Below, one piece after another: positions 1 through 64,000 of a DNA stretch of 64,000 nucleotides. How positions within the stretch are numbered: the stretch's first letter is position 1; the number at the start of each line of letters is the position of its first letter. The translations under genes and the position numbers were made by a program. The DNA comes from Arenicellales bacterium (GTDB lineage: Bacteria; Pseudomonadota; Gammaproteobacteria; Arenicellales; JAJDZL01), in contig OZ220493.1 of assembly GCA_965116205.1 (NCBI GenBank), positions 2,485,072-2,549,071 of the forward strand, written 5' to 3'. The notes under the pieces were generated by a model that saw only the letters and a program-made list of their open reading frames with translations, had not been told where the DNA came from and did no database searches.

Positions 1-575
1 CGTGGGTCATTACCTTACCGCTGGTGGTGCTTGCGGTGCCATCGGTCATCTTTGGGTATATTTTCGCCGTACCCATACTGTATGGTGAGTTTTACGGAAA
101 CTCAATTTCCGTTTGGGCTGAGCACGATGCGCTGGCGCGGGTGGCGAGTCATCTCGGCGGGGCGGAAGGCAGTATTTCGGCATTGGGCATGATTATTCAT
201 GGTTTTTATTCTCTGCCTTTGTGGTTTACACTGGCAGGTATATTCATCGCCTGGTGGTGTTATATTCAAAAACCTGACTGGCCGGCGCGTTTGAAAACGC
301 GATTTAACCTACTCTGGCTGGTTTTAGATCGCAAATATGGTTTTGACGAATTCAATGAAATCGTCATTGCTGGCGGCACCCGAGGGATGGGTAACCTGCT
401 GTGGAAATTCATGGATGTGCGAGTCATTGATGGCATCATTGTTAACGGACTGGCGAAGTCGGTCAAACAGCTTTCGACGCGCGTTCGTTCGATGCAGAGT
501 GGTTATGTTTATCACTACGCATTTACGATGATTATCGGGCTTTTGGCACTAATGACCTGGTATCTAGCCAGTTAG
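1..575 (+). CDS. nuoL: NADH-quinone oxidoreductase subunit L, C-terminal part (5' end lies outside the window)
   Basis: The frame is open from the window edge to TAG 573-575. The sequence is a membrane protein with a NuoL-type C-terminus (LDRKYGFDEFNE...VIDGIIVNGLAK...YHYAFTMIIG). nuoM follows 21 nt later. Confidence 0.85.
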   Translation, partial: WVITLPLVVLAVPSVIFGYIFAVPILYGEFYGNSISVWAEHDALARVASHLGGAEGSISALGMIIHGFYSLPLWFTLAGIFIAWWCYIQKPDWPARLKTRFNLLWLVLDRKYGFDEFNEIVIAGGTRGMGNLLWKFMDVRVIDGIIVNGLAKSVKQLSTRVRSMQSGYVYHYAFTMIIGLLALMTWYLAS

Positions 576-596
576 TCCATCGCTGAGATCGAAACG

Positions 597-2078
597 ATGT
601 TTCCCTGGTTGAGTTCGCTCATCTGGTTGCCGATCGTCGGTGGCGCTGCGGTGTTAATGGTTGGGCGAATTGAGAGTACGAAAGCAGTTCGTTGGCTGGC
701 TTTGAGTACATCGCTGGTGGCATTTGTGCTGAGTGTTGGTGTTTATGGATTATTTGATACGACAAGTGCAAATTTTCAGTTCGCTGAGCATGCTGAATGG
801 GTGGCAGCGTTTAACATCAACTATGCACTTGGCGTTGATGGCATTTCACTACCCCTGATCCTACTGACGACTTTCCTAACAGTGCTAGTGGTGATTGCCG
901 GGTGGAGAGTGATTCAGTATCGCGTTGCCCATTACCTAGCAGCATTTCTCATACTGGAAGGTTTGATGATCGGTGTTTTCTGTGCGCTAGATGCAGTACT
1001 GTTCTACGTTTTCTGGGAGGGTATGCTGATACCGATGTTTCTGATCATTGGTATCTGGGGTGGTGAGAATCGAGTTTATGCGACGATCAAATTTTTCCTG
1101 TATACGCTACTCGGTTCACTCCTCATGCTGGTGGCTTTGCTTTATCTTTACAACATCAGTGCATCATCATTCAGCATTGTTGACTGGCAAGCATTGCCGA
1201 CGATTGGTTACACTACTCAGATTCTGCTTTTCTTAGCGTTTTTTTCAGCCTTTGCCGTTAAAGTTCCGATGGTGCCGGTCCACACCTGGTTACCGGATGC
1301 GCATGTTGAAGCGCCAACTGGTGGGTCGGTCATCTTGGCCGCCGTGATGTTGAAAATGGGTGCTTATGGATTCTTGCGCTTTGTGTTACCTATTCTTCCT
1401 GATGCATCTCATGCACTGGCTGGCGCGATGATTTTTCTTTCGTTAGTTGCCGTGGTCTACATTGCACTGGTAGCATTGGCACAGACAGATATGAAGAAAC
1501 TGATTGCGTATTCATCCATTTCACACATGGGGTTTGTAACACTTGGTTTTTTTGTCTTCAATGCGCAGGGCATTGAAGGTGGTATTGTACAGATGATTTC
1601 GCATGGATTCGTTTCGGGTGCATTGTTTCTCTGCGTCGGCGTACTTTATGATAGACTGCACTCTAGAAAACTGGAAACTTATGGTGGTGTGGCACATCGC
1701 ATGCCGGTCTTTGCGGCACTGATGATGGTATTTACCTTAGCCAATGTGGGGTTGCCAGGAACATCAGGGTTTGTCGGTGAGGTACTGGTGATTATTGGTG
1801 CATTTCAGGAGAATGCGCTGTATGCTGGTATTGCGGCTTTGACTCTGATTCTCGGTGCGGCATATACACTTCGGTTGTATAAGCGAGTCATTTATGGCAA
1901 AATCGTCAATGAAGCAGTGGCCACACTCACCGACCTTAACCCACAGGAAAAAATAACGCTGGGATTGATTGCGATTTTCGTGTTGCTGCTGGGCGTTTGG
2001 CCATTTCCCCTGCTGGAAATCATGCATCTCTCGGTTGAGAAACTGTTAGAACAGGTAGCCGTTTCAAAGCTGAATTAG
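597..2078 (+). CDS. nuoM: NADH-quinone oxidoreductase subunit M
   Basis: 493-aa polytopic ORF with NuoM/ND4-type motifs (WLPDAHVEAPTGGSVILA, LIAYSSISHMGF). It lies directly after nuoL. Confidence 0.9.
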   Translation: MFPWLSSLIWLPIVGGAAVLMVGRIESTKAVRWLALSTSLVAFVLSVGVYGLFDTTSANFQFAEHAEWVAAFNINYALGVDGISLPLILLTTFLTVLVVIAGWRVIQYRVAHYLAAFLILEGLMIGVFCALDAVLFYVFWEGMLIPMFLIIGIWGGENRVYATIKFFLYTLLGSLLMLVALLYLYNISASSFSIVDWQALPTIGYTTQILLFLAFFSAFAVKVPMVPVHTWLPDAHVEAPTGGSVILAAVMLKMGAYGFLRFVLPILPDASHALAGAMIFLSLVAVVYIALVALAQTDMKKLIAYSSISHMGFVTLGFFVFNAQGIEGGIVQMISHGFVSGALFLCVGVLYDRLHSRKLETYGGVAHRMPVFAALMMVFTLANVGLPGTSGFVGEVLVIIGAFQENALYAGIAALTLILGAAYTLRLYKRVIYGKIVNEAVATLTDLNPQEKITLGLIAIFVLLLGVWPFPLLEIMHLSVEKLLEQVAVSKLN

Positions 2079-2288
2079 GTTGATTGCACGACGCACTGAA
2101 CATGGACTAAAGATTAACGTATCGAAAACTAATTCATCACTTGTCTGGTTGCCTTGATATGTGAGGCGAGGATGTTGAACTTCAGGGATGATAATTCGGG
2201 TGCATTTCTCAGATGTAACTGTTACACAGTTATTGCACCTACGTAATATGGGAAACTAATAAACTATGAAGTTGAACACGTAGAACTT

Positions 2289-3281
2289 ATGGTAGGGAAA
2301 GCTGTTGTGAAAAAAGAAATGAATAATGTTGAGATGAGTTTTTCACCGGTGCCGACTGATGTACTGAGCGCAAGACGAAAAGATGGTCTCACTCCTGAAC
2401 TTAAGGATTGGGGTGTTGATTCGGAATATGGAATGTTGCGCGACGTGTTGCTCGGTTCAGCCGACTGTTTTCGTTGGATGGGTGAAGAAAACTTGCAATA
2501 CAGTTCAATCTGTCGAGCTGCCGACCGGGGAGGTCAGCGATTTGACCGGGATGTTGCATTGCGACAGCATGCCGAGTTGACCGAAGCATACGAGTTAGCC
2601 GGTGTTACGGTTCACAGCTTACCGGCCGATGATTACACACCTTATCAGGTTTTCTCACGCGACTCAAATTTCATGACTCCTTTCGGTGCCGTGGTCTGTC
2701 AATTGGCGAATCCAAGACGGCGGGGGGAATACGCTGCGGTCCTTCAATTTTATCTGTCGAATGACATTCCAGTCTATGACTTGGTGAGCGCGGGTAATTT
2801 TGAGGGTGGTGATTTCAACATTATTGAACCCGATGCGGTATTGATTGGCTACACCGACCATCGCAGTGAGGCGCGCGCCGCCAAACAGGTTGGTGGTTGG
2901 ATGGAAAATGAAGGTTGGGAAGTCAAATATGCTCCCATTGATGAGTTTTATGTACACATTGATATCATGGTTTGTATGGTTGCAGAAAAATGTGCTGCGG
3001 TCTGTCTTGATACGACTCCTGAGGATGTTCAACGCTGGCTCAGGAGTAAAAACATTGAGATGATACCGGTCAGTTTTCCGGATACGATGAATCTCGCCTG
3101 TAATGTTGTTGCATTGGGTAATGATCGAGTGATATCGACCGCGTCGGCCACTGATTTGAATGGAAAACTGCGGGCGATGGGATTCGAGGTATATGCTCCG
3201 GAACTGTCCATGTTTACCGATGCAGGTGGTGGCGTGCACTGTATGGCCCAACCGCTCAGACGAGATCGCGTGAAATCTTGA
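2289..3281 (+). CDS. Amidinotransferase-fold enzyme (arginine deiminase / DDAH-like); start codon uncertain
   Basis: 330 aa. The C-terminal GGGVHCMAQP carries the catalytic-Cys signature of guanidino-group-modifying enzymes. Several in-frame Met codons lie near the 5' end. Confidence 0.6.
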   Translation: MVGKAVVKKEMNNVEMSFSPVPTDVLSARRKDGLTPELKDWGVDSEYGMLRDVLLGSADCFRWMGEENLQYSSICRAADRGGQRFDRDVALRQHAELTEAYELAGVTVHSLPADDYTPYQVFSRDSNFMTPFGAVVCQLANPRRRGEYAAVLQFYLSNDIPVYDLVSAGNFEGGDFNIIEPDAVLIGYTDHRSEARAAKQVGGWMENEGWEVKYAPIDEFYVHIDIMVCMVAEKCAAVCLDTTPEDVQRWLRSKNIEMIPVSFPDTMNLACNVVALGNDRVISTASATDLNGKLRAMGFEVYAPELSMFTDAGGGVHCMAQPLRRDRVKS

Positions 3282-3634
3282 TGCGTCGGAGAAACGACAG
3301 ATTTCCTACATGGCGCTCAGGTATGGGATATTGCGTGATGTTGGCTCTTTCAGACTCCCATGAATTGTTCTGATCTCAACTCGAAATAGTGATTTGTGAT
3401 GCTTGGTGAGAGTATTGGCTACTTCAAGAAGTTCACAAACATTTGATTTCTGTCGATTATTACACGAGTCTGAAAGTAGTCGTCGGTTGACCCTTATTGT
3501 CCAATGTAATGATCGGACTTGATCTGGATTCAGTGAAGGCCTTAGCCGGGGTCAAGTGATGAGTCGAACCGAGTCCATGCGGCGACAGTAGGCGAATGGG
3601 CAACGTGTCAGTTCGAAACTTCCGTCGAATGACA

Positions 3635-4576
3635 TCAATTGTCTGAGCCGACTGTCTCAGATCGATTAGTCATTTTCTGTTCATGTGTTCCTCTGGCTTT
3701 AGAATAACGATCGGATACGTCAATCACGGCAGCACTGAGTATGAGGGTGACACCAATCATTTCTTTCCAACCAAATGGCTCACCCGATAATAGCGCGGCT
3801 GTCGCCACACCAAAAACAATTTCAGTCATTAACAGTATTCCCACCCGTGCCGGCGTGAGTCTCTGTGCGCCCCAGAAAATCATGTACATTGAGGGCAGGT
3901 ATGCGGCGATGAATACCAACAGCCAAAATAGTGCAGCTTTAATGGTCATCATACTGGGTACTGTTGCACGGTCCGCCAGTGGCAGAACAATGAACAGCGC
4001 GGCAAATATCGTGCCACCGATGTAGAAAGCACCAACCTGTTCCCAGACTGCCGCTTGACGATCGACATTAATACGTAGCATTGCAACCGACCAGAGGAGG
4101 CCGGATAGCAGGGCAAGACAATCGCCGAGATTGGAAATTTTTGGCATGCCATCATTGATGCCAAGAATGACGGTGAGCCCGGTCAAGCCGGAAATGACTG
4201 CAATTATTCGATAACGGGATATCCGCTGTTGAAGGAATAGATGGTCAATAAAGGTGCTCCAGACCGGTGTCAGGTAAAACAGCAACACGGTTTTGATTAC
4301 CTCGGTCAGTGTTAATGAGACGGCGTAGAAGATGATGCACATGCCGGTCAACAGGCCGGTGATTATGATATTCCAAGGCAACCGCCTGGTAGCCATCCAC
4401 TGCTTTATGAACAAAATTACAAATATCAACGCGGTCACACCCAAAGCAATAAAGGAGGACCATGCGGCAGTCATACCGATTTCGTCCAGTCGTCGAATCG
4501 GAATCCAGTAAGTGCCCCAGATAGCACCCGCCATGGTGACTGCGATGCTTGGGGCCAGTATTGAATTGGCTCTCAT
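3635..4576 (-). CDS. EamA/DMT-family transporter
   Basis: 313 aa with about 10 hydrophobic helices arranged as a duplicated EamA-like layout, followed by a hydrophilic C-terminal tail. Confidence 0.75.
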   Translation of the reverse strand: MRANSILAPSIAVTMAGAIWGTYWIPIRRLDEIGMTAAWSSFIALGVTALIFVILFIKQWMATRRLPWNIIITGLLTGMCIIFYAVSLTLTEVIKTVLLFYLTPVWSTFIDHLFLQQRISRYRIIAVISGLTGLTVILGINDGMPKISNLGDCLALLSGLLWSVAMLRINVDRQAAVWEQVGAFYIGGTIFAALFIVLPLADRATVPSMMTIKAALFWLLVFIAAYLPSMYMIFWGAQRLTPARVGILLMTEIVFGVATAALLSGEPFGWKEMIGVTLILSAAVIDVSDRYSKARGTHEQKMTNRSETVGSDN

Positions 4577-5173
4577 CTAGGTGGAATTAGTAGGATCTTG
4601 AAATATCATTGATTTGCGATGATAGATGGCTTCAATACAGAAGAATGTCAACATTTTTTGAGCTGAAAATTCTGCCGTATTGCTATCACCGATCACATTA
4701 TCAAAATAAGAAAAATTACGCAAAAACTGATCCGTGCAGATGATCTGACAAAAGTATCAAGCACTTGGTGATAGTTGTGTTCGCTATTTTATTCAGTCTA
4801 GAAATCTGATACGACGATCCGCTCGGCAATGACTGTCAAGGTCAAGTGAAGAGTAGTCGAGATTAAATCCACCTCGCCATCTGCCCAGGGGTTCGGAAAT
4901 ATCTTAAGCTTCGGTATTGATGGGGTACAACTGACTGAAATTTATCTATTCATATTCCAGTTGCTGGCGAACGCTACCACAATACTAGAAGCAACTTTAC
5001 TACTCATTCTACATAGGAAGGAATGCACTCATCGAAATACTCATGGTAGCAGTTTGACGCGCCACATGCTTTCGAATGCACCCTGAATTCAATGATTTCC
5101 AATCACGCAGCTATGTTGATTAGCGGTGATAATGGATTGGGAAGCGAGAGTTGCCTTCCAAGTTCTTGTTGGC

Positions 5174-6736
5174 TCAGTCTGCTTCCACCTGCATCGCCAT
5201 TACGTTGCGATCTTCGCTGTTGAACAACACGGCTAGCAGATGAATCTTCTCCCGGCGATTGCGATACTTGTCTGCATAACGTCCTTGTCGAATTTGTTCG
5301 ATCGCCACCATGGCTTCCGTTTCTACATCTGCTTTCTGTACCATTTTAAACTCCAGTACGAACACCTGACTGTCATGCAACAGCACTAGGTCTGAACGCC
5401 CCAAACTTGATGATTCCTCACCAATGATGTCAAGGCCTATGGCACTGAAACAGGCATAGATCATACCAGCATAGTATCCCTCATAGTGATGCATACCGCT
5501 GTGGGTATACCACTGGTTCGGTATCGCTGAAAAAAATGAGTGCAATTCCATTTCGAACTCATCAAACTCGTTAGTAGCCAAAAATCGCGCCATGTTCCGG
5601 CCCCGTTTCAGGGCGTTAGGTAGGTCACTACTAACTGCATCCACCAACTCTCGGTTAAGACTCAGTCGCACTTCTTGGTTGGGATAATCTAACCGGTAAT
5701 AGATCCCGTCAGGTTGTTCTTTCTGATTCTTAATCGTCAGATAGCCACACTGGAACAGCAATGGATTGAGGCGAATCCTCTCAATTTCGAATCTAGATAG
5801 TTCGGCCCGGCCTATTTCCAAGTTCTCCAGATCTAGGGTGTTGAGTACACCTTCAACCATCATCCGGTAGAGAAAGCGAGGTGTGCCGGTTTCATACCAA
5901 TAGGGTTGGAACAGTCTTTTTTTGAACAGTAGTAGAATGTCGTAGGGGTTGTACACCTTGTCGGAACCCAACCAGTCGTAGCCGTTATACCACCGCTGCA
6001 TATCGCTCCGGTTTAATCCTTCGAGTTCCGGCGCGAACACCGTGTCAATGTCTTTATCCGTATAACCACAGATGGTGGCAAACTCGGGGTCCAAACTGAT
6101 GTCTTCAAGATTGTTCATGCCGGAGAACAGACTCACTTTGGAATACATGCTGATGCCGGTGACGAAAACGAATCGTACGAGATCATCACAGTCTTTAATT
6201 ATTCCGTACAAACCGTGTAGGCATTTTCGGTTGTTCTCTGCCTGTTGCGGGTTTTCAAGCAGGTCCAGTATCGGCTTGTCGTATTCGTCCACCAGTACCA
6301 CTACCTGTTCACCCGTAGCTTCATAAAGGTTGGATATCACTTCCTGTAGGCGTTCATCGCCATCGCCGGAGGATGAAGAAGGTTTGAGGCCGGCAAACTT
6401 TTCCTGTACGGTGAGTTGTCTATTGATGTGACGGTTCAGCTTGTGGGGCTTGTAGTAACTGCCGCCGAAACTGAGCCGTATCACTGGATGTTTTGTACTC
6501 CAGTCCCAGTGGTCGTGAATATACAATCCTTGAAACAGTTCTTCATTCCCTTCAAACAGTTCTTTCAGGGTGGAGAGCAGCAAAGATTTTCCGAACCGTC
6601 GGGGGCGTGACAGGAAATAGTATTTCCCGTCATCAAGCAGCTGTTTTATGTGACGTGTCTTGTCCACATAGTAACAGCCCTTGTTTCGAAGCTCTTTGAA
6701 GGAAGCGAGTCCGGTAGGCAGTTTGCGTTTGCTCAT
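5174..6736 (-). CDS. AAA-ATPase-like protein with C-terminal PD-(D/E)XK nuclease domain (DUF1703-type), copy A
   Basis: The N-terminus FKELRNKGCYYVDKT...YYFLSRPRRFGKSLLLSTLKELF matches the predicted AAA-ATPase family. The C-terminus GRSDLVLL...VFVLEFK has the D...ExK nuclease motif. It is about 60% identical by eye to ORF 36964-38547. Confidence 0.8.
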   Translation of the reverse strand: MSKRKLPTGLASFKELRNKGCYYVDKTRHIKQLLDDGKYYFLSRPRRFGKSLLLSTLKELFEGNEELFQGLYIHDHWDWSTKHPVIRLSFGGSYYKPHKLNRHINRQLTVQEKFAGLKPSSSSGDGDERLQEVISNLYEATGEQVVVLVDEYDKPILDLLENPQQAENNRKCLHGLYGIIKDCDDLVRFVFVTGISMYSKVSLFSGMNNLEDISLDPEFATICGYTDKDIDTVFAPELEGLNRSDMQRWYNGYDWLGSDKVYNPYDILLLFKKRLFQPYWYETGTPRFLYRMMVEGVLNTLDLENLEIGRAELSRFEIERIRLNPLLFQCGYLTIKNQKEQPDGIYYRLDYPNQEVRLSLNRELVDAVSSDLPNALKRGRNMARFLATNEFDEFEMELHSFFSAIPNQWYTHSGMHHYEGYYAGMIYACFSAIGLDIIGEESSSLGRSDLVLLHDSQVFVLEFKMVQKADVETEAMVAIEQIRQGRYADKYRNRREKIHLLAVLFNSEDRNVMAMQVEAD

Positions 6737-7178
6737 TGTTCTTGTTCACTAGGAGCGATACTTCTAACATTGTAATTCAAAGAAGAACTGATACTCTTGT
6801 GTTCATTTCAATATTGGAGAGTTCCTTGTCAATACGAAACTGCTATTCCTACGCATGTGACCATTCTCCAAGGTTGAGAACACCCTCTTGATGTACATGC
6901 CTTTGGGGGCGTAAATCACCTCGAAAATCAAATCTCTATCAATGGCTCGTGAAATGCTGGAATTCTGCATGTTCCCGCGCCACTATTCTCCATTGAGATG
7001 TGATGAGGTAGCCGGCAAAGTCAGCGAAGGTAGGAATTGATTGGTAGGTACGTGTTAGTCTGCACGTGCAAACATGGTGGTAGGATGAAAGCGGTGAGTA
7101 TTGAACTGACCTGCACATAACTCTAATTGAAACATTTTTATCCAACCATATCAGATTGACTTAGACTTAATACCGATT

Positions 7179-7429
7179 TCATTTCACCAGCTTCAATCTA
7201 TGCAAATCTTCTTCACTCCACTCAGTTTGTTCGATTAATTTTTTCAGTAATTTTGCTCCATGGGTTTTTTGTGGATGAAATGTATAGAAATTACTCGGGT
7301 TGGATTTGATTTCTTATACGTTTGTATTGCTCCTCTAGTATTCTGTTGTTTCCATCCATCTTTTTCCAAAGCGTGTATGAGTTGTTTAGCAGTTTTGTTC
7401 TTCAGTTGATCCCATATATTCTTATTCAC
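7179..7429 (-). pseudogene. hicA: HicA-family toxin, frameshifted at an A6 run
   Basis: ORF 7244-7429 (LIHALEKDGW...ISIHFIHKK) stops early. Reading past CACAAAAAACCC (T6 at 7265-7270 on the + strand) with one extra A gives ...HGAKLLKKLIEQTEWSEEDLHRLKLVK* ending at 7179, a typical HicA-like tail. Confidence 0.5.
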
Positions 7430-7439
7430 AGGTTCATTC

Positions 7440-7730
7440 TCAGGCCAGTGTCATTGAGTCTTCTATTACAGACCCCAAGAACTTTCTACCCTGAATTTTG
7501 TAATCTGATTCCGAAAACTGAGGCTTGTCAGCAATAAGTGTCTGGGGAAGTGGTATGTTGTTTCTTAGCATTGTTTCAAGATGAAGTAAGATTGCTTCCC
7601 TTAAGAGTTCTTTAGTTTCTTCCTTGGTATCTCACTCTACAAGAACTCCATCTAATTCAGGACTCCATCCAAAGAAATTGTCATCATCTGGTTCAACGAC
7701 AAGTCTGATTCTAATACTAGATTGCGTCAT
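7440..7730 (-). pseudogene. hicB: HicB-family antitoxin with an in-frame TGA
   Basis: Translation is MTQSSIRIRLVVEPDDDNFFGWSPELDGVLVE*DTKEETKELLREAILLHLETML... The stop (7632-7634) falls where HicB proteins have Gly (GDT.EEA). No ORF of 60 aa or more is called here for that reason. Confidence 0.55.
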
Positions 7731-8127
7731 ATTCTATACCCCTAGAGAAGATTTTGGTTTTTACTTCAATTCAATTTCAATCAGAAAGATGCAATGAAGT
7801 TGGATGTTGAGAGTTAAGTGTTTAAGGATTGAAAAATCGAATAAATTCTCATTTCATGCTTTCAGTATACTGGATTAGTAATATGAATTTGGGGTGTATT
7901 CACTTTGGTTCGTTGCGAGTCTCAATGGATATATTCCCGCGCCGGCATAGCTGGCAAATGGTTCTGCGTCGGAACTATTTATAAGAATTTATGGGGGAAG
8001 TGCTGAACTATCCCATTGTTCGAGTTTCCGATTCATTTCTGGTTTCTAGGTAACCTGACATGAGAAAACCAAACTCAGTGACATGAAAAATATTTGAATG
8101 GTCGTCTCAATTCAACTGACAACAAGT

Positions 8128-9258
8128 TCATTCGATTTGATCTGGTAATCTATAACTCGTACTTCTTCCTCTGCCGGAGTTTTGAATAAAGATGCCACGC
8201 TCTTTCAAGATCTGAATATCACGCAGTGCCGTGTCTTTTGAACATTTTACAAGTCTGGAGTATTTCGAAGTGTTCATATAACCGGTGAAATCATCCGCTA
8301 GCATTCGATTGATGATCAGACGTTGACGTTCATTGATGGAGTATCGATTGATTCTCTGCCAGAGTCGTGCTTTGAAGAGAACACCATCAAGAGTAATTTC
8401 TGCAGTGGATATCGCTCGGTTCAGACAGCTCAAATACCAGTTCAGCCAGTCAGTGATCTGCGGCGAAGCGCGTTGCTGTTTTTCCAGTTGACGGTAATAT
8501 TCCTGACGTTCGGATTCAATCTGTGTCGATAGACTGTAGAAACGGTCTGCCATACCGTCGGCATGCGCCAGCGCCATATCTCCGATGGCTCTGGCGATAC
8601 GGCCATTTCCATCTTCAAATGGATGAATACTCACAAACCACAGGTGAGCAATACCTGATTTAAGCACCGTATCTATGTCTTTGTCATCATTAAACCAATT
8701 TAGAAACAATTGCATTTCCTGTTCTAGCCGGTCTGCACTGGGCGCTTCGAAGTGAATATTTTCACGACCGATAGGGCCGGAGACAACTTGCATGGGTCCG
8801 GCATTCATAGTGCGCCATCCACCAACTGTAATTTGATGCATACCACTGCGTCCCGTCGGAAAGAGTGCCGCATGCCAGTTAAACAACCGTTCGGCGGTCA
8901 GAGACTCCGAAAAATTCTGTGTTATATCAAGCTCTATTTCAACAGCACCATCTACATCAGGACTAGCTGATAAATATTCTGTGCTTTGAATTCCTAATTT
9001 TTTCGAAATAGATGATCGAACTTCAGCAACATTGAGTTTTTCACCTTCAATAGCAAAAGATTTGACAATGTCGTTAGTAAGAGTGATAACACTGGCTTCG
9101 CGTCTGAACTCAAATCCAAGTCCCTCCATTCTTCCGAGCAGACGACCTTGGCGATGACGGACTTCAGCCAATTGAAAGGCAAGGACTTCGGCATCCCATG
9201 TAAAGGCTGGCCAATTTTCGTGTTGGTGTATCCACATGTTAATCACCGCAAAATACAA
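8128..9258 (-). CDS. Fic-family protein (AMPylase-type), class II with N-terminal inhibitory helix; likely true start at 9237
   Basis: Fic motif HPFEDGNGRIARA. The upstream SFAIEG matches the (S/T)xxxE(G/N) auto-inhibition motif. A C-terminal winged-helix-like region is present. Confidence 0.85.
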   Translation of the reverse strand: MYFAVINMWIHQHENWPAFTWDAEVLAFQLAEVRHRQGRLLGRMEGLGFEFRREASVITLTNDIVKSFAIEGEKLNVAEVRSSISKKLGIQSTEYLSASPDVDGAVEIELDITQNFSESLTAERLFNWHAALFPTGRSGMHQITVGGWRTMNAGPMQVVSGPIGRENIHFEAPSADRLEQEMQLFLNWFNDDKDIDTVLKSGIAHLWFVSIHPFEDGNGRIARAIGDMALAHADGMADRFYSLSTQIESERQEYYRQLEKQQRASPQITDWLNWYLSCLNRAISTAEITLDGVLFKARLWQRINRYSINERQRLIINRMLADDFTGYMNTSKYSRLVKCSKDTALRDIQILKERGIFIQNSGRGRSTSYRLPDQIE

Positions 9259-9363
9259 GGTGATTATAGGTTTTATTCACCGCAATTTGAAAAAATCTCG
9301 CTTATACATTTCAGCTATAATAATAAATTCAATGACGACCTCAATTTATCTGAACAATTACAA

Positions 9364-9751
9364 ATGAAATCAGACCTTTCACCGACTGATCTATCCTCCG
9401 CTCTCAGGGATTTGTCGGAAATAGAGCAAGCCGCCATTGAAGAAAATGACAAAATACCATCTAAAATTGCAAGACGAAACGCTTTACGATTACTGCGAGT
9501 GATGTACGATTACTCGCCGCAGTGTTATCAGGTGTATCCGTTGCATGATGGTGAGGTCACCATTGATGCACCTGGAGGTGTACGACAGGTCCGTTGCTGT
9601 GGTGTGTGAATCGAATGGTAGCGTTTTGTGCATGGCAAATTTTTTCGGACGTAGGCGTTATGCTCGATATTCCGATGCCAGCTCTCTACCGGACAAGTTT
9701 ATGTACGAAGCATTGAGTGAACTACGATGGAGGGAGTCTGGTTCGATTTGA
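9364..9751 (+). pseudogene. Hypothetical protein, apparently frameshifted (ORFs 9148-9609 and 9545-9751)
   Basis: Two overlapping ORFs in frames offset by +1 read on from each other (...LHDGEVTIDAPGG / YDRSVAVVCESNGSVLCMANFF...). I recognise no family. Confidence 0.3.
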
Positions 9752-9920
9752 ACCTAACAGAAACCATAAAGCCAAACGAATGCCTTGGCGAGGAGTTTTT
9801 TTCAAATAGAGATACGCAAAAAGGGTGGCAGACTAGTCGAGGCTTGATACGAAACTCCAAATTAGTAAAGTCCAAATCAAACGCACATGAGTGAAATCAA
9901 TCCAGTTGAATTTCTATTCT

Positions 9921-10544
9921 TTAGACTTTTCTATGTAACCACCAATTGGAATTTTCTTCTGCACCCGCACCTTTCCAAATAAACCCGTAATCTACCAGTT
10001 CTAAATCAGAAAAATACTCGTGCCAGAACATCCCAAAGTCACGTTTAAACAACTTATTTTTGTGGCCTCAGTAATCAATCGATTCGGGCCTGTCTGAGAA
10101 ATATTCGTTTGTTACGATGTATTTTGATGTGACACGATGCAATTCACGATACGTTTCAAGTAGATTACTTGGCTCAATATGGATCAACACGCCGCACGAT
10201 ATAGCTAGTTCAACAGATTGGTCTGCAAGTGGAATTTGGTTTCCCACTCCTTCAAATATATTTTTCTCTGGTAATATCCCACTTTTTCTGAGTGTATTTC
10301 TCGCTAAAGTGTTGGGTTCAACTGCGTAAAAAATAGCATCAAGTAGATGGCTGAGAGCATGTAGATTTATTCCCACGTTGGGCCCTATTTCTACACATGA
10401 CGTAGGGAGACAATGTTCCACAGCTCGTAGGATTCGAGACCATTTCCAAGTACTACCCAGGATTCGTGCTCTGGTTAGGTTGCAACGTTGACTATACTCG
10501 TTCCCAAATTCACCACGCCAAAAATCTTCTTGTTCGGTTTTCAT
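9921..10544 (-). pseudogene. Pseudaminic-acid-biosynthesis-associated methylase-like protein with an in-frame TGA
   Basis: The N-terminus TEQEDFWRGEFGNEY and SAM-MTase core resemble the Pse-locus methylase family (from memory). ORF 10068-10544 ends at TGA 10068-10070. The same frame then stays open for 48 more codons (GHKNKLFKRDF...DYGFIWKG...) to TAA 9921-9923, giving about 207 aa. Confidence 0.55.
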
Positions 10545-10752
10545 CTGAATACTATTGTTTTACTTGTCCATATTACATTGAAAAATAACGCATTTTTTAC
10601 TAACTAACCTATTGTGTTTTTTTCTTCATGATCTTAGTATGCATGTGTGGTATGAATGGAATGCTACTGTGGTCAGAGTAAAAATTTTACAGAATTATTG
10701 GTCCAGACCCAAGAAGAGTTCCACACGAGGGATAGTGATATTATAAAATAAA

Positions 10753-10876
10753 GGCTCTATTCTAAAATCGTGCGCGTGTGCATAAAATCAGATACTTAGA
10801 AATCAATAAATATCACTTTATTTCAAAGCTATACAGCTGTTGATGTTCTTTGCGCATACAATTTTAGAATAGAGCC
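10753..10876. repeat. 124-bp element bounded by perfect 16-bp inverted repeats (MITE-like or invertible/regulatory segment)
   Basis: GGCTCTATTCTAAAAT (10753-10768) and its exact reverse complement ATTTTAGAATAGAGCC (10861-10876). AAATAAA occurs just outside both ends (10746-10752 and 10878-10884). Confidence 0.6.
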
Positions 10877-11156
10877 CAAATAAAATCATCCTTGTAAGTG
10901 TAAAGGCGCCATTTCAGGAAAAAATACTGTAGAAAACCCACGCCGGAGAGAATATGGGCTTGAACTCATTTGTAAACTCAAAATCGGCGAAATGCGATAC
11001 ACTCGAAATGACAATATGAAGAATCTGTACTCTATATCAGTGGTCTTATTAACCACTAGCAAGAATCGCGAAGTACTCCTCATTGAAGTCTAAACTGAAG
11101 ATGTGTGAGGCAAAGAGAAACCGGCTCATTTCCAGACGTTAAGAAAAATTCAGAAG

Positions 11157-12483
11157 ATGAAAGTTACACATCTACAAAGTTCTACTCAAATCATCAACTT
11201 AGGCGACCTAAAAGTGCTGACTGATCCATGGTTGACTGATGGTGAGTACTACGGCAGTTGGTATCATTATCCGCCTTTTGGGGAAGAAAATATAGACAAT
11301 TTAAATTATGACTTTATTTACGTTTCCCACATTCATCCAGATCATTTGAGTGAGAAAACGTTTCGAAAACTTCCACTCAAGAAGCCCGTACTGATTCACA
11401 ATTATGACTCTAAGTTTGTAAAGCACAAACTGGAAATATTGGGTTACGAAGTTATTGAGTGTGATCATGGTAAGACTTTTGAATTCGAAAACGGTGGTTC
11501 AATAACTATCTATGCAGCTGACAATTGCAATCCAGAGCTTTGTGGGAAATTCTTGGGCTGCGCGAATCTAGAAGCTAAATTTGGAAGCACGCAGATTGAT
11601 ACGCTAGCTGTGTTTAAGCATCAAGGCGAAACCATCGTTAACGTTAACGATTGCCCTTTTGAGTTGGCGGAGAAAACTATTATAGCTAATATGCCTGAAA
11701 TTTTCTGGGGGGGGGGTGAACTTACTTCTAGTTGGCTATGCCGGTGCCGGACCGTACCCCCAGTGTTTTCACTTTGATAATATAGGTGATAAGCAGAAAG
11801 CAGCCGAGCAGAAAGAAAAACAATTTTTGCAGCAGGCAGCAAACTATATCAATCTGCTAAAACCGGATGCCTATGCTCCTTTTGCTGGCACCTATGTTCT
11901 GGGTTCTAAATTAGTAGGGTTGACCAAATTCAGAGGGGTGCCATTAATTTCAGATGCGCTGAACATGCTGAAAAATTATATATTGAATGATAGTAGCGGA
12001 GTTCTTCTCAACAAGCTGGATGTGTACGATGTGACCACTCAGCGACTATTCAAACATGAAGATGTGCCGAATCGCACCTATGACGAATTCTTACATGAGA
12101 TTGCAAACAAAAAACTTGAATATGAAGATGATGACTGGAATGATGCGGGTCTTTCGACACTCATGAATAAGTCTTACGAGCGATTCACCACTAAGGCCAG
12201 GGAGATTGGCTTTAAATCAACTACTTCATTGGTTGTGCAGAGTGATCGGGTTGCTTATCGGCTAAGTACGAGTGTCCCACCTGTTGAAGTTCCCGTCAAT
12301 AGTCGCTGTTCTGAGCCACTTCTGCGCATAACTGTTGATCATAATTTGCTTCATCGTTTACTCAGAGGGCCTAGATTTGCCCATTGGAATAATGCAGAAA
12401 TCGGTAGCCACCTACAGTACTTTCGCCAGCCAAATACCTATGAAAGAGGTCTGCATCATTGCATCTGTTTTTTGCATCAGTAA
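11157..12483 (+). pseudogene. MBL-fold metallo-hydrolase split by a poly-G frameshift (phase-variation candidate)
   Basis: ORF 11157-11777 carries HxHxDH (VSHIHPDH). ORF 11716-12483 continues in the +1-offset frame right after the G10 tract. Removing one G gives a single 441-aa ORF. Confidence 0.7.
11707..11716 (+). repeat. Homopolymeric G10 tract inside a coding sequence
   Basis: Counted directly: ttttct GGGGGGGGGG tgaac. Confidence 0.95.
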
Positions 12484-12686
12484 ATAAATTTACATGCAAA
12501 TGGTAGGAATATTAAAAGCAGCTTTGCATGACCGGCAGGGTAATAATTCGTTACTTTGAGACCGGCGAGCATCATATCTCTAGTAACTTCTAGTAAGACA
12601 AAACGATTTTTGATTGGATACGCGTTTTGGTTTATCTTTCGATTGTTTTTCTTGTATAAGAATTGAAGAAAGTTCGACGCAGGCGA

Positions 12687-13490
12687 TCATTTGATTTCTT
12701 TTTTCATCCGCTGTCTAAATGCCAATCTTTTCGGTATGCCTTGAGTAAGGAGTAGGTGAATCCTATATCTCAGTGTCTTTCTGTTCTTGTGTGGTAAAGT
12801 TTTTGCACTTAACCTTGGTCCGTAACTTTCCTCATTATAAGAGTGGTGTATTTCACTTGGTTCACCGTGATAAACCACTTGAGGTGAAATCGTGTAAGTT
12901 CTTAACCCATTTTTCCACCATGCATGTAAGTGCAAAACAAAATCAACCAAATCAACCATTATGGGATATTCTTTCAATAAAATTTTGATGGCTTGAAGAG
13001 TGATTACGTAGCCTACTGCTCCCATTGAATTACACTTGACTATACCAAGTGTGAACTTATCATTGATCTTATAAACAGGGAGGAAAGGATTTCTTGTTTT
13101 TCCGTTGTATAAGAAAACAATATCGAATTGATGCCCTTCGTTTTGAAATATACTTTCAATTGCAACTAATGCTGACTTCGTCTCTTTGGCAAGCTGGCAG
13201 TCATCTTCAAATACGGCAATCAGCTCTTCTTCATTTGCTAATGCGGTCCGCCAAACCTTCCGGTGACTTAACCAACAAGCTAAACCGCCATGTACAGGTG
13301 GTCGCTTGAATTTTCTTTCATTCGCAAGATACTGCGAGTCAACGTTGTCTTCAATGTCTTGGTCAGTCAAGTCGCGCCAATCTACACCTGATACGAACTC
13401 AAACTCAATCTCGGTGTTCTGAAACTCATTAATGCACGTTTCCTTTCGATCTGTCGCCCGTTCTAAGTGAATCACATAGCATTTCATCAA
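12687..13490 (-). CDS. Glycosyltransferase family 25 (LOS/LPS-type), copy A
   Basis: MKCYVIHLERATDR N-terminus and VFEDDC motif. It has a basic C-terminal tail (GIPKRLAFRQRMKKE) shared with ORF 35760-36608. Confidence 0.8.
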   Translation of the reverse strand: MMKCYVIHLERATDRKETCINEFQNTEIEFEFVSGVDWRDLTDQDIEDNVDSQYLANERKFKRPPVHGGLACWLSHRKVWRTALANEEELIAVFEDDCQLAKETKSALVAIESIFQNEGHQFDIVFLYNGKTRNPFLPVYKINDKFTLGIVKCNSMGAVGYVITLQAIKILLKEYPIMVDLVDFVLHLHAWWKNGLRTYTISPQVVYHGEPSEIHHSYNEESYGPRLSAKTLPHKNRKTLRYRIHLLLTQGIPKRLAFRQRMKKEIK

Positions 13491-13732
13491 ATTTGTTCCG
13501 GAAGTTGAACCACTCGCTTGATCACTTTAATAATGATTTTCCACTTTTCTGATGGTATTGAGCATTTTTCGCTGATTAGTCGAGGTGTTTTTAGCAGTTG
13601 AAAAATAGTAATACAGAAAATTACGCTATCGTTGTTGGCGGGCGTGAAACACTGAGCTAATTCAGGATAAGTCTCATTGAACGAGTATTCCAGTTTGACA
13701 ACTGGCTCGCAGAAATCACTCTGCCCGGTCAA
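13487..13732 (-). CDS. Hypothetical small protein (81 aa), doubtful
   Basis: The ORF bridges the gap between the ATPase and GT25 genes, overlapping both ends (stop overlaps the GT25 ATG). I recognise no motifs and the paralogous region has no counterpart. Confidence 0.2.
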   Translation of the reverse strand: MTGQSDFCEPVVKLEYSFNETYPELAQCFTPANNDSVIFCITIFQLLKTPRLISEKCSIPSEKWKIIIKVIKRVVQLPEQI

Positions 13733-15038
13733 TGAGATACTGTCGAAACGACGGAATTGGGATGATCAGATTTGTGTCCACACGATGCACCATCCCAGCA
13801 AAAACCATCTCCTCGATGAAATCTATTGGCTTCATGTTTTCAAGCATTACACTCTCTGAATCAGGGGCAGTTTCCCATGCTCTACCTCTGAGAAAAGATA
13901 CAAGTTTTAATCTAGAACAACCCTCGGGCCCGATCAACCGTGCGACATCTGCGAGTAATTGTTTGCAGTCGCTGATGGGTGAGTGATCCAATCGGTCTCT
14001 GTAATACTGCAGGCGACACCTATCGCCAAACGAACGTACTGTGGCCTCATCCACGCTTGCTAGATCAAGGTGGTTGATTTTGAGCTGATTGGCTAACCCC
14101 ACCATGTAGTGAAACAGATGTTGCGGCCAACCATTGGACCATTCGTTTATCTTGTCAGGTAAGTCGGAATTGTCTCTGTCTTTGATTTGGTAGCCATCTA
14201 ACATGGCACGCACCGATTCAGCCGCCTCACCAGTTTCCAATACCCCTAACGTCTGTACATGACTTTGTCCATTACTAGTAGCAAAGCGCGAGATTCTCTC
14301 CGCCGCTAATTTTGATTTGGAGTAGGCGAGTCCATAAAGAACCGCCAAAATCGGTAAACCATGCGTACCGTTGTGCAATTTGAATAGCAACGCCACATCC
14401 TCTGGCTTGAAAATCTGCACCTCATCAATCATCACCACAATAGGCCGTAGTTTTGGTGGTTTAATTGAACTTCCTTTTATGACCCTCTTGAAGATAGCTG
14501 CAGTTTTTTTACTGTAGAGCTTTGCTAGATCTTGCAAAACTAATTGAGATGACTGCTCACTATCGGTCACTTTTCCTCCACCCTTGATAAACATGTTAAA
14601 ACCGAGGTCTCTTTCAACAGTGCGAACAGAGTCAAGTATTTCCGCACCATAGTCTGGTACGATGCAGTTAGCAATTGTGCGCGTGACTTCAGACTCATTG
14701 CGCAGTTCAACCGGCTCAATTCTCACCACCACGGGTCCGTTAGACTTTGCCATCCATCTGTTCTGCAAATGACTAAGTAATGCCGATTTGCCGGCGCCGG
14801 GTGCCCCTTGAATTAGCCAAGTCTCTTGGTTAGATAACACCATTCCAGGCTGCAAACCTGCGTTAGGGGTTTCATACTTGATTCTGTTTTCGATTTCGGC
14901 AACTGTGGATTCGATGCCAGTGATGATATCTTTGCGTCCAACGAAGAATATGGCCTTATTCTTGTCGCTCCTTTGTCCGAATTTTTCCAAGGAAATTGGG
15001 GGTTCGATATACATTTGCGATGTCTCAGTTTTCAGCAT
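13716..15038 (-). CDS. STAND/AAA_16-like NTPase with C-terminal winged-helix-like region, copy A
   Basis: FFVGRKD...(FVGRxxE-type lead-in), Walker A QGAPGAGKSALL, Walker B VVMIDEVQ, and a SNGWPQHL helical-arm-like motif. It is paralogous to ORF 43766-45058. Confidence 0.65.
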   Translation of the reverse strand: MLKTETSQMYIEPPISLEKFGQRSDKNKAIFFVGRKDIITGIESTVAEIENRIKYETPNAGLQPGMVLSNQETWLIQGAPGAGKSALLSHLQNRWMAKSNGPVVVRIEPVELRNESEVTRTIANCIVPDYGAEILDSVRTVERDLGFNMFIKGGGKVTDSEQSSQLVLQDLAKLYSKKTAAIFKRVIKGSSIKPPKLRPIVVMIDEVQIFKPEDVALLFKLHNGTHGLPILAVLYGLAYSKSKLAAERISRFATSNGQSHVQTLGVLETGEAAESVRAMLDGYQIKDRDNSDLPDKINEWSNGWPQHLFHYMVGLANQLKINHLDLASVDEATVRSFGDRCRLQYYRDRLDHSPISDCKQLLADVARLIGPEGCSRLKLVSFLRGRAWETAPDSESVMLENMKPIDFIEEMVFAGMVHRVDTNLIIPIPSFRQYLIDRAE

Positions 15039-15323
15039 GCTCTACATCAATCATAACATGTTACATCAGACGGTGAATCATATTAAATTGGAACAGTTTG
15101 GGGTGTATTCAGGATGAATCTCAGCTAATGCATTATTATTAACATCTCTATGGTTATAATATTCACCTAACATCCAGCACCATAATGGATTGAAGCCACT
15201 GAGTTGAAAGTTAGTGCCCCTTTTTCAGCCGAATTATATGGTGGTACCACCGACCTTTGTTCCTGCGAATTTTTTAGGTGAGGTGTTTGCGCACACCTAA
15301 CCATAAGATATGATACACAGAGA

Positions 15324-16001
15324 ATGATAGTTACAATTCACCAGCCGGCATTTCTTCCTTGGCTAGGTTATTTTGACAAAATCCTTCACAGCGATACCTA
15401 TGTGTTCTTAGATTCAGTCCAATTTCGGAAGGGTGGCTATTCCAATCGAAATAGAATAAAGGGGGCTAACGGAGTGATATGGTTAACCATACCGGTCAAG
15501 CTAAAGGGTCACAAATCCAGCACCATCGGAGATATACCAATTGATTACTCACAGAAATGGAAAAGACAACATTTAAATTCTATCTTTTTCAACTATCGAA
15601 AGGCGAAGTTCTTCGATCTCCTGTTCCCAAAGTTAGAAACTCTCTATGCGGAAAAGCATGAGCTATTGTCAGAACTTGTCTATGCTCAATTGTTATTTTG
15701 GATGAGTGAGCTAGGCATTGAAACCGAAGTCGTTAAATCTAGTGATATTCCCACTCAGTGCAAGAAATCTGATTTGGTTTTGGAGTTGTGTATAAAACTT
15801 GGTGCACATCAATATCTTGCCAGTCCAAATAGTACAATTTACTTAGAGGAGACTGGTTTCCATGATCATTCGATTCGTATTGACTACCGAGGCTACGAAC
15901 ATCCAGTGTATCCACAACTTTTTGGTGAGTTTGTTCCAAATCTATCAATCGTTGATTATTGGATGAACGCGCACAAATCAATTTTCGTTCGAGAGGAATA
16001 A
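15324..16001 (+). CDS. WbqC-family protein, copy 1
   Basis: The N-terminus IHQPAFLPWLGYFDKI is typical of the WbqC-like family. 225 aa. Confidence 0.75.
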   Translation: MIVTIHQPAFLPWLGYFDKILHSDTYVFLDSVQFRKGGYSNRNRIKGANGVIWLTIPVKLKGHKSSTIGDIPIDYSQKWKRQHLNSIFFNYRKAKFFDLLFPKLETLYAEKHELLSELVYAQLLFWMSELGIETEVVKSSDIPTQCKKSDLVLELCIKLGAHQYLASPNSTIYLEETGFHDHSIRIDYRGYEHPVYPQLFGEFVPNLSIVDYWMNAHKSIFVREE

Positions 16002-16004
16002 TTG

Positions 16005-16676
16005 ATGCCCGAATTGAGCCAAAGTGACATCTGGAATAAAGTTTATAGCCACCACAAGCGACATGCAATTTGGCCTTGGACGGATCTCGTTAAACTCGTC
16101 ATGCGTCATGCATCTCCACCTTACCGGAAAGGTTTCAAAGTACTCGAATTAGGCTGTGGTGCCGGCGCTAATATTCCATTTTTTGCATCGCTGGGGGTGA
16201 GTTATTTTTCCGTAGAATCAAGTGAGGTCATTGTCTCCCAGTTGCATGAAACTTATCCACAATTCTGTGATTCTATAGTCGCCGGAGATTTCACAAGAGA
16301 GTTGCCTGATGAGGAGTTTGATTTGATTGTAGATCGAGCAGCGCTCATTCATAATAAATCTGCAACCATTGAACTGTGTATGCAGCATTGCCATGAGAAA
16401 CTGAAATCAGGTGGTAAATTTATCGGTGTTGATTGGTATTCAACCCGATGCAGTTCCTTTGCACACACTGAGGCGGAAGATGAATGGACGCGAGTCAATT
16501 TTGCAAGTGGTCCTTTTGTTCCCGTATACCGAGTTCATTTCACCAACAAGACACGTTTACTGGAGATATTATCAAATTTTGAATTAGAGGTATTGGAACA
16601 TAAAACGATTGAATCGGAGTCGGACAAAGAAAACGCGACCCTTGCAAGTTGGAACTTCGTAGCAACAAAATCATGA
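16005..16676 (+). CDS. Class I SAM-dependent methyltransferase, copy 1
   Basis: VLELGCGAGAN motif I. It starts 3 nt after the wbqC-1 stop. Its 5' ~260 nt are about 94% identical to copy 2. Confidence 0.8.
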   Translation: MPELSQSDIWNKVYSHHKRHAIWPWTDLVKLVMRHASPPYRKGFKVLELGCGAGANIPFFASLGVSYFSVESSEVIVSQLHETYPQFCDSIVAGDFTRELPDEEFDLIVDRAALIHNKSATIELCMQHCHEKLKSGGKFIGVDWYSTRCSSFAHTEAEDEWTRVNFASGPFVPVYRVHFTNKTRLLEILSNFELEVLEHKTIESESDKENATLASWNFVATKS

Positions 16677-16784
16677 TGGGCAATGCGGTGAGATGGAAAT
16701 GTTGGCCAGAGGCGGTGGAGCGGAGCCTCCACTAAACCACTTCGATTCACTTATTTTTACGCAACATGAAAGCGTTACCATAAA

Positions 16785-17462
16785 ATGGTTGTCTCAGTCC
16801 ATCAGCCGGCATTTCTACCATGGCTAGGTTACTTCAACAAAATTATTCGTAGCGATAAATTTGTCTTTCTTGATACGGTTCAATTTGAGAAGGGGAGTTT
16901 TGTTAACCGAAATCGGATCAAAGGTAACAACGGAGTGATATGGTTGACGGTGCCTATTAAAATAAAAGGACACATGACCAATACCATCAAGAATATTTTG
17001 ATTGATAATACTCAGAAGTGGCAAAGAAGGCATCTGAATTCAATTTTTTTCAACTATCGAAAAGCGAAGTATTTTGATCGTTTGTATCCGCAGTTAGAAC
17101 AGCTGTATCAGGAACGGTATGATTTTCTGTCTGACCTCACCTATTCACAGTTGAAATTTTGGCTGGATGAACTGAACATCAATACCAAAGTCATTAAGTC
17201 GGAAGATTTGTCCACTCAACGTAGGAAATCTGATCTTATCTTGGAATTATGTCTACGGCTGGGTGCCGATCAATATCTAGCAGGTTCGCTCAGTAAGAAT
17301 TATCTTGATGAATCAGCGTTTCGTCAGCAGTCAATTGATATCGAATACCAAAACTACCAAGGTCCGAAATATCCACAACTTTTTAGTGGATTCATTCCTA
17401 ATCTATCCATTGTTGATTATTGGATGAACACTCACAATACCATTTTCATTCGCGAGGAATAG
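16785..17462 (+). CDS. WbqC-family protein, copy 2
   Basis: VHQPAFLPWLGYFNKI N-terminus. It has the same length as copy 1 (225 aa) and is about 70% identical. Confidence 0.75.
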   Translation: MVVSVHQPAFLPWLGYFNKIIRSDKFVFLDTVQFEKGSFVNRNRIKGNNGVIWLTVPIKIKGHMTNTIKNILIDNTQKWQRRHLNSIFFNYRKAKYFDRLYPQLEQLYQERYDFLSDLTYSQLKFWLDELNINTKVIKSEDLSTQRRKSDLILELCLRLGADQYLAGSLSKNYLDESAFRQQSIDIEYQNYQGPKYPQLFSGFIPNLSIVDYWMNTHNTIFIREE

Positions 17463-17464
17463 TT

Positions 17465-18145
17465 ATGCCCGAATTGAGCCAAAGTGACATCTGGAATAAA
17501 ATTTATACCCACCACAAGCGCCATGCAATTTGGCCTTGGACGGATCTCGTTCAACTAGTTATGCGTTATGCATCTCCACCCTACCAGAAGGGTTTCAAAG
17601 TACTTGAATTAGGCTGTGGTGCCGGCGCTAATATTCCCTTTTTTGCATCGCTAGAGGGGGGGGGGGTGAGTTATTTTTCCGTAGAATCAAGTGAGGTCAT
17701 TGTCTCCCAGTTGCATGAAACTTATCCGCAGTTTCGCGATTCAATAGAGGTTGGTGACTTCACAACAGAACTGCCTAATGAACAATTTGATCTGATTGTC
17801 GATCGAGGGGCAATGATTTGTAACAAATCCAAAGCTATTGCACGATGTATTCAGCGTTGTTATGCACAACTCAATTCTGGTGGAAAATTTATTGGTGTCG
17901 ACTGGTACTCTACCCAATGCAGTTCATTTGCGCAAGCTCAGGTGGAGGATGAATGGACCCGAGTGAATTTTGTAAATGGCCCCTTTGTACCTGTGCATAG
18001 AATACATTTTAGCGATAAAGAGCATCTGCTGGATTTGTTTTCCAATTTTGAAATCGAAGCACTTGAGCATAAAACCATTAACAATGAATATAACGAAAAT
18101 CACCCTACCTTGGCCAGCTGGAATTTTGTGGCGGTAAAAGTATGA
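17465..18145 (+). CDS. Class I SAM-dependent methyltransferase, copy 2 (contains an in-frame G11 tract)
   Basis: MPELSQSDIWNK start is homologous to copy 1, so the 17420 start in the ORF track is probably an upstream extension. VLELGCGAGAN motif. It has an extra EGG relative to copy 1, encoded by the poly-G tract. Confidence 0.8.
   Translation: MPELSQSDIWNKIYTHHKRHAIWPWTDLVQLVMRYASPPYQKGFKVLELGCGAGANIPFFASLEGGGVSYFSVESSEVIVSQLHETYPQFRDSIEVGDFTTELPNEQFDLIVDRGAMICNKSKAIARCIQRCYAQLNSGGKFIGVDWYSTQCSSFAQAQVEDEWTRVNFVNGPFVPVHRIHFSDKEHLLDLFSNFEIEALEHKTINNEYNENHPTLASWNFVAVKV
17656..17666 (+). repeat. Homopolymeric G11 tract inside a coding sequence (in frame)
   Basis: Counted directly: ctaga GGGGGGGGGGG tgag. 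The homologous site in copy 1 (16193-16197) is G5. Confidence 0.95.
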
Positions 18146-18820
18146 AAAATGTTCTTGTCGTTGCGGCGCATCCCGATGATGAAATTCTAGGTTGTGGTGG
18201 GGCCATGGCCCGCCATGTTGAGCACGGTGATGATGTTCATGTTCTATTTGTTGCGGATGGCGTGAGTTCAAGAGGCGGTGATTTCAGCATTGATGAACAT
18301 CGCCAAATGAGTATTCGCGCCAATGAAGAAGTTGGTACCCATTCACCGCGATTTTTGGATTTCCCAGATAATCAGCTGGATAGCGTTCCTTTGCTTCAAA
18401 TTGTTCAGGGGATAGAGCCCCATATTGAAGATATTTCTCCAAGAATCATCTATACACATTTCTCCGGTGATTTAAATATCGATCACTCCATTGTGAATCG
18501 CGCGGTGATGACAGCCTGCCGACCACAACCGAATTTTCCCGTTCAAGAAATTTACGCATTTGAAGTTCCGTCGAGCACGGGCTGGCTTCCAAATGGGGGG
18601 GGGGGTGAACTCCTTTGAGCCTAATGTCTTTGTTAACATTACAAAAACGTTTTCCAAAAAGTTGGCTGCACTTGAGTTTTATGGAAATGAAATGCGACCA
18701 TTTCCACACAGCAGGAGTTTTGAAGGAGTTGAACATTTAGCCTGTTTTCGCGGTACATCTGTAGGATTGGAGATGGCTGAAGGATTTGTTGCGGAACGCA
18801 TTCTTCAGGTTGACCGTTGA
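18142..18820 (+). pseudogene. PIG-L/LmbE-family deacetylase split by a poly-G frameshift (phase-variation candidate)
   Basis: VVAAHPDDEILGCGG N-terminal motif in ORF 18142-18618. ORF 18560-18820 (FEPNVFVNIT...PHSRS...) continues in the +1-offset frame after the G11 tract. Removing one G gives a 225-aa ORF. Confidence 0.75.
18595..18605 (+). repeat. Homopolymeric G11 tract inside a coding sequence
   Basis: Counted directly: ccaaat GGGGGGGGGGG tgaac. Confidence 0.95.
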
Positions 18821-18835
18821 GAACTGAAAACCTGA

Positions 18836-19438
18836 ATGGAACAACTCAGCAAATGTCATGGAGATGGTCAAAAGATACTGTTTCTAGGCTTTGATCGAAA
18901 TAAAACGAGTTTGATTGATTATTTAATTTCAAAAGGACATGAAGTTTGGCATACCGAAAAAACCATCTCTGCCGTGACTGATTTCCAATTTGTCATCAGT
19001 TTTGGCTATATGCACATGATCACACGTGAAGTGCTTCGAGATCACAAGTGCCTGTTCATCAACTTACATATTTCCTATCTGCCGTTTAACCGAGGATCTA
19101 ATCCAAATTTTTGGGCTTTCTACGATCAAACGCCCAGTGGGGTAACTATTCATAAGATTGATGCTGGAACTGACACCGGTGACATTATTTGTCAAAAGCA
19201 GGTAAAGTTTGATCAAGGGGAAACAACTTTTGTTCAGACCTACAACAGACTGATTATTGAGACCGAAGAATTATTCAAAAATTGGTGGAACTTGATTGCT
19301 ACCCATCAATTTACCGCGACTCCTCAAGATGTAAAAGCGGGTACCTATCATAGAGATTCAGATCTGCCGAAAGAGATATCCACCTGGGACGTAGAGATTA
19401 CCTCAGAAATTAATCGCCTCAGAGAGTTGTTGAGTTAA
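18836..19438 (+). CDS. Sugar N-formyltransferase-like protein (formyl-transferase N-terminal domain only)
   Basis: NLHISYLPFNRGSNPNFWA matches the HxSxLPxxRG formyltransferase motif. 200 aa. Confidence 0.7.
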   Translation: MEQLSKCHGDGQKILFLGFDRNKTSLIDYLISKGHEVWHTEKTISAVTDFQFVISFGYMHMITREVLRDHKCLFINLHISYLPFNRGSNPNFWAFYDQTPSGVTIHKIDAGTDTGDIICQKQVKFDQGETTFVQTYNRLIIETEELFKNWWNLIATHQFTATPQDVKAGTYHRDSDLPKEISTWDVEITSEINRLRELLS

Positions 19439-19522
19439 GAATGAAATGCTAACGCCATACTTGAAATTGAAAATTCGGAAGATTTATCCCAACCTATTCT
19501 CACCTGACATCTACAAATCTCT

Positions 19523-20515
19523 ATGTTACAGAAATCGTCAATCCTGTTAACCGGTGGCACCGGTTCTTTTGGTTCTCGTTTTGTTCCATTAGCACTGGAA
19601 AAATACGATCCTTCCCGTCTGGTCATTTATTCTCGCGATGAAATGAAACAATGGGAGATGTCGAAGGCATTCCAGAATGATCCGCGGGTTAGATTTTTTC
19701 TGGGCGATGTGCGTGATAAAGAACGCCTCTACAGAGCGATGGATGGAGTTGACTATGTAGTTCATGCTGCTGCACTCAAAATCATACCCATCGCTGAGTA
19801 CAATCCGTTTGAATGCATCAAGACCAATATCAATGGCGCGATGAATGTCATTGATGCCTGTCTGGACGTTGGAGTCAAAAGATGCATCGCTCTTTCTACT
19901 GACAAGGCGTCCAGTCCGGTGAATCTCTATGGGGCGACCAAGTTGGCGGCGGAAAAATTGTTTGTCGCCGCCAATGCTTACTCTGGAAACTCCCGTTGTC
20001 GCTTTGCTGTGGTTCGGTACGGAAACGTGATGGGATCGAGGGGGTCGGTGATTCCTTATTTTCTATCATTGGATAAGCAAGGCGAATTACCGATTACGGA
20101 TGTTCGTATGACTCGCTTTATGATCAAACTCGAGCAGGCAGTAGACTTGGTTTTTCATGCTTTTTCTGAGATGGTAGGGGGCGAGATTTACATTCGTAAG
20201 GTGCCATCCATGAATATTATGGACATCGCTAAAGCCTGCGTTCCAAATTCGAAACACAAAATTATTGGTATTCGCCCCGGTGAAAAGTTAAGCGAACAGC
20301 TCGTCGGTGAAGATGAATCAGCCTTTACCTATGAATACGATGAGTATTTCAAGATCATGCCGGCAATCCAAACCTTCTCAGAGCAACCCAAACCCGATGG
20401 TCAATTGGTTGCCAGCGGGTTCAAATACGCGTCAGATTCAAACGATTCATGGATGGAAATTCAAGAACTATCGGAATGGATCGACAACAACCGCGACATC
20501 ATTGGTTACTTCTAA
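19523..20515 (+). CDS. pseB: UDP-N-acetylglucosamine 4,6-dehydratase (inverting), PseB/FlaA1-type
   Basis: LLTGGTGSFG Rossmann motif and YGATKLAAEK (YxxxK). 330 aa, immediately followed by a PseC-type aminotransferase. Confidence 0.85.
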   Translation: MLQKSSILLTGGTGSFGSRFVPLALEKYDPSRLVIYSRDEMKQWEMSKAFQNDPRVRFFLGDVRDKERLYRAMDGVDYVVHAAALKIIPIAEYNPFECIKTNINGAMNVIDACLDVGVKRCIALSTDKASSPVNLYGATKLAAEKLFVAANAYSGNSRCRFAVVRYGNVMGSRGSVIPYFLSLDKQGELPITDVRMTRFMIKLEQAVDLVFHAFSEMVGGEIYIRKVPSMNIMDIAKACVPNSKHKIIGIRPGEKLSEQLVGEDESAFTYEYDEYFKIMPAIQTFSEQPKPDGQLVASGFKYASDSNDSWMEIQELSEWIDNNRDIIGYF

Positions 20516-21670
20516 TTGATTCAATATGCCCGCCAAAACATCACGAAAGGTGATGTTGAAGCAGTCGTTGCGGCACTGAGTTCGAATTTTTTGACACAGG
20601 GTCCGCTGGTGCCTGAATTTGAACAGGCGGTCGCACAACAGGTAGCGGCGAAATATGCCGTTGCAACTAACTCGGCAACCTCTGCGCTACACACAGCCTG
20701 TTTAGCTCTAGGACTGTGTTCTGATGATTTACTTTGGACCGTTCCCAATTCGTTTGTGGCATCGGCAAATTGTGGATTACTTTGTGGGGCTGAAGTAGAT
20801 TTTGTTGATATTGATTCAACAAGTTACTGTATGGACGTAGATGCATTAGCCAGCAAATTAAAAACAGCTGAACTGGCCGGACGACTACCCAAGGTCTTAG
20901 TCGTTGTACATTACGCCGGGCATAGTGCAGAGATGCTGTCGATTAGAAAACTCGCCAATCAATATGGAATCCATGTCATTGAAGATGCTGCCCACGCTAT
21001 AGGTGGTAGTTATCGGGGAAAGTTGATTGGCTCCTGCGAATTTAGCGATGTTACTGTTTTCAGTTTTCATCCGGTCAAAATCATGACGACAGCCGAAGGC
21101 GGAATGGCTGTTACCAACGATGCGCAAATTGCTTCACGTATGGCGAGACTCCGAACTCATGGAGTGACCCGAAATCAGGCTGAAATGCAGAACAAAAATC
21201 CTCATCCATGGGAATTTGAGCAACTCGAACTTGGCTTGAATTATCGAATGACTGAGTTGCAGGCGGCGTTGGGAATATCGCAATTGGGGCGGCTTGATGC
21301 TTTTGTATCTCGTCGTCGTCAACTGGCTCATCAATATGACGCACAACTTCGTAAATTACCTTTAATTCTACCTAATCTACAATCATCGAATGAGTGTGCT
21401 TGGCATCTGTATCCAGTGTTGATCGACTCAAGGCAGACGACATTGACACGGGAACAGGTCTATTATTCACTGCTGGACAGAGGAATCAAATCAAACGTAC
21501 ATTTCATTCCCATCCATACGCAACCATACTTTAAGGAAATGGGCTTCGCAGTCGGCGACTTTCCAGTGTCCGAGTGGTTTTATGCCCATGAACTCAGTTT
21601 ACCGATGTATTATGATTTGACTGATTCAGAGCAACAGAGCGTGATAGATGCGATGTTTGCAGTGTTTTGA
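20516..21670 (+). CDS. pseC: UDP-4-amino-4,6-dideoxy-N-acetyl-beta-L-altrosamine transaminase-like (DegT/PseC family); TTG start
   Basis: The N-terminus IQYARQNITKGDVEAVVAALSSNFLTQGPLVPEFE is PseC-like. SFHPVKIMTTAEGG carries the PLP-lysine context. Confidence 0.8.
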   Translation: MIQYARQNITKGDVEAVVAALSSNFLTQGPLVPEFEQAVAQQVAAKYAVATNSATSALHTACLALGLCSDDLLWTVPNSFVASANCGLLCGAEVDFVDIDSTSYCMDVDALASKLKTAELAGRLPKVLVVVHYAGHSAEMLSIRKLANQYGIHVIEDAAHAIGGSYRGKLIGSCEFSDVTVFSFHPVKIMTTAEGGMAVTNDAQIASRMARLRTHGVTRNQAEMQNKNPHPWEFEQLELGLNYRMTELQAALGISQLGRLDAFVSRRRQLAHQYDAQLRKLPLILPNLQSSNECAWHLYPVLIDSRQTTLTREQVYYSLLDRGIKSNVHFIPIHTQPYFKEMGFAVGDFPVSEWFYAHELSLPMYYDLTDSEQQSVIDAMFAVF

Positions 21671-21740
21671 ATCTCTTGGTTTATTTCCATCCGTTCAGGA
21701 AATGGATTTCGCAATGATAACTGACCCAATGTCGATGAAA

Positions 21741-23237
21741 CTATGATGAGAAGGTCGTACTGATTCTGTTTTGAATCAAATCAACAATGGTATTGGCGAC
21801 TCGTTTGGCATTTTTTTCTAGATCGTGTTTGCCACCGGACCTCCGTCTTTTCAGTGGTTGAATACGGCCGCCATGGGCACGGGCAAAAAGTTGACGGACT
21901 GCTTGTTGCAGATGCTCTGGATCAATCTTGAAATCACAGATACGGTCATAAGTGAGGTCATCTTGATACTTGAATATTCCCGGTAAATTCAGATACCAAG
22001 GCGATCCAAAAATCAGTGCTTTTTTGCCATTGCAGATGGCTTCCCAAGCTGCAGTTCCGGTAATCGCCGCAACAAACTGAGCGTGTTCAATCAATTGGTG
22101 GGTATTGGCATAAGAGGGTACCCAACGAATGTTGCTCAGGTGACTGAGTCGATGAAAAAATTGCGCACCACGCATACACCCACCTTGCTTTGGATTTTCC
22201 TTGAGATAAATCAGACAGTCATCAGGCAGCAATTGACACAGTTGCTCCAATGCCAGAATCTGGTCGGCATAAATGCCTCCAAGTGTGGAGGTTGTCATTT
22301 CAGGTTGGAGCTGTAGCGGAAAATAGACGAATTTACAGTGGAAATCAATCTCAGTCGTTTCGAATTGTAGCAGTGTTTCAAAGTAATCCAGATGACGGAT
22401 ATCAAAATACCTGGAGAATGGATACCGCCATTTAGGCAACAAAGATGCAATACGACTCATTCGCCGCAGAAAATTGGCCAAGTGAAAAGGTTGTAATAGG
22501 GTTGCTGGCCGTACCGTAAGTAAATGTACCAATAGCATCAGTATCCCCAGTCCATTGAGTTTTCCCAATTTGCCTTGCTGCTGCTCCGTACCTTTCATGT
22601 AATCCCATTCTAGTGTTTCGGTCAATTCGGCGAACCGATGATCATCTTGCAGAGTGGGAGTTGGTGACCATTTTCCATAATCATTGATATCACGAAGGGA
22701 AAAAAAGTACTCGGGGTATATCGTTGGTGAGAGCATTAAGGTATTGATTTGTCGAGACTTCGCGATCTGGTAGGCCAAGGTGTCTACGAACAAGTGCGGA
22801 AGCTCGAAAAACAGTATCAAATCAATTCTTTGCTGTGTCAAATAATGAGCAATAAGATCGGTGATGATGCGATAGTAGTGCTTCTCATCCATAATGGAAT
22901 TCAGTTCATGATGCCGCCAGACAAAACTAGCAGATTTCCGTTCTAAGTGGTCTAGAGCCATGAGTGTCGCTGCATTTGATTGTGCGCTCAACAGCAGTTC
23001 TAATCCATGACCAGAAAACTGATCATTTTGCAAGATTTCTGCGATAGCTCCTGATCTTTTTTCCATTCTTACCAAGTTGGTTAAACCGATATCCTGTTGG
23101 TTGCCGACCACGATCAATCTTGATGTAGAGGGTAACAGACAGTTCAGCTGACGGACTATGGCTTGCATGAGAATGTCAGCCGCGCCAAAGACTAAGATAG
23201 TTTGTGGAGTCAAGTTGAGTTGGGTAGTTTGCGTCAT
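21741..23237 (-). CDS. Capsule-polysaccharide-biosynthesis-family protein (KpsS/KpsC/LpsZ-like), paralogue 1
   Basis: 498 aa. YFPLQLQPEMTTS motif and C-terminal ...VAAITGTAAWEAICNGKKALIFG. Family assignment is from memory and unverified. Confidence 0.55.
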   Translation of the reverse strand: MTQTTQLNLTPQTILVFGAADILMQAIVRQLNCLLPSTSRLIVVGNQQDIGLTNLVRMEKRSGAIAEILQNDQFSGHGLELLLSAQSNAATLMALDHLERKSASFVWRHHELNSIMDEKHYYRIITDLIAHYLTQQRIDLILFFELPHLFVDTLAYQIAKSRQINTLMLSPTIYPEYFFSLRDINDYGKWSPTPTLQDDHRFAELTETLEWDYMKGTEQQQGKLGKLNGLGILMLLVHLLTVRPATLLQPFHLANFLRRMSRIASLLPKWRYPFSRYFDIRHLDYFETLLQFETTEIDFHCKFVYFPLQLQPEMTTSTLGGIYADQILALEQLCQLLPDDCLIYLKENPKQGGCMRGAQFFHRLSHLSNIRWVPSYANTHQLIEHAQFVAAITGTAAWEAICNGKKALIFGSPWYLNLPGIFKYQDDLTYDRICDFKIDPEHLQQAVRQLFARAHGGRIQPLKRRRSGGKHDLEKNAKRVANTIVDLIQNRISTTFSS

Positions 23238-23281
23238 CTACTTGGAGATGAGGAATGCCTGGTTACGAGAATTTTGCCCAT

Positions 23282-24766
23282 TTAGAGACTCGTCTGCGAG
23301 GAGGCCATTCGCTCTGATGAGCGAAAGCTGGTATCCGCGCGGTTGAAAATGAGCTTGATTATTTGGTTGGCAACGATTTCTGCGTTTTTTTCAATGCCAA
23401 TGGCATGAGTCTGCGCTGATGATTGCATGTCATCTGGGTGAAGATTACCATCATGTGATTTCGAGAATAGAATATTAATTTGATCATTAACTTCTAGATT
23501 AGTGAAATGAGATTCAACAACTTCTTCATAAGAAAGTTCATTTTTAAAGATGTGGACTCCAGGAAATTTCCAGTACCAAGGTTTGCCAAAAACGAGTACT
23601 TTTTTATCCAAATTGAGCGCATTCCACCCCAGTTGACTGTTCACAGTGGCAAATATTTCACAATTCTCCAGGAGTTGTTGAGTGTTCATGCAACGAGGTA
23701 TATGGACTACGTTTGAGATTCGTCTGAGCCGATGGAAAAACATCGGAGTCAGGTAGTCTGAGTGTTCGACATCGCTATCCTTAACCATGATCTTGTAATG
23801 GCTTGGAATGAATCTCGACAGTTGTTCAATGGCGAGTAATTGGTCCGAAAATTGATTGAGCAATATTTCCGAGTAGAGTTCTCTTAACGGCTGTAAAGGA
23901 AAATAAACGTACTTGTGCTGTAGCTGAGATGTGATATCACAATCTTGAGTGATAAATTCAAAATAAGCATGTTTTTTTTGAAAGAAGAACTTGGCAAATG
24001 GATCACGCCAGTCGTTTCTGTTGGGTGGTGCGTCATGTAAGTGTCTTGCCCGGCTCAGGACAAAGACCGGGTCAAACAACTTGATTGATCGAATCTCCAA
24101 GAGAAACAACACGACTTTGATGGCATTTGCGAGCGTTAATCGGCTGGTTGATTTCTGCTGAGTCATATCCGCCGGTATGGTGTTGCCTTTCAAATGAGAA
24201 ATTTCTTGTTTTGTTACCTCGACAAAGGTTTCATAGTCACCGAAGTCATGCAATGACCGCAATGAAAAAAAACGTTTTGGAAAAATAGCGGGAGTCAGTA
24301 TCAGGGTTTCTATTCGTAGTGCTTTCGCCACTTGGTATAACAGAAGGTCGACTAATGCAGTGGGCCAATTGAAGAATACGATCAAGTCAATTTTCTGTTC
24401 CACCAAGTGATTCTGCAGTAGATTCCATAGCATCTGATTAGCATGTAGATTGTCGTGGAACAGGAGAATATTCCCATCTTTGCCGCGCTCATATTCTTGA
24501 ACCAAGGCGTTTGCCAATTGACTGCCCGGGTCGGTGTTGAAAGTGAGCGGGTAATTGCAGTGGGAAGGTTCCACAACACTTGAATAATGAGAATAGTTGT
24601 GATGCGGATAAGTGGAATCATAGATTTTTTCAATCGCCAAGTCACTTTGATCAAATACCAGCACTTGGGCAGAATGATGCAGTGATTCCTTTTTCAACTG
24701 CCGCAATATTTCCGCATTGTCGTCAGATTTCCCGACGATGAGAATGCGCGGAGCTGTTTTTTTCAT
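23282..24766 (-). CDS. Capsule-polysaccharide-biosynthesis-family protein, paralogue 2 (most divergent); start probably at 24766
   Basis: YFPLQPLRELYSE motif. Alignment with paralogues 1 and 3 starts at MKKTAPRILIVGK. The ORF track extends it to 24874. Confidence 0.55.
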   Translation of the reverse strand: MKKTAPRILIVGKSDDNAEILRQLKKESLHHSAQVLVFDQSDLAIEKIYDSTYPHHNYSHYSSVVEPSHCNYPLTFNTDPGSQLANALVQEYERGKDGNILLFHDNLHANQMLWNLLQNHLVEQKIDLIVFFNWPTALVDLLLYQVAKALRIETLILTPAIFPKRFFSLRSLHDFGDYETFVEVTKQEISHLKGNTIPADMTQQKSTSRLTLANAIKVVLFLLEIRSIKLFDPVFVLSRARHLHDAPPNRNDWRDPFAKFFFQKKHAYFEFITQDCDITSQLQHKYVYFPLQPLRELYSEILLNQFSDQLLAIEQLSRFIPSHYKIMVKDSDVEHSDYLTPMFFHRLRRISNVVHIPRCMNTQQLLENCEIFATVNSQLGWNALNLDKKVLVFGKPWYWKFPGVHIFKNELSYEEVVESHFTNLEVNDQINILFSKSHDGNLHPDDMQSSAQTHAIGIEKNAEIVANQIIKLIFNRADTSFRSSERMASSQTSL

Positions 24767-24874
24767 ATTGAGAAAATACCAATCTTTTCCAAGAGTTGAA
24801 TCAGCAGATAAAACAACGAGTGACTTGACTAATCGAGCTATCCAATTGGCAAGGTTAACGAGAAAATAGCTCAA

Positions 24875-26386
24875 TTACCCTTCATTGTTCAAAAATGTCG
24901 GCTCAACTTTATGTTCAATCAGGTCCAGTATGGTTCGCGCGACGGTTTTTGCATTGGCGACTAGTGCAATTGCATGGTCTTGATCTTTCTGTTTTGCAAT
25001 ATACAACGCGCCTTCGTGAGTGCGAGACAACAATAGTCCAGCCTTTTGTTCTAACTCGGCATGGTTGATCTCAGAAGAAATAATTTCGTCATAAGTCATG
25101 CCATAACGAAATGGAATGGCACCGTCTAAATCTCGATACCAAGGATTGCCAAAGAAAAGAACCGCCTTGCCTTTGCAAATCGCTTCCCAACCGACTGTTC
25201 CGGTAACGGTGGCTACAAATTGTGAGTGGTCGAGCAATTCCTGCGTGTTGGCATAGGAAGGGACCAATCGCACCTGACGAATGCGAAACAGTCGGTTGAA
25301 GAACTGTGCACCCCGCATCGCGCCGGTTTGTTTGGGATTTTCCTTTACGAAAATTAAGCAGTCAGCGGGAATTATCTCCGCGAGTTTCTCAATGGCCAGC
25401 AACTGATCATAATAGTCTCCACCGATTGTCGATGTAGATAATTCCGGTTGTAGATGTAAAGGAAAATAAACGAACTTACAGTGCCAATCAATTTCAGACT
25501 TTTCAAAATCCAGTAGTGTTTCGAAATATGCGAGATGACGGATATGGAAAAATTTCGCAAATGGGTAACGCCACTTGGGAAGGGTGCTTGCTATGTGCCG
25601 CATTCGATTGATGCAATTAACCAAATATCGAGGATTAAATAGTTTGACCGGCGTAGAAGTTAACAGGTGACAGAACAGCGCGATGATGCCGCGTCCATCC
25701 AAAGAACCCAGTTGGCCCTGATACTGCTTAACACTAGACATATATCCCCACTCAATGGTTAGATTTTTGTCAATGGTGAGTGGCGCCACTGGTGGCTGAT
25801 CCGAATGTTCTCGTAGGCGGCCAAATTGGTCAAGGTCTCGAAGTGAAAAAAAGCGATTGATAAAAGGTGAAAAAGTGAGGATGATGGTTTGAATGCGCTT
25901 GGCTTTGGCAATGTGATAGGCGATGGTATCGTAGTAAAGGTGAGGAATATCGAAGAACAATACGACATTGATATGGTTACGTACCATATGGTCAGCCATG
26001 ATATCCACTACCAAATGGTAGTATTGCACCGCATCGTAGAACGTGTTGAGGTTGTTGTGTGACCACGCAAAGTTTTCCGTTCTTCGCTGTAGATGATCCA
26101 GACCCATCAGCACGGCTTCACTCAGCGCTTTGCTGTTCACCCAGTGTAACTCTCCCCCGGAGTACATTGAATCTTTTATGTTCAGACTTTTTTTTGTTTT
26201 TCGACGTTTAATCCGAGTTAACCCACTCATCACAATGTCAGCACCTCGTTTTCCAGCAACGTCAAATTGCGCTGATTTGGGCAGTTGATTTCTTAACTGC
26301 GAAACGATGGTTTGTAGCGTTTCATTGCTAGTACTGAATGCCAGAATGCACAATGCTCCGTCAGTCAACTCTGTTGTCGATTGCAT
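24875..26386 (-). CDS. Capsule-polysaccharide-biosynthesis-family protein, paralogue 3
   Basis: 503 aa with YFPLHLQPELSTS motif. It is collinear with paralogue 1 along its whole length. Confidence 0.55.
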   Translation of the reverse strand: MQSTTELTDGALCILAFSTSNETLQTIVSQLRNQLPKSAQFDVAGKRGADIVMSGLTRIKRRKTKKSLNIKDSMYSGGELHWVNSKALSEAVLMGLDHLQRRTENFAWSHNNLNTFYDAVQYYHLVVDIMADHMVRNHINVVLFFDIPHLYYDTIAYHIAKAKRIQTIILTFSPFINRFFSLRDLDQFGRLREHSDQPPVAPLTIDKNLTIEWGYMSSVKQYQGQLGSLDGRGIIALFCHLLTSTPVKLFNPRYLVNCINRMRHIASTLPKWRYPFAKFFHIRHLAYFETLLDFEKSEIDWHCKFVYFPLHLQPELSTSTIGGDYYDQLLAIEKLAEIIPADCLIFVKENPKQTGAMRGAQFFNRLFRIRQVRLVPSYANTQELLDHSQFVATVTGTVGWEAICKGKAVLFFGNPWYRDLDGAIPFRYGMTYDEIISSEINHAELEQKAGLLLSRTHEGALYIAKQKDQDHAIALVANAKTVARTILDLIEHKVEPTFLNNEG

Positions 26387-26552
26387 TTACGATACTTGTT
26401 TAGTTCTATTGCATGGCCACGCAGATCATTAACATCGGTCTGCAATCCGACCTGATCGCGCTGCCGGCTACTGATTTATAATTGATTGCAACTAAATCTC
26501 CAATGAGAACCTATCTCGCCTCTCGCCTTGAAACACCAAATGCTCAAGGCCA

Positions 26553-28955
26553 TTGAATGATTGTTGTATGTTAAAGTCTTCTAGTACCGATAAGTCAAAA
26601 AGAGCAGCTCTGGCGACCGGCATCATCGGCATTATTATGCTGTGGATTGCCGCCGGATGGTTAATGTTGGCATTCGTTACCTATTCGCCGCTTGACCCTG
26701 GCATCAGTTGGCGTTCCACCGCAGCAGAAATTGACATAGTCAATCTTGGTGGTCGGCCGGGCGCGTTAGTCGCCGATGTCGCGTATTCTGCATTTGGATT
26801 CACCTGTTTTCTTATTCCGGTTATCATCGCTTTCGCGGGGTGGAAATGGTTGCGCCTACTACTGAAAAATGAAGCCGCGAGAAACTACGCCTTTATTGTT
26901 TTCGTACTCGGTATTTTACTCACTCTGCTAAGCGGAAGTGGGCTTGAAAATTTATATGGCACTTACCATGAGGATAATCATCTACGTGGTGGTATTGCCG
27001 GGTATGAGGTGTCGCGTATGCTGACAGATTTTCTTGTCTTTCAGCAGGCGGCCGTGTTACTGGTTAGTGTTTTCGTTTTAGGTTCGGCATTATGTAGCCT
27101 TATTCCCTGGGTCAAGATTTTCGACATCACGGGAAAATCAGTATTTTCTGCCGTGTTGATGGTATTCAGTAGATTCGAAGCACGACCGAAACCGGCGCAG
27201 AAAGTAAGAACCGAGAAGACAATCTCAGGGATACTGATGCGTTCGGTCGCGAAAGTGGTTAACAGAAAACTGGATGCCGCGGTCGGTGGAGTCACCAAGA
27301 AGACCAAAAAGTCGTCGCCGATAGCTCATTCTAAATCAATGGTTTCACAACGTACAGAACCGCGGATCACACCCATTGACGCAGTCGACAATTCTGCCAT
27401 TGCCGCCACGAAATCGAGAGTTAAGACTAGGAAACAGGTAAAAGTCAAACTGCCAAATCAGTCAGACGCTCAATCGACAGTCGCAATGGATGCTGGTTTT
27501 CCAGATACGGCGATGTTGGACCCGTCCGAAGCTTCCGCCTATGCCTACTCCCAGGATGAGATTGTTCAAATGGGTGAAAAAATCAAGATGATGCTCAGTC
27601 AGTTCAATGTGGATGTGAACGTTCGTAATGCACAGGTCGGTCCCGTGATCACACAGTTTGAAATTGAACCTGCAGCCGGTGTCAAGGCCAATCAGATCAT
27701 CAACCTGACTAACGATCTGGCACGTACTTTAACAGTTCAGAGCGTGCGAGTCGTTGATAATATTCCGGGCACTTCATACGTTGGTTTGGAGGTCCCCAAT
27801 AAATTCCGAGAAACGGTACGATTGGTGGATGGGCTTGAGTCAGAGGCGTATCGGGAGTCAGCTCACCCGTTGACCATCGTATTGGGGAAAGACATTCGTG
27901 GATACACAGTCGTTACCAATCTGGCATCCATGCCACATCTACTGATTGCCGGAACAACGGGGGCCGGAAAATCAGTCTGTCTGAATGCGATATTACTCAG
28001 CTTTCTATTCAAATCCACTCCCGACCAACTTCGACTAATCATGGTCGACCCTAAAATGTTGGAATTTTCGGTGTATGAAGGAATTCCGCATCTGCTGGCC
28101 CCTGTCATTACGGATTTGAATCAGACGAACAATGCGTTGCACTGGTGCATTTCGGAGATGGAAAGAAGATTTGCGCTGATGGCCAGTCTTGGCGTTAGAA
28201 ACATGGAAAATTACAATGACTACATTACCAACGCCGGTGCTCCAGTACTGAATCCCACAGCGAATGATCCTGATACCGCCGAGCCTTTGAAATTATTTCC
28301 TTACATTGTATTCGTCATTGATGAATTGTCTGACTTGATTATGGTGATGGGAAAAAAGGCTGAAGAACTGATTATTCGTATTGCGCAAAGAGCCCGCGCT
28401 GCTGGTATTCATTTGATTGTCGCCACTCAACGGCCATCGACAGATGTGATTCGCGGTGTACTAAAAGCCAATATTCCGACCAGAATCGCTTTTCGAGTGG
28501 CATCCAATGCAGATTCGAGAACCATCTTGGATCAGGTTGGCGCCGAACACCTACTGGGTAAGGGCGACATGTTGTTCATTCCGCCGGGCAGTTCCACCGT
28601 CGTGCGAGTGCATGGCGCGTTTGTTTCAGATGATGAAGTCAAGCGAGTGGTGGACCATCTTAAAACGGCTAGTCAACCCAATTATGACGAAGAGGTGACG
28701 CAGGCGCTCAGTGGAGACTCGGTGAGTGGGCAGTTTGATGGGAATGATAATGGCGATGTGGACGAAATGTATGAGCAGGCGCTTGACGTGGTCAGTCGAT
28801 CAAAAACAACCTCAATATCGAAAATCCAACGTGAATTGCGCATCGGCTATAACCGTGCCGCACGAATTATTGAAGCAATGGAATCTGATGGTGTAATCAG
28901 TTCACCACAAAGCGGTGGAACACGGACGGTCTTGATTTATTCACCGGAACATTAA
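26553..28955 (+). CDS. ftsK: DNA translocase FtsK (start may be ATG 26568)
   Basis: N-terminal transmembrane helices, Walker A GTTGAGKS, Walker B VIDELSDL, and the C-terminal gamma domain SISKIQRELRIGYNRAARIIEAME. Confidence 0.93.
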   Translation: MNDCCMLKSSSTDKSKRAALATGIIGIIMLWIAAGWLMLAFVTYSPLDPGISWRSTAAEIDIVNLGGRPGALVADVAYSAFGFTCFLIPVIIAFAGWKWLRLLLKNEAARNYAFIVFVLGILLTLLSGSGLENLYGTYHEDNHLRGGIAGYEVSRMLTDFLVFQQAAVLLVSVFVLGSALCSLIPWVKIFDITGKSVFSAVLMVFSRFEARPKPAQKVRTEKTISGILMRSVAKVVNRKLDAAVGGVTKKTKKSSPIAHSKSMVSQRTEPRITPIDAVDNSAIAATKSRVKTRKQVKVKLPNQSDAQSTVAMDAGFPDTAMLDPSEASAYAYSQDEIVQMGEKIKMMLSQFNVDVNVRNAQVGPVITQFEIEPAAGVKANQIINLTNDLARTLTVQSVRVVDNIPGTSYVGLEVPNKFRETVRLVDGLESEAYRESAHPLTIVLGKDIRGYTVVTNLASMPHLLIAGTTGAGKSVCLNAILLSFLFKSTPDQLRLIMVDPKMLEFSVYEGIPHLLAPVITDLNQTNNALHWCISEMERRFALMASLGVRNMENYNDYITNAGAPVLNPTANDPDTAEPLKLFPYIVFVIDELSDLIMVMGKKAEELIIRIAQRARAAGIHLIVATQRPSTDVIRGVLKANIPTRIAFRVASNADSRTILDQVGAEHLLGKGDMLFIPPGSSTVVRVHGAFVSDDEVKRVVDHLKTASQPNYDEEVTQALSGDSVSGQFDGNDNGDVDEMYEQALDVVSRSKTTSISKIQRELRIGYNRAARIIEAMESDGVISSPQSGGTRTVLIYSPEH

Positions 28956-28956
28956 T

Positions 28957-29625
28957 ATGGCAATCAACTTGCTGAGAGTGCGAAGATACACGATACTCGC
29001 GTTCTGCCTCTGCTGGTGTCCCGCTGCTGTTGCATCGGCCGCCACGGCGGTCGAGCGCATGTCCAACTTTTTCGCTAACCAAAGCACCTATTTCGCCGAG
29101 TTCAAGCAGACTATTCTAGATGAAGGACTCAATATCATTGAAGAAAGTGTCGGACTCATGTGGTTGTCGCGTCCGAATCGTTTTCGATGGGAGTACTACG
29201 AACCCTTTGCGCAGACCATTGTCAGTGATGGCATCAATGTCTGGATTTATGACACTGAACTGGAACAGGCCAGTGTCAGATACCTATCTGAAGTCATTGA
29301 CCAAAGCGCGGCTGAAATTCTGTCAGGCACCGGCAACATTGATGATCGCTACGTGGTTGCTGATCTTGGTACTCAAGGAAGGTTGGCCTGGGTTTTGATT
29401 GAGCCTTTGGATCAGGAATCGTCGCAGTTCGAATCCATGCGACTTGGCTTTGATGACGTTACTTTGAGAACTCTGGAAATTCTGGATGCACTCGGAGATA
29501 CGACTCGCATTCAAATGGATGAGGTAGTGCTTGGCCATGAATTTCAAGACAAAGTGTTTGAGTTCGTCATTCCAAAAGGCGTTGATCTGATTGATTCTAG
29601 AGAAATAAATGACGTTGCAAATTAA
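28957..29625 (+). CDS. lolA: Outer-membrane lipoprotein carrier protein LolA
   Basis: 222 aa with a signal peptide and LolA-like sequence (F.Q......G.......G.MWLSRPNRFRWEY). It sits in the conserved ftsK-lolA-rarA position. Confidence 0.8.
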   Translation: MAINLLRVRRYTILAFCLCWCPAAVASAATAVERMSNFFANQSTYFAEFKQTILDEGLNIIEESVGLMWLSRPNRFRWEYYEPFAQTIVSDGINVWIYDTELEQASVRYLSEVIDQSAAEILSGTGNIDDRYVVADLGTQGRLAWVLIEPLDQESSQFESMRLGFDDVTLRTLEILDALGDTTRIQMDEVVLGHEFQDKVFEFVIPKGVDLIDSREINDVAN

Positions 29626-29653
29626 CGCCAATCATAGCAGGAAGTGACTGTTT

Positions 29654-30973
29654 TTGGATGCTTCTAGTACCCAACGGTATGTCGCGCTCACACCATTGGC
29701 GGAGTTGATGCGGCCTACATGTCTTGATGACGTTTTTGGTCAGGAGCACATTCTGGCACCGGGAAAATCACTGCGCGAAGCCGTCGCCAATAAAATTCTC
29801 CATTCCATGGTGTTTTGGGGGCCGCCCGGTAGTGGAAAAACCACCTTGGCGCGCATTATTGCTCGGGAATTTGATGCCCAATTACTGACATTGTCGGCGG
29901 TCGACAGCGGTATTAAGGACATTCGACATGCCGTTGCCGAAGCACAAAAAAGGAGACAAGATGGCCAGGCTACGGTACTATTTGTTGATGAAGTCCACCG
30001 CTTCAATAAAAGCCAGCAAGATGCATTCTTGCCGCACATTGAACGTGGTGACTTGACATTCATCGGGGCTACCACAGAGAATCCTAGTTTTGAACTGAAT
30101 GGTGCGTTACTGTCTAGACTGCGCGTGTATGTACTGAAGCAGTTGGGTGCGGATGATTTGCGCCAGGTCATCCGTCGCGGTAGGCAGCTTAAGTTTGCTG
30201 GATTGCCGCCGGAATTCAACATTTCCGAGATGGCACAAGATATTTTCATTCAACACTCGGGTGGAGATGCGCGTCGATTGCTGAATCTTCTAGAAGTGGC
30301 TGTCGGTCTGATGCAGATGCAGGGAGCGAATGACATATCAGAGCAACTGGCAGTAGAAGTTGTCGGACAACCCATGTCAAGATTTGATAAGCGAGGAGAT
30401 GTGTTCTTCGAACTGATTTCAGCACTGCACAAGTCTGTTCGCGGGTCAGACCCGGATGCTTCTCTCTATTGGCTCGCCCGCATGCTCACTGGTGGTTGTG
30501 ACCCGCTGTATATTGCGAGACGCGTCGTCAGAATCGCTAGTGAAGACATCGGCAACGCCGATCCAAACGCATTGAACGTGGCGTTGAATGCTTGGGAAAT
30601 TTATCAGCGGTTAGGAACGCCGGAGGGAGAACTGGCGATTGCCCAAGCGGTTGTGTATCTGGCCTGTTGTCCGAAGAGTAATGCGGTTTATACGGCGTTT
30701 AATGAGGCGTGGGAAGATGCGCAGCGACATGGTAGCTTAGAGGTGCCGATGCACTTGAGGAATGCTCCGACGCAGTTGATGAAGAACTTGGGGTATGGGA
30801 AGAACTATCGCTATGCGCACGATGAAACGGCGGGCTACGTATTTGGAGAACATTATTTTCCTAAACACATGAAACCTAGAACATATTATCGACCCGTTCC
30901 CCGCGGCGTAGAAAAACGGATCAAAGAGTATCTGGAAAAACTACGTCAGGCTACCGGTCCTGAAACAAGATAA
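29654..30973 (+). CDS. rarA: Replication-associated recombination protein A (MgsA/RarA); TTG start
   Basis: GPPGSGKTTLARII Walker A and VLFVDEVHRFNK Walker B, followed by the MgsA C-terminal region. Confidence 0.9.
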   Translation: MDASSTQRYVALTPLAELMRPTCLDDVFGQEHILAPGKSLREAVANKILHSMVFWGPPGSGKTTLARIIAREFDAQLLTLSAVDSGIKDIRHAVAEAQKRRQDGQATVLFVDEVHRFNKSQQDAFLPHIERGDLTFIGATTENPSFELNGALLSRLRVYVLKQLGADDLRQVIRRGRQLKFAGLPPEFNISEMAQDIFIQHSGGDARRLLNLLEVAVGLMQMQGANDISEQLAVEVVGQPMSRFDKRGDVFFELISALHKSVRGSDPDASLYWLARMLTGGCDPLYIARRVVRIASEDIGNADPNALNVALNAWEIYQRLGTPEGELAIAQAVVYLACCPKSNAVYTAFNEAWEDAQRHGSLEVPMHLRNAPTQLMKNLGYGKNYRYAHDETAGYVFGEHYFPKHMKPRTYYRPVPRGVEKRIKEYLEKLRQATGPETR

Positions 30974-31223
30974 AGAAAACATGGAAGGAGGGATGGTTTG
31001 AATCTATAGTGCATCAACAACCGACAGAAGATCGTTTTCGCAGATCCAAGTGTTGAGGTTGTGCGACTGCCATCGTATGGGTGAAGCCCTCACCAATGAC
31101 TGAGCACACGGATTGGCATTGAGTCGAGCAGACCATTTATAATCGACAGCCACCGATTCAGTTCATGTTAACTGATCTTGAAATCAGCAAACTGAGCAGT
31201 CTAATCCAAATGTAGAGGAAATT

Positions 31224-32504
31224 ATGCTTGATCAACATTTTCTGCGCGCCGAATACAAAACCATTGCAGAACAACTGACCGCAAGAGGTTATGACTTCGA
31301 CGTCCCATATTATGAGAGTCTTGAATCGCGCCGTCGATCCGTTCAATCCAGTACTGAGGCGGCAAGGAATCAGAAAAACAGATTGTCCAAGCTGATCGGC
31401 CAGCTGAAATCAAAAGGTGAAAGTACCACGGCTGTCTTTGCCGAAGTTGAACAGGTGGACTTACAGTTGAAAGATTTGGAGGTTCAATTTGCCGCCATTC
31501 AGAGTGAGTTTCATGATTTTCTGTCCGAGATTCCAAATCTAGCGCATGAAAGCGTACCCATTGGTAGCGCAGAAGAAGATAACTTAGAAATTCGTCGATA
31601 CGGCACTCCCAAGTCGTTTGATTTTGCACCCAAAGACCATGTGGCTTTGGGGGAGGGTTTAGGTCTGCTTGATTTTGAATTAGCCAGCAAACTTTCCGGT
31701 GCCCGATTTGTCGTCATGCGACACAAACTAGCTGCGCTACATCGTGCCATTGCGCAACTGATGCTTGACACACACACAAAAGAGCATGGGTACGAAGAAA
31801 TTAATCTGCCATTTATCGTCAATTCAGAAATTCTTTACGGCACCGGTCAGCTCCCAAAGTTTCAGGATGATCAATTTCATCTGGAAGATGACCGTGATTT
31901 CTACCTAATTCCGACTGCTGAAGTACCCTTGACGAATATCGTCAAAGACTGTATCGTTGAAGAAAGTGAGTTGCCCATGAAGTTTGTTGCTCACACTCCT
32001 TGTTTCAGAAAGGAAGCGGGTTCGTATGGTAAAGATACCCGCGGCATGATTCGACAGCATCAGTTCGAAAAAGTCGAACTGGTACACATTGCCAACCCGG
32101 CCGACTCCTATCAGATATTGGAAGAATTAACGGCTAATGCCGAAAAGATACTGCAGATGCTGGACTTGCCCTATCGTGTTATTGTGCTCTGTACTGGGGA
32201 CATGGGATTCAGTGCGGCAAAAACCTACGATATTGAAGTCTGGCTTCCGGGTCAGCAGAAATATCGAGAAATCTCTTCGTGTAGCAATTGTGAAGGTTTC
32301 CAAGCCAGAAGAATGAAAGCCCGCATGCGCAGTAAGCAGACCAGAAAGCTGGAGCCTTTACACACCCTAAATGGCTCCGGACTTGCCGTCGGTCGAACAT
32401 TGATCGCGGTATTGGAAAACTACCAATGTGAAGATGGTAGTATTCAAATTCCTGAAGTTCTACGTCCTTATATGAATGGATTGTCTGACATTCAGAAGCA
32501 CTGA
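31224..32504 (+). CDS. serS: Serine--tRNA ligase
   Basis: 426 aa with an N-terminal coiled-coil arm and class II core (TAEVPLTN, FRKEAGSYGKDTRGMIRQHQFEKVE). Confidence 0.93.
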   Translation: MLDQHFLRAEYKTIAEQLTARGYDFDVPYYESLESRRRSVQSSTEAARNQKNRLSKLIGQLKSKGESTTAVFAEVEQVDLQLKDLEVQFAAIQSEFHDFLSEIPNLAHESVPIGSAEEDNLEIRRYGTPKSFDFAPKDHVALGEGLGLLDFELASKLSGARFVVMRHKLAALHRAIAQLMLDTHTKEHGYEEINLPFIVNSEILYGTGQLPKFQDDQFHLEDDRDFYLIPTAEVPLTNIVKDCIVEESELPMKFVAHTPCFRKEAGSYGKDTRGMIRQHQFEKVELVHIANPADSYQILEELTANAEKILQMLDLPYRVIVLCTGDMGFSAAKTYDIEVWLPGQQKYREISSCSNCEGFQARRMKARMRSKQTRKLEPLHTLNGSGLAVGRTLIAVLENYQCEDGSIQIPEVLRPYMNGLSDIQKH

Positions 32505-32530
32505 ATTCACCGGTAATCGTTGACTGTCTA

Positions 32531-33955
32531 TTACCGTCCTTTGGAACGAGTTTTCTTCGGCATATACAAGTCTGTAATAGTGCCTTCGTAAGCCTCGGCG
32601 GCGAACCCCATCGTTTCCGATAACGTCGGATGAGGGTGGATTGTTAGTGCCAAGTCAGTGGCATCTGCGCCCATTTCAATCGCTAGCGCCGCCTCGGCAA
32701 TCAGTTCACCCGCATTTGCCCCCACGACTCCCGCCCCGAGCAGTCGTTTGGTCTTTGGGTCGAAAAGGAGTTTCGTCAAACCTTCAGAACGCGACATTGA
32801 CAGTGCTCGACCACTCGCCTGCCAGGGAAAGATACCCTTTTCGATAGGGATGTGATTGCGCTTCGCTTCATTTTCCGTCAATCCGACCCAGGCAACTTCA
32901 GGGTCGGTATAGGCCACTGATGGGATGAGTGAGGTGTCAAATCCAGACTTCATTCCAGCAATCACTTCGGCGGCTACTTTACCTTGGTGGGTTGCTTTGT
33001 GAGCCAGCATAGGTTGACCGGTGATATCGCCAATCGCATAAATGCCCTCTACGTTGGTGCGCTGTTGTCGATCAACGGTAATGAAACCGTGATCATCGAC
33101 TTGAACACCTGCTGAACTCGCGTTAATCAGACTACCATTAGGTGTCCGACCGACGGCAGTTAGAATCATGTCGAATTCTTCTTTCGTTGTACCCTCGTCA
33201 CCTACTAATTCGACAGTCAGTTTATCTTTATCGGCACTGACGGAGTTCACGCGGGTTTTCAGAAGTATTTGTTCATACTGTTTGTTAATTCTCTGTATGA
33301 GGGGTTTTGTCAAATCAGCATCGGCTTCGGCGATGAGATGGTCCAAAACCTCGACGACAGTAATGGCTGTACCGAGTTCGTGATAGACGGCACCAAGTTC
33401 CAAGCCGATGATGCCGCCCCCTATGATCAGCAAACGTTCAGGGATTTTGGCTAGGGACAGTGCACCTGTTGAATCGACAATTCTTGGGTCGTCCGGTAAA
33501 AAGGGTAGCGTGGTCGGGCGTGAACCGGCGGCGATAATTACATCTCGAAACGAAATCTGCATGACCTTTTCATCTTGCACGACCCGCAGTGTTTCTGCAT
33601 CTAGGAATTGTGCATGTCCGTTGACGACCTGCACCCCACGCTGTTTTGCCAGTACTTTCAGACCACCGGTCAACCGTCGAACTACTTTATCCGTCCACCG
33701 TCTCAGTTGGTCAGTATTCACATCAGGTTCCTGAAACACGACACCGCACTGCTTGAGTTCATTGGCTTCAAATATGACTTTAGCAACATGGAGCAATGCT
33801 TTTGAGGGGATGCATCCGACATTCAGACACACACCTCCTAACGTTGGATACCGTTCAATCAGTACTGTCTGTTTGCCCAGATCAGCTGCCCGAAATGCAG
33901 CCGTATAACCGCCCGGACCGGAACCCAATACAGCGACTTCAGTATCAATTTGCAT
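32531..33955 (-). CDS. lpdA: Dihydrolipoyl dehydrogenase (E3)
   Basis: GSGPGGYTAAFRAADLG FAD motif and the CLNVGCIPSK redox-active disulfide. 474 aa, downstream of aceF. Confidence 0.93.
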   Translation of the reverse strand: MQIDTEVAVLGSGPGGYTAAFRAADLGKQTVLIERYPTLGGVCLNVGCIPSKALLHVAKVIFEANELKQCGVVFQEPDVNTDQLRRWTDKVVRRLTGGLKVLAKQRGVQVVNGHAQFLDAETLRVVQDEKVMQISFRDVIIAAGSRPTTLPFLPDDPRIVDSTGALSLAKIPERLLIIGGGIIGLELGAVYHELGTAITVVEVLDHLIAEADADLTKPLIQRINKQYEQILLKTRVNSVSADKDKLTVELVGDEGTTKEEFDMILTAVGRTPNGSLINASSAGVQVDDHGFITVDRQQRTNVEGIYAIGDITGQPMLAHKATHQGKVAAEVIAGMKSGFDTSLIPSVAYTDPEVAWVGLTENEAKRNHIPIEKGIFPWQASGRALSMSRSEGLTKLLFDPKTKRLLGAGVVGANAGELIAEAALAIEMGADATDLALTIHPHPTLSETMGFAAEAYEGTITDLYMPKKTRSKGR

Positions 33956-34012
33956 TTTGGTTTTGGAGTCCTTAACTCCGTTCAGAGAACTGTGAACACA
34001 GTGAAACAGCTG

Positions 34013-35698
34013 TTAGAGCAGAATCCGCCGGGAATCGTACAGCAGTTCACAGACAAATTTCAAAAATCGTGCGGCTTCGGCGCCATCAATGACTCGGTGA
34101 TCATAAGACAGGGAAAGAGGGAGCATTTTTTTCCAAACAAACTCGTCGTTCCTGTCGGGAAAGAGTTGAAGTTGATGACGGCTGACTCCTAGAATGGCCA
34201 CCTCAGGTGGGTTGATGATCGGGGTAAAAAAGCGTCCACCAATGCCGCCAAGGCTTGAAATGGTGAAGCACCCACCTTGGAAATCAGTCGGTGTGAGTTT
34301 GCCTTCTCTGGCAGCCGAGCTCATTTGCTGTAGAACTTTTGCAATATCCAGGACTCCTAGATTCTGGATATTTTTTATGACCGGGACAACGAGTCCATTA
34401 GCCGTGTCAACGGCGACACCAATGTTGATGTACTTCTTAACAATCAGGCTTTGAGTATCGGTTGAGAGCGAAGAATTGAAGGTTGGATATTGCTGCAGTG
34501 CGTTGACGATCGCCTTACAAATGAAGGATAGAATGGTTACGCGCGTTCCGGTTGCTCTTTGTTCAGTATCAATTTCTTTTCTGAAATTATCCAGTTCTGT
34601 AATGTCGGCTTCATCATGATTGGTAACATGTGGAATGTCAAGCCAGGACCGGTGGAGGCGATCACCAGTCAACTTTCTGATTTTATTGAGTTTGACTGTT
34701 TCGAATTCGCCAAACTTAGAAAAATCAACTTCCGGAATTGGCGGCGGACCGAAATTCTGTCCCCCTTGAGATAATGAGGCATCGTCCAGTACTCCTTTGA
34801 TGTATTTAACGACATCGTCTTTAAGGATTCTGCCCTTTGCTCCAGTACCGCGAATTTGAGATAAATCAGCACCCAATTCTCTGGCGAAACGCCGCACTGA
34901 TGGACTGGCATGGAGTGTCATTCCCTTGGATCGTTCAACCGGCGGCGGTAGTGTTGGTGGAGGAGTCGGTGAGTGTTTCGCGCGGGTCACATGAACAAAG
35001 TCTCGAGCGTTTTCCTCAACGGAAGCTGGTGGAATTGATTCCACTGTAACCGATTCATTGCGCGGTGCCTGCGGGTAACCCTCGGTATCGGATTCATCCA
35101 ATTCGACAGTCAGCAGGTAATCATCTTTTGAAATCTCATCACCCAGTTTGACGCCCAACTCAGTAACTTTACCAGTGACCGGAGAAGGCACGTCCATGGT
35201 TGCTTTATCGCTTTCCAGCGTCAGTATCGAATCTTCAACGGCCAATACATCCCCGACTGCCACATGTACTTCGATGACTTCGACATCAGTAAAGTCACCA
35301 ATGTCTGGCAATCGTACTCGATGAAAATGATTGCTAGTGCTTTCCGCCTCAGTTTGATTGAGTCTGCTTGATTGCTGTCCGGTTATTTGACTGTCTAAAC
35401 TTTGTTCTGTCGATTCGTCAACTTGAGTCTCTCCTGAACTGCTGGGTACGATATCAACCGAAATCAGGTGGTCACCTTTTGAAATTTCATCACCAATTGA
35501 TACAACCATCTCTGCTACGGTACCTGAGACAGGTGAGGGTACATCCATCGTCGCCTTATCACTTTCAAGTGTGAGAATCGAATCTTCTGCCGCAATGGTA
35601 TCGCCAACACCGACGTGAATTTCAATGATTTCTACATTGAAAAAGTCACCGATGTCCGGGAGAAGCACTTTCTCTTGATGATGTGTCATAGAAGTCAA
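34013..35698 (-). CDS. aceF: Pyruvate dehydrogenase E2, dihydrolipoamide acetyltransferase (two lipoyl domains)
   Basis: Two repeats contain LESDKATMDVPSP (lipoyl-Lys). It also has a peripheral subunit-binding domain and the catalytic DHRVIDGA motif. Confidence 0.92.
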   Translation of the reverse strand: MTSMTHHQEKVLLPDIGDFFNVEIIEIHVGVGDTIAAEDSILTLESDKATMDVPSPVSGTVAEMVVSIGDEISKGDHLISVDIVPSSSGETQVDESTEQSLDSQITGQQSSRLNQTEAESTSNHFHRVRLPDIGDFTDVEVIEVHVAVGDVLAVEDSILTLESDKATMDVPSPVTGKVTELGVKLGDEISKDDYLLTVELDESDTEGYPQAPRNESVTVESIPPASVEENARDFVHVTRAKHSPTPPPTLPPPVERSKGMTLHASPSVRRFARELGADLSQIRGTGAKGRILKDDVVKYIKGVLDDASLSQGGQNFGPPPIPEVDFSKFGEFETVKLNKIRKLTGDRLHRSWLDIPHVTNHDEADITELDNFRKEIDTEQRATGTRVTILSFICKAIVNALQQYPTFNSSLSTDTQSLIVKKYINIGVAVDTANGLVVPVIKNIQNLGVLDIAKVLQQMSSAAREGKLTPTDFQGGCFTISSLGGIGGRFFTPIINPPEVAILGVSRHQLQLFPDRNDEFVWKKMLPLSLSYDHRVIDGAEAARFLKFVCELLYDSRRILL

Positions 35699-35759
35699 TG
35701 CGTTAATTTAATCAGGCGAGTTACTGTAAGTATAACTATCCACATAGTTGAACCCTAAC

Positions 35760-36608
35760 TCATGCCGGCATGCTGGGTTCATTTTTCATTCGCTTTCGGA
35801 ATGCCAATCGCTTAGGTATGCCTTGTGAAAGCAAAATATGTAACTTTTGTCCTAACATTTTGTTTTTGCCATGCCGCAGGTTCTGGTAGCCCATTTGCTT
35901 GATGTAATGATTATCAAAGGGCTCGTCGCCGAATGAATGATGCCTGCTACGCACGTACCGGAGGCCAGTGGGCGTCTGTGTGGGAGTGGTAGTAGTGCCG
36001 TGAAAAACCACTTGTGGTGATAGCATGTAAGTTTTTAACCCATTCATCCACCACGAATGCATGACCGTATCAACGACTTCGTTCATCAGTGGAAAATGGC
36101 TCAACAGACTTTTCATTGCCTCGGCAGTAATCACATAGCCTACGGCGCCGATTGAATCGTATCGGATGACACCGAGTATAAATTCTTCATTGAGTCTGTA
36201 TACAGGAATGATCGGATTTCTTGTTTTTCCGTTGTACAAAAAGACGATGTCAAAATCAAACATTCCTACGCTACGATCTAGGTTGTCGATGACGGATTGA
36301 GTCTCCTCTGCAAGACTACAGTCGTCTTCGAATACTGCAATGATACTTTCATTGTTCTGCAGTGCGGTCTGCCAGACTTTACGATGACTTAACCAACACG
36401 CCAATCCACCATGTACCAGCGGACGTTTCCATTTCCTTTGATTAGCTAGATACTTCGGGCAGACGTTATCTTGAATATCCTGATCACTAAGATCGCACCA
36501 GTCTATGCCTTTTGCAAACTCGAATTCAATCCCGGCCTTTGCGAATTGGCTGATCATCGTTTTTCGTCGTTCTGTGGCACGGTCTAGATTGATGACATAG
36601 CATTTCAA
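35760..36608 (-). CDS. Glycosyltransferase family 25, copy B (61 nt upstream of aceF, same strand)
   Basis: MKCYVINLDRATER and VFEDDC motifs, with tail GIPKRLAFRKRMKNE. It is about 60% identical to ORF 12687-13490. Confidence 0.8.
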   Translation of the reverse strand: MKCYVINLDRATERRKTMISQFAKAGIEFEFAKGIDWCDLSDQDIQDNVCPKYLANQRKWKRPLVHGGLACWLSHRKVWQTALQNNESIIAVFEDDCSLAEETQSVIDNLDRSVGMFDFDIVFLYNGKTRNPIIPVYRLNEEFILGVIRYDSIGAVGYVITAEAMKSLLSHFPLMNEVVDTVMHSWWMNGLKTYMLSPQVVFHGTTTTPTQTPTGLRYVRSRHHSFGDEPFDNHYIKQMGYQNLRHGKNKMLGQKLHILLSQGIPKRLAFRKRMKNEPSMPA

Positions 36609-36963
36609 TTTTCAGTCCTGTCTAGGTTAACCAACACTAGATATTCAGCAGGTAAATAAAACTCACTTATTCTGTTCCGAGAGATTTACAGTCAAAGCAT
36701 TACACCCAATCGAATAGAGTAGTTTTGACAGAAGTTTATTGAACGCTTCGAAAGAGTCAAGATTTTTCTAGGGGGTTGTTATTTCGACCAGTTCTAATGT
36801 TAAATATTAACTCGACATTTTAATCTGAACCATCTCTAGATTTTCCTGCATCTTTTCCTGCCGTTCGGATTCAGTTCAGTGTGGCATCTGTGAATACCTT
36901 AGCCGTCCTTAGTTATGGGAGTTCTGATTTATGTTAAAATTGAAATCGTTCAGTTGCTAATCC

Positions 36964-38547
36964 ATGCCAATGACCCGTCGTAAACTTCCGATCGGCACTG
37001 CCGCCTTCCGAAACATTCGAAGCCGAGGTTTCTATTATGTGGACAAGACACCACACATATGGAAACTAGTTGACGAAAGTGAATACTACTTTTTGTCCCG
37101 TCCGCGGCGGTTCGGCAAGTCGTTGCTGGTTTCCACATTAAAAGAACTGTTTGAGGGTAATGAGGTGCTGTTCCGTGGCCTCTACATCCACGACCGTTGG
37201 GACTGGGAGGTCAAACATCCGGTAGTGCGGTTGAGTTTTGGTGGCCGATTCAGCAAGTCGGGAAATCTCGACAGTAGCATCGTCAGTCAACTGGCAGACA
37301 TTGAAGAATTTGCCGGCATTGAACCGCCACCTGTGGCTCAAGCTGGACCAGATCGTCTGCGGAGACTCGTTCGACGATTGTATCGAAGCACCGGTCAGCA
37401 GGTAGTAATTCTGGTAGATGAATATGATCGTCCCATTCTGGATGTCATTGAGAACGAAGCGATGTCCCTTGAGAACCGAGACGGTCTACAGGGCTTGTAT
37501 AGCATCATCAAGGACTGTGCCGAGCAGCTGCGTTTCGTGTTCGTCACCGGGGTGAGCATGTTTTCCAAGGTCAGTCTGTTTTCGGGACTCAACAATCTTG
37601 AAGATATCAGTCTGGATCCTCAGTATGCCACCATCTGTGGCTATACGGATGACGACATCGACACGGTATTCGTCCCGGAACTGGAGGGGCTGGACCGGAG
37701 CAAGGTTCGTCAGTGGTACAACGGTTACAACTGGCGGGGCGAGAACGAGGACCGGGATAAGGTCTACAATCCGTACGACATTCTGTTGCTGTTCAAAAAG
37801 AAAAAGTTCGAATCTTACTGGTACAAGACCGGCACTCCGAAGTTCTTATTCCGGAAACTGCTGCAGTCAGAGACCAGTCTACATGAACTGGAACGGTGCA
37901 TCATCACCGAGCACGAGGTGTCGAAGTTGGATGTGGGTGAAGTGGGTCTGGAGGCACTGTTATTTCAAACCGGTTATCTGACCATCGTGTCAGAGGAACA
38001 GGTGGGTTTTAAAACCCTGTACACCTTGGACTATCCCAATGACGAGGTGCGCCAGAGTCTGAGCGATGGTCTGCTGGGGCACTTGGGACAGTCCGGGGGT
38101 GAGTCGACTGAATGGGGTCTGAAACTGTGTGAACTGCTCCGGTGCAATCAGTTTGATAAATTTGCCGAACACCTGCACTCCCATCTGTCGGGCATTCCGT
38201 ATCATTGGCGTAACAGCATCGCGCTGGCACGTTTTGAGGCGTGGTATGCGGGTCTGACGTATATGCTTTTCCAGGCAGTCGGTGTGGAGGTCAGGGCGGA
38301 AGAGGCATCCAGTCGGGGGCGTTCGGATCTGGTGATTCTGTATGGTGAACAGGTATTCGTGCTGGAGTTGAAGGTGGCGACGCGCGAAGGGCAAGTGGAG
38401 AAGAAGTTGAATCAGGCGCTGGTGCAGATACGCAAGCGCGGTGATGCGGACAAGTATCGACACCGGGAGAAGCCGATCCACCATCTGGCCGTGGTGTTCG
38501 GTTGGAAAGAACTGAATCGGGTAGCGATTAGAACAGAAAAAGCCTGA
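36964..38547 (+). CDS. AAA-ATPase-like protein with C-terminal PD-(D/E)XK nuclease domain (DUF1703-type), copy B
   Basis: FYYVDKT...YYFLSRPRRFGKSLLVSTLKELF N-terminus and GRSDLVIL...VFVLELK C-terminus. It is visibly more GC-rich than copy A. Confidence 0.8.
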   Translation: MPMTRRKLPIGTAAFRNIRSRGFYYVDKTPHIWKLVDESEYYFLSRPRRFGKSLLVSTLKELFEGNEVLFRGLYIHDRWDWEVKHPVVRLSFGGRFSKSGNLDSSIVSQLADIEEFAGIEPPPVAQAGPDRLRRLVRRLYRSTGQQVVILVDEYDRPILDVIENEAMSLENRDGLQGLYSIIKDCAEQLRFVFVTGVSMFSKVSLFSGLNNLEDISLDPQYATICGYTDDDIDTVFVPELEGLDRSKVRQWYNGYNWRGENEDRDKVYNPYDILLLFKKKKFESYWYKTGTPKFLFRKLLQSETSLHELERCIITEHEVSKLDVGEVGLEALLFQTGYLTIVSEEQVGFKTLYTLDYPNDEVRQSLSDGLLGHLGQSGGESTEWGLKLCELLRCNQFDKFAEHLHSHLSGIPYHWRNSIALARFEAWYAGLTYMLFQAVGVEVRAEEASSRGRSDLVILYGEQVFVLELKVATREGQVEKKLNQALVQIRKRGDADKYRHREKPIHHLAVVFGWKELNRVAIRTEKA

Positions 38548-38701
38548 ATCTTTCAAATGGTGTGGTCAAGAAAGGATTCAAGGAGTATCTCATTTTCCCA
38601 CTACAGAAGTATTTTTAATACCTGTCTACTAGACTTCTGCATTTACCTGTTGCAGAATACTCTTCAGCAAACAAATGTTGGACAGTATTTTTTGGAGCTG
38701 A

Positions 38702-40555
38702 TCAATCAATTTGAGGTTCATGATTAATGCAGTCTTTCAAAGTGGTGAAAATATCGCTGAAGTTAAGGAAGTCTTCTTTTGCACCATTTTTACACAGCCA
38801 ATCGCAGAGATTTCTTTTTTCATCTTTGTTTACTGCCCAAGTTTCTTTAATTTGTTTTTCCTCTCCTCTTTCTATCATAGGATGTTTCGGAGTGATATCA
38901 AAAAATTTCGAATTTTGTTCTTTGGCTTTTTCTAATGTTTCACAATTGAACAAATTTTCAATTCCTTTCACAATTGGGTTTTCATTGAAGTGAGGCATTT
39001 TCCGCTTGTAAATATTTTTATCATAACCATCGGTAAATTTGCTTTCTGGATCATGCAAAACAACAATAATCTGTTTAGCAGTCATAGAGATGTATTTACG
39101 ATTATTCCAAACTTTGTCGAGGGTACCTTTACCATTTGCCACCTGCACTTTATACTTTTCAAGGATATTTCTTTTATCAAGCAAATTCGCTGCGCACTTC
39201 AAGTAATCTTGGTCTATATCTCCTTCGACAAAAAGAATTGGACAGAGTGATTTCTCCGCTTCTGTTCTGACCCGACTTAAGAATTCATTAGTCTTTTCCA
39301 GCGCACTAAATGCCTGCCCAATTTCAGAAAACTGTTCTGGATTGATACGAGAACCATCTGGGAAATTATAAACCTCGAAACCTTCAATTCCGCACTCATT
39401 AACCATTCCGAGAACAAATGATGGTGAGTGCGTGGTCAAGATGAACTGGACCTTGGGAAACATGTGAATTAGGTTCGGAAGTATATGGTATTGATGATGG
39501 GAATGAAGGTGCAGGTCCACTTCATCAACAACTACAAGCCCTGATACGTCATCGGTAGAATTAAAAGTCACATTACGGCTTTCTCGTAAATCAAAATCTC
39601 TGAGTATGGATAGAAATAGTGTCAATAGTGTTATCTCGCCACTCGACAATTGGAAGAGATTAGGAACTATCTGATCGTTATCCGACATCAACGATATTCT
39701 ACGGTCGTGTCTTCCACCAATACCAAATCGAAATTTTCTCTTTGTGACAAGTGTCGACATGACAGCCTGCAAGACGGCTAATGCTGATTCGTATATATTG
39801 GTGGCAACACCCTGATATCCAAGAAATAAAGGTAATGCTATTGATTTATTTTCATCAATATTTTGTTTCATTTGGAAAGTGTTGAGTTCAAAAGCCATCT
39901 TGTCGAATACAACATCATACAACCAATCATGAATATTCTGAAGTGGTGAATAAGTAATTACCTGACGTGGAGTTTCACCATTGAAATGCAGGGTCTCCGT
40001 GTAACGAGGTTTTGCACGTAGATTATCTTTATTCAACCATGCGGGTTCCTCTCCACGGTTTGCAGGGAAATAGAGCAGGCAGTTGGCTGATACTAAGTTT
40101 GTTAATTCTTCGAGACGTGATGAATCATTGAAGTTGGAATCGAAATAGTCCATGTCGTTGTTGCTAAATGTCGCTTCCCAAACATCAAAATCATAGCCTT
40201 TTAGTCCGATTGGTGGCTGTTTATACATATACTTGGGTTGTTTCAGGCGAATTTCCCGTGTGTAAAACTCCGATTGGAAATCACATTGGGCACAATAATA
40301 TTCAGCGTCGTTAGATATATAGGAATTACTGCGTAATTTAAATACTCTCTCGTTATCCAATTCACGGGATTCTTGATAAACTGAATCCTTAGCCAAAACC
40401 ATGCCATTTACTATGTGAGAAAGAGCTAGAGTTTTCCCAGACCCGTTCTTTCCGACAAATAAAACAGGTTTGGGGCATTCATTCTCGAAAGGAAATTCAA
40501 TTTTCAGGTTTTGGAGCACTCCATAATTCTTGATTTGAAGTCGTTCTAAATACAT
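38702..40555 (-). CDS. ABC/SMC-type ATPase with C-terminal Toprim-like domain (OLD-family / fused PARIS-like candidate)
   Basis: Walker A GKNGSGKT, signature-like LSSGEITLL, Walker B LVVVDEVDLHLH and H-loop TTHSP. The C-terminal ILFVEGDIDQDYL resembles the Toprim/DUF4435 acidic motif. The gene is very AT-rich. Confidence 0.55.
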   Translation of the reverse strand: MYLERLQIKNYGVLQNLKIEFPFENECPKPVLFVGKNGSGKTLALSHIVNGMVLAKDSVYQESRELDNERVFKLRSNSYISNDAEYYCAQCDFQSEFYTREIRLKQPKYMYKQPPIGLKGYDFDVWEATFSNNDMDYFDSNFNDSSRLEELTNLVSANCLLYFPANRGEEPAWLNKDNLRAKPRYTETLHFNGETPRQVITYSPLQNIHDWLYDVVFDKMAFELNTFQMKQNIDENKSIALPLFLGYQGVATNIYESALAVLQAVMSTLVTKRKFRFGIGGRHDRRISLMSDNDQIVPNLFQLSSGEITLLTLFLSILRDFDLRESRNVTFNSTDDVSGLVVVDEVDLHLHSHHQYHILPNLIHMFPKVQFILTTHSPSFVLGMVNECGIEGFEVYNFPDGSRINPEQFSEIGQAFSALEKTNEFLSRVRTEAEKSLCPILFVEGDIDQDYLKCAANLLDKRNILEKYKVQVANGKGTLDKVWNNRKYISMTAKQIIVVLHDPESKFTDGYDKNIYKRKMPHFNENPIVKGIENLFNCETLEKAKEQNSKFFDITPKHPMIERGEEKQIKETWAVNKDEKRNLCDWLCKNGAKEDFLNFSDIFTTLKDCINHEPQID

Positions 40556-40749
40556 GTAACCAAATTCTCTAGATTTTTAGATTATCGTTATTGCTTTATT
40601 GAGCATCTTGGTGGCTACGGAATGTACTTACTTTGTCAAAACGGGTGCTTTCTACTGACATCATCCACTTCAAAGATGACCACGTTACGACTCTCATTCT
40701 TTCCTTTCAAGAGTATCTTATCAATAGAAGACTAAGTAATTGAATTTCT

Positions 40750-43416
40750 TTATGTGGTCAATGGGTCTGGCTTTTCCGGATCAATGTCTAGTTTTTGTAT
40801 GGCCTGCTTCACTTTATTGGCAGCTATCTTCCCCTCCTCCTTTAGAGCATGTAAGGCCGTTGCTACGATGTGATTTCGATTGACTTCGAAGAATTGACGC
40901 AGATTGGCTCGCGTGTCAGATCGCCCAAATCCATCCGTGCCCAGAACATGGTAGTTTCTCGGCACGAATCCGCGAATCTGATCGGCATAAACCTGCATGT
41001 AATCGGTAACCGCAATGACGGGTCCGACTGTATCTTCCAAGCACTTCTCAACATAACTTTTGCGCCGCGTAGCAGTGGGATGCAGACGATTCCAGCGACT
41101 GGCGGAGTGTCCCTCACGGGCCAGTTCATTGAAACTCGTCGCGCTCCATACATCGGCCGCTACGGCATATTCTGATTCAAGAATACCTGCCGCCACAATC
41201 ACTTCCCGCAGAATGGTACCACTACCCAATAGCTGTACGCGAAGTTTCCGTTTCGAAGGGGACTTCTGAAGCAGATACAGACCCTGCAAAATTCCTTCTT
41301 CGACACCCTTGAGCATGGGTGGATGAGCATAGTTTTCATTCATACAGGTAATGTAGTAGTAGATTGCTTCATCCTGTTGGTACATACGCCGCAGACCATC
41401 GTGAATGATGACCGCCAGCTCATAAATGAAAGTTGGGTCGTACGCAACACAGGTCGGAATCGTGGACGCCAGTACGTGGCTGTGCCCATCCTGGTGTTGT
41501 AGTCCTTCACCCGCAAGCGTGGTTCGACCAGCGGTGCCACCGATCAGAAAACCACGTGCCAAGATATCCGCCGCGGCCCAAGTCAAGTCTCCAACTCGTT
41601 GAAAACCAAACATGGAGTAGAAGATATAAAATGGAATCATACGAATACCGTGATTGCTACCCGCAGTGCCAGCCGCAATCCAAGAGCAGACCGCCCCGGC
41701 TTCATTAATACCTTCCTGCAATACCTGTCCTTCTTTGGATTCTCGATAAAACATGAGTTGATCTGAATCTTCAGGTTGATATAGTTGCCCAAATGGGGAG
41801 TAGATTCCCAATTGCCGAAACATGCCTTCCATGCCAAAGGTACGACTTTCATCAGGAACAATTGGTACGATATTGCGGCCGATTGCCTTGTCTCGAATGA
41901 GCGCTGTCAGGATTCTGACAAAACCCATCGTTGTCGAAACTTCGCGGCCATCGGTGCCTTTGAGTTGTGCCGCAAAAATATCAAGATCTGGAATTTTGAG
42001 TGTACCGGGAATCTTTCGTCGTGCCGGCAGAGCACCCCCTAGTTTCTGGCGCTGTTTCAGCAGATATTGAATTTCCGGACTGTCTTCGGGTGGTCGATAA
42101 AATGGTGCCGAGGCCACTTCCTCATCAGTCAGTGGGATTCTGAAGCGGTCACGAAACGAGATCAGTGCCTCTTCGCCGATTTTTTTCTGTTGATGAGTGA
42201 TGTTCTGCCCTTCACCGGCTTCTCCCATGCCGTAGCCTTTCACCGTTTTGGCTAAAATGACGGTAGGTTGATCGGTGTGTTTTACCGCGGCTGCGTAAGC
42301 CGCATAGATTTTGTGTGGGTCGTGGCCCCCTCGATTCAACCGCCAAATATCCTCATCCGTCATGTTCGAAACCATTTCACGCAGCTCATCATACTTGCCA
42401 AAAAAGTGTTCTCGAGTGTAGGCGCCGCCTTTGGCTTTGAATGCCTGGTACTCACCATCCACAGCTTCTTCCATCCGCCGTTTCAACAGTCCTTTCGTGT
42501 CGCGCATCAATAGAGGGTCCCAGTAAGAACCCCAAATCAGTTTAATCACATTCCAACCGGCGCCACGGAACTCGCCTTCCAGTTCTTGGATGATTTTGCC
42601 GTTACCTCGAACTGGACCGTCTAGGCGCTGTAAGTTGCAGTTCACGACAAAAATCAGATTGTCCAATTTTTCCCGCCCGGCGAGCGATAGGGCTCCCATG
42701 GATTCCGGTTCGTCCATTTCACCATCCCCCACAAAGACCCACACTTTACGATTGGAAGTGTCACAGAAACCACGGTTATGTAAATATTTCATAAACCGGG
42801 CCTGATAGATCGCCATGATGGGTCCCAGTCCCATAGAAACGGTGGGAAATTGCCAAAACTCCGGTTTGAGTCGAGGATGGGGATAGGAGGGCAGGCCATT
42901 ACCATCCGTTTCACGTCTGAAATTATCCAGGTCATTTTCGCTTAGACGCCCTTCCAGAAACGCCCGTGCGTAAACTCCCGGCGCTGAGTGTCCCTGAAAG
43001 AAGATCAGGTCACCGCCATGGGATTCACTCGCCACGTGCCAGAAGTGATGAAATCCAACATCGTATAGGGTGGCTGACGAGGCAAAACTAGCGATATGTC
43101 CGCCTAGTTCACTGGAAGTGCGATTGGCTCGTACCACCATCGCTAGGGCGTTCCAGCGAATCAGTGAACGGATGCGCCACTCAAGGGCGTGGTCACCGTT
43201 ACTTCTTTCTTCCTGAGTCAGACCAATGGTATTCAGATACGCAGTAGTGGGGCGATGAGGGATATGAACACCGGAGCGGCGCGCACTATCAATCAGTTTT
43301 TCAATGAGAAAGTGAGCCCGCTCATGGCCTTCTCGTTCAATGACACTGGCAAGGGCATCAAGCCACTCTTCCGTCTCGAACGGATCAACATCGCGTAAAG
43401 TCTTATCATCAGGCAT
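40750..43416 (-). CDS. aceE: Pyruvate dehydrogenase E1 component (homodimeric type)
   Basis: 888 aa and collinear with AceE (DPFETEEWLDAL..., GHIASF, GDGEMDEPES ThDP motif). Confidence 0.93.
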   Translation of the reverse strand: MPDDKTLRDVDPFETEEWLDALASVIEREGHERAHFLIEKLIDSARRSGVHIPHRPTTAYLNTIGLTQEERSNGDHALEWRIRSLIRWNALAMVVRANRTSSELGGHIASFASSATLYDVGFHHFWHVASESHGGDLIFFQGHSAPGVYARAFLEGRLSENDLDNFRRETDGNGLPSYPHPRLKPEFWQFPTVSMGLGPIMAIYQARFMKYLHNRGFCDTSNRKVWVFVGDGEMDEPESMGALSLAGREKLDNLIFVVNCNLQRLDGPVRGNGKIIQELEGEFRGAGWNVIKLIWGSYWDPLLMRDTKGLLKRRMEEAVDGEYQAFKAKGGAYTREHFFGKYDELREMVSNMTDEDIWRLNRGGHDPHKIYAAYAAAVKHTDQPTVILAKTVKGYGMGEAGEGQNITHQQKKIGEEALISFRDRFRIPLTDEEVASAPFYRPPEDSPEIQYLLKQRQKLGGALPARRKIPGTLKIPDLDIFAAQLKGTDGREVSTTMGFVRILTALIRDKAIGRNIVPIVPDESRTFGMEGMFRQLGIYSPFGQLYQPEDSDQLMFYRESKEGQVLQEGINEAGAVCSWIAAGTAGSNHGIRMIPFYIFYSMFGFQRVGDLTWAAADILARGFLIGGTAGRTTLAGEGLQHQDGHSHVLASTIPTCVAYDPTFIYELAVIIHDGLRRMYQQDEAIYYYITCMNENYAHPPMLKGVEEGILQGLYLLQKSPSKRKLRVQLLGSGTILREVIVAAGILESEYAVAADVWSATSFNELAREGHSASRWNRLHPTATRRKSYVEKCLEDTVGPVIAVTDYMQVYADQIRGFVPRNYHVLGTDGFGRSDTRANLRQFFEVNRNHIVATALHALKEEGKIAANKVKQAIQKLDIDPEKPDPLTT

Positions 43417-43765
43417 GATTGTACGAAATATGAAGTGATCAAATATCTTAATGTTATATGAGAAACCGCACCATGACGATGCTGTTTTTTAATGTTAAAT
43501 AACGAAACGGGTGATTCTAGGCCATGACTTTCCAATGGTGACCATATAACTGAAACTCGGCGATCAGTACAATGCTGTAACGCTCCGCTAATTTCTGTAC
43601 CGTTTTGGTCCAGTTCACTCAAACGTCAACGTTTCTTGCGATCCAAATTTTACTGGAGCGAAGTAACTATGGCATGCATTTCAGTTTATACTGATGACCT
43701 GTGCTACCGGAATGTAAGTTGCCGGAGAAAATAACCGAAAACAGATCTGATGGAGTGGTCAATTC

Positions 43766-45058
43766 ATGTTGAGTGAACAGGCGCGACAGAGTCTGCAACA
43801 ATTTGTGGATCGTTCTGACAAGGAATACGCGCTGTACTTCGTCGGCCGGCATGACGTCATTGCCGGAATTGAGAAAACGGTCGAGCAAATGCAACAGTTG
43901 ATTGCCGGTCGGAATGTCACTGAGCTAATCGAATCCGCGGCCATCCTGTCGGATCAGCGCACCTGGCTGGTGCAGGGGGCACCGGGAGCCGGTAAGACGG
44001 CTTTACAGAGTCATCTGCGACAGATGTGGGAAAAGCGACCAGATGGACCGATTACCATCGGTTTGGCACCCGGTGAACTGGAAGACGAGACTGCACTTGA
44101 GCAAAAGATCGCATACATCATTAGGAAGCAGTATGAAGTTCCGGCGGATCGATTCTGGAAAGCTGCATTGGCAAGCGCATTGAAGTCACTGGGCAGCAGT
44201 TTAGGGTTCAAGATGCGGCAAACCAAACGGCGAGGCACGCTCATAAATCTGTGGCAGTTGTTCGACCATGGTTGGTTCAATTTCATTCTAGAACGTCTGC
44301 CTGCAAAATTCAATGCCAAGCCACGACAACTGCGTCCGATCGTTTTTATGATTGATGAGATACAGAGTCTACAACCGCCGAGTGAAAAGCTGTTAATGCA
44401 ATTACATCTTGGCCAGACTGGATTGCCGATTGTTATGGTGCTGGCTGGTCTCGCCTGGTCGGAGTCGCGTCTATCCAAAGCGGGGATCTCCAGATTCAGC
44501 CACGGACACGTGCAGACGCTGGCGCCGCTGACCAAAGCGGAGGCGGCCGAGGCGGTGCATCGCCTGCTGCAGGAGCATGACATCGAAGGATACCAAGACG
44601 CTGACATTGTCGTAAAGATCGCGGTGTGGTCGAATGGTTGGCCACAACATCTACACAACTACATGCGTGCGCTGGCGGCGGAGCTGCTGCGTACGGACGG
44701 GGACTTACCTCAAGTCGACGAAGTCAGAGTTCACGAGATGGGTGATGCAGATAGAAAAGATTACTATACGAGACGATTGAACCATTCCAAAATCAGTGTT
44801 TGTAAAAATCTGCTAGCCGATGTCGCTGAAATGATTGGCGAACATGGAGTCGATGAATCGGAGCTGCTGTATCTGCTTCGTGATCGATCTTGGGATAAAC
44901 GCAGCTATCCGACAGATACCATGCCTCAAAGCATGAAACCGCAGGAATTTATTGATGAAATGATCAAAAATGGCATGACCCACAAGGTAGACAGTTACAT
45001 TACCATACCAATTCCGTCATTCCGCCAGCATCTGGTTGATAGACGATTGAACCGCTGA
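43766..45058 (+). CDS. STAND/AAA_16-like NTPase with C-terminal winged-helix-like region, copy B
   Basis: YFVGRHD, Walker A QGAPGAGKTALQ, Walker B VFMIDEIQ, SNGWPQHL, and C-terminal ITIPIPSFRQHLVDR. It is collinear with ORF 13716-15038. Confidence 0.65.
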   Translation: MLSEQARQSLQQFVDRSDKEYALYFVGRHDVIAGIEKTVEQMQQLIAGRNVTELIESAAILSDQRTWLVQGAPGAGKTALQSHLRQMWEKRPDGPITIGLAPGELEDETALEQKIAYIIRKQYEVPADRFWKAALASALKSLGSSLGFKMRQTKRRGTLINLWQLFDHGWFNFILERLPAKFNAKPRQLRPIVFMIDEIQSLQPPSEKLLMQLHLGQTGLPIVMVLAGLAWSESRLSKAGISRFSHGHVQTLAPLTKAEAAEAVHRLLQEHDIEGYQDADIVVKIAVWSNGWPQHLHNYMRALAAELLRTDGDLPQVDEVRVHEMGDADRKDYYTRRLNHSKISVCKNLLADVAEMIGEHGVDESELLYLLRDRSWDKRSYPTDTMPQSMKPQEFIDEMIKNGMTHKVDSYITIPIPSFRQHLVDRRLNR

Positions 45059-45305
45059 ATCGGGTGCATCAGGGGTTCCGGCTGGTCTACTACCAACAGA
45101 TGGTCGCTGAACCAGACTTGGATTGTTTGTAGATGATGCAAAAATAGACAGTCGCATCAGCTATCCTGACTTTAAACAAGATCATCAAGGAAAAATCTGA
45201 CTCGTCGTGTAGAAAACCCCATTTAGTCCAACAGACGATTGGGGTGAACAAGTCAGCGGGTCTGAATTTACCGTGACTCCTTGATTCACTGTTGGTAAGT
45301 TCGTT

Positions 45306-48164
45306 TCAGGCAACGTTTGCTTCAGGTACAGCCAAAATTTTGGATAAGCAGCGTCCGGTATGTGAAGCATCATTTCCCGCTACGGCTTCAGGGGTACCTG
45401 CGGCGACAATATAACCACCTTCTTCACCACCTTCCGGTCCCAAATCTATGATCCAGTCGGCGGATTTGATGATTTCCATGTTGTGTTCAATTACAATGAC
45501 CGTATTGCCGCGGTTGCGTAATTCAAGGAGTACGGACAACAGTTGTTTGATGTCTTCAAAATGCAGACCGGTGGTTGGTTCATCAAGTAAGTAAAGGGTA
45601 TTGCCAGTATCCTTTTTTGACAGTTCTAACGACAGTTTAATACGTTGAGCCTCACCACCGGATAAAGTCGTGGCACTCTGACCGAGTTGAATGTAGTCAA
45701 GTCCCACTTCTTTGAGTGTTTGAAGTCGACGGGCGATGGGTGTGATTGATTCGAAAAGTTCCAAAGCTTCACTGATCGAGAGGTTCAGAATTTCAGAAAT
45801 GTTATATCCCCTATAGGTGATCTCGAGTGTTTCTCGATTGAAACGAGTGCCATTACACACTTTGCACCGCACAAACATATCCGGCAAGAAATGCATTTCA
45901 ACCCTGACCATACCATCTCCTTTACATGATTCACAACGTCCGCCAGGCACATTGAATGAAAAACGACCGGGTTTGTAGCCGCGCGACCGGGCCTCAACCG
46001 TTTTCGCAAAAAGGCTCCGTAGGTTACCGAACAGTCCGGTATAGGTGGCTGGATTAGAGCGCGGTGTACGTCCAATCGGCTGTTGATCAATCCGAATGAT
46101 CTTATCAATCAGTTCAAGACCTTGAATGCTGTCATATTCGGCAGCATTTTGCTTGGCGCGGTTCAGTTTGGAGGCAACGGCCTTGTACACCGTTTCATTG
46201 ATCAGCGTGGATTTACCGGAGCCGGATACGCCGGTTACACAGCAGAACAGTCCGAGTGGAATATTGACATTCAATCGCTTCAGATTATTTCCGCGTACAC
46301 CTTCGATCCTTAACAGGTGAGTTGGGTCGTAAGCCACTCGGGTCTGGGGGATGGGTATTTCTTTTCTGCCACTGAGGTACGCACCGGTCAATGAACTTGA
46401 TGATTTTTCAACGTCTTTTGGGGTACCGGCCGCCACAACATGCCCACCATTCGCACCGGCGCCGGGCCCTAAATCAACGACATAGTCGGCATTTCGTATC
46501 GTATGTTCATCGTGTTCGACTACTACCAGTGTGTTACCCATGTCCCGTAGACGATGCAACGTGTTGAGCAGCCTTTGGTTGTCCCGGTCGTGTAGACCGA
46601 TGGAAGGTTCGTCAAGTACATAAGTCACGCCAACCAATCCCGAGCCCACTTGCGAAGCCAGCCGGATACGTTGCAACTCACCACCGGAGAGTGTATTGGT
46701 GGCGCGGTCCAACGTTACATAGGTTAAGCCGACACTGGCGAGAAACTGTAATCGCGTTTGAATGTCACGAATAATTCGCTCGGCTACGGTATTGGCATGT
46801 TCGACGTAGGCAATGGATAGAAACCAGTTCAACACTTGGCTGACATTCATGCGAGTGATGTAATGAATCGGTTTTCCATGAATGAACACGTTTCTTGAAC
46901 TCATGGATAATCGACTGCCGTCGCATACTTCACAGGGTTGAGTCTGTAGGTACTTTGATAGGCTTTCGCGTACTGCATCGGAAGTTGATTCCTGTATACG
47001 CCGTTTAAAGTTGGGAATGACGCCTTCAAAGGGCCGCATGCTCCGGTAGGTTTTACCGCTGTCGCTGAGATATCGCATTGAAATTTTCTGTTGACCGCTG
47101 CCATACAGTACGACCTCCTGTATTTTTTCCGGTAATTTTTCAAATGGTTGTTCCAGATCGAACTGATAGAATTTAGCGACTGATTCCAACATGCTGTAGT
47201 AGTAGCGGTGGCGCACGTTCCATTCCGCGAGTGCACCCATTGCAATACTAAGTTTTGGATTGACGACAATGCGTTCTTCGTCGAATTGCGAGGTGTAACC
47301 AAGACCGTTGCAGTTTGAACAGGCACCCTTAGGATTGTTGAAGGAAAAAATGCGAGGTTCCATCTCATCAAGAGTATAGCCGCAGTAGGGACAGCCATAT
47401 TGGGTGCTATACACTTCACCTTCATGAGCAATCGCACCGTCCTGAGTGACTTGACAGCAGGTTACCAAGCCGTTCGATAATTGGGTTGCGCTCTGAATCG
47501 AATCCGCCAAACGCTGCCGCACTGCCGGTTTGATGACGAGTCGGTCAACCACGACATCGATGGTATGAATGGTATTTTTGTCTAACTTTGGCACTGATTC
47601 GATTTCGTAAATTTCTGAATCAATGCGAACTCTGACATAGCCCTGTCTTCTGAGGTCGGCAATGATCTGCTCGTGTTCACCTTTGCGGCTGCGAATGATA
47701 GGGGCGATCAACGCAATTCGGGATCCCTCTGGCTTAGCTAGAATCAGATCGACAATTTCTGAAATGGGTTTTGCCATCAGCGCGACTTTATGTTCAGGAC
47801 AACGTGGTTCACCGACACGCGCGTAGAGCAGCCGAAGATAGTCGTAAATTTCGGTGACCGTACCGACCGTCGAACGAGGACTGAAACGTGTCGTTTTCTG
47901 GTGAATGCTGATGGCTGGCGATAAACCCTCGATCGAATCGACGTCAGGCTTGTCCATTAACGATAGAAACTGTCTGGCGTATGAGGAAAGCGATTCGACA
48001 TATCGACGTTGTCCTTCGGCATAAATCGTGTCATAAGCGAGCGACGATTTTCCTGAACCTGAAAGGCCGGTAACGACATTCATGCAGTTACGGGGAAGTT
48101 CTACAGAGACATTTTTGAGGTTGTGCGTGCGTGCGCCTCTGACTGTAATCTTGTCCGTGTTCAC
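45306..48164 (-). CDS. uvrA: Excinuclease ABC subunit A
   Basis: 952 aa with two ABC modules ([18 protein letters not shown]) and CxxC zinc modules. Confidence 0.95.
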
Positions 48165-48885
48165 GAGTTTTATCGTAAGAAGTAAAAACTCAATATGTTA
48201 ACTTCTATCGAACAGACTAGGGAGTATATTTTCGTTGTTAAATTAACGTCGGTGTTCACCATTGACGAGGTATTTTTTCCTTCGCAAATGTCATTTTAGG
48301 TGGACTCCATTGATGCTTCACGCGCATCAATCGAGTGCGATGTCATTCTAAAGCAGTGAATATCGTCTCCGTCGATCGGCTTGACGGTGTAATCATGCTA
48401 TGAATAAGAAAATTTGATGTCGGCGCAATTCGGACCAGCAGAATATGGATTGGCCATCTGTGAGTTCGTATTGAAATTTCTCTAGTAACAATTAAGGTCT
48501 TTAGATCACTTCAATTTCGATTTCCCCCAATGATGCAACAGCAGCTGTATTGTCTACCCAGCTATTTCGACCGGCGCGGCCAAGTGTTCTCAGTTCAGCA
48601 GACCTCAGTTACCGAGGACGGCGATTGACACGGTTATGACCCGGCCAACTTCTCTCAATTTGGTGATCGACCGCACCGGTTGCTGAATTGAATTAAAATA
48701 TCAAGCCTGACTGACCGAGCAGTTCGAGCTTCTGGTTCGACAAAAAATAAATAAATGGTCATCGTGCTGATTGATTCTGGAGAGGAAGATCAGCTGCCTT
48801 ACTCCTCCATTTTTCCGTGTTCACATAAAGATGCGATAATCTCCGGCATGACTCGTCAGAAAATTCGTAGGATAGTATTCAATTC

Positions 48886-50103
48886 ATGTCTGAACACCAA
48901 TTTACCAATCTAGAGAAAAAAACTCTCGCTACGCTTGCCACAGTGGTGGGGCTGCGGATGCTTGGCCTATTCATGGTCTTACCTATTCTTGCACTCTACA
49001 CGGATGAATTCATTCATGCGACACCTTATTTGATCGGTCTTGCACTAGGTATTTATGGTTTCACACAGGCGATCTTTCAGGTGCCATTCGGGGCCGCATC
49101 CGATCGTTGGGGGCGGCGGCCCCTCATTATTCTGGGATTGCTCATTTTTATAGTCGGCAGCATCATCGCCGCGCTATCCACCTCGATCTTCGGCATCATT
49201 CTTGGCCGTGCACTGCAGGGTGCCGGAACCATCTCCGCGGTTGCCCTAGCGATGCTCGGTGAGCGCATGCGTGAATCACAACGTCCCAAATCAATGGCTA
49301 TCATCGGTGTAACCATTGGCATGGCATTCACATTGTCGTTGATGCTAGGCCCGATACTCGACCGATGGATCGGTATTCAAGGAATTTTTTGGTTGGCGGC
49401 GACCCTAGCCATCGTTGGCATGGTTGTGGTGTGGACTTTATTACCCAAGACTACCCAAGAGCCTGCCATTGGTCCCGGTCGACTGAAAGAGAAATGGCCA
49501 CTTGTGTTTACCACAAGATTATTCATCCTGTACATCGGCACAATGGCGACTCATATGGTGATGACTGCCTTATTTCTAGCATTTCCACTTCAATTGATTG
49601 AAATTTCCGCTTTTCAGCGCGATGATCTTTGGCAAGTGATGGTGCCGGCACTCCTGATTTCTTTGGTAGTCCTGGTCCCATTGCTCCGCTATAGCTCGAG
49701 AACGAAACGCATCACCGGGGTGATGCTGGTTGCCGGTTTGCTACTACTCGGCGCACAGGGCGTACTCGGCTACGGATCAATCGCCGAATCTGTGGTGATG
49801 CTGGTCGCAGGACTGTGTCTGTTTTTTATGGGTTTTAACACGTTGGAAGCACTATTACCGTCGACGACGGTAACTCGAGCCCCAGAAAATGCCCGCGGGA
49901 CGGTGATGGGAATCTTCAATGCCAGTACATTCATCGGCGCTTTTTTAGGCGGAGTGTTCGGTGGATTGGTATTTACCCGATATGAAGCGACGGGTGTATT
50001 TCTATTTGCCGGAATTGTTATACTGATATGGCTAGCTGTCACAGTCATGGCACAACGTTATCTTGGCTTGAAATCTGGCAGATGGAACCATTCGATCAAT
50101 TAA
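48886..50103 (+). CDS. MFS transporter
   Basis: 405 aa with 12 predicted helices and a [11 protein letters not shown] loop motif. It occupies the uvrA-MFS-ssb position seen in other gammaproteobacteria. Confidence 0.85.
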
Positions 50104-50134
50104 CCTCAATAATTTAGTGAAGAGAGAAACGATA

Positions 50135-50608
50135 ATGGCAGGTCCAGGACTTAATAAAGTAACCCTGATTGGAAATTTAGGCGCGGACCCAGAACGCCGC
50201 CGCACACAAACTGGTTTGCTGATTACAAACCTTAATATCGCAACCAATGAAATTTGGTTTGATAAAGACACGCAGGAGAAAAAAGAACGCACCGAATGGC
50301 ATCGTGTGGTTTTCTTTGGGAAGACCGCGGAGCTGATTCTAGACAGCAGTCTACATAAAGGCAGTAAAGCCTATGTTGAAGGTCGTTTACAGACGCGAAA
50401 GTGGCAGGACCAAGAGGGTAACGATCGGTACACGACTGAGATTATCGGTCGGGATTTCATATTTTTAGATCGAGTTGAGGGTGGTAGAGCGCCCGAGCAG
50501 CATTCCGATCCCTTCGAGTCCGAGCCGGCGCGAGCAGTTGCAGAAAAAACGACATCGCCGGAAACGATATCACCGGATTCAGACTTGGACGACGACATTC
50601 CTTGGTAG
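50135..50608 (+). CDS. ssb: Single-stranded DNA-binding protein
   Basis: OB fold ([26 protein letters not shown]) and acidic tail [11 protein letters not shown] 50135 is preferred over GTG 50117. Confidence 0.92.
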
Positions 50609-50625
50609 TTTATCAGACTTGGATG

Positions 50626-51111
50626 TTAGTTTATCTCGGTGGTTGGTGCCACCTCAAGCGCCTTACGGGCGCGCAGTTTCGCCGCAATGTACTCCGATTG
50701 GGGAATGTGTAACAGTCCTTTAATTTTCCGCATCAGATGTTGCTCATTCGGGTCAATATGTTGATCGACAAGGACGACTTTCCACATGGCTTCAAGCAAC
50801 TTCAGTTTGCTTACGAAATCCCATTCGTCATTAATGATGGATGTCATCTCATGAAGACAGGTGGCTTCATTCAGTTCTTCCTGTACCGTAATCAGATGCT
50901 GTTTGATCTGCCGAGTGTCAGTGTTCAGCACGTTGATCAAGGTTTGTTCGATTGCAGTCCATTCTGATTCATCGAAACACTGATCTGCCCGTGCCACCTC
51001 GATTAATAGCGCGGTCGCAGCTGATTCTGGATTCCAGACTCGGTTGTGATTTGCGGTGGAGTCCGCCATCATGAGTATTGACGTCAAACTCTGCTTTAGT
51101 TTGAATAGCAT
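50626..51111 (-). CDS. TerB-like (tellurite-resistance TerB family) protein
   Basis: 161 aa, helical, with an acidic ADQCFDESEW...D.HIDPNEQHLM pattern reminiscent of TerB/DjlA-N domains. Confidence 0.45.
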   Translation of the reverse strand: MLFKLKQSLTSILMMADSTANHNRVWNPESAATALLIEVARADQCFDESEWTAIEQTLINVLNTDTRQIKQHLITVQEELNEATCLHEMTSIINDEWDFVSKLKLLEAMWKVVLVDQHIDPNEQHLMRKIKGLLHIPQSEYIAAKLRARKALEVAPTTEIN

Positions 51112-51220
51112 GGCAAAGTCGTTGGTGGATAGAATATTTCACTTAAAATACGCAAGCAATTTTATCTGAACATAGCGCGGTAGGAATGGAAACTGAGGCG
51201 TTGCTTTTGCAAGAGTACGC

Positions 51221-52159
51221 GTGACTGAAAAACTGAGAATCGGCGTCGTCGGTGTGGGTTACATGGGCCGGTTACATGCTCAGCATTTCGCCAACAATGA
51301 ACGGGTGGAACTGCTCGGTGTGGTGGATACTGACATCTCCCGAGTTAACCCGTTAGCCGAATCGTTGCGTTGTCGCGCTTATACTGATGCGACGGAACTG
51401 CTGGGACAGGTCGATGCAGTCAGCATCGCGGTTCCGTCGAGCCGGCATCGTGCAGTGGCTGAAATCTTTTTACCGGAAGGAGTGCACGTCCTAATGGAAA
51501 AACCACTCGCTTCGACGGTAGATGATGCACAGTTCGTGGTTGATCTAGCCCGGCACCATCAGGCCAAACTATTGGTAGGGCATCAGGAAAGGTTCAATGC
51601 TGCGATTATGAAAATTGCGCATCGCGTTGATAAACCCAAATTCATAGAAGCAACTCGCCAGGGTCAGTTTGTCGGTCGAGGAGGGGACGTTGACGTCATC
51701 ACCGATCTGATGATTCATGACATTGATCTTGTCTTGGCCATGACCCGGATGGCGGTGACATCAGTATCGGCGCTAGGTGCCTCGGTAATTACGTCGCATG
51801 TGGATATCGCCAATGCCCGACTTGAGTTCACCAATGGTGCGGTCGCGAATGTGACCGCGTCACGTGTCGCCACTGATAAAGTACGAAACTTTAAAATATA
51901 CATGTGCAATGAGTTGATGGATTTGGACCTGCTGGATCAGTCGGTATGGCTGGAAAAACAGACAACGAATGCAGTTGGCATCTCATCAGATCTGACGAGG
52001 GAAGCGATTGATACGGTACCCACGATCACCCTGAAAAATGAAATTGATCATTTTGTTGAAATTGTCCTCAATGGTGGGACCCCATTCGTTTCTGGCGAAG
52101 ATGCCGTATCGGCACTGCGAGTGGCGCAGTTGGTGCGTGAAAAAATCGACCAAAGCTAA
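51221..52159 (+). CDS. Gfo/Idh/MocA-family oxidoreductase (sugar-nucleotide 3-dehydrogenase-like, GnnA/WbpB-type); GTG start
   Basis: LRIGVVGVGYMGRLHA Rossmann N-terminus and EKPLA motif. Its stop overlaps the start of the following aminotransferase (TAATG). Confidence 0.7.
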   Translation: MTEKLRIGVVGVGYMGRLHAQHFANNERVELLGVVDTDISRVNPLAESLRCRAYTDATELLGQVDAVSIAVPSSRHRAVAEIFLPEGVHVLMEKPLASTVDDAQFVVDLARHHQAKLLVGHQERFNAAIMKIAHRVDKPKFIEATRQGQFVGRGGDVDVITDLMIHDIDLVLAMTRMAVTSVSALGASVITSHVDIANARLEFTNGAVANVTASRVATDKVRNFKIYMCNELMDLDLLDQSVWLEKQTTNAVGISSDLTREAIDTVPTITLKNEIDHFVEIVLNGGTPFVSGEDAVSALRVAQLVREKIDQS

Positions 52160-53271
52160 TGTTGAGTGAAGTTGACATTCCATACTTTGACTTGACTCGA
52201 CAGTTTGCTTCCTATCAAGAAGCATGGTTGAACGAGATTGCACGACTCGGCGAGCAAGGAAATTTCATTCTCGGTGATGCGATCCATGAAATTGAAGCCG
52301 AACTTGCAGAATTTCTGGATGTTCAGCATGCGATTACGGTGGCCAGTGGTACCGACGCCATTGTTTTGGCTCTGAAAGCGGCTGGTGTCGGTCCTGGCGA
52401 CGCAGTTATCGTGCCCAATTTTACTTTCTACGCATCGGTAGAGGCAGTTTCACTGGTCGGTGCAACACCCCGTCTGGTTGATATTGATCTGAGTGACTTT
52501 AACATGAAACCGGTGCACGTCAGGGCTGCCATTGATGAGCACGTCAAGGCAATTATTCCGGTCCATTTATTTGGTTTGCCAGCACAACTACCCGAAATTC
52601 TAGCCATTGGTAAAACAAACGACATTCCAGTGATTGAAGATGCTGCACAGGCATTTGGCAGTCAAATCAATCACCGCTACTGTGGAACCCTGGGCGATTA
52701 TGGCTGTTTTAGTTTTTACCCAACAAAAATTCTAGGCGCTTATGGTGATGGCGGCATGATCACCACCAATTCGGCTGAATCAGCGGAACAACTCAAACTG
52801 CTGCGCAATCACGGTGCAGTGGTTGCCAATCGACATCAACTCATCGGTTGTACTAGTCGGCTGGACACGGTGCAAGCCGCGATTTTGCGGTTAAAACTCA
52901 AAACCGTCCATGCTGCCATTCAAAGACGGCGAGAACTGGCGGCACGTTACCGGCAGCAGTTGCCGACCGACGTCATTGTGCTACCGACTGATCGGTCTGC
53001 GCGATGGCACGTTTTCAATATCTTTACCATCCGTGTGCTGGATCGACGGCGGTTGGCAGCGGCCTTGAAGTCCGCCAATATCGGCTACCAGATCTATTAT
53101 CCCATCCCCATCCATAGGCAACTTCCGTATCAGAATCTTGGTTACTCAGACGATGATTTTCCAAACTCAGTGCGTGCTTCGAGTGAAGTCATTTCATTGC
53201 CACTTTATCCAGAAATGAAGGATACAGATGTTGATCAGGTCTGCGCCATTGTTCGTGACACCTTGGTTTAA
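52159..53271 (+). CDS. DegT/DnrJ/EryC1/StrS-family aminotransferase (GnnB/WbpE-like)
   Basis: 370 aa. FSFYPTKILGAYGDGG carries the PLP-lysine context and the N-terminus is DegT-type. Confidence 0.8.
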   Translation: MLSEVDIPYFDLTRQFASYQEAWLNEIARLGEQGNFILGDAIHEIEAELAEFLDVQHAITVASGTDAIVLALKAAGVGPGDAVIVPNFTFYASVEAVSLVGATPRLVDIDLSDFNMKPVHVRAAIDEHVKAIIPVHLFGLPAQLPEILAIGKTNDIPVIEDAAQAFGSQINHRYCGTLGDYGCFSFYPTKILGAYGDGGMITTNSAESAEQLKLLRNHGAVVANRHQLIGCTSRLDTVQAAILRLKLKTVHAAIQRRRELAARYRQQLPTDVIVLPTDRSARWHVFNIFTIRVLDRRRLAAALKSANIGYQIYYPIPIHRQLPYQNLGYSDDDFPNSVRASSEVISLPLYPEMKDTDVDQVCAIVRDTLV

Positions 53272-53761
53272 AGGCAGCGCCTTAGCGCTGGTCTTTTTGT
53301 TGGTCGTGCTTAGCGTCGGTAAAACTGTTGATGCAGCAGAATGTAAACTGTCGACTCGTGATTGGCAGCAAATGCATCACCGGAACATCGCGCTCATTCC
53401 TGATGACGGCCGACTGGTTGAACTGCGAGTACGGATTGCCGATGAACCTAACGAAAGATCGGCGGGCTTTCAGCACATCTGTCCGGAAATCGCTACGCTG
53501 AATGCCATTCTCTTCGTCTATAAACAACCGGAACATCGCGGTTTTCACATGAACAATGTCCATACTGATCTTGATATCGGTTTTTTTGATGCCGAGGGCA
53601 AACTGTTTCAGATTATCCGCATGCACCCAGCTGCGGCGCCGACTTCCCAGCGAGATTCCTATCAAGCCGACGCGGCTTTCCAATATGCATTGGAAACAAG
53701 AGCAGATTTCTTTGTTGAAAATGACCTGCGAGTGGGAGTGACTCGCTTGAGTTTTCAATGA
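53228..53761 (+). CDS. DUF192-family protein (secreted?); start uncertain
   Basis: Signal-like N-terminus, then ADEPNERSAGFQH...ILFVY...FHMNNVHTDLDIGFFD...ALE, which matches the DUF192 pattern. Confidence 0.6.
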   Translation: MLIRSAPLFVTPWFKGSALALVFLLVVLSVGKTVDAAECKLSTRDWQQMHHRNIALIPDDGRLVELRVRIADEPNERSAGFQHICPEIATLNAILFVYKQPEHRGFHMNNVHTDLDIGFFDAEGKLFQIIRMHPAAAPTSQRDSYQADAAFQYALETRADFFVENDLRVGVTRLSFQ

Positions 53762-53762
53762 T

Positions 53763-54287
53763 TCAAGCAGACTCAAGATTAATTGCGAAGCCGAGCTTCT
53801 GCAGTTGCGCCAGGGTTTGGTCAGCATGAGTGTGTAAGATGGCAATGCCTCCAGCCGATTGCCACTCACGGACGTTTTTTATGTAATCGTCAATCAACAC
53901 ATTGGGATTGCCTTGAAAAACTGCATATTCCTGTTTCGCATTTCGTCGTTTGACAAGATGAATTCGATCGAAGTCCGTCAACTGAATGTTATTTCGTAGC
54001 CACCTACGTTTGCCGGATTCGCTATTTGGGTCGGAATAAGGTAGCGAAGAGAGAATGTGCCCGTTGTACAAATCAACGATTTCCCAGAGTGCTTGACCAC
54101 CATCTGCCCAAGCCAAATCGGACCAGAAATTTTGCTTGGTCCGACTCAGTTTCCACATCTGACTGACCGACATTAATTCAATCGGCTTATCGGTCAACTG
54201 GGTCATTCCAGCCATGAAATCACATAGCACGCCATCCATGTCGCAGTAGATTGTGGGTTGGACTGACATATTTGGGTTACCGGTCAA
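53763..54287 (-). CDS. HAD-superfamily 5'(3')-deoxyribonucleotidase-like protein
   Basis: IYCDMDGVLCDF matches the DxDxV HAD motif I. 174 aa, typical NT5C size. Confidence 0.6.
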   Translation of the reverse strand: MTGNPNMSVQPTIYCDMDGVLCDFMAGMTQLTDKPIELMSVSQMWKLSRTKQNFWSDLAWADGGQALWEIVDLYNGHILSSLPYSDPNSESGKRRWLRNNIQLTDFDRIHLVKRRNAKQEYAVFQGNPNVLIDDYIKNVREWQSAGGIAILHTHADQTLAQLQKLGFAINLESA

Positions 54288-54928
54288 TTGGCTACGAATA
54301 AAGTGTCAGTAATGATATTGCAACATGTGCACTGCTGAAGTGTGTGAATATTCAGTCATTAAGTGTTGTGTGAACTATGGTCGTTCGGTCATGGATTCAG
54401 TCGCATTTTACCTTGTCACTCCCTGTCTGGCTCGTCGTCCGACATGAAAAAACACTGCCCAACGATAACAGTCAAAAAGACGATGAAGATTCTGCGGAGA
54501 ATTCTAGCATCATGACCTGCAGAAATCGCTTGATGTTGCCGAGATGATTGATGAAGGTGGAGATGCATAATCGAAGTAAACGACAAGCTACTTGACAAAG
54601 AGGTTTAGAATGGCAAAACCGGGAATTGATAGACAAAAAGCATCATCTCTGAAATCAAATACAACAACATTCTCATATTTTCTTTTCACTAGCTTTGGCA
54701 CCATCGAAAGCTCGTTGACCGAAGCCACAGCGCATCAGTCTTGAAGCTTAAAGCCGGTGAGCGCAGTGACTCCAATCATGGCGTTCCCACACATCTGAAC
54801 CGATGCGAATGCCGACAGTTTATGATAAAATTAACGCCTTGAAACTTCATTGAAAGAGCGGCTAATTCCCGAAATCATGGCGGCGCTTTTTCAATATCTA
54901 TCGTTTTTGTTACTGAGTGTCTTGACCT

Positions 54929-57541
54929 GTGTCCCAAATCATTGCCAAAAAAACTCTGACCACTGACCTGGAAAATGAAATGCGTCAATCCTACCTGGAT
55001 TACGCGATGAGTGTTCTGCTAGGGCGCGCGTTACCCGATGTCCGAGATGGTCTTAAACCCGTTCATCGTCGCATTCTGTATGCGATGTTGAGACTCGGCA
55101 ATTCCTATGACAAGCCGTACAAGAAATCCGCGCGGGTGACCGGTGATGTCATCGGTAAATATCATCCACATGGTGACGCCGCAATCTATGATGCGATCGT
55201 CCGTATGGCACAGGATTTTTCGATGCGCTACCCGCTGGTGGATGGTCAGGGAAACTTTGGGTCAGTCGATGGTGATCGACCGGCGGCAATGCGCTACACC
55301 GAAGTGCGACTGTCGAAAATTGCCCATGAATTGCTTGCCGATATCGACAAGGAGACCATTGATTTTATTCCCAATTACGATGAAACGGAACTTCAGCCGA
55401 TCGTCCTGCCGACGCAGCTGCCCAACCTGCTGTTGAATGGCTCAGAGGGAATCGCCGTTGGTATGTCCACCAAGATTCCACCCCACAATCTCACCGAAAC
55501 CTTGACGGCCTGTCTAGCACTGATAGAAAATCCTGAACTGCCAGCCTACGAATTGCTCCAGTGCATGCCCGGCCCCGATTTTCCGACGGGCGGCATTATC
55601 AATGGTCGGATGGGCATTCTACAGGCTTACAGTACCGGCACCGGTTCAATTCGTCTGCGTGGCAGAGTTGCAGTTGAGTCAAATGACAAAGACAAATTTG
55701 AGTCTCTGATCATTACGGAGCTGCCGTATCAGGTCAAAAAGGCCGCTTGGATTGAACATATTGCCCAGTTGGTCAAGGATGGTCAACTTGAAGATATCAA
55801 AATGGTGCGAGACGAAACGGATAAGTCAGGCCTGCGCGTCGTTGTGGAACTGAAGAAAAATGCCAACGCTGAGTTAATTGAGAACATGCTGTACAGTCGA
55901 ACCAATTTGGAAGTCAGTTTTGGGATCAATCTGGTAGTGATTGAAAACAATCGACCGCGTCGCATCACGCTCCGGGAAATTCTCAATTCCTTCCTGCAAC
56001 ACCGCCGAGAGGTGGTGACCCGACGACTGGAGTTCGAACTGCGAAAAGCTCAATTACGGGCTGAAATCCTGGAAGGTCTTGCCGTAGCGCTATCCAATAT
56101 TGATCGGATGATTGCGATGATCCGTGCTGCGCAAGATCGAAAAGCCGCGAAGAACGACCTGATGGCGACGGGATGGGATCCGAAGATGGTACAACAGCTC
56201 CTTACCGAAAGTCAGGTTGACGTTGCTCAGGATGCCTCAGTAACTGATGCTTCCGAAAGATTTGCGGAGGGATATCGACTGTCAGAAAAACAGACTGATG
56301 AAATTCTGAAGATGCCACTGCAGAACCTGGCCGGATTGGAGCAGGAAAAAGTGTTTAAAGAATTTCGAGAGATCTTAGCTGATATTGCCCGCACGAAGTT
56401 TACTTTAGCTTCACCGGAGCGAGTGATGCAGAAGGTTGCTGATGAGTTGCAGGCACTCAAAGATCAATACGGGAAAAAAGATCAGCGCCGCACTGAGATT
56501 GTTGAAAATGAGCTCAATATCAACAATGAAGATCTGATTGCACGCGAGGAAGTGGTGATAACCATCTCCCATGAAGGTTATGCTAAGCAACAGCCGGTGC
56601 AGGAATATCGCGCACAGAATCGGGGTGGCAAAGGAAAAATAGCCACGGCTCACAAGACCGATGATTTTGTCAGTAAGATGTTCACTGCGAACACCCACGA
56701 CACACTCCTTTGTTTTACCAATCTCGGTAAAGTGTATTGGACCAAAGTTTACCGTCTTGAGCGGGCTGGCCGCACGGCGCGCGGGCGGCCGCTAGTCAAC
56801 GTGTTTCCAGTCTTGGCGAAAGAAGAGAAGGTCACGGCGGTACTTCCTAGCCAAAATGAGGCCGGGCAGTTTCTGTTCATGGTCACGCGTCAGGGGCTGG
56901 TGAAAAAATGTCGCGTCGAGCAGTTTTCCCGGCCACGGTCCAACGGACTGCGAGCCATTCGACTTCGAGACGGTGACGAACTGGTCAACGTGGGATTTAC
57001 CAGTGGCGATGCCGACATCATTCTGATCAGCAATTTCGGTCGATTGGTTCGTTTTGCCGAAACGAAAGTGCGTGCTTCCGGACGAACGTCCATGGGTGTG
57101 AAGGGTATAAAACTGGCTGAAAACCAGTCGGTTATTTCTATGATTCGGGTGGAGCCTGAACAATTTGCCAGCACCGCTCTGCTGGTCAGTGACGACGGGT
57201 GTGGTAAACGCACCCGGATTGTCGAATTTCCTCGTAAAGGAAGAGCAACCATCGGTTTATTTATCCTGCCGGCGAACAAGCGTCAGCACGTCGAAATGAT
57301 TGATGCGCAACTGGTTGAAGATGATGAGCAAGTCATGCTGATCACCAACGGTGGAACACTGATTCGAACGGAAGTTGCCAGTATCTCGATGTATTCAAGA
57401 ACCGCAGGTGGGGTACGGTTAATTGATTTGGGCGATAATGATCGGCTGGTCGGGGTGGCGACGGTCAGAGAGAAAGAAACCTCTCCAGCGATACTGCCTG
57501 ATGGGGAAGATGGTGAGACGTCTGCAGATCGTGACGCATAA
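54929..57541 (+). CDS. gyrA: DNA gyrase subunit A; GTG start
   Basis: [13 protein letters not shown], and [10 protein letters not shown] containing the active-site Tyr. The C-terminal beta-pinwheel repeats are present. Confidence 0.95.
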
Positions 57542-58611
57542 TGAACTTAGCTGAACTAAGAGTAAAAATTGATGCAATTGATCTCAAATTGCAGCAGTTA
57601 ATTGAACAGCGCGTTGAGCTCGGAAAAGAAGTTGCCAAAGTCAAACGCGCTCAGAACAAATCTCGGATCGTCGTGCTGGAGCGTGAAGCGCAAATACTGG
57701 AAAAAATACGCGCACGTAATCAAAGTGACATTTCAAACGACAGCATCACCAGAATTTTTCGGGAAATCATTGCCGTCACCCGATCAGTTGAAGACACGCT
57801 GAGAATCTCAATTTTGGGGCCCGAGGGCACGTTTACCCATGCCGCGGCACTGCAGCAGTTCGGTCACGAGTTTGTCGCAGTGTTTCGTCCGACTATCAAT
57901 GAGGTTTTTTCGGCGGTTGAAGCCGGCCGCTCGCAGTATGGAGTGGTGCCAGTGGAAAATTCCAATCAGGGGGTGGTTGATAGTACGCTCGATTGCCTGT
58001 TGGACTCTGAACTTCGATTGTGTGGGGAGATCGAGCTGACCGTACATCACGCATTGGTGAGCAATGCTCTTGACATCACTCAGGTACAACGAGTACTGGC
58101 GCATGAACAGGCCTTGGCACAGTGTCGCAAGTGGTTGGCACGCAATCTTCCACAGGCTAAGCTGGAAAATGCGTTAAGCAATGCTGATGCACTCGTTAAA
58201 GTCCGGAATGATGTTACGCAAGCTGCCATTGCCAGTGAAGATGCGGCGAAACTGTATGGCATGAACGTGCTGTGTGCAAACATTGAAGATTTTGTTGCCA
58301 ATGCCACTCGCTTCCTGATCATCGGTCGCGATCGACTTGCCGCCACCGGTCATGATAAGACCAGTATTCTACTGTCCAAGAAAAGTGTTCCTGGTTCACT
58401 GTTGAAACTGCTTGAACCTTTTGCCCGTCATGGCATCAACATGACCAAAATTGAATCACACCCCAGTCGGAAAGGTAATTGGGAGTATGTATTTTTCATT
58501 GATTTTGATGGGCATGCCGATGATCCGACTGTGAGTCTGTTGTTTGAGGAACTGAAAGAGGAAGCGCCGTTGTTCAAAATGCTCGGCTCGTATCCGAAAA
58601 GCGCAGTTTGA
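57541..58611 (+). CDS. pheA: Bifunctional chorismate mutase / prephenate dehydratase
   Basis: CM domain (LRVKIDAIDLKLQQLIEQR), PDT domain, and ACT domain with ESHPSR...WEYVFFIDFDGH. Confidence 0.9.
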   Translation: MNLAELRVKIDAIDLKLQQLIEQRVELGKEVAKVKRAQNKSRIVVLEREAQILEKIRARNQSDISNDSITRIFREIIAVTRSVEDTLRISILGPEGTFTHAAALQQFGHEFVAVFRPTINEVFSAVEAGRSQYGVVPVENSNQGVVDSTLDCLLDSELRLCGEIELTVHHALVSNALDITQVQRVLAHEQALAQCRKWLARNLPQAKLENALSNADALVKVRNDVTQAAIASEDAAKLYGMNVLCANIEDFVANATRFLIIGRDRLAATGHDKTSILLSKKSVPGSLLKLLEPFARHGINMTKIESHPSRKGNWEYVFFIDFDGHADDPTVSLLFEELKEEAPLFKMLGSYPKSAV

Positions 58612-59729
58612 TGTCTTCCGCATTTGATGCACAGCAACTAGCGGTCGCCGGCATCCGTCAGCTGTCACCGTACGACCCGGGGTTGCCGATTGAAGAGCTG
58701 GAAAGACGGTTCAATATTCGAGATGTCGTTAAGCTGGCTTCCAACGAAAACCCATTGGGGGCGTCGGCGCGCGTGCAACAGCTGATACGCACTTATCTAC
58801 CAGATATACATCGCTATCCCGACGGTTCCGGTTACGAACTGAAATCGGCGATTGCCGATCGCCATGGTGTGGAGATGAATCAAATCTGTTTGGGTAACGG
58901 CTCGAATGACGTGCTGGACCTACTGGCCCGCGTTTTTGTAGGTCCCGGTCAGAAGGGGGTTATTTCAGAATTTTCATTCGTGGTCTATCGCCTTGCTCTG
59001 ATCTATGTACACGCACAGATTGTAACCGTCGATGCAGCGGGCTTTGGACATGATCTGGAGGCACTCGCGAAAGCAGTGGATGCGGATACGCGAATCCTGT
59101 ATATCGCCAATCCCAACAATCCAACGGGCACCTGGTCAACGGCAACCGAACTTAGGCTACTGCTTGATCGAGTGCCACGCTCATGCATTGTCGTGGTCGA
59201 CGAAGCGTACGCCGAGTATGTTGAGCAGCCTGACTACCCCGACTGTACCTGCTGGCTCAATGATTATCCAAACCTTGTGGTGACGCGAACTTTTTCAAAA
59301 ATATTCGGCTTGGCCGGATTACGCGTGGGTTATGCGCTATCAAGTCCACAGATCTGTGGTTTGTTGAATCGTGCCCGTCAGCCCTTCAACTGCAACAGCC
59401 TTGCTTTGCACGCGGCAGTTGAAGCGTTGCACGATGAAGCGCATTGTGAACGGTCGCGTCGGATGAACAGCGACCAGCGGTCCGTGTTGCGGCGGGGTTT
59501 CGACGCACTTGGACTCGCCTCGATTGAATCGGTCGGTAATTTCATTAGTGTTGACATGGGTGCGTCGGCGGCACCGATTCATGAACAGCTGCTGCGCCGA
59601 GGGATCATTTGTCGTCCCATTGATAATTATGGGTTGCCGAATCATCTGCGCATTTCGATCGGTTTGCCGGCGGAAAACTCGCGCTTGCTCACCGAACTGG
59701 AACGACTCATGAAACCGAGAGACATGTGA
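58608..59729 (+). CDS. hisC: Histidinol-phosphate aminotransferase (HisC family)
   Basis: LASNENPLG and TFSKIFGLAGLRVGY (PLP-Lys). It overlaps pheA by 4 nt. Confidence 0.85.
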   Translation: MMSSAFDAQQLAVAGIRQLSPYDPGLPIEELERRFNIRDVVKLASNENPLGASARVQQLIRTYLPDIHRYPDGSGYELKSAIADRHGVEMNQICLGNGSNDVLDLLARVFVGPGQKGVISEFSFVVYRLALIYVHAQIVTVDAAGFGHDLEALAKAVDADTRILYIANPNNPTGTWSTATELRLLLDRVPRSCIVVVDEAYAEYVEQPDYPDCTCWLNDYPNLVVTRTFSKIFGLAGLRVGYALSSPQICGLLNRARQPFNCNSLALHAAVEALHDEAHCERSRRMNSDQRSVLRRGFDALGLASIESVGNFISVDMGASAAPIHEQLLRRGIICRPIDNYGLPNHLRISIGLPAENSRLLTELERLMKPRDM

Positions 59730-60607
59730 TGGGGTTGGTAGTCGAACGTCTGCTGGTCATCGGTTTGGGTATGATCGGTGGTTCCGTGGCCCTGGCGCTT
59801 CGCCGTGCCGGCATCGTCAAGGAAATTGTCGGCGCTGGACGTTCGCTAACCAATTTACAGAAAGGCGTCGAATTGAATGTGATTGACCGTTATACGGAGG
59901 ATTTCACTCAAGAAGTCGCACACAGCAACGTCATTCTCGTCGCCGCACCGGTACTGGCGATGGAGCCCATCTTTGCGAAAATAGCGGCGTGTGACTATCG
60001 CGATTGCATCATTACTGATGTAGGTAGCGTTAAAGGTAGTATTGTCGCCGCCGCGGAGCGACACTTTGCTCAAGATTTTACTGGTTTTGTGGCGGCTCAT
60101 CCAATTGCCGGGCGCGAATATTCCGGCGTTGCGGCAGCTAGTGACATACTTTTTGCTGGCAAGAGTACTATCCTCACTCCTAGTAGTCAGAGTGGTAATG
60201 ATGCCTTGGTATTGGCGCGCAGACTTTGGCAGTCAACCGGCGCCATCGTCACTGAAATGCCAGCACCGCTGCACGACGAGCTGGTTTCAGCGAGCAGTCA
60301 TCTGCCGCATTTGGTGGCCTTTGGTCTAGTGAATTATATTGCCGGACATGCCAAAAGTGAAAAATGTTTTGAACTCGCGGCCTCCGGTTTCTATGACTTT
60401 ACCAGAATTGCGTCCAGTGATCCCATCATGTGGCGCGATATCTGTTTGGCCAACTCAGATGCAATCGCTCGCGAACTGTCGGCGTACATCAAGACTTTGG
60501 AACTGCTGAATACGGAAATTGTGCATGGGAATGGCATTGCCATTGAAGAAATGATGAACGTTGCTAAATCATCACGCGATCATTACCTAAGTCAGCGGCA
60601 GACGTAA
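59726..60607 (+). CDS. tyrA: Prephenate dehydrogenase
   Basis: GLGMIGGS Rossmann motif and HPIAG motif. It lies between hisC and aroA. Confidence 0.85.
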   Translation: MMGLVVERLLVIGLGMIGGSVALALRRAGIVKEIVGAGRSLTNLQKGVELNVIDRYTEDFTQEVAHSNVILVAAPVLAMEPIFAKIAACDYRDCIITDVGSVKGSIVAAAERHFAQDFTGFVAAHPIAGREYSGVAAASDILFAGKSTILTPSSQSGNDALVLARRLWQSTGAIVTEMPAPLHDELVSASSHLPHLVAFGLVNYIAGHAKSEKCFELAASGFYDFTRIASSDPIMWRDICLANSDAIARELSAYIKTLELLNTEIVHGNGIAIEEMMNVAKSSRDHYLSQRQT

Positions 60608-60632
60608 ACGGTTTTACGGTACAACAGAACCC

Positions 60633-61958
60633 TTGACTCGTTTCAGTATTCGAAAAAGTGGCCCGTTGTGCGGACGGATTACCGTTCCGGGTGACAAGTC
60701 AATGTCACATCGAGCTGTGATGTTGGGCGCGATTGCTCAGGGCACCACGGTTATTTCCGGCCTCCTGCGCGGTGATGATGTCAAACGCACCATCCATGCT
60801 TTGCAAAGTTGTGATGTGAAGATTGCTGAGCAGCACGATTGTCTGGTGATCGAAGGTGTGGGATTGTATGGTCTTCAGGCTCCGAAGTCGGCATTGTATT
60901 TGGGTAATTCGGGCACCAGCATGCGACTGTTAACCGGAATATTTGCCGGGCAGCAGTTTGTAACGCGCTGCACGGGTGATGCTTCGCTGTCAGCTCGTCC
61001 GATGAGACGGGTGGTCGATCCATTGCGGTCTATGGGTGCAGACATTTCACTGTCGGATGACAATACGCCGCCGGTGCTGATTCGACCGGTTAACGAACTG
61101 AATTCAATTGAATGGGTGTCAACCGTAGCCAGTGCCCAGGTCCATTCTGCCATATTACTGGCGGCATTGTACGCTGAAGGACAAACTTATATATTGGAGC
61201 CCAAACCAACCCGCAATCACACCGAAAATATGTTGAAGTCATTTGGCTGTCAGGTTGATCGAGTGCAGAATCTGCTCTCGATTCGTGGGAAGCTAGACCT
61301 TAACGGCCAGCAGCTAGACATTCCGGCAGATTTTTCGTCGGCCGCCTTCTTTATCGTCGCCGCATTAGTGACTCCCGAATCCGAAATTCTATTGGAAAAA
61401 GTTGGGGTGAATGAGACCCGAACCGGACTTCTCGTTGCACTGCGGATGATGGGCGCTAAGATTCGGTTCGAAAATGAACGGATGATCGGTCGAGAACGGG
61501 TTGCTGACCTTCGAGTGTATGCGGAAGATCGATTGCATGGTATTGATTTACCGGTCAGTCTGGTATCACTGATGATTGATGAGATGCCTATCATGGCAGT
61601 TGCCGCTGCGGTGGCGCGCGGTACAACCGTCATTCGCGGCTGTGAAGAACTGCGGGTTAAGGAAAGTGATCGAATTAAAACGATTACCACCGGGTTACAG
61701 TCATTGGGCATTGCTGTTGAAGAGCTGCCGGATGGCATGATCATTCATGGCGGTAAATTCAGTGGTGGACGGGTGGACAGTTGCGGTGATCATCGAATTG
61801 CCATGGCCTGTGCGGTAGCCGGTTCGATTGCTGAAGAAGAAGTGGAGATCGTGAACTGTGATTGCGTGAAAACTTCATTCCCCGGCTTCGCATCCGTTGC
61901 GCGACAGGTTGGAATGGACTTGCGGACCGACTCCGTAGAATGCTTGAACGCGTCTTGA
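60633..61958 (+). CDS. aroA: 3-phosphoshikimate 1-carboxyvinyltransferase; TTG start
   Basis: VPGDKSMSHRA, LGNSGTSMRLL, ELRVKESDRI. Confidence 0.92.
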   Translation: MTRFSIRKSGPLCGRITVPGDKSMSHRAVMLGAIAQGTTVISGLLRGDDVKRTIHALQSCDVKIAEQHDCLVIEGVGLYGLQAPKSALYLGNSGTSMRLLTGIFAGQQFVTRCTGDASLSARPMRRVVDPLRSMGADISLSDDNTPPVLIRPVNELNSIEWVSTVASAQVHSAILLAALYAEGQTYILEPKPTRNHTENMLKSFGCQVDRVQNLLSIRGKLDLNGQQLDIPADFSSAAFFIVAALVTPESEILLEKVGVNETRTGLLVALRMMGAKIRFENERMIGRERVADLRVYAEDRLHGIDLPVSLVSLMIDEMPIMAVAAAVARGTTVIRGCEELRVKESDRIKTITTGLQSLGIAVEELPDGMIIHGGKFSGGRVDSCGDHRIAMACAVAGSIAEEEVEIVNCDCVKTSFPGFASVARQVGMDLRTDSVECLNAS

Positions 61959-62638
61959 CGATTGACGGTCCGGCTGGCTCAGGCAAGGGTACGGTCGGGC
62001 AACAGCTAGCGCTTCGCTTGGGTTGGCGTTTTCTTGATAGTGGCGCGCTGTATCGTGCCTGCGCTTACCTGGCAGAACAGAACAACCTTGCATTGACCGA
62101 TACGCATGCCCTGCTTGGGGCAATGGAACGAGTTGAATTTCAGTCCGTTCCATCAGCGCAAGGAGGGGAAGCCAAAGTGCTATTGAATGGTCAGGACATC
62201 AGCGCGGAGATTCGTACGGTAGCTTGTGGTCAAAGAGCATCTAAGCTGGCAGTTAATGAACTGTTGCGGCGCCGACTGCTGTGGATACAGCGTCATTATT
62301 ACCGGCCTCCCGGACTGGTTGCTGATGGTCGCGACATGGGCACCGTCGTATTTCCCAATGCCTTGCTGAAAGTCTATCTGACTGCCACTGTGGCCATTCG
62401 CGCGCAACGAAAATTCAATCAATTGAAAGTACTGGATGTTACTTTAAACTATGATAAGATATATAAGGAAATTGAGAATCGGGACAGGCGAGATGCAACT
62501 CGCCGTCACGCCCCTTTGGTAACACCCGATGGTGCACTGGTTGTTGATACGTCGTCGCTGACTGTCGATGAAGTGTTGCGATGTGTACTGAACGATGTCA
62601 ATTCAAAACTAACCTTTTTTGAATCGGAGGCTCAATAA
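61940..62638 (+). CDS. cmk: Cytidylate kinase (start at ATG 61940, overlapping the aroA end)
   Basis: LTIDGPAGSGKGT P-loop directly after Met 61940. The ORF-track start 61862 is an upstream extension inside aroA. Confidence 0.88.
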   Translation: MLERVLTIDGPAGSGKGTVGQQLALRLGWRFLDSGALYRACAYLAEQNNLALTDTHALLGAMERVEFQSVPSAQGGEAKVLLNGQDISAEIRTVACGQRASKLAVNELLRRRLLWIQRHYYRPPGLVADGRDMGTVVFPNALLKVYLTATVAIRAQRKFNQLKVLDVTLNYDKIYKEIENRDRRDATRRHAPLVTPDGALVVDTSSLTVDEVLRCVLNDVNSKLTFFESEAQ

Positions 62639-62689
62639 TATGGTATTTACACACTAACTAACTGACAATTGGACAATTGATTAACTAAT

Positions 62690-64000
62690 ATGACTGAATC
62701 ATTCACGGAACTTTTTGAGGAGAGCATCAAGAGCACTGAAATGCGCGTTGGCGAGGTGGTGCTTGGCAAAGTGATGCAGATTGGCAATGAAAGCGTTGTT
62801 GTGAGCGCGGGACTGAAATCTGAAGCTGAGATTCCACTTTGGCAATTCAAAGACATGCTGGGCAACTGTGACATCAACGTTGGCGATGAAGTTGAGGTCG
62901 AAATCGAAACCATTGAGGATGGGTATGGTAGAACCCGACTTTCTAGAGAAAAAGCCTGTCGGCTCAGAGCTTGGGAAAAAATTGAAATGGCATTCCAAGA
63001 ACAGGCGGCGATTGAAGGGGTTATTACGAGTCGTGTCAAAGGTGGTTTCTCTGTCTCGATTGACAATGTGCGGGCGTTTCTGCCGGGGTCGCTCTACGGT
63101 GCTCGGGTGCCGCCGGGTGATGAGGATTTTGAATATGAAAAAGCACCGATTGACTTCAAAATCATCAAACTGGATCGCGCGCGAAATAATGTTGTTATTT
63201 CCCGCAAAGCCGTGCTTGACAAAGAACTCAATCAAGAACGGGAGAAATTGATGGCTAGTCTTGAAGTGGGACAGCTGATTGAGGGAGTGGTCAAGAATAT
63301 TACCGACTATGGCGCCTTTATCAATCTTGGCGGGGTTGATGGTCTGTTGCATATTACTGATCTGGCATGGCACCGAATCAAACATCCGTCCGAAGTGCTG
63401 GAGATGGGAGAGACTGTCACTGTCAAAGTATTGAAATGTGACAAAGAACGCGCGCGAATTTCTCTGGGATTGAAACAATTGACTGAGGATCCCTGGTTGA
63501 GTGTTGACCGGCGTTACAAGCGGGGCGATCGACTGGTGGGTAAGGTTGCTAGCCTGACTGAATATGGTGCATTTGTTGAACTCGAAGAAGGCATCAAGGG
63601 ATTGGTTCATGTTTCGGAGATGGACTGGGTGGCGAGAAACATTCATCCCGCGCAGATCTGTAAAATTGGTGATGAAGTCGAGGTAATGATTCTGTCGATC
63701 GATGTTGAGCGACATCGAGTTTCCTTAGGCATCAAGCAATGCATGCCCAACCCATGGATTGAGTTTGCAGTCAACCATAAGAAAGGAGAACGAATCATCG
63801 GCCAGGTCAAGTCGCTAACCGACTTCGGCATATTTGTATCACTGGAAAATGGGATTGATGGCCTGGTACATCTCAATGACATTTCTTGGCATGCTAATGG
63901 TGAAGACGAAATTAAAAATTTCAATAAAGGTGAAGATGTTGAAGTTGAAATTTTGACGATTGACGCAGAGCGTGAACGAATTTCTTTAGGCATCAAGCAG
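62690..64000 (+). CDS. rpsA: 30S ribosomal protein S1, N-terminal ~437 codons (3' end lies outside the window)
   Basis: ATG at 62690, then MTESFTELFEESIKSTEMRVGEVVLGKV... The frame stays open to the window end and shows repeated S1 motifs (GxV..I..FGAFV.L..G..GL.H.S). It is absent from the ORF track because it has no stop in the window. Confidence 0.92.
   Translation, partial: MTESFTELFEESIKSTEMRVGEVVLGKVMQIGNESVVVSAGLKSEAEIPLWQFKDMLGNCDINVGDEVEVEIETIEDGYGRTRLSREKACRLRAWEKIEMAFQEQAAIEGVITSRVKGGFSVSIDNVRAFLPGSLYGARVPPGDEDFEYEKAPIDFKIIKLDRARNNVVISRKAVLDKELNQEREKLMASLEVGQLIEGVVKNITDYGAFINLGGVDGLLHITDLAWHRIKHPSEVLEMGETVTVKVLKCDKERARISLGLKQLTEDPWLSVDRRYKRGDRLVGKVASLTEYGAFVELEEGIKGLVHVSEMDWVARNIHPAQICKIGDEVEVMILSIDVERHRVSLGIKQCMPNPWIEFAVNHKKGERIIGQVKSLTDFGIFVSLENGIDGLVHLNDISWHANGEDEIKNFNKGEDVEVEILTIDAERERISLGIKQ

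Follow-up and report, generated by a model that had tools for sequence, protein, structure and literature searches.

Probable poly-G contingency loci among the tailoring genes of a glycan island with pseB and pseC in an uncultured marine gammaproteobacterium

In a few animal pathogens, surface sugars are known from textbooks to undergo repeat-driven phase variation, which is usually credited to immune evasion there, and phase variation by slipped-strand mispairing is established in Campylobacter, Neisseria and Haemophilus. The locus described here raises the question of whether switches of this kind also operate in a marine bacterium, as a 64,000-nucleotide stretch of Arenicellales DNA (hereafter the window) carries three long poly-G tracts within a surface-glycan island. 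The gammaproteobacterial host proposed in the initial annotation agrees with GyrA, which is 73–77% identical to its counterparts on Mb-scale contigs, one of them from a MAG labelled Arenicellales. The island comprises the following features, in which ON denotes the tract length that leaves a gene full length and L numbers designate other loci used for comparison.

9921–10544, minus strand: Pse-biosynthesis-associated methylase (TIGR03587), an apparent pseudogene with an in-frame TGA at 10070–10068
11157–12483, plus strand: MBL-fold gene of ~440 aa, split by G10; the family occurs beside NeuB/CMP-transferase genes
11707–11716, plus strand: poly-G tract 1, G10, +1 out of frame; falls within an insertion of 2 aa in a variable loop
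12687–13490, minus strand: GT25 family glycosyltransferase; L005 has an ortholog next to the same module
13716–15038, minus strand: P-loop/AAA ATPase, role unassigned; the L001 locus has a homolog next to it
15324–16676, plus strand: WbqC-like gene 1 (15324–16001) and SAM methyltransferase MT1 (16002–16676), the copy of the duplicated pair that has no tract
16785–18145, plus strand: WbqC-like gene 2 (16785–17462) and SAM methyltransferase MT2 (17465–18145), with tract 2 in MT2
17656–17666, plus strand: poly-G tract 2, G11, in frame; within the loop that follows SAM-binding motif I
18142–18820, plus strand: PIG-L/LmbE family deacetylase, split by G11; ON at G10
18595–18605, plus strand: poly-G tract 3, G11, +1 out of frame; Gly-Gly-Gly codons shared with L004 and L005
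18836–19438, plus strand: sugar N-formyltransferase-like gene
19523–21670, plus strand: pseB (19523–20515) and pseC (20516–21670), NCBIfam equivalogs
21741–26386, minus strand: three ~500-aa paralogs with a weak Capsule_synth (KpsS/KpsC-like) domain; the triplet is kept in L001 and L005

The only G runs of at least 6 nucleotides in the window are a G6 at 2722–2727 and the three tracts (G10, G11 and G11), and the whole 64 kb contains no C run of at least 6 and no A or T run of at least 9. The tracts span 6.9 kb, all carry G on the coding (+) strand and, according to Pfam scans, reside in an MBL-fold gene, a SAM methyltransferase gene and a PIG-L deacetylase gene, all within the PseB/PseC glycan island. 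These results bear out the initial annotation, which had described three G10–G11 homopolymers within about 7 kb in these same families and no other G or C run longer than about 6. Based on the window's own frequency of G following GGG, computed with the tracts masked, chance predicts ~0.009 G runs of at least 10 nucleotides, and 0.0004 C runs, per 64 kb; three were observed. The tracts also exceed the poly-G/C length of 7 or more that serves as a working cut-off for Campylobacter phasomes (PMC6321876). Counting over the window and related loci only, we found 6 tracts in ~42 kb of glycan modules versus 1, in a broken IS, in ~83 kb of other DNA, and 737 kb of distantly related loci hold just two runs of at least 9, each in frame in a glycan gene. 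Outside the glycan genes, a G9 is present in a broken transposase beside the L001 locus. We rejected a two-color-chemistry read artefact as the source of the poly-G, since the tracts are internal to conserved ORFs; such an origin is also contradicted by their recurrence at orthologous codons in independent assemblies and by the presence of the encoded glycines in homologs.

In the assembly, the MBL and PIG-L genes are each one G too long and the methyltransferase is in frame. The 11157–11777 segment of the MBL gene matches Lactamase_B_3 (Pfam), and joining it to 11716–12483 minus one G yields a protein of 441 aa, alignable over its full length with homologs of ~439 aa. The gene is ON at G9 or G12, and the assembly has G10. 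The loop that holds tract 1 precedes a conserved VNLLLVGY strand; at the tract position a homolog reads AGG GTA AAC. Every family-invariant residue 3′ of the frameshift, in the C-terminal half, is kept. The closest homolog (74% identity, L002/L003), which we used as an outgroup only, is tract-free and belongs to an unrelated organism of 59% GC.

MT2 is a class I SAM methyltransferase whose ORF is open across the G11, its ON length. It would truncate upon gain or loss of one G, the stop at G12 being the TGA directly after the tract. A TGA directly follows all three window tracts (GnTGA) and provides an immediate stop in one wrong frame. Compared with six homologs, tract 2 adds 9 nt (EGG); one of the six is the paralog MT1, which reads CTG GGG GTG AGT, a G5, at this site. 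Querying the genome collection with MT2 returned only one related species, and at L001 a C9 (+6 nt) is found in the WbqC gene of the same module. Judged from these alignments, tracts 1 and 2 each arose by lineage-specific expansion of a short G run located in a variable loop, and tracts would appear to arise repeatedly in the module (MT2, +9 nt; MBL, +2 aa; L001 WbqC, C9).

For the third gene, the 18142–18618 segment joined to the +1 frame minus one G yields a 225-aa PIG-L, which is full length compared with homologs of 220–230 aa. Its tract occurs at orthologous codons in three genomes of 40–49% GC, as G11 and OFF in the window, G11 and OFF in L004 and G9 and ON in L005, a comparison made between species only. 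The three Gly codons at this site are all GGG, the rarest Gly codon (10–13% of Gly codons), and the chance of GGG at all nine Gly codons is ~5e-9, assuming independence. Third positions at four-fold-type sites are 26–40% identical among the PIG-L genes of the three genomes, which is near saturation. The occurrence of this rare codon at saturated synonymous distance makes the uninterrupted run look kept by selection, rather than by shared descent. In closer PIG-L outgroups, at 62–65% identity, these glycines are written GGG GGT GGG or GGT GGT, with interrupted codons. The comparison of tract lengths in related genomes, which the initial annotation had proposed, thus favors contingency loci, with PIG-L lengths of 11 and 9.

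Both broken genes appear otherwise sound. Amino-acid identity of PIG-L is 77% downstream of the shift versus 82% upstream, its downstream frame has accumulated 22 synonymous codon changes versus 16 replacements, and no secondary stops or indels are present 3′ of either the MBL or the PIG-L shift. We interpret this conservation as an indication that the OFF states are recent or transient. No ON variant of the window MBL or PIG-L was among the best matches of either protein database search, and a degenerate DNA pattern comprising the PIG-L site and G9 had zero matches in JGI metagenomes.

Located in tailoring genes and, in one case, shared at orthologous codons with two further species, the G runs look like slippage-prone ON/OFF switches. 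Each is a repeat above the mutable length within an ORF, a one-unit change toggles the product between full length and truncated, and for PIG-L a tract of differing length and state is found at the same site in relatives, between species. We therefore consider it probable that the three runs are real SSR contingency tracts that switch tailoring genes of the PseB/PseC island. This supports the interpretation put forward in the initial annotation; the switching itself we infer.

It is rather unlikely that the pattern of two OFF genes and one ON gene is a long-read consensus artefact, the tracts being real, their assembled lengths wrong by one and all three genes in frame. The names of related contigs, of the form ctgN_NNx_l, are in the long-read style and include coverage tags, and we take them to denote long-read metagenome assemblies. 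As the related loci thus appear to come from long reads, any tract length could be wrong by a single G, and the ON/OFF call made from it wrong in turn, a proviso that also applies to the count of two tracts out of frame and one in frame that the initial annotation had correctly read from the assembly. The window MBL, the window PIG-L and the L004 PIG-L each exceed the ON length by exactly one G, which for the two orthologous PIG-L tracts could reflect a systematic calling bias, and the conserved sequence 3′ of the shifts also fits a miscall. A uniform +1 bias would, however, mean that MT2, in frame at its assembled G11, is really out of frame, so that some mixture of ON and OFF persists under any uniform bias. 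Shorter homopolymers were all called correctly, with 18 A/T runs of 7–8 sitting within intact ORFs of the window, and the ~50 kb of remaining ORFs, mostly housekeeping, are unbroken, indicating an otherwise clean assembly. Even with all genes in frame, an uninterrupted G9–G12 is intrinsically hypermutable, and conservation of the G run in rare GGG codons would still require a contingency explanation.

Ordinary decay, in which the island is degenerating, the first inactivating indels struck homopolymers and MBL and PIG-L are young pseudogenes, appears improbable. The neighboring Pse methylase has acquired its in-frame TGA (gat tac tga ggc cac) in a sequence that, with X in place of the stop, still scores 155 bits (cut-off 112), pseF/G/H/I are missing from the window, only PIG-L remnants are found at the L001 main locus and the orthologous PIG-L of L004 is broken too. 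Decay nonetheless leaves unexplained both the building of long G runs by insertion into coding loops and the retention of nine G in three species at saturated synonymous distance. It is also at odds with the lack of secondary lesions past either shift, with the equal conservation on both sides and with the integrity of PseB (TIGR03589, 502 bits versus a cut-off of 408) and PseC (TIGR03588, 513 bits versus 424), both intact and above equivalog cut-offs.

We regard as very improbable that constitutive expression of the out-of-frame genes is ensured by RNA polymerase slipping, or ribosomes shifting frame, on the G run, the tract then being a fixed aid to expression instead of a switch in the DNA: long homopolymers can cause transcriptional slippage, and the GnTGA context recurs at all three window tracts, but slippage is best documented on A/T runs, this context is not kept in L004, L005 or L001, and since the MT2 tract and the L005 PIG-L tract (G9) are already in frame, a fixed recoding requirement does not exist.

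If the tracts are contingency loci, as we favor, slipped-strand mispairing at replication would add or remove G at high frequency, and each change would move a tailoring gene between its full-length ON and truncated OFF frames. The genes switched would be those for the MBL-fold enzyme, the second copy of the duplicated methyltransferase and the PIG-L deacetylase, and their independent switching could generate up to 8 glycan variants per clonal population. A plausible chemistry is that PIG-L strips an N-acetyl group, leaving an amine for the adjacent formyltransferase or the methyltransferases to decorate anew, in which case switching PIG-L would alter N-acyl identity. In a non-pathogen, selection would likely come from phages or grazers that recognize the glycan.

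The sugar that the island makes is probably a modified one of the pseudaminic-acid type, destined for LPS or capsule. In agreement with the Pse-type tailoring genes named in the initial annotation, PseB and PseC score above the NCBIfam equivalog thresholds and the tracts are confined to tailoring genes. Among the remaining genes that define a Pse locus, PseH, PseG, PseI (NeuB) and PseF are missing here: when the CTP_transf_3, 368-aa and acetyltransferase genes of L005 were used as tblastn queries, nothing in the 64 kb matched, and Pfam scans of the window gave no NeuB match. Other parts of the 3.3-Mb genome may carry these genes; in the related loci L005 and L007, the Pse genes absent from the window lie adjacent. 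Pfam also detected no Maf-family transferase and no flagellar or flagellin genes in the window, and we rejected a flagellin-glycosylation reading on these grounds. The transferase candidates, GT25 and the Capsule_synth-like paralogs, instead point to LPS or capsule, and the three ~500-aa paralogs are candidate CMP-ulosonate glycosyltransferases. As a promoter/terminator scan of 9–27 kb performed no better than shuffles, we make no operon claim.

Several known systems resemble this arrangement. In Neisseria and Haemophilus LOS, several glycan genes are turned ON and OFF combinatorially via intragenic repeats (lgtA/C/G poly-G, lic tetranucleotides). The switched genes there are glycosyltransferases and the hosts obligate human commensals or pathogens, whereas the window's glycosyltransferase candidates (GT25 and the three ~500-aa genes) are tract-free. 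Parallels also exist with Campylobacter jejuni (e.g., Cj1295), which has intragenic coding-strand poly-G of 8–11 in tailoring enzymes, methyltransferases included, of a pseudaminic-acid-type pathway (PMC3068675, PMC6321876). Both systems combine several tracts per glycan island with mixed ON and OFF frames, as in the C. jejuni flagellin-glycosylation, capsule and LOS loci, and keep tracts between strains and species while flanks diverge. C. jejuni is, however, a host-adapted epsilonproteobacterium and the present host an uncultured marine gammaproteobacterium of 46% GC; the window has no nearby Maf or flagellin genes, its tract-bearing families differ (MBL-fold, PIG-L and a WbqC-associated methyltransferase) and we infer its switching from sequence. 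In Vibrio cholerae O1 (PMC3441752), contingency loci in the surface-polysaccharide genes wbeL and manA of this likewise aquatic gammaproteobacterium yield subpopulations that escape glycan-specific phage. As described there, switching is experimentally proven, in contrast to the sequence-based case made here, and the genes are required for O antigen, resulting in a presence/absence switch, whereas the window genes look like decorating enzymes.

Contingency loci of the SSR type are a known kind, of which this locus is a further case, in a non-pathogen. Our non-exhaustive literature search found no earlier account of phase variation in Arenicellales, and none of marine MAGs with poly-G contingency loci. 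The window presents a candidate multi-tract phasome in a sulfur-cycling marine lineage, with one tract conserved between species. We tentatively suggest, with less confidence than for the switches themselves, that the PIG-L poly-G tract could be an old, selectively maintained mutability device across several uncultured, non-pathogenic marine gammaproteobacteria (Arenicellales and relatives), that new tracts keep arising in the WbqC–methyltransferase–PIG-L module, and that SSR contingency loci might serve ocean bacteria, whether free-living or associated with invertebrates, as conserved bet-hedging against phages or grazers, beyond host-adapted pathogens. If this is true, phage or grazer pressure would be a sufficient driver of phase variation, and frameshifted glycan genes in environmental MAGs would not automatically be pseudogenes or assembly errors.

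Scanning the whole window with regular expressions returned four G runs of at least six nucleotides (G6 at 2722, G10 at 11707-11716, and G11 at both 17656-17666 and 18595-18605) and no C run of that length in the 64 kb. The window has a GC content of 46%, and its own G|GGG frequency, calculated after masking the tracts, predicts ~0.009 G runs of ten or more, versus the three observed. To have all three inside 6.9 kb is therefore not a chance event. The run scan and frame reconstruction agreed in every detail with the initial annotation, which had reported the tract positions, their host genes and two out-of-frame tracts with one in frame:

11157-11777 (N-terminal part), then +1 frame to 12483, + strand: MBL-fold gene, G10 at 11707-11716 (tract 1)
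17465-18145, + strand: class I SAM methyltransferase MT2, reading in frame through its G11 (tract 2)
18142-18618, then +1 frame to 18820, + strand: PIG-L/LmbE deacetylase, G11 at 18595-18605 (tract 3)

A TGA lies directly 3' of each tract (11707-11722, 17656-17672 and 18595-18611; shared pattern GnTGA[A/G][C/T]T), so that one of the two wrong frames stops at once. The GTG in G-GTG-A, which follows a G-rich Shine-Dalgarno-like run, could be an internal restart, and the GTG at 11716 is predicted as an ORF start. This context is partly ancestral, as MT1, the tandem paralog of MT2, has GGGGGTGAGT; it is not conserved in L001 and L004, two loci on one 3.8-Mb contig of a MAG labelled Arenicellales, or in L005, from a third genome.

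Removal of one G from tract 1 yields a 441-aa protein. Hundreds of ~439-aa homologs align to it with 100% coverage, and it keeps every family-invariant residue in the C-terminal 255 aa encoded 3' of the tract. Tract 1 falls within a two-residue insertion in a variable loop, where the closest homolog reads AGG GTA AAC. Compared with six homologs, MT1 among them, MT2 is longer by a 9-nt insertion (EGG); MT1 has only a G5 at this site (CTG GGG GTG AGT). Within the duplicated pair, MT2 is the copy that gained a tract. Removal of one G from tract 3 restores a PIG-L protein of 225 aa, full length compared with its 220-230-aa homologs.

Comparing tract lengths in relatives, a check proposed by the initial annotation, located the PIG-L tract at the orthologous site in other genomes. 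A protein search retrieved a truncated 165-aa ortholog (82% identity) on the 3.8-Mb contig; this L004 gene bears a G11 at the exact orthologous site, one G too many (OFF), and would be ON at G10. The L005 ortholog (40% GC genome, 69% identity) has an in-frame G9. The ON reading in the window, L004 and L005 is Gly-Gly-Gly encoded as GGG GGG GGG; each of these genomes uses GGG less than any other Gly codon (10-13%). Identity at four-fold-type third positions is just 26-40% between the three genes, which argues that the uninterrupted run has not simply persisted from a recent common ancestor. In outgroups with 62-65% identity the site reads GGG GGT GGG (L006) or GGT GGT (L007), so the protein does not need an uninterrupted run.

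Downstream of the tract, the window and L004 PIG-L proteins are 77% identical, versus 82% upstream; 22 codon changes between them are synonymous and 16 are replacements. Neither the MBL gene nor the PIG-L gene has secondary lesions apart from the tract frameshift. The conserved downstream frames and lack of further lesions thus indicate an out-of-frame state that is recent, transient or an assembly miscall, and not long-standing pseudogenisation. We regard the main alternative, in which miscalled homopolymer lengths account for the ON/OFF calls, as unlikely. Long-read consensus sequences can miscount G10-G11 runs by one, and the related loci bear contig names of the form ctgN_NNx_l, which we take to denote a long-read metagenome assembler. 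The window and L004 PIG-L tracts are both exactly +1, which fits either a calling bias or two OFF populations. A uniform length bias, however, would shift the in-frame MT2 out of frame, and 18 of the 21 A/T runs of 7-8 in the window lie inside intact ORFs, so the assembly is accurate at ordinary homopolymers. We consider it probable that the three tracts are functional hypermutable switches. The locus appears to be a contingency locus by its tract lengths, by the toggling of reading frames and by the conservation of an orthologous tract in differing states, and the tracts would work in the manner of the poly-G phasome of Campylobacter (PMC6321876, PMC3068675), a likeness judged here at the sequence level.

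The tracts belong to a PseB/PseC glycan island, which is accompanied in the window by accessory genes:

9921-10544, - strand: pseudaminic acid biosynthesis-associated methylase (TIGR03587, 155 bits against a cut-off of 112)
15324-18145, + strand: tandem duplicated WbqC-like plus methyltransferase pairs (MT1 and MT2 77% identical)
21741-26386, - strand: three ~500-aa paralogs with a weak Capsule_synth (KpsS/KpsC-like) Pfam match
5174-6736, - strand, and 36964-38547, + strand: two paralogous AAA-ATPase_like plus PDDEXK_9 genes
8128-9258, - strand: DUF4172-Fic gene
38702-40555, - strand: AAA_21/AbiEii-like ATPase
35760-36608, - strand: second GT25 glycosyltransferase, adjacent to aceF

The + strand order is WbqC1, MT1, WbqC2, MT2, PIG-L, a formyltransferase-like gene, pseB and pseC, followed by the ~500-aa triplet and then ftsK, lolA, rarA and serS; upstream of WbqC1 lie a P-loop ATPase, a GT25 glycosyltransferase, the MBL gene and the Pse-associated methylase. 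PseB and PseC both exceed their NCBIfam equivalog cut-offs. The 64-kb window lacks pseF, pseG, pseH and pseI, and CTP_transf_3 and NeuB genes adjoin the same module in related loci. Because Maf and flagellar genes are absent, LPS or capsule is a more likely destination for the glycan than flagellin. The TIGR03587 methylase is broken by a single in-frame TGA at 10070-10068 (gat tac TGA ggc cac), the only non-tract lesion of the island. The remainder of the gene is intact. We read it as a nonsense pseudogene; the stop may also reflect read-through or a sequencing issue. A single WbqC-methyltransferase pair occurs at the fetched locus in each of L001, L004, L005, L006 and L007. The ~500-aa triplet is kept beside pseBC in three genomes (window 21741-26386, L001 13304-17973, L005 13733-18590), and the two paralogs checked (21741-23237 and 24875-26386) had no NCBIfam match; these proteins are our candidates for CMP-nonulosonate transferases and would form a family not yet described. 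The remainder of the window consists of intact housekeeping genes (aceE, aceF, lpd, uvrA, ssb, gyrA, pheA, hisC, tyrA, aroA, cmk), among whose operons the accessory or defence-like PDDEXK_9, Fic, AbiEii-like and second GT25 genes are dispersed. GyrA is 73-77% identical to Mb-scale contigs, one of them from a MAG labelled Arenicellales, and 56-66% identical to matches labelled Arenicellales and Acidiferrobacterales.

At L001, the main pseBC island of the Arenicellales MAG, the methyltransferase has no tract and WbqC carries an in-frame C9 (+6 nt, Pro-Pro). Together with the MT2, MBL and PIG-L comparisons, this shows that tracts have formed more than once, as short G/C runs expanded in one or another gene of the same tailoring module, and that at least one was then maintained. 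The WbqC-methyltransferase-PIG-L-formyltransferase module occupies a second site in this MAG (L004 8679-11317), beside sHdr/DsrE/TusA sulfur-oxidation genes, and L001, on the same 3.8-Mb contig, has short PIG-L remnants only (9314-10800, 18227-18307); the module therefore moves around the genome. A G9 at L001 19769-19777 lies inside a high-GC ISXO2-like transposase adjoining the glycan locus. Its read-through needs two frame changes, at the G9 and near 19860; either this IS copy is broken or the repeat was wrongly polished. The organism with the closest MBL homolog is represented by two contigs, and its NeuB gene is called as 216 + 81 aa in one (L002 7948-8840, JGI) and as 297 aa in the other (L003 2766-3659, Logan); L002 has no long G/C run.

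As controls, 80 distantly related metagenome loci with a 500-aa glycosyltransferase homolog (737 kb in total) contained just two G/C runs of at least nine, both in frame within glycan genes:

L042 1484-1492: G9 in the Capsule_synth-like glycosyltransferase homolog itself, metagenome contig
L065 8081-8093: G13 in a 433-aa DUF4910/DUF2172/HTH_47 protein, metagenome contig

The L065 protein resembles, in size and description, the Cj1295 family of Campylobacter, described as 'aminopeptidase-like polysaccharide biosynthesis' (PMC3068675). Glycan islands of the nonulosonate type may carry poly-G tracts sporadically across a wide range of non-pathogens.

This kind of system is already known; the notable points are the host lineage and the conservation of one tract across species. 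With slipped-strand mispairing at the G runs, each tailoring enzyme would switch between ON and OFF on its own, and the three together could generate as many as eight variants of the surface glycan. PIG-L may de-N-acetylate a Pse-pathway intermediate, with the adjoining formyltransferase and methyltransferases re-decorating the product, in which case the conserved PIG-L switch would set the N-acyl identity of the sugar. For a marine non-pathogen, selection would probably act through recognition of the glycan by phage or grazers; the O-antigen contingency genes of V. cholerae, which confer escape from phage, offer a parallel (PMC3441752).

Follow-up and report, generated by a model that had tools for sequence, protein, structure and literature searches.

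One mark of a contingency locus is reversible switching at about 1e-5 to 1e-2 per generation. In Neisseria and Haemophilus, switching arises from slipped-strand mispairing in a coding G/C run, and combinations of genes give rise to repertoires of glycoforms. To our knowledge, repeat-driven phase variation has been described almost entirely from host-adapted pathogens, and a literature search found no paper combining phase variation with sulfur-oxidizing or marine symbionts. In the N-acyl hydroxylases CMAH and NamH, which enter the comparison below, an MBL-like domain is fused to a Rieske [2Fe-2S] domain at its N-terminal side. CMAH is an MBL-fold protein that acts on nonulosonic acid (PMC4819959). 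Phase variation of glycan genes by way of homopolymeric tracts forms part of the background given in excerpts of PMC5084427 and PMC5320596. For Campylobacter, excerpts of two further papers name poly-G tracts as the main phase-variable loci (PMC8355987, PMC8437040). In the portion of PMC6321876 that deals with the core phasome, poly-G tracts of G7 to G13 are located in methyltransferases, formyltransferase-domain proteins, and genes for the pseudaminic-acid (Pse) glycan of flagellin, and at least seven G/C is the working cut-off for a phase-variable tract.

Here, we analyzed a 64-kb stretch of DNA (the window) from an uncultured gammaproteobacterium and found three long poly-G tracts inside a single Pse glycan island (Table 1), which we propose to be contingency loci. 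G runs of lengths 3, 4, 5, and 6 occur 378, 79, 20, and 1 times in the window, respectively; runs of 7 to 9 do not occur, and beyond that gap stand one G10 and two G11 tracts. The longest C run is 5, and the only G/C runs of at least seven nucleotides in the 64 kb are the G10 tract and the two G11 tracts 6 to 7 kb away from it. A/T runs of at least six number 75. The G10 tract is not a product of chance: 100 dinucleotide-preserving shuffles yielded no G10, and the naive expectation for runs of at least ten is 0.046 per window. Codon usage in the window runs to GGT as the commonest Gly codon and GGG as the rarest (12% of Gly codons). All three long tracts are coding, lie on one strand within 7 kb, and fall in genes predicted to modify the Pse glycan. 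Their lengths are 10, 11, and 11, with in-frame length classes of 9, 11, and 10, respectively; as assembled, the methyltransferase gene is ON, and the MBL-fold and PIG-L genes are OFF. No other junction of abutting open reading frames (ORFs) in the window falls at a homopolymer, which argues that the assembly is not generally frameshift-prone, and general assembly sloppiness was ruled out as a cause on this ground.

Table 1. Coordinates of the Pse glycan island, its three poly-G tracts, and the genes that carry them or bear on their interpretation
Feature	Position in window	Strand	Remarks
Pse glycan island	10068..26386		contains all three tracts
N-terminal ORF of the split MBL-fold gene	11157..11777	+	206 aa; motif VSHIHPDH
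G10 homopolymeric tract	11707..11716	+	proposed slippage switch; codons 184-187 of 441
C-terminal ORF of the same MBL-fold gene	11716..12483	+	255 aa as called
Tandem methyltransferase paralogue	16002..16676	+	76% identical; G5 at 16193-16197, the homologous site
SAM-dependent methyltransferase	17465..18145	+	226 aa; G11 read in frame as E-G-G-G-V (ON)
G11 tract in the methyltransferase gene	17656..17666	+	in frame at G8, G11, or G14
PIG-L/LmbE-family deacetylase	18142..18820	+	split by G11 into 18142-18618 and the frame 18605-18820
G11 tract in the PIG-L gene	18595..18605	+	out of frame as assembled

Read directly, the sequence around the G10 tract is ttc tgg ggg ggg ggt gaa, and upon re-check we obtained the same ten G residues, with the same coordinates and numbers, as the first-pass annotation of this DNA. 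The N-terminal ORF runs into a stop 61 nt past the tract, its final 20 residues being out-of-frame read-through, and the last G of the tract belongs to GTG, the start codon of the C-terminal ORF. When the gene was rebuilt with tract lengths of 6 to 14, the length of the conceptual translation product cycled with a 3-base period: G6, G9, and G12 give 440, 441, and 442 aa; G7, G10, and G13 give 205 to 207 aa; and G8, G11, and G14 give 186 to 188 aa, ending at an immediate TGA. The first-pass annotation had held that one G fewer, or two more, would restore a 441-aa ORF, and the reconstruction bears this out with products of 441 and 442 aa. In conceptual translation, a change of one unit thus switches the gene from a full-length product to a truncated one or back, and ten G residues exceed the repeat length looked for in a contingency locus, which is at least seven G/C inside a reading frame. 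The G9 translation reads ...EIFWGGVNLLLVGYAGAGPY..., and the junction peptide of the full-length product is EIFWGGVNLLLVGYAGAGPYPQCFHFDNIGDK; an interrupted version of the tract would read GGAGGTGGC.

Several lines of evidence indicate that the two ORFs are parts of one gene. The G9 translation has 1293 relatives, and nearly all of the best 120 are 438 to 441 aa long and span 100% of the query, as expected from the earlier claim that the tract splits a single MBL-fold gene; the nearest homologue is 74% identical. An alignment of 17 sequences (that of the window and 16 homologues) shows no break in collinearity at the junction, and its roughly 130 invariant columns are distributed on both sides of the tract. 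The homologues run past the tract, and the downstream ORF does not match an independent protein family. Furthermore, the C-terminal ORF keeps residues that are invariant in the family, for example, V192, Y194, GAGP at 196-199, and HW-NAEIGSHL at 409-419, and besides the frame itself no second lesion was found in 441 codons. The ratio of identity to homologues in the C-terminal part to that in the N-terminal part is 0.75 for the window gene versus 0.77 ± 0.07 among intact homologues, and the part past the tract is therefore without sign of decay. Judging from these comparisons, the gene appears to be otherwise intact and maintained by selection.

The tract itself has the appearance of a recent addition to the gene. 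Exactly at the tract, the window protein has two extra residues relative to all 16 aligned homologues (PEIFWGGVNLLLVGY versus LDR--LRVNLLLVGY), which indicates that G10 arose by lineage-specific expansion within a loop of low conservation. At this site the DNA of the nearest homologue reads TCGGTTAAGGGTAAAC, which contains AGGGTA. A scan of genome contigs yielded 62 orthologous loci (1.04 Mb in all) in other genomes, with orthologues at most 59% identical to the window gene, and no G/C tract was found inside the MBL-fold orthologue at any of them.

In the public protein collection, the two halves are separate entries on one 3.33-Mb contig, P0121 (206 aa) and P0079 (255 aa), and no second copy of this strain's MBL-fold gene was present in that collection. 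A metagenome scan for the flanks of the tract separated by G6 to G16 gave no match. Cluster members of the N-terminal ORF (P0122 to P0125) were considered as evidence of polymorphism and set aside because they are fragments; P0122 (locus L065), when traced, was found on an error-ridden, Pilon-polished long-read contig. A scan for promoters and terminators around the MBL-fold gene returned fewer matches than were obtained in shuffled sequences.

The first-pass annotation called the product an MBL-fold hydrolase. The fold assignment stands, and "hydrolase" is best read as a fold label, given that the best structural matches include the di-iron hydroxylases CmlA and FrsH. The protein carries the HxHxDH metal motif (SHIHPDH, residues 57-63), and residues 2-99 match the Pfam profile Lactamase_B_3 (PF13483) at 25.1 bits versus a cut-off of 24, a narrow pass. 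Its AlphaFold model is a single fold (mean pLDDT, 82.7; pTM, 0.86), predicted to be the alpha-beta/beta-alpha sandwich of MBL-fold proteins, in which the tract residues follow a helix (179-182) and precede a strand (189-192). Compared with the PDB using Foldseek, the model has 163 matches at an E value of ≤0.001, and the best 50 of the 163 are nearly all MBL-fold proteins. The structural alignments span about 300 to 340 columns, exceeding the 183 residues before the tract. The top match is the di-iron beta-hydroxylase CmlA (4jo0; E value, 1.2e-09), generic MBL-fold hydrolases score E values close to that of CmlA, and FrsH (8a90) ranks 14th. With a family profile, the best match is the di-iron monooxygenase FrsH, a weak one (8a90; E value, 0.0045), and sequence identity to solved proteins is 14 to 16%. 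The sole name from any source is "UDP-MurNAc hydroxylase," an automated JGI label carried by many homologues. The genes beside the nearest homologue include NeuB, a CMP-sugar synthetase, and other nonulosonic-acid genes. The enzyme is probably an MBL-fold, non-heme di-iron oxygenase that acts on a nonulosonic-acid sugar of the pseudaminic-acid type found on the surface; its family of about 439 aa is uncharacterized and possibly consists of sugar hydroxylases that act on N-acyl groups or on carbon. By inference from the model, the 206-aa N-terminal fragment, which is only part of the fold, should be inactive. As a separate observation, the family of about 439 aa is widespread in marine bacteria, where it occurs beside nonulosonic-acid genes.

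The island includes PseB (19523-20515; 501.8 bits versus an NCBIfam equivalog cut-off of 407.75) and PseC (20516-21670; 512.6 bits versus 423.5), both with a wide margin over the cut-off. Also within it are a Pse-associated methylase, the MBL-fold gene, a GT25 glycosyltransferase, the PIG-L gene, a formyltransferase-like gene, two WbqC-methyltransferase pairs, and three Capsule_synth-like genes. The methylase (10068-10544) is truncated, covering positions 1-153 of the 204 in its profile. The GC content of the island is 42.4%, versus 45.2% upstream and 48.0% downstream; the island adjoins ftsK-lolA-rarA-serS, and the remainder of the window consists of intact housekeeping genes. With three tracts in one Pse island, the predicted targets are surface-structure genes, and there are several such candidate loci in the genome, as is typical of contingency loci. 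The first-pass annotation had missed the two companions of the G10 tract in this island, and their presence changes its most likely meaning.

In the methyltransferase gene, the tract can be compared with a closely related site in the same genome. The tandem paralogue reads CTGGGGGTG at the homologous position, and the tract-bearing copy is 9 nt, or three residues, longer. This three-residue insertion is missing from 13 aligned homologues, and the G5 of the paralogue appears to represent the state without the expanded tract.

With G10 in place of G11, the PIG-L gene encodes a 225-aa protein, of which residues 2-217 align with TT1542 (1uan, 227 aa) and residues 3-223 align with the BshB1 profile. 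We could compare this gene with that of a relative, represented by the 3.8-Mb ENA contig ctg6982_87x_l (ERZ25068685), which carries sHdr, DsrE, and TusA sulfur-oxidation genes and a SerS that is about 79% identical to that of the window (the nearest SerS is 83% identical, and that of Acidiferrobacterales is 71% identical). The PIG-L orthologue of this relative has a G11 tract at the same codon (L067:11116-11126), where it is likewise out of frame and G10 is needed. We calculated dN/dS between the two genes from Nei-Gojobori counts. At a divergence that leaves synonymous sites near saturation (dS above 1.5), dN/dS is 0.04 upstream of the tract and, downstream of it, 0.10 in the frame that requires G10 (pS, 0.65); the remaining two frames give 1.0 and 2.5. 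Because dN/dS is low in the G10 frame alone, the downstream part must have been translated in that frame often enough for strong purifying selection to act on it. On this evidence the PIG-L gene has kept its function across this divergence and is not a pseudogene, although both assemblies show a broken frame. The finding of G11 in both genomes neither shows nor excludes variation in the length of the tract.

Long tracts recur in related genomes without following particular gene families. At another Pse locus, the relative has a C9 tract in a WbqC gene, adding two prolines that are absent from both paralogues in the window, and the Pse island of a third relative contained no long tract. Among 80 metagenomic PIG-L loci with at most 56% identity, none had a tract at the homologous site. 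Long G/C tracts in Pse-island genes are thus a recurrent feature of the clade and not of the gene families, and each of the three tracts in the window is a recent, lineage-specific loop insertion. A TGA directly follows each of the three, a pattern that we considered as a signal and dropped because it stems from a Val codon at the flank and lacks conservation: the methyltransferase paralogue has the ancestral GGGGGTGAG, the nearest MBL-fold homologue has GGGTAAAC, and the PIG-L tract of the relative is followed by CAC.

We consider it probable that slipped-strand mispairing toggles the MBL-fold gene between G9 or G12 (ON) and G10 or G11 (OFF). Contingency loci are the best reading of these data because the MBL-fold gene is a single, undecayed gene, the inserted tracts cluster in glycan genes, and the PIG-L site is shared with a related genome. 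The G10 tract would thus be a hypermutable homopolymeric repeat within the gene for a functional 441-aa MBL-fold enzyme, in which slipped-strand mispairing at replication would gain or lose a G. G9 or G12 would yield the full-length enzyme, G10 or G11 would yield a truncated half of the fold, and the assembled sequence would represent the OFF state. Together with the two sister G11 tracts, this could generate up to eight variants of one surface glycan, presumably as a hedge against agents that recognize this glycan, phages among them.

The main rival to phase variation is a consensus miscall, which we judge unlikely: the tract would be real, its true majority length would be G9, the gene would be intact, and the broken frame would be an error of long-read calling or polishing. 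In HiFi metagenome assemblies, errors are dominated by indels in long homopolymers, and the contig names of the relatives (ctg6982_87x_l and ctg513261l) suggest that they come from PacBio HiFi metagenome assemblies. Consistent with such an error, the same correction of −1 mends both out-of-frame tracts (G10 in the MBL-fold gene and G11 in the PIG-L gene), and in the relative, too, the PIG-L gene carries G11 in place of the required G10, the pattern expected from systematic overcalling by +1. However, a uniform correction of −1 would put the G11 tract of the methyltransferase gene out of frame, and at least one gene is OFF under any uniform error; moreover, the 64 kb contain no other ORF junction on a homopolymer. 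The length as assembled could be off by one base, but a miscall would alter the state (ON versus OFF) and not the nature of the tract, which would be a lineage-specific loop insertion of G9 to G11 regardless.

Two further explanations accept the assembled length. Fixation of a one-off frameshift in a G-rich stretch would have permanently inactivated the MBL-fold gene, with decay still ahead; the gene is indeed broken as assembled and annotated publicly as the fragments P0121 and P0079, and the truncated Pse-associated methylase nearby points to some decay in the island. Such a pseudogene is nevertheless very improbable in light of the single lesion in 441 codons, the retention of all family-invariant residues downstream, and an identity ratio between the two parts that equals that of intact homologues. 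The lesion also falls exactly in one of three extreme G tracts, itself an insertion, and the analogous downstream frame in PIG-L is under strong purifying selection. Under programmed recoding, the out-of-frame lengths would be the normal, selected state, and slippage on the G runs, either of RNA polymerase or of the ribosome (by +1), would supply a constitutive, low, and tunable level of full-length enzyme from these genes, the MBL-fold gene included. Runs of identical bases do allow re-pairing of nascent RNA and of tRNA-Gly, and PIG-L offers an argument in favor, as its G11 breaks the frame in both genomes, between which most synonymous sites have diverged, and the downstream frame is under purifying selection. 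Yet no MBL-fold orthologue examined has the tract, and none of the z scores for downstream RNA structure (window, −0.18, −0.87, and +0.26; relative, −2.0) is significant. Upstream of the tract there is no Shine-Dalgarno-like element, the shift that would be needed places neither a rare codon nor a stop codon in the A site, and the third tract, in the methyltransferase gene, is in frame, contrary to a recoding rule. The MBL-fold gene thus has neither a slippery site conserved in its orthologues nor a stimulator (z = −0.18), and the PIG-L site is conserved in one relative, with no stimulator seen. We regard recoding as very improbable; if true, it would amount to dosage control of surface-glycan decoration and not to an on/off switch.

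If phase variation is the correct explanation, the island would hold three poly-G switches, one of them at a site shared with a related species, and its host is an uncultured gammaproteobacterium and probably a sulfur oxidizer. Confirmation would imply that the same bet-hedging extends to bacteria living in the environment or as symbionts, the most plausible threat being phages for which the glycan is a receptor. In public annotation, P0121 and P0079 should be merged as one protein, and long G/C tracts in metagenome-assembled genomes from long reads deserve examination as switches before they are "corrected" or the genes are labeled pseudogenes.

Among the described systems, the resemblance in enzyme type is to the di-iron oxygenases CmlA and FrsH and to CMAH and NamH, with which the MBL-fold protein shares the HxHxDH motif and the MBL fold. 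The Rieske domain of CMAH and NamH was not found in the window protein with Pfam or NCBIfam; by analogy, the enzyme probably works like CMAH or NamH, a likeness proposed for its function and not for its family membership. In mechanism, the locus resembles the LOS and capsule genes of Neisseria and Haemophilus (lgtA/C/D and siaD), which share slippage of a coding tract in enzymes of glycan synthesis. Their targets are glycosyltransferases of host-adapted pathogens, whereas those in the window are an oxygenase-like protein, a methyltransferase, and a deacetylase of an environmental lineage.

The comparison with Campylobacter extends further. The contingency loci of Campylobacter jejuni, C. coli, and C. 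fetus share with the window intragenic G tracts of 7 to 13 that serve as translational on/off switches, and they share clustering in glycan loci of the Pse type, as in the flagellin Pse-glycan, capsule, and LOS genes (the cj1295 group and maf). A further likeness lies in their targets, which include methyltransferases and formyltransferase-domain proteins, with several independently switching genes per locus. In contrast, Campylobacter is an AT-rich epsilonproteobacterial pathogen, and the DNA analyzed here belongs to an uncultured gammaproteobacterium with a GC content of 46%; in addition, a term search of the text available from PMC6321876 returned neither MBL-fold nor PIG-L proteins among the phase-variable groups of Campylobacter. 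Switching has been demonstrated in Campylobacter, whereas here high-frequency variation of tract length in the MBL-fold gene is inferred, as are the biochemical activity of the enzyme and the selective agent. Most likely, the mechanism is a known one, and it is the host lineage and the target genes that are new.

The PIG-L/LmbE-family deacetylase gene of the Pse island is broken by a G11 tract, and with G10 it would encode a 225-aa protein that is collinear with TT1542 (1uan). In the related genome, ENA ERZ25068685 contig ctg6982_87x_l, PIG-L carries a G11 tract at the same codon and is likewise out of frame. Between the window and the relative, the PIG-L frame downstream of the tract has a dN/dS of 0.10. 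The neighboring SAM-dependent methyltransferase gene also contains a G11 tract but is in frame. Its tandem paralogue, 76% identical, has only G5 at the homologous site, which leaves the copy with the tract longer by 9 nt there.

All three tracts in the window (those of the MBL-fold, methyltransferase, and PIG-L genes) are directly followed by TGA (GGGGTGA), and one OFF phase would thus stop at once. Read in frame, GGGGTGA encodes a run of Gly and then Val, and the TGA appears to be inherited from this flanking Val codon. Given that apparent origin, and given that the relative has CAC in place of the post-tract TGA, the triplet is probably not a signal.

Long G/C tracts, in frame or 5′ proximal, were also observed in neighbors of the MBL-fold orthologue in other taxa. 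In a Nitrosopumilus MAG, a G10 tract lies within a 491-codon ORF that, by eye, looks like a membrane O-acyltransferase (MBOAT/AlgI type), and in Halobacillus a G9 tract is located at the start of the ORF adjoining the MBL-fold gene. Separately, a JGI contig (L063) and a Logan contig (L064) that encode an identical MBL-fold protein differ in NeuB, which is split into two ORFs (216 and 81 aa) in the former and is a single 297-aa ORF in the latter; the DNA is near-identical in the two assemblies, which differ here by a frameshift.

Outside the island, an insert of ∼5 kb parts the pyruvate dehydrogenase E2 and E1 genes, which are adjacent as a rule. It encodes a second GT25 glycosyltransferase, an AAA_15/AAA_21 ATPase, and an AAA-ATPase_like/PDDEXK_9 protein with a paralogue elsewhere in the window, and it may be a small defense or glycan islet.

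Locations of features in the window (plain numbers), the related genome (L066 and L067), and contigs around MBL-fold orthologues (other L numbers)
Feature	Location	Tract or triplet
PIG-L gene	18142-18820	18595-18605
PIG-L, relative		L067:11116-11126
Methyltransferase gene	17465-18145	17656-17666
Methyltransferase paralogue	16002-16676	16193-16197
Post-tract TGA		11717-11719; 17667-17669; 18606-18608
WbqC, relative		L066:9648-9656
Transposase region, relative		L066:19673-19681
MBL-fold neighbors		L033:13396-13405; L039:3015-3024; L023:11499-11507; L001:10052-10059
NeuB, JGI	L063:7948-8840	
NeuB, Logan	L064:2766-3659	
TIGR03587 methylase	10068-10544 (-)	
Capsule_synth-like trio	21741-26386 (-)	
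Trio, relative	L066:13208-17718	
E2	34013-35698	
Insert	35760-40555	
E1	40750-43416	
AAA-ATPase_like/PDDEXK_9 paralogue	5174-6736	

Among other genes of the Pse islands, the relative's WbqC gene has a C9 tract, which adds two prolines that are absent from the window's WbqC paralogues; at the edge of the same genome's island, a fragmented transposase region of the IS1595 family contains a G9 tract. In the window, the methylase associated with pseudaminic acid (TIGR03587) aligns with its profile over positions 1 to 153 of 204 only and looks C-terminally truncated; beside it, 9260-10070 contains short ORFs only, with no family match. Three tandem paralogous ORFs of ∼500 aa each, with weak Capsule_synth (KpsS/KpsC-like) matches, are conserved in the relative. 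By analogy with the KpsS-like Pse transferases of Acinetobacter capsule loci, this trio may be pseudaminic-acid transferases.

Follow-up and report, generated by a model that had tools for sequence, protein, structure and literature searches.

One of two methyltransferase genes lying close together in a surface-glycan locus carries an uninterrupted run of eleven G residues (G11), and we consider it reasonably probable, by analogy with described systems, that this run is a newly born slipped-strand contingency locus of an already known kind. The run occupies positions 17656-17666 on the + strand of the window, by which we mean the whole 64-kb stretch of DNA that was analysed. The gene that contains it is in frame as assembled.

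The G11 Tract and Its Reading Frame

Methyltransferase copy 2 (17465-18145, + strand) codes for 226 aa, and the pure G11 spans the last base of codon 64 through the first base of codon 68 of this 226-codon ORF. According to the sequence itself and a homopolymer scan the tract stands in the context tcg cta gag ggg ggg ggg gtg agt, whereas copy 1 (16005-16676, + strand; 223 aa), which has no long tract, reads tcg ctg ggg gtg agt at the homologous site, with a proto-tract of five G residues (G5, 16193-16197). Copy 2 has nine extra bases compared with copy 1, aga plus six G, and together with the preceding aga the tract encodes an in-frame insert of 9 nt, Glu-Gly-Gly (E64-G65-G66). An earlier sequence-only reading of this DNA had described the G11, the G5 and the in-frame insert in the same way. 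It had also counted 12 mismatches between the copies in the 188 nt from the start codons to the tract, which is correct, and 62 identical nt after the tract, which is one too many; the identical stretch is 61 nt long and the first mismatch is found at 16259/17728.

A run of ten G residues did not appear in any of 100 dinucleotide-preserving shuffles, so the G11 is not explained by chance. Nor is such a run required for coding, since GGG is the rarest of the glycine codons in the ORFs of the window (12.7%).

The effect of a change in tract length was found by translating edited sequences. G11 as assembled gives the full-length protein of 226 aa. With G10 the reading frame ends in EGGG followed by a TGA directly after the tract, giving a protein of 67 aa, and with G12 a stop is met eight codons downstream, giving 76 aa. 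The two truncations support the earlier claim that copy 2 is ON and one slippage step away from OFF. It should be kept in mind that the ON call hinges on the exact length of a homopolymer in what is probably a long-read assembly. Both in its length and in its intragenic position the tract fits the description of a slipped-strand phase-variable contingency locus, for which G/C tracts count as hypermutable from 7-8 upward; in Campylobacter poly-G/C runs of at least 7 are treated as phase-variable (PMC6321876).

The Two Methyltransferase Copies

Both copies match general Pfam models of class I SAM-dependent methyltransferases above the gathering cut-off. For copy 2 the scores are 37.2 bits for Methyltransf_25 (cut-off 27), 34.7 for Methyltransf_31 (27) and 27.5 for Methyltransf_11 (21.2); no specific NCBIfam model was found for it. 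Copy 2 was modelled with AlphaFold2 from an alignment of 40 sequences, with a pLDDT of 89.8 and a pTM of 0.88, and a Foldseek search with this model returned SAM methyltransferases, the best being 2p8j (E 6e-14, TM 0.73-0.79). Motif I, LELGCGAGAN, is unchanged in every one of the 40 aligned closest homologues, and E74, at the end of strand 68-74 (beta-2), is nearly invariant among them.

The AlphaFold2 model places the insert E64-G66 between helix 57-62 and strand 68-74. This alpha-A/beta-2 loop follows motif I in the model and just precedes beta-2 with its conserved terminal acidic residue, and an additional turn here would plausibly be tolerated. The C-terminal two-thirds of copy 2 have 66% amino-acid identity to copy 1 and keep the invariant residues of the family, a combination which suggests that copy 2 has a distinct function that has been retained.

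A Pseudaminic-Acid-Type Glycan Locus

The methyltransferase genes belong to two tandem units, each consisting of a WbqC-like gene followed by a methyltransferase gene (15324-16001 and 16005-16676 in unit 1, 16785-17462 and 17465-18145 in unit 2). Both WbqC-like genes are on the + strand and match PF08889, with 236 bits for unit 1 and 241 bits for unit 2. The units are followed on their 3' side by genes for a PIG-L/LmbE-type deacetylase, a formyltransferase-domain protein (18836-19438, + strand), PseB, the inverting UDP-GlcNAc 4,6-dehydratase (19523-20515, + strand; TIGR03589, 501.8 bits against a cut-off of 407.75), and the aminotransferase PseC (20516-21670, + strand; TIGR03588, 512.6 bits against 423.5). 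Because PseB and PseC both score above the NCBIfam equivalog cut-offs, the locus is taken to be one for a pseudaminic-acid-type surface glycan. The neighbouring genes are the sole guide to the methyl acceptor: the cassette of WbqC, methyltransferase, PIG-L deacetylase and formyltransferase probably serves to decorate a surface sugar of the pseudaminic-acid type.

Copy 2 ends and the PIG-L gene begins within the sequence ATGA (18142-18145), in which the stop and start codons overlap. This suggests translational coupling, in which case an OFF state of copy 2 could be polar on PIG-L. Scans for promoters and terminators around the units gave nothing above chance. Rfam, tRNA and tandem-repeat scans of the 64-kb window were empty, with no RNA element or other type of repeat at the tract.

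The GC content of the glycan locus (about 6000-26000 of the window) is 0.39-0.45 versus 0.47-0.52 in the flanks, as would fit a surface-polysaccharide locus that is variable or has been exchanged horizontally. On the opposite strand the locus is adjoined by three Capsule_synth-like genes and a gene for a GT25 glycosyltransferase. Other genes in or beside the island code for an AAA-ATPase_like/PDDEXK_9 protein (5174-6736, - strand), a Fic/DUF4172 protein (8128-9258, - strand) and an AAA_16-type ATPase (13716-15038, - strand); these may be defence-related or mobile-element cargo.

Two Neighbouring Genes Split by G Runs

The window contains three G/C runs longer than 6 (11707-11716, 17656-17666 and 18595-18605), and otherwise the longest runs are six G and five C. 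A stretch of 7 kb takes in all three, each of them on the coding strand of a gene of the glycan locus, next to PseB and PseC. The first, a G10, splits a gene for an MBL-fold protein (11157-12483, + strand), which is out of frame as assembled. Deletion of one G, leaving G9, fuses the ORFs 11157-11777 and 11716-12483 into an MBL-fold protein of 441 aa which over 100% of its length can be aligned with homologues (about 439 aa), at up to 74% identity; among the matches listed, these homologues have no glycine at the tract position. The JGI name for them is "UDP-MurNAc hydroxylase". A tblastn search with the repaired protein against all retrieved loci found nothing.

The third run, a G11, splits the PIG-L/LmbE-type deacetylase gene (18142-18820, + strand), likewise out of frame as assembled. 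Here deletion of one G, leaving G10, fuses 18142-18618 and 18560-18820 into a deacetylase of 225 aa with 69% identity and 99% coverage relative to full-length homologues. All three tracts of the window are directly followed by TGA (at 11717, 17667 and 18606), two of them sharing TGAACT, and in the ON frame each reads Gly-Gly-Val(GTG)-Asn/Ser.

The MBL-fold and PIG-L genes are broken at the tracts only. Since there is no second lesion in either gene, a reversible OFF state fits them better than decay does. This bears also on the view that the G11 of copy 2 is a mutational hotspot by which a redundant paralogue drifts toward pseudogenisation, as happens in host-restricted bacteria, and not a selected switch. 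Such a view could point to the tract-free second copy 1.4 kb upstream, to the two neighbouring genes that are already frameshifted, and to the resemblance of this low-GC locus to a variable island. Copy 2 itself is intact, however, with a diverged C-terminus that has kept the invariant residues, the frameshifted neighbours are otherwise undamaged, and one relative has its PIG-L tract in frame; we therefore regard decay as very unlikely.

Tracts in Related Genomes

A scan of the contigs of species-representative genomes, among which the window's own genome is not included, gave a single relative, a 3.8-Mb Arenicellales MAG, which is the closest genome available. Its PIG-L gene has a G11 at the same site, one base too long for the reading frame (L001:11116-11126). 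Two co-assembled strains of a third relative have a G9 there, in frame, in a gene for 224 aa (L084:10454-10462; L085/L086:11119-11127). Over four haplotypes the site reads G11 (OFF), G11 (OFF), G9 (ON) and G9 (ON), a variation between species and not within a clone. When L085 and L086 were compared with each other no difference in tract length was seen, both being G9. The PIG-L proteins are 69-82% identical and share three or four consecutive GGG codons as a pure homopolymer in both frame states, just as one would expect of a contingency tract that is being maintained.

Some further features of these relatives were recorded. Between L085 and L086 (ERZ25070917, two contigs), 1133 substitutions and 26 indel events were counted in about 20.7 kb; PseB is called shorter in L085 (290 aa versus 330 aa in L086), and two Capsule_synth genes are split in L085. 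As regards the further pseudaminic-acid pathway genes (PseF/G/H/I), genes with CTP_transf_3 and Acetyltransf_3 domains lie upstream in L084, a syntenic relative. In the Arenicellales MAG a WbqC-like gene contains an in-frame C9, one codon longer than in the window copies (L002:9648-9656), and a G9 (L002:19673-19681) lies in one part (19485-19748) of an IS1595-family transposase gene which is called in two pieces. What these data show is that the lineage repeatedly carries G/C runs in its glycan cassette; switching at the methyltransferase tract itself is presumed by analogy with known loci.

One could suspect that the exact lengths are artefacts of homopolymer consensus, or the mode of a mixed population, so that the real tract of copy 2 is G10, G12 or a mixture and the out-of-frame neighbours are miscalls. 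The window genome and its relatives come as single contigs several megabases long (3.33 and 3.81 Mb), with names that look like the output of a long-read metagenome assembler, and a consensus of this kind is at its weakest in the length of homopolymers. Furthermore, the three out-of-frame tracts, two in the window and one in L001 (followed by TGA at L001:11127), are all exactly 1 nt longer than the in-frame length, and a systematic over-call of this kind could put copy 2 at G10, which is OFF. A uniform error of +1 is contradicted by the G11 of copy 2 and the G9 in two independently assembled strains, which are in frame. A miscall would alter the current state of the gene and leave the nature of the element as it is. 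We hold it to be distinctly unlikely that the length call misleads in this way.

The frame states among relatives also bear on transcriptional slippage or ribosomal frameshifting, which would yield a fixed mixture of full-length and truncated protein with no change in the DNA. Long homopolymers can cause RNA polymerase to slip, and a process of this sort would account for out-of-frame tracts being tolerated in two genomes. Yet no frameshift-stimulating structure or Rfam element is present, and tract lengths differ among the relatives in such a way that the frame changes. Slippage at the RNA level could at most modify a switch in the DNA, not replace it, and as the explanation of the tract we find it hardly credible.

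Gene Conversion and the Origin of the Insert

An alignment of the two units reveals a patch, 15939-16258 on the unit 1 side and 17400-17727 on the unit 2 side (both + strand), the latter containing the G11. Over 319 nt of this patch the units are 93% identical versus about 68% elsewhere, and the last 80 aligned nt are identical except for the insert of 9 nt. Codons 1-86 of the two copies comprise 71 identical, 10 synonymous and 5 non-synonymous pairs, compared with 42, 48 and 47 in codons 87-223. At the N-terminus the two copies share 94% of their amino acids, and other pairs drawn from the copies and the orthologues of related genomes share 62-77%. We rejected constraint at the protein level as the cause of the near-identical flanks, as synonymous sites are identical too and the other N-terminal pairs reach only 62-77%.

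The C-terminal identity of 66% is similar to the values between genomes, and the copies therefore appear to be old paralogues whose 5' third has been homogenised by gene conversion. Compared with two unlinked methyltransferase genes of the Arenicellales MAG, the copies have C-terminal identities of 59-71%, values which do not settle orthology. The expansion took place within about 320 nt homogenised in this way, which accounts for the nearly identical flanks of the tract. The tract either expanded after the conversion or survived it. As a matter of arithmetic one may speculate that there was once a G14 (G5 plus 9) in which two G-to-A changes left A-G-A-G11.

The insert is absent from all 40 closest homologues in a collection of 5.8 billion proteins, one of which has a single-residue insert at this place, and from all three orthologues in related genomes. 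The homologous codons are ttg aag gcg (L K A) in the first methyltransferase of the Arenicellales MAG (L001), cta gga gct (L G A) in its second (L002), ctg gga gtc (L G V) in the third relative and ctg ggg gtg (L G V) in copy 1 of the window. Judged from these comparisons the insert is derived and represents an evolutionarily recent expansion of a short G run. The proposal of the sequence-only reading that the tract arose or expanded in an otherwise near-identical segment is borne out by this distribution; that reading had named, as the observation which would speak against it, orthologues that all carry a fixed, interrupted Gly-rich insert, and the orthologues have no insert at all.

Looking up the exact protein of copy 2 gave no contig record from a second assembly. 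The protein cluster of copy 2 has one member from one contig, and a scan of metagenome contigs for its exact flanking DNA, with any tract length between the flanks, gave no match. Eighty metagenomic loci (about 550 kb) contain three G/C runs of at least 8, none at the tract site and two at contig ends; the methyltransferases encoded in these loci are distant relatives with 55% identity or less and serve only as a negative control. One distant metagenomic methyltransferase gene has a G8 run at another position (L082:6388-6395). Since no relative shares the tract of copy 2, nothing points to selection for its maintenance. The G11 in copy 2 is carried by one genome, and in this sample of one no length variation was seen.

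These data may also be read as describing a neutral and effectively fixed loop insertion left by past slippage, in a mismatch-repair-proficient cell whose mutation rate is too low for a switch. The Glu-Gly-Gly keeps the reading frame and belongs to a surface loop of a fold that was modelled with confidence, one genome alone carries it, and the length of the loop is slightly variable in the family, as the homologue with one extra residue shows. Against this stand the purity of a G11 made of the rarest glycine codon and its being one of three clustered runs, the other two of which are out of frame in otherwise intact genes. The PIG-L run has moreover stayed a pure homopolymer across relatives while its length and frame state differ, and G runs of at least 9 are known to be hypermutable even in repair-proficient Haemophilus and Neisseria. 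A fixed insertion is in our judgement unlikely.

A more specific version of the contingency-locus reading is that the pair of paralogues records the birth of such a locus, G5 having grown to G11 or longer after the conversion in a lineage of uncultured marine Arenicellales-like bacteria which keeps an adjacent PIG-L poly-G switch across species. We put this forward tentatively, as a possibility short of even chances.

Comparison with Known Phase-Variable Loci

The closest parallel is found in Campylobacter. As in the poly-G/C genes for capsule, LOS and flagellin glycosylation of C. jejuni, C. coli and C. fetus, the window has an intragenic coding-strand G run, there of 8-13 residues, in glycan-modifying enzymes. 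In both cases several tracts are clustered in a pseudaminic-acid or other surface-glycan locus, where by analogy frame shifts would turn genes ON and OFF. The gene classes are the same, a methyltransferase (UbiE_3, the Cj0170 class) and a formyltransferase-associated cassette, and the tracts are found in paralogous families. The recurrent members of the Campylobacter phasome include SAM-dependent methyltransferases with G8-13, a formyltransferase-domain protein, Cj1295 and the maf paralogues (PhasomeIt, PMC6321876).

There are also clear differences. Campylobacter is an epsilonproteobacterial pathogen lacking mismatch repair, whereas the present host is an uncultured marine gammaproteobacterium with a genome GC of about 46%; published work on the Arenicellales describes lineages that are marine, associated with sponges and active in sulfur cycling. 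In Campylobacter the tracts form a conserved part of a species phasome, but the tract of copy 2 is absent from all relatives and apparently newly born.

The maf/1318 family of Campylobacter, a paralogous phase-variable family, is reportedly homogenised by recombination (Karlyshev 2002, reference 37 in PMC6321876). The window resembles it in having glycosylation-locus paralogues that share near-identical segments, some with a poly-G tract. It departs from that family in that the long tract is present in one paralogue only and the other keeps the G5 precursor, by which the expansion step itself has been captured.

In Neisseria and Haemophilus LOS/LPS glycosyltransferase genes such as lgtA, lgtC and lgtG contain intragenic poly-G runs in which slippage by one base toggles translation. 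A large number of glycoforms results from the combination of several such homopolymer genes. Mismatch repair is proficient in these organisms, and their switching rates have been measured experimentally. Their genes code for glycosyltransferases acting on another glycan, whereas the gene in the window codes for a methyltransferase.

A Possible Switch and Its Meaning

The mechanism we propose starts from a G5-like run (CTG-GGG-GTG, persisting in copy 1) which would have expanded recently to G11 in the gene for a functional SAM-dependent methyltransferase of class I. During replication, slipped-strand mispairing would then add or remove one G, as in the known poly-G contingency loci, and copy 2 would be turned ON and OFF stochastically and reversibly while copy 1 would be constitutive. 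This presupposes that the run is hypermutable, and the benefit may lie in the evasion of phage, grazers or a host. With the MBL-fold and PIG-L tracts, up to eight surface-glycan phasotypes would be possible. Premature termination in copy 2 may in addition lower the expression of the PIG-L gene coupled to it through the ATGA overlap.

In annotation, the split MBL-fold and PIG-L genes should be called phase-variable or frameshifted, and not pseudogenes or separate ORFs. The PIG-L gene is a candidate switch which diverged relatives have kept in the same position, in both frame states. For copy 2, the presence of a tract-bearing paralogue beside a tract-free one would date the origin of its tract to after the gene conversion, and if these paralogues do record the birth of a contingency locus, phage or host pressure is the probable driver.

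Poly-G contingency loci are textbook knowledge for a few host-adapted pathogens and are poorly documented in environmental and symbiotic marine bacteria. Here three candidate switches are clustered in the pseudaminic-acid glycan island of an uncultured gammaproteobacterium. If the proposed reading is true, phase variation of glycans by simple sequence repeats (SSR) would be a strategy that is actively evolving in marine bacteria, whether free-living or symbiotic, beyond the pathogens of animals.

Follow-up and report, generated by a model that had tools for sequence, protein, structure and literature searches.

The 64-kb window (the whole stretch of DNA analysed here) contains an island of glycan genes with a GC content of 39-44%, compared with 47-52% in its flanks, where housekeeping genes lie (ftsK, lolA, rarA, serS, pyruvate dehydrogenase, uvrA and gyrA). 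The tract under study is a run of 11 G inside a PIG-L/LmbE deacetylase gene of this island, and the features needed to follow it are these:

9921-10544, minus strand: pseudaminic acid (Pse)-associated methylase gene.
11707-11716, plus strand: G10 tract that splits the gene of a 441-aa MBL-fold protein (11157-12483); the gene is ON at G9 or G12.
16193-16197, plus strand: G5 in methyltransferase copy 1 (16005-16676), at the site that corresponds to the tract of its paralogue, copy 2.
16785-17462, plus strand: WbqC-like gene copy 2, first of a WbqC / methyltransferase / PIG-L / formyltransferase cassette.
17656-17666, plus strand: G11 tract inside the gene of methyltransferase copy 2 (17465-18145), ON (in frame) in the assembly.
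18142-18618, plus strand: PIG-L/LmbE ORF as assembled, 158 aa, in the OFF phase; Pfam PF02585 matches over residues 5-126.
18595-18605, plus strand: G11 homopolymer within the PIG-L deacetylase gene, the proposed slippage switch.
18606-18820, plus strand: C-terminal third of PIG-L in the G10/G13 frame, with FEPN, PFPHSRS and AEGF; stop at 18818-18820.
18613-18618, plus strand: CTT TGA, with which the G11 OFF frame ends (last sense codon, then stop).
18836-19438, plus strand: formyltransferase-family gene, directly 3' of PIG-L.
19523-20515, plus strand: pseB (TIGR03589 score 501.8, cutoff 407.75).
20516-21670, plus strand: pseC (TIGR03588 score 512.6, cutoff 423.5).

The products of pseB and pseC catalyse the first two steps in the synthesis of pseudaminic acid, and both scored above their NCBIfam equivalog cutoffs. 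None of pseF, pseG, pseH or pseI was recognised among the island ORFs scanned with Pfam; syntenic relatives have CTP_transf_3 and NeuB genes nearby, and the remaining Pse pathway genes of this genome may lie outside the window. Two tandem WbqC-methyltransferase pairs (15324-16676 and 16785-18145) share about 74% nucleotide identity, and a G tract is present in the second copy only. The gene order of the cassette to which this second copy belongs is repeated in four related loci, designated L001, L002, L003 and L093. Around the wider PIG-L subfamily, counted within ±6 kb of the gene (±10 kb for L001 and L002), pseC was found in 41 of 83 loci, pseB in 29 of 83 and WbqC in 22 of 83.

The island also holds three Capsule_synth-like genes, a GT25 glycosyltransferase gene and the Pse-associated methylase gene. 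The Capsule_synth-like genes (21741-26386, minus strand) encode three paralogues of about 500 aa with weak matches to Capsule_synth (PF05159) and adjoin pseC; the trio is conserved in L002 and L093, and these proteins may be what transfers the sugar. The window has neither flagellin nor maf genes. Within or beside the low-GC island are also a gene for a STAND-like ATPase (13716-15038) and a Fic/DUF4172 gene (8128-9258), and paralogous AAA-ATPase_like plus PDDEXK_9 proteins are encoded at 5174-6736 (minus strand) and 36964-38547 (plus strand).

The start codon of the PIG-L gene (ATG at 18142) overlaps the stop codon of the upstream methyltransferase gene in an ATGA, and the reading frame that it opens terminates at the TGA of 18616-18618. 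Around the tract the letters read TGG CTT CCA AAT, then GGGGGGGGGGG, then tga act cct ttg ag, and exactly 11 G were counted at 18595-18605, the position and length given in the first-pass annotation. The run covers codons 152-155 of a 225-codon gene. When its length was changed in silico, G10 gave a product of 225 aa, in agreement with the earlier proposal that G10 restores an ORF of that size, and G13 gave 226 aa; G8, G9, G11 and G12 gave products of 154-158 aa. By this in silico logic, a change of one unit toggles the gene between a full-length and a truncated product. The earlier description of the two halves of the gene was also borne out: the AHPDDE motif ascribed to the N-terminal part is present there as AAHPDDE, together with the Pfam PIG-L match, and the sequence in the other frame, taken to be the C-terminal half, carries FEPN, PFPHSRS and AEGF, motifs that hardly vary among 26 homologues. 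The tract lies inside a reading frame and is longer than the threshold that PhasomeIt applies to G runs (at least 7).

Runs of this length depart sharply from the rest of the window. The G runs of the 64 kb have lengths of 5 (20 runs) and 6 (1 run), and then 10, 11 and 11; there are no runs of 7-9, and none of 100 dinucleotide-preserving shuffles produced a G10. Among the Gly codons GGG is used least (12.5%), and GGG-GGG occurs at none of the 71 Gly-Gly pairs in 37 other ORFs. All three long tracts are poly-G on the coding strand, lie inside ORFs and fall within a span of 7 kb, and their assembled states are mixed (OFF, ON and OFF along the window). No further simple-sequence repeats of the contingency type were found in the window. 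The G11 at 17656-17666, a third tract that the first-pass annotation had not recorded, amounts to a 9-nt insertion in methyltransferase copy 2, since the paralogous copy 1 has only G5 at this site.

At 11707 the same correction is needed as in PIG-L, as had been claimed: loss of one G, to G9, joins two ORFs into a 441-aa protein, and full-length homologues of 439 aa are abundant. Compared with 12 homologues, this tract adds two Gly residues to a variable loop, and it sits just before an invariant LLVGY...PQCF motif. Homologues of the gene are labelled 'UDP-MurNAc hydroxylase' by JGI, and the enzyme may hydroxylate an N-acetyl to an N-glycolyl group on the same sugar. The earlier observation that the context GGGGTGAAC is identical at 11707 was reproduced, with the same TGAACT following the G10 there. 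We rejected a common origin of the 11707 and 18595 tracts from this shared TGAACT context: the Val-Asn/Asp that follows the tract in the 11707 gene is ancestral, conserved sequence, and the two codons after the PIG-L tract are hypervariable among orthologues. A TGA lies directly 3' of all three tracts (11717-11719, 17667-17669 and 18606-18608), and therefore one of the two OFF frames stops at once in each case. This TGA is not shared by L001, which has GCAC at the position, or by L002, which has TGTC.

The reconstructed G10 protein scored 87.2 bits against Pfam PIG-L (PF02585; cutoff 28.2) and aligns across residues 2-217 to TT1542, a solved PIG-L protein. H10, D12, D13, E14, D114 and H115, of the AHPDDE and DH motifs, are invariant in 26 homologues, and H189, R191, S192, E213 and F215, all beyond the tract, are nearly invariant in the same set. 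An AlphaFold model of the G10 protein reached a pLDDT of 92.4 and a pTM of 0.91, and its C-terminal third is predicted to form strands at 162-165 and 212-220 and helices at 170-178 and 193-206. Residues 150-152 are the sole segment of the model below a pLDDT of 50, and the tract-encoded Gly152-154 are predicted to share this low-confidence loop, between the strands of 136-140 and 162-165. In Foldseek, the full-length G10 model matched 6p2t, 2ixd and 1uan (BshB, BC1534 and TT1542) with TM scores of 0.75-0.81. The G10 reconstruction is thus predicted to form a complete single-domain PIG-L fold, of which the 158-aa product lacks residues 159-225. Because the fold match spans the whole length, the shorter product is missing two strands and three helices of one domain, and on the strength of the sequence and the model it is probably inactive. 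The place of the tract is itself a tolerant one, as all three tracts put Gly insertions into flexible or variable loops, and mutable runs in tolerant loops are what is expected of evolved switches.

The protein shares PF02585, the catalytic motifs and the fold with the zinc de-N-acetylases of the PIG-L/LmbE family (BshB, MshB, BC1534, TT1542 and diacetylchitobiose deacetylase). It differs from them in being only about 20% identical to any solved member and in falling far under the equivalog cutoffs for BshB and MshB. It also differs in its gene context, which points to a predicted nucleotide-sugar or nonulosonic-acid substrate.

We compared the tract site among related genomes, with the following result (amino-acid identities are to the window protein):

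Window: G11, OFF, needs G10.
L001 and L004 (one genome, an Arenicellales MAG), 82% identity: G11, OFF, needs G10.
L002 and L095, 69% identity: G9, ON, 224 aa.
L003, 62% identity: GGGGGTGGG (G5TG3), an interrupted tract.
L093, 65% identity: GGT GGT, no tract.
79 distant GTDB orthologues, 46-56% identity: no tract in the gene.

The tract is therefore held at one codon position in four related genomes, in differing lengths and frames. Both ON and OFF states occur among the homologues and the lengths differ, as comparisons at the level of species. The one close pair, L002 and L095, is 94.5% identical in nucleotides over the locus and has the identical length of G9 in both. A neighbour-joining tree (computed without bootstrap) placed the tract bearers in one clade, with L003 and L093 outside it. 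An alignment-based GTDB scan returned 80 loci, among which L004 alone, from the same genome as L001, was tract-bearing, and a GTDB scan with the single PIG-L protein gave no match. Exact-protein look-ups of the 158-aa product, the formyltransferase and SerS in other assemblies returned no contigs on record. The window's SerS shares 79-83% identity with that of several genomes, among them the Arenicellales MAG (79%), and 71% with that of an 'Acidiferrobacterales' MAG. In JGI metagenomes, a search for PIG-L orthologues by DNA pattern gave 0 hits under strict settings and 9 under relaxed ones, none of which was a PIG-L homologue.

Several further differences were seen around the orthologues. L095 and L002 are co-occurring strains from one sample (ERZ25070917), and pseB encodes 290 aa in L095 and 330 aa in L002. 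Intragenic G/C runs of 9-13 are present in neighbours of PIG-L orthologues at L068:8181-8190, L059:11917-11925, L042:2628-4661 and L058:8332-8341, for example a G10 within an ORF of 755 aa and a G9 within one of 413 aa. Their hosts are unrelated bacteria (Desulfobulbaceae, Pseudovibrio, Leptolyngbya and Halorhodospira), and G/C tracts may be common in the glycan loci around PIG-L orthologues.

An out-of-frame gene might simply be a plain pseudogene, in which a one-base insertion in an existing G run has permanently killed the deacetylase and left it to decay. Two genomes (the window and L001) have PIG-L out of frame, as this explanation would have it. Across the 70 post-tract codons, the window differs from L001 with a pN of 0.119 and a pS of 0.632, which gives an omega of about 0.09; upstream of the tract, omega is about 0.04. 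Synonymous differences between the two are near saturation (pS 0.63-0.71), and the ON frame of the 70 post-tract codons holds no stop in either the window or L001. PIG-L is thus not an old pseudogene, because a dN/dS of about 0.09 has been kept downstream of the tract at near-saturated synonymous sites, and such constraint in two out-of-frame lineages, with no stop in the ON frame, counts against decay in general. Moreover, the sole lesion of PIG-L is the tract length itself, and the tract-bearing clade includes in-frame members (L002 and L095). Even two independent permanent inactivations at one run would still mark it as a mutational hot spot.

Other genes of the locus give this explanation some support. 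Two Capsule_synth-like genes of L095 are split by single-base indels that are not in homopolymers, and the Pse-associated methylase gene in the window has an in-frame TGA at 10068-10070, where homologues have the Arg of a Y-R-G-H. The methylase scored 111.2 bits against TIGR03587 (cutoff 112.05), and the 48 codons past its TGA are still conserved; the TGA may have arisen recently as a nonsense mutation, may be a sequencing error or may be read through. There is thus some irreversible decay at the locus, since the methylase carries a plain nonsense codon. For PIG-L itself, we consider the plain pseudogene very unlikely, because the tract site is kept in relatives and the sequence downstream of it is under purifying selection. 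These same comparative data, the kept tract and the downstream selection, favour a variable tract, which was one of three readings set out in the first-pass annotation, beside an assembly artefact and a plain pseudogene. Either the two OFF genomes were both sampled during a passing OFF phase, or the tract length has been miscalled in one of them or in both.

The second of these options is the more serious rival: the tract would be real, but the consensus would be in error about its length, with a true majority length of G10 and an intact gene in most cells. Homopolymers of 10 or more stay problematic at the consensus level (PMC9262707), and the contigs of the relatives carry metaMDBG-style names (ctgN_87x_l), which suggest long-read metagenome assemblies. 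The OFF state could thus have been miscalled, given that long homopolymers are unreliable in a consensus and that the assembly looks long-read-only. In addition, the three out-of-frame tracts (G10 and G11 in the window and G11 in L001) all need a change of exactly -1, which could hint at a systematic overcall of +1, and the protein database holds no full-length PIG-L at ≥90% identity for comparison. However, if every tract had been overcalled by +1, the methyltransferase G11 and the G9 of L002 and L095, all in frame as called, would in truth be out of frame. The 26 indel blocks that separate L002 from L095 are mostly not differences in homopolymer length, with none in the G tract and at most two 3-nt blocks that abut an A run, so there is no general homopolymer noise in these two assemblies. 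We regard a length error as a possibility to be taken seriously, though not the likely one, and it touches the present state of the gene only: a G10 would still be a hypermutable site.

The way in which the OFF frame ends raised one more alternative, namely recoding, in which the G11 allele would yield the full-length enzyme with the DNA unchanged, either by a +1 slip at CUU-UGA or by RNA polymerase slippage. The final codons of the OFF frame resemble the programmed +1 site of prfB (RF2), with which they share CUU UGA and an upstream G-rich, Shine-Dalgarno-like element. In prfB, a Shine-Dalgarno-like stimulator, which the G run resembles, lies 3 nt from the CUU. A +1 slip at CTT TGA G (18613-18619) would enter the ON frame and change only four loop residues, and the OFF frame of the 11707 tract likewise ends in CTT TGA (11772-11777), an ending with an empirical chance of about 1% per site. 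The remaining features of the prfB type, the 3-nt spacing and conservation in orthologues, are absent from PIG-L. The G run ends 7 nt before the CUU, and the OFF frame of L001, the nearest orthologue, ends in ATT TGA. The CTT TGA has another explanation, since the ON frame has conserved Phe-Glu codons (TTT GAG) here, from which the TGA arises incidentally. A shift of this kind in the 11707 gene would put out-of-frame sequence in place of the invariant LLVGYAGAGPYPQCF motif, and no significant RNA structure was found downstream of the PIG-L tract (z = -0.80 in the window).

As L001 has no such motif, the CTT TGA endings at 18613-18618 and 11772-11777 are probably coincidental, and judged from the sequence the likeness of the PIG-L CUU UGA to prfB is itself probably a coincidence. 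We hold recoding to be most improbable. The same low credence applies to its particular form of a leaky G11 allele, in which a +1 slip at CUU-UGA, four codons past the tract, would yield a full-length deacetylase with an altered loop. If the allele were leaky after all, the tract would set three expression levels (full, leaky and none) rather than two.

We conclude that the G11 is probably a simple-sequence contingency tract inside the gene, by which a single modification of a pseudaminic-acid glycan would be turned on or off. This reading as a slippage switch is supported by the logic of the frames, the conservation of the tract, the purifying selection downstream of it and its predicted position in a flexible loop. 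In the mechanism that we propose, slipped-strand mispairing during replication would gain or lose a G, and the G count would toggle the PIG-L de-N-acetylase between its full-length form (G10 or G13) and truncated forms of 154-158 aa. PIG-L enzymes take off N-acetyl groups. With PIG-L ON, the N-acetyl group would presumably be removed, which would allow another acyl group, such as formyl, to take its place; N-acyl exchange on a pseudaminic-acid-type sugar is the likely reaction because deacetylation by PIG-L is coupled here with adjacent genes for a formyltransferase, methyltransferases and WbqC. If the three tracts vary independently, a single clone could give rise to up to eight glycan phasotypes. 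We infer from the locus that the population switches, and likewise the enzyme's substrate, the altered glycan and the selective agent, which may be phage or host recognition.

The closest precedent is Campylobacter jejuni, in which genes with homopolymeric G tracts, such as Cj1295, switch pseudaminic-acid modifications on flagellin (PMC3068675). In the C. jejuni phasome as defined with PhasomeIt (G ≥7), the tracts are mostly intragenic and have G on the coding strand, with lengths of 9-10 the commonest (PMC6321876). The locus described here is like the flagellin glycosylation, capsule and LOS loci of C. jejuni in its intragenic, coding-strand poly-G tracts of 9-11 and in their ON/OFF control by frameshift. 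It is also like them in the clustering of tract-bearing genes in a pseudaminic-acid locus, where sugar-modifying enzymes are hit and the core pathway is spared, and in a tract that related species keep, in states that vary (PMC3068675, PMC6321876). Unlike C. jejuni, a host-adapted epsilonproteobacterial pathogen, the host here is an uncultured marine gammaproteobacterium related to Arenicellales, and its switch is a predicted one. The switched gene in the window differs too, being a PIG-L/LmbE deacetylase, and in place of nearby flagellin or maf genes the window has three Capsule_synth-like genes. In the literature, we found no report that links LmbE/PIG-L with pseudaminic or nonulosonic acid, and none of the PIG-L/LmbE family as phase-variable. 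Poly-G contingency loci in pseudaminic-acid modification genes are thus already known, and it is the host lineage and the enzyme family that are new.

Most work on simple-sequence phase variation has dealt with pathogens adapted to a host, such as Campylobacter, Neisseria, Haemophilus and Helicobacter. In metagenome-assembled genomes, tracts like the present ones will be annotated as frameshifted pseudogenes. They should be flagged rather than "corrected", because they are read as pseudogenes and are also the least reliable sites of a long-read consensus. Another outcome is an uncharacterised subfamily of PIG-L, often found in linkage with pseB and pseC. Here, an uncultured marine gammaproteobacterium carries a Campylobacter-like trio of putative poly-G switches in a pseudaminic-acid locus, and one of these tracts has stayed at its codon position through saturation of synonymous sites. 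This suggests that selection for stochastic switching of surface glycans, presumably in answer to recognition by phage or host, extends to lineages that are environmental or symbiotic.

Follow-up and report, generated by a model that had tools for sequence, protein, structure and literature searches.

We analyzed a 64,000-nucleotide stretch of DNA (here, the window) from an uncultured marine gammaproteobacterium of the order Arenicellales. It carries the pyruvate dehydrogenase genes aceE, aceF, and lpd, with three other genes lying between aceE and aceF. The genes and spacers of the region are as follows.

32531-33955, minus strand: lpd, E3 component (TIGR01350, 503 bits)
34013-35689, minus strand: aceF, E2 component, counted from its ATG (TIGR01348, 583 bits; Pfam domains)
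35690-35759, minus strand: spacer of 70 nt from the GT25 gene to aceF
35760-36608, minus strand: GT25 glycosyltransferase gene, 282 aa, TTG start, co-oriented with aceF (PF01755, E 2e-29)
36609-36963: divergent intergenic region, 355 nt, AT-rich, GC about 0.40
36964-38547, plus strand: AAA-ATPase_like and PDDEXK_9 gene (AAA-PDDEXK), 527 aa (PF09820, E 3.5e-57; PF08011, E 2e-15)
38548-38701: spacer of 154 nt where the AAA-PDDEXK and OLD-like genes converge
38702-40555, minus strand: OLD-like ABC-ATPase/Toprim-like gene, 617 aa, co-oriented with aceE (Pfam AAA_21/AAA_15)
40556-40749, minus strand: spacer of 194 nt from the aceE stop codon to the start of the OLD-like gene (alignment with relatives)
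40750-43416, minus strand: aceE, pyruvate dehydrogenase E1 (TIGR00759, 1451 bits)
43766-45058, plus strand: uncharacterized P-loop NTPase gene, 430 aa (weak AAA_16/AAA_22 matches)
45306-48164, minus strand: uvrA, the backbone gene upstream of aceE (conserved synteny)

The open reading frames of the operon genes and of the three inserted genes lie where a preliminary description had placed them. Its gap of 61 nt between the GT25 gene and aceF holds for an aceF frame opened by TTG (34013-35698); translation more likely begins at the ATG at 35689, which yields a protein of 558 aa and a gap of 70 nt. Both aceE and aceF are intact on the minus strand, and Pfam recognizes two lipoyl domains, an E3-binding domain, and a catalytic domain in the aceF product. 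Each of aceE, aceF, and lpd is full-length and matches its equivalog model, so that the three would, judging from sequence, still have to be expressed. The E. coli-type operon has the order pdhR-aceE-aceF-lpdA. The window keeps the order and orientation of aceE, aceF, and lpd, but the genes are not contiguous: about 5.05 kb, including a gene on the opposite strand, separates aceE from aceF, no pdhR is visible, and uvrA and aceE are themselves separated by an unrelated NTPase gene.

We compared 160 aceF loci, about 147 of which have enough upstream sequence to be informative. aceE directly adjoins aceF in at least 140 of these, which confirms the adjacency that the preliminary description had taken as the norm, and it is missing within 10 kb of aceF only in L001, L067, and L112. 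Spacers between the two genes are 12 to 41 nt in outgroup Arenicellales (12 nt in L169, 33 nt in L002, and 35 nt in L003; L004 is also tight). Together with a short spacer in the close relative L164, these tight outgroups bear out the earlier proposal of genes inserted in a once-contiguous cluster, and the sequence comparison supports an insertion of the three genes into an ancestrally contiguous aceE-aceF-lpd cluster.

The junction was then followed in the window genome and five close relatives (L164 to L168), whose aceE is 83 to 88% identical to that of the window (88% in L164); one intermediate outgroup was also examined. In all five relatives, aceE is preceded by uvrA and aceF is followed by lpd, with serS next in all except L168. 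The synteny uvrA-aceE-aceF-lpd-serS-rarA-lolA-ftsK is shared by L002, L164 to L167, and L169, while L168 diverges after lpd. The content of the aceE-aceF junction in the relatives is listed below.

L164: empty, spacer of 121-130 nt
L165: PIN_3 and RHH_6 toxin-antitoxin pair, antisense, 1.5 kb
L166: HTH gene and a GT25 gene different from that of the window, sense, 1.5 kb
L167: AbiLi-like (E 1e-53) and NsnB-like (E 2e-45) ATPases and a 147-aa gene, antisense, 4.1 kb
L168: six metabolic genes, sense strand, 6.2 kb

The window and its five relatives thus present five unrelated cargoes and one empty spacer, and the cargoes have no DNA similarity to one another except within the GT25 coding sequence. 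The insertion is not peculiar to this genome, since four of the five close relatives carry unrelated cargo at the junction. Although L164 and L166 share 91.5% DNA identity, they differ exactly in the content of the aceE-aceF spacer: their alignment shows homology up to the aceE stop codon and again from 10 nt before the aceF ATG. Homology between the window and its relatives likewise ends at the aceE stop codon, and the last ~25 nt of 35690-35759 resemble the aceF translation-initiation region of the relatives, among which there is no conservation upstream of aceF beyond about 25 to 50 nt. Cargo GC is 0.39 to 0.43, compared with 0.49 to 0.51 for aceE (0.433 and 0.506, respectively, in the window). 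In this small sample, the aceE-aceF junction is occupied in five of six genomes. The uvrA-aceE, lpd-serS, and serS-rarA junctions are each occupied in one of the six, and the aceF-lpd, rarA-lolA, and lolA-ftsK junctions in none; the aceF-lpd spacer measures 56 to 60 nt in the window and in every in-group relative.

These patterns make it likely that the aceE-aceF junction is a recurrent insertion hotspot in one Arenicellales subclade rather than the site of a one-off event, with aceE as its conserved upstream (5') flank and aceF as its downstream flank. With five close relatives and one intermediate outgroup, its turnover rate and number of independent events are rough estimates. The alternative that the interrupted layout is ancient and fixed in the lineage, with no insertion at all, draws on L001, whose aceF is the closest to that of the window in the genome collection and likewise has no aceE within 10 kb upstream. 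That layout reflects rearrangement and not the exchange of a cassette, and the comparison of relatives did not recover the same interrupted layout with conserved orthologs: the cargo differs, L165 to L168 lack orthologs of the OLD-like and AAA-PDDEXK genes, and the junction is uninterrupted in L164 and tight in the outgroups, all of which makes a fixed layout very improbable. An assembly or binning artefact, with a chimeric join inside the operon, might be suspected of sequence from an uncultured organism whose proteins are recorded on one 3.33-Mb contig. However, synteny with relatives extends for more than 10 kb on either flank, independent assemblies of other samples have insertions at the same junction, and every boundary open reading frame is intact, so that we give this explanation almost no weight.

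We also considered how many acquisitions the window cargo represents. The preliminary description had treated the segment as one 5-kb insertion, and a single mobile island that brought in all three genes at once would agree with their contiguity and with a segment GC below that of aceE. This explanation is improbable, as GC3 differs strongly along the insertion (0.351 in the OLD-like gene, 0.616 in AAA-PDDEXK, and 0.484 in GT25, with core genes at 0.43 to 0.50), no other locus compared has two of the three genes together, and the GT25 and AAA-PDDEXK genes each have a separate paralog elsewhere in the window. Pfam detects no integrase, recombinase, or transposase domain in the insertion, no tRNA, tmRNA, or other Rfam match occurs in the window, and computation agrees with the earlier inspection by eye in finding no flanking direct repeats, or inverted repeats, longer than expected by chance. 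With no integrase or transposase, att or terminal repeats, or tRNA, an integrative mobile element (genomic island, prophage, or transposon) was rejected. Composition and gene content instead suggest that at least two separate acquisitions, and probably three, built up the window cargo as a mosaic.

The GT25 gene product scores 103.3 bits against PF01755 (gathering score, 24) and probably acts on surface polysaccharide. Its TTG is the only in-frame start, while homologs begin with ATG. A paralog of 55% identity lies at 12687-13490 in the window, and the closest homologs (59%) occupy a different site, capsule-ftsK, in L162. 

It is possible, though doubtful, that the GT25 slot is ancestral, a GT25 gene having opened the junction in the in-group ancestor and its alleles having later been swapped or lost, with the OLD-like and AAA-PDDEXK genes added afterwards in the window lineage. 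Such a history would refine the hotspot model rather than compete with it. The GT25 genes of the window and L166 lineages both lie directly upstream of aceF and co-oriented with it, at distances of 70 and 84 nt, respectively, and the host-like GC3 of the window copy suggests long residence. However, the two proteins are only 46 to 48% identical and fall into different clades of a neighbor-joining tree, in which the window copy groups with that of L162 at capsule-ftsK, and L164, the sister of L166, has neither a GT25 gene nor a visible remnant of one.

The AAA-PDDEXK protein belongs to a multicopy accessory family: a paralog of 53% identity is encoded at 5174-6736 in the window, and 67 plasmid records carry homologs, frequently with multiple copies per record. 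Searches of PADLOC, NCBIfam, and PDB sequences with this protein returned no match.

The OLD-like protein belongs to a well-populated family of its own, whose members are about 620 aa long and which gave more than 1,600 matches at 43 to 61% identity; its gene has a GC of 0.378. Over residues 1 to about 400, the best matches in both sequence and structure are Septu PtuA and retron-associated PtuA ATPases, and in sequence this ATPase resembles PtuA and AriA more closely than OLD. PtuA models of PADLOC match at E 9e-31 over the ATPase part only, the best 25 PADLOC matches listed consist of PtuA models and one ATPase_I-A model, and the single NCBIfam match is PtuA at 88 bits, far under the 500-bit cutoff. 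An AF2 model of the protein (pLDDT 81) has a Foldseek match to PtuA (E 5e-15). The ABC motifs G35-K41, D344-E345, and LSSGE at 303-307 are invariant or nearly so in the family alignment.

The C terminus had been described as Toprim-like, a reading that sequence models do not detect and predicted structure favors. Toprim models of Pfam give no match to it even at E ≤10, nor do any OLD/Toprim models of Pfam, NCBIfam, or PADLOC. On the other side, an AF2 model of residues 406-617 (pLDDT 93) best matches a retron Eco2 chain (E 1.9e-5, TMq 0.53) and also, weakly, the C-terminal regions of the OLD proteins 6nk8 and 6njw (E 0.01-0.04). A profile of the family also hits TsOLD 6p74 (E 0.009), in an alignment that spans the ATPase-to-Toprim junction, and the acidic residues E444, D448, D502, and E533 are conserved in the family alignment.

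Class 1 OLD nucleases, such as P2 Old and Thermus scotoductus OLD, are stand-alone proteins with an ABC ATPase and a Toprim domain (PMC10568477, PMC7049728). The window gene, too, is a stand-alone gene, whose product joins an N-terminal ABC ATPase to a predicted C-terminal Toprim-like domain, but curated OLD models miss it and its ATPase is nearer PtuA and AriA. It differs from Septu or retron PtuA in having no PtuB/HNH or reverse transcriptase neighbor and in possessing a predicted Toprim-like domain of its own. A Septu (PtuA-PtuB) system was rejected because no PtuB/HNH gene adjoins 38702-40555; the neighbors, aceE and AAA-PDDEXK, include no UvrD-like helicase or reverse transcriptase, and Rfam finds no retron noncoding RNA. 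From sequence and structure models, we regard the OLD-like protein as a candidate single-gene anti-phage nuclease. A 61% homolog, P0002 in L081, has a neighborhood of defense-type genes (SMODS, SLATT, AbiEi, DUF6602, and a transposase).

Across the hotspot, cargo is defense-like in the window (OLD-like), in L167 (AbiLi-like and NsnB-like), and in L165 (the PIN/RHH toxin-antitoxin pair). No complete known or validated defense system was recognized among the cargoes, in which PADLOC matches span only the ATPase part. Since the cargoes of L166 and L168 are not defense-like, calling the site a defense hotspot would overstate its character.

Repeated insertion between aceE and aceF implies that aceF-lpd would be transcriptionally independent in this clade. 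The preliminary description had expected the convergent gene ends at 38547 and 38702 to block read-through, which was not borne out: a terminator scan there found none, and the folding of 38548-38701 yields z scores of -0.19 and -0.05 on the two strands, or about 0. The only feature in this spacer lies on the plus strand at about 38656-38697, where an AU-rich hairpin precedes U6. The promoter proposed earlier within 36609-36963 is plausible, with one sigma-70-like match (TTGACT-16-TAAACT at 36760-36733 on the minus strand, 9/12), but promoter-like matches in the region overall are no more frequent than in shuffled sequence. We consider 36609-36963 a candidate promoter region for GT25-aceF-lpd on the minus strand and for AAA-PDDEXK on the plus strand. 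A weak promoter-like match (TTGATA-17-AAGAAT) at 40724-40696, in the spacer between aceE and the OLD-like gene, does not amount to evidence of function, and promoter and terminator scans of 35690-35759 gave no match. The scans, with promoters at chance level, thus found no convincing promoter or terminator for aceF-lpd. Relatives with antisense cargo beside aceF (L165 and L167) have at least 336 nt of noncoding sequence upstream of aceF, which is consistent with a local promoter.

We propose that a short aceE-aceF spacer became a site of accessory gene gain, loss, and replacement in one Arenicellales subclade. In the window, the GT25 gene, with its host-like GC and its position directly upstream of aceF, would probably be the oldest resident, the high-GC3 AAA-PDDEXK gene a separate acquisition on the opposite strand, and the low-GC OLD-like gene probably the most recent arrival. 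An initial illegitimate insertion may have been followed by swapping of cargo through homologous recombination in the flanking core genes, a combination that has been proposed for core-gene-flanked hotspots; no site-specific machinery is visible at the junction. aceF-lpd would be independent of the aceE promoter in this clade and, in the window, most likely cotranscribed with GT25 from 36609-36963, while a separate transcript upstream may cover aceE and the OLD-like gene.

The spacer might be more than a passive gap, namely a dedicated cassette-exchange locus, either targeted by an unrecognized site-specific mechanism or favored by selection as a place for certain genes. The cargo limits, which lie exactly at the aceE stop codon and 10 to 50 nt before the aceF start, could be read in this way, as could the landing of a GT25 gene twice, in the window and in L166, at one position and in one orientation; we consider such a locus unlikely. 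If its selection version were true, surface-modifying and defense genes would come under strong constitutive pyruvate dehydrogenase transcription, and the cargo would supply or capture a promoter for aceF-lpd.

A recurrent hotspot at this site has known counterparts. cDHS1 and cDHS2 of Pseudomonas aeruginosa are core-gene-flanked hotspots whose content varies between related genomes, with no obvious mobile element class and with cargo that is lower in GC than the core and includes defense-type genes (PMC10250203). The aceE-aceF site shares the constant flanks, the variable lower-GC cargo with defense-type genes, and the lack of an obvious element class. In contrast, it lies inside a canonical, normally cotranscribed metabolic operon, neither between independent transcription units nor beside a tRNA or tmRNA gene. 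Its cargoes are small (1.5 to 6.2 kb, whereas the cDHS1 median is 26 kb; PMC10250203), only some of them are defense-like, and our sample comprises five relatives and the window genome, compared with thousands of genomes for cDHS1 and cDHS2. The site is a further example of the known core-gene-flanked hotspots, unusual only in lying inside an operon, and the new point is that the aceE-aceF junction is a hotspot in this clade.

A central-metabolism operon that is contiguous in the textbook form can evidently withstand repeated interruption between its first and second genes by genes on either strand. The empty, sense, antisense, and mixed cargoes form a natural series for studying operon splitting and promoter capture. 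As highly conserved anchors, aceE and aceF could retrieve variable and partly defense-like cargo from metagenomes with uncultured marine Gammaproteobacteria, and the cargo already includes a large uncharacterized OLD-like ATPase/Toprim-like family.

The P-loop NTPase gene at 43766-45058 is a second, separate insertion on the opposite strand, between uvrA and aceE. The uvrA-aceE spacer is 1892 nt in the window, compared with 129 to 136 nt in L164 to L168, and a paralog of this gene, at 42% identity, lies at 13716-15038 in the window.

The ORF map of the window agrees with the gene coordinates of the preliminary description around aceE and aceF, and its genes run as follows:

45306-48164, minus strand: uvrA (ORF map)
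43766-45058, plus strand: gene for a 430-aa P-loop NTPase (AAA430), between uvrA and aceE (ORF map)
40750-43416, minus strand: aceE (TIGR00759, 1451 bits; Pfam/NCBIfam)
38702-40555, minus strand: gene for a 617-aa ATPase (AAA_21/AAA_15), here the OLD-like gene
36964-38547, plus strand: gene for a 527-aa protein with AAA-ATPase_like and PDDEXK_9 domains (AAA-PDDEXK), between the ATPase gene and GT25
35760-36608, minus strand: GT25 gene (PF01755)
34013-35698 per ORF list, minus strand: aceF (TIGR01348)
32531-33955, minus strand: lpd (TIGR01350)

All three PDH genes of the window (aceE, aceF, and lpd) are intact and full-length, and the likely start of aceF is the ATG at 35689, with a protein that begins MTHHQEKV…

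To compare this layout with other loci, we retrieved 80 genome and 80 metagenome loci with the window aceF and then located aceE in each. Under a strict test aceE abuts aceF in 130 loci, and about ten more are also adjacent, their aceF alignments lacking just the lipoyl-domain portion, so that adjacency is indeed the norm, as initially assumed; 13 loci are too short upstream to be judged. In only three of the 160 (L001, L067, and L112) is there no aceE within 10 kb. The best matches to the window aceF are all Arenicellales metagenome-assembled genomes, which places the organism in this order, and the metagenome scan returned no close relatives (best identity, 53%). In three more distant Arenicellales loci (L002, L003, and L004), aceE and aceF are spaced by 24-41 nt, and L002 carries the full backbone uvrA-aceE-aceF-lpd-serS-rarA-lolA-ftsK, which is the window order minus the accessory genes. 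L001, whose aceF (73% identical) is the nearest in the genome collection, continues from aceF into the same lpd-serS-rarA-lolA-ftsK order, with no aceE within 10 kb upstream. This locus may represent a rearrangement with its breakpoint at the same aceE|aceF junction. At positions 7577-10006 and upstream, L001 has first a 2.4-kb ORF-poor stretch (GC 0.52, overlapping minus-strand ORFs) and, beyond it, P450/GPP34, kinase, MFS, and DUF3830 genes in place of aceE.

A protein search with the window aceE recovered a group at 83-88% identity, and we compared the aceE contexts of six relatives, five from the in-group (L164-L168) and one intermediate outgroup (L169).

Content of the aceE|aceF junction in six relatives, with aceE identity to the window
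L164, 88%: empty, 121-130 nt spacer
L165, 87%: PIN_3 and RHH_6 pair on the opposite strand, ~1.5 kb (aceF start corrected to 14211)
L166, 87%: 101-aa HTH gene and GT25 gene, both on the sense strand, 1.5 kb
L167, 86%: 403-aa AbiLi-like ATPase (PADLOC E 1e-53), 460-aa NsnB-like ATPase (E 2e-45), and 147-aa gene, all antisense, in one 4.1 kb interval
L168, 83%: six sense-strand metabolic genes (FA_hydroxylase, panB-like, DUF6166, DctP, DctM, and PhyH), 6.2 kb
L169, 80%: empty, 12-nt spacer

The junction is occupied in five of the six in-group genomes, the window included. Elsewhere along the backbone, aceF|lpd measures 56-60 nt in every genome of the junction table, lpd|serS is occupied in L167 only and serS|rarA in L166 only, and uvrA|aceE spans ~130 nt in the relatives versus 1892 nt in the window. 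Given this variable content and the near-constancy of the other junctions, the aceE|aceF junction is a hotspot of gene turnover in the window's subclade. L164 and L166 are 91.5% identical in DNA; their homology reaches the aceE stop codon and restarts 10 nt ahead of the aceF ATG, which leaves this spacer as the exact difference between them. The cargoes have no DNA similarity to one another except in the GT25 coding sequence, and their GC content is 0.39-0.43 in the window and L165-L167 versus 0.49-0.51 for aceE; that of L168 is nearer its core (0.474 versus 0.509). The proposed insertion between aceE and aceF is thus upheld by tight outgroups and by relatives whose junction is empty or holds other cargo. 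The suggested comparison among relatives uncovered no conserved interrupted layout, as cargo differs across L165-L168 and is absent from L164. The L167 insert at lpd|serS is 1.5 kb, and L166 has a 361-aa gene between serS and rarA (18756-19841). We also observed that aceF encodes two lipoyl domains in the window and in-group (550-558 aa) and a single one in the two more distant relatives, L168 (19241-20578, 445 aa) and L169 (12683-14038, 451 aa).

The preliminary description had viewed the cargo as one ~5-kb insertion, a reading that fails on composition and boundaries. GC3 differs gene by gene, at 0.351 for the OLD-like gene (GC 0.378), 0.616 for AAA-PDDEXK (GC 0.524), and 0.484 for GT25 (GC 0.449), with core genes at 0.43-0.50. 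A domain search of the cargo region found no integrase or transposase, the whole window has no tRNA or Rfam match, and a computed search for flanking direct or inverted repeats returned chance-level matches only, in line with the earlier inspection by eye. The window cargo is not one element, and a recurrent mosaic hotspot, of which this arrangement is one state, describes it better than a single 5-kb insertion does. Alignments of the aceE 3' and aceF 5' flanks define no common insertion point, and the spacers can be aligned no farther than ~25-50 nt upstream of aceF. Cargo would plausibly be exchanged via homologous recombination in the flanks. Two of the three cargo families, as well as the uvrA|aceE NTPase, have second, divergent copies elsewhere in the window:

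5174-6736: AAA-PDDEXK copy, 53% identity
12687-13490: GT25 copy, 55% identity
13716-15038, minus strand: AAA430 NTPase copy, 42% identity, directly upstream of the GT25 copy

These copies lie in a second variable stretch (4600-15300), which also holds a SoFic-like Fic/DUF4172 gene (8128-9258, PADLOC E 1.4e-38) as well as short ORFs with methyltransferase or MBL domains, which may be fragments. A scenario in which an inversion or duplication connects the AAA430-GT25 tandem at 12.7-15.0 kb with the members of these two families that flank aceE was rejected: a single inversion, wherever placed, would reverse aceE with respect to uvrA and aceF, and no such reversal is seen.

The nearest known concept is the core-gene-flanked hotspot, exemplified by the core defence hotspots of P. 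aeruginosa, whose flanking core genes stay constant while their content varies, whose GC is lower, and which cannot be assigned clearly to a mobile-element class (PMC10250203). The aceE|aceF site shares all of these defining features. Three things set it apart: its position within an operon whose genes are ordinarily adjacent, the small size of its cargoes, and a content that is defence-like only in part. Full-text searching of the literature for a hotspot at aceE/aceF yielded no relevant result. The site is a new example, at an unusual place, of a known phenomenon.

The convergent gene ends at 38547/38702 had been expected to block read-through, an expectation left unsupported since the terminator scan is empty there and folding of the convergent spacer is unremarkable (no significant structure, z ~0); the plus strand of this spacer shows its only feature, an AU-rich hairpin with U6 after it. 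The scan likewise found no terminator between GT25 and aceF. In relatives, aceE|aceF cargo lies on either strand; where it is antisense beside aceF (L165 and L167), at least 336 nt of noncoding DNA remain upstream of that gene, and there is weak conservation over the final ~25 nt leading to the aceF ATG. These observations fit a putative local promoter for aceF-lpd in this clade; the simplest case for the window would be co-transcription of aceF-lpd with GT25 from within 36609-36963. The region 35500-41000 contains nine sigma-70-like sites versus 10.5 expected, one of which (TTGACT-16-TAAACT at 36760-36733, minus strand) falls within the 355-nt divergent stretch preceding GT25. In neither the window region nor L164 did the promoter scan exceed chance, and alignments of the aceE 3' and aceF 5' flanks define no conserved promoter.

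The 617-aa protein belongs to a large family of ~620-aa proteins (1624 matches), with 43-61% identity over the full length among the matches listed. Its N-terminal 400 residues form an ABC ATPase whose nearest match, according to PADLOC, a PDB sequence search, and Foldseek (E 5e-15), is PtuA. The C-terminal 200 residues have no Pfam match, and the model of residues 406-617 (pLDDT 93) best matches a retron Eco2 chain (E 1.9e-5, TMq 0.53) and next the C-terminal regions of OLD proteins (E 0.01-0.04). The family profile reaches Thermus scotoductus OLD across the ATPase-to-Toprim boundary (E 0.009), and E444, G445, D448, D502, and E533 are invariant or nearly so. On the PtuA-type ATPase, the C-terminal model matches, this profile match, and the conserved acidic residues, we call the protein OLD-like, with an ATPase and a predicted Toprim-like domain encoded by a stand-alone gene. 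This arrangement corresponds to the Class 1 OLD layout (PMC10568477); however, the protein is recognized by no curated OLD model and is therefore not filed as an OLD family member. Two other assignments were rejected: PARIS (fused AriA-AriB), with no DUF4435/Toprim Pfam match and weak AriA profile matches, and Septu, with no PtuB partner. We infer a defence role for the OLD-like protein. Its 61% homolog in L081 (P0002) sits among SMODS, SLATT, AbiEi, DUF6602, and transposase genes, and weaker homologs occur on three plasmids. The L081 cluster (6819-17722), where P0002 adjoins purH, purD, and purE, comprises DUF6602, AbiEi_4, a SMODS gene interrupted by a DDE transposase, AGS_C, and SLATT.

The closest homologs of the window GT25 are 59% identical, and one of them lies in L162 between a capsule-synthesis cluster and ftsK. 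L162 has the same ftsK-lolA-rarA-serS-lpd-aceF block, and its lpd and serS are nearly identical (98%) to those of L167. The GT25 that L166 carries at aceE|aceF shares only 46-48% identity with that of the window and falls in a different clade of a neighbor-joining tree, which together indicate that, in two lineages, two different GT25 genes have the same placement and orientation immediately upstream of aceF. This reflects either an old slot with its alleles replaced or two arrivals. The window GT25 starts with TTG (TTGAAATGCTAT, 36606-36608) and four aligned homologs with ATG (ATGAAATGCTAT or close variants), which suggests weaker translation initiation in the window. The aligned GT25 upstream regions show no conservation. 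A polysaccharide cluster adjoining ftsK (window 15300-26400) is common to L162 (1826-8681) and includes an epimerase, a DegT aminotransferase, and three paralogous genes homologous to Capsule_synth genes; in L162, GT25 and a Methyltransf_21 gene are inserted between it and ftsK.

AAA-ATPase_like/PDDEXK_9 is a recognized Pfam architecture, and AAA-PDDEXK homologs are found on 67 plasmid records, often with multiple copies on the same record; the protein has no PADLOC, NCBIfam, PHROG, or PDB sequence match. AAA430 is inserted at uvrA|aceE. Its protein has no plasmid match, no PDB sequence match below E 0.78, and only weak matches to AAA_16/AAA_22, PHROG, and PADLOC (mad8, E 1e-4). A homolog at 23-26% identity lies between lpd and serS in L167 (20029-21339), called as two genes and possibly frameshifted, and the AAA430 family is present at several different intergenic sites of the same backbone.
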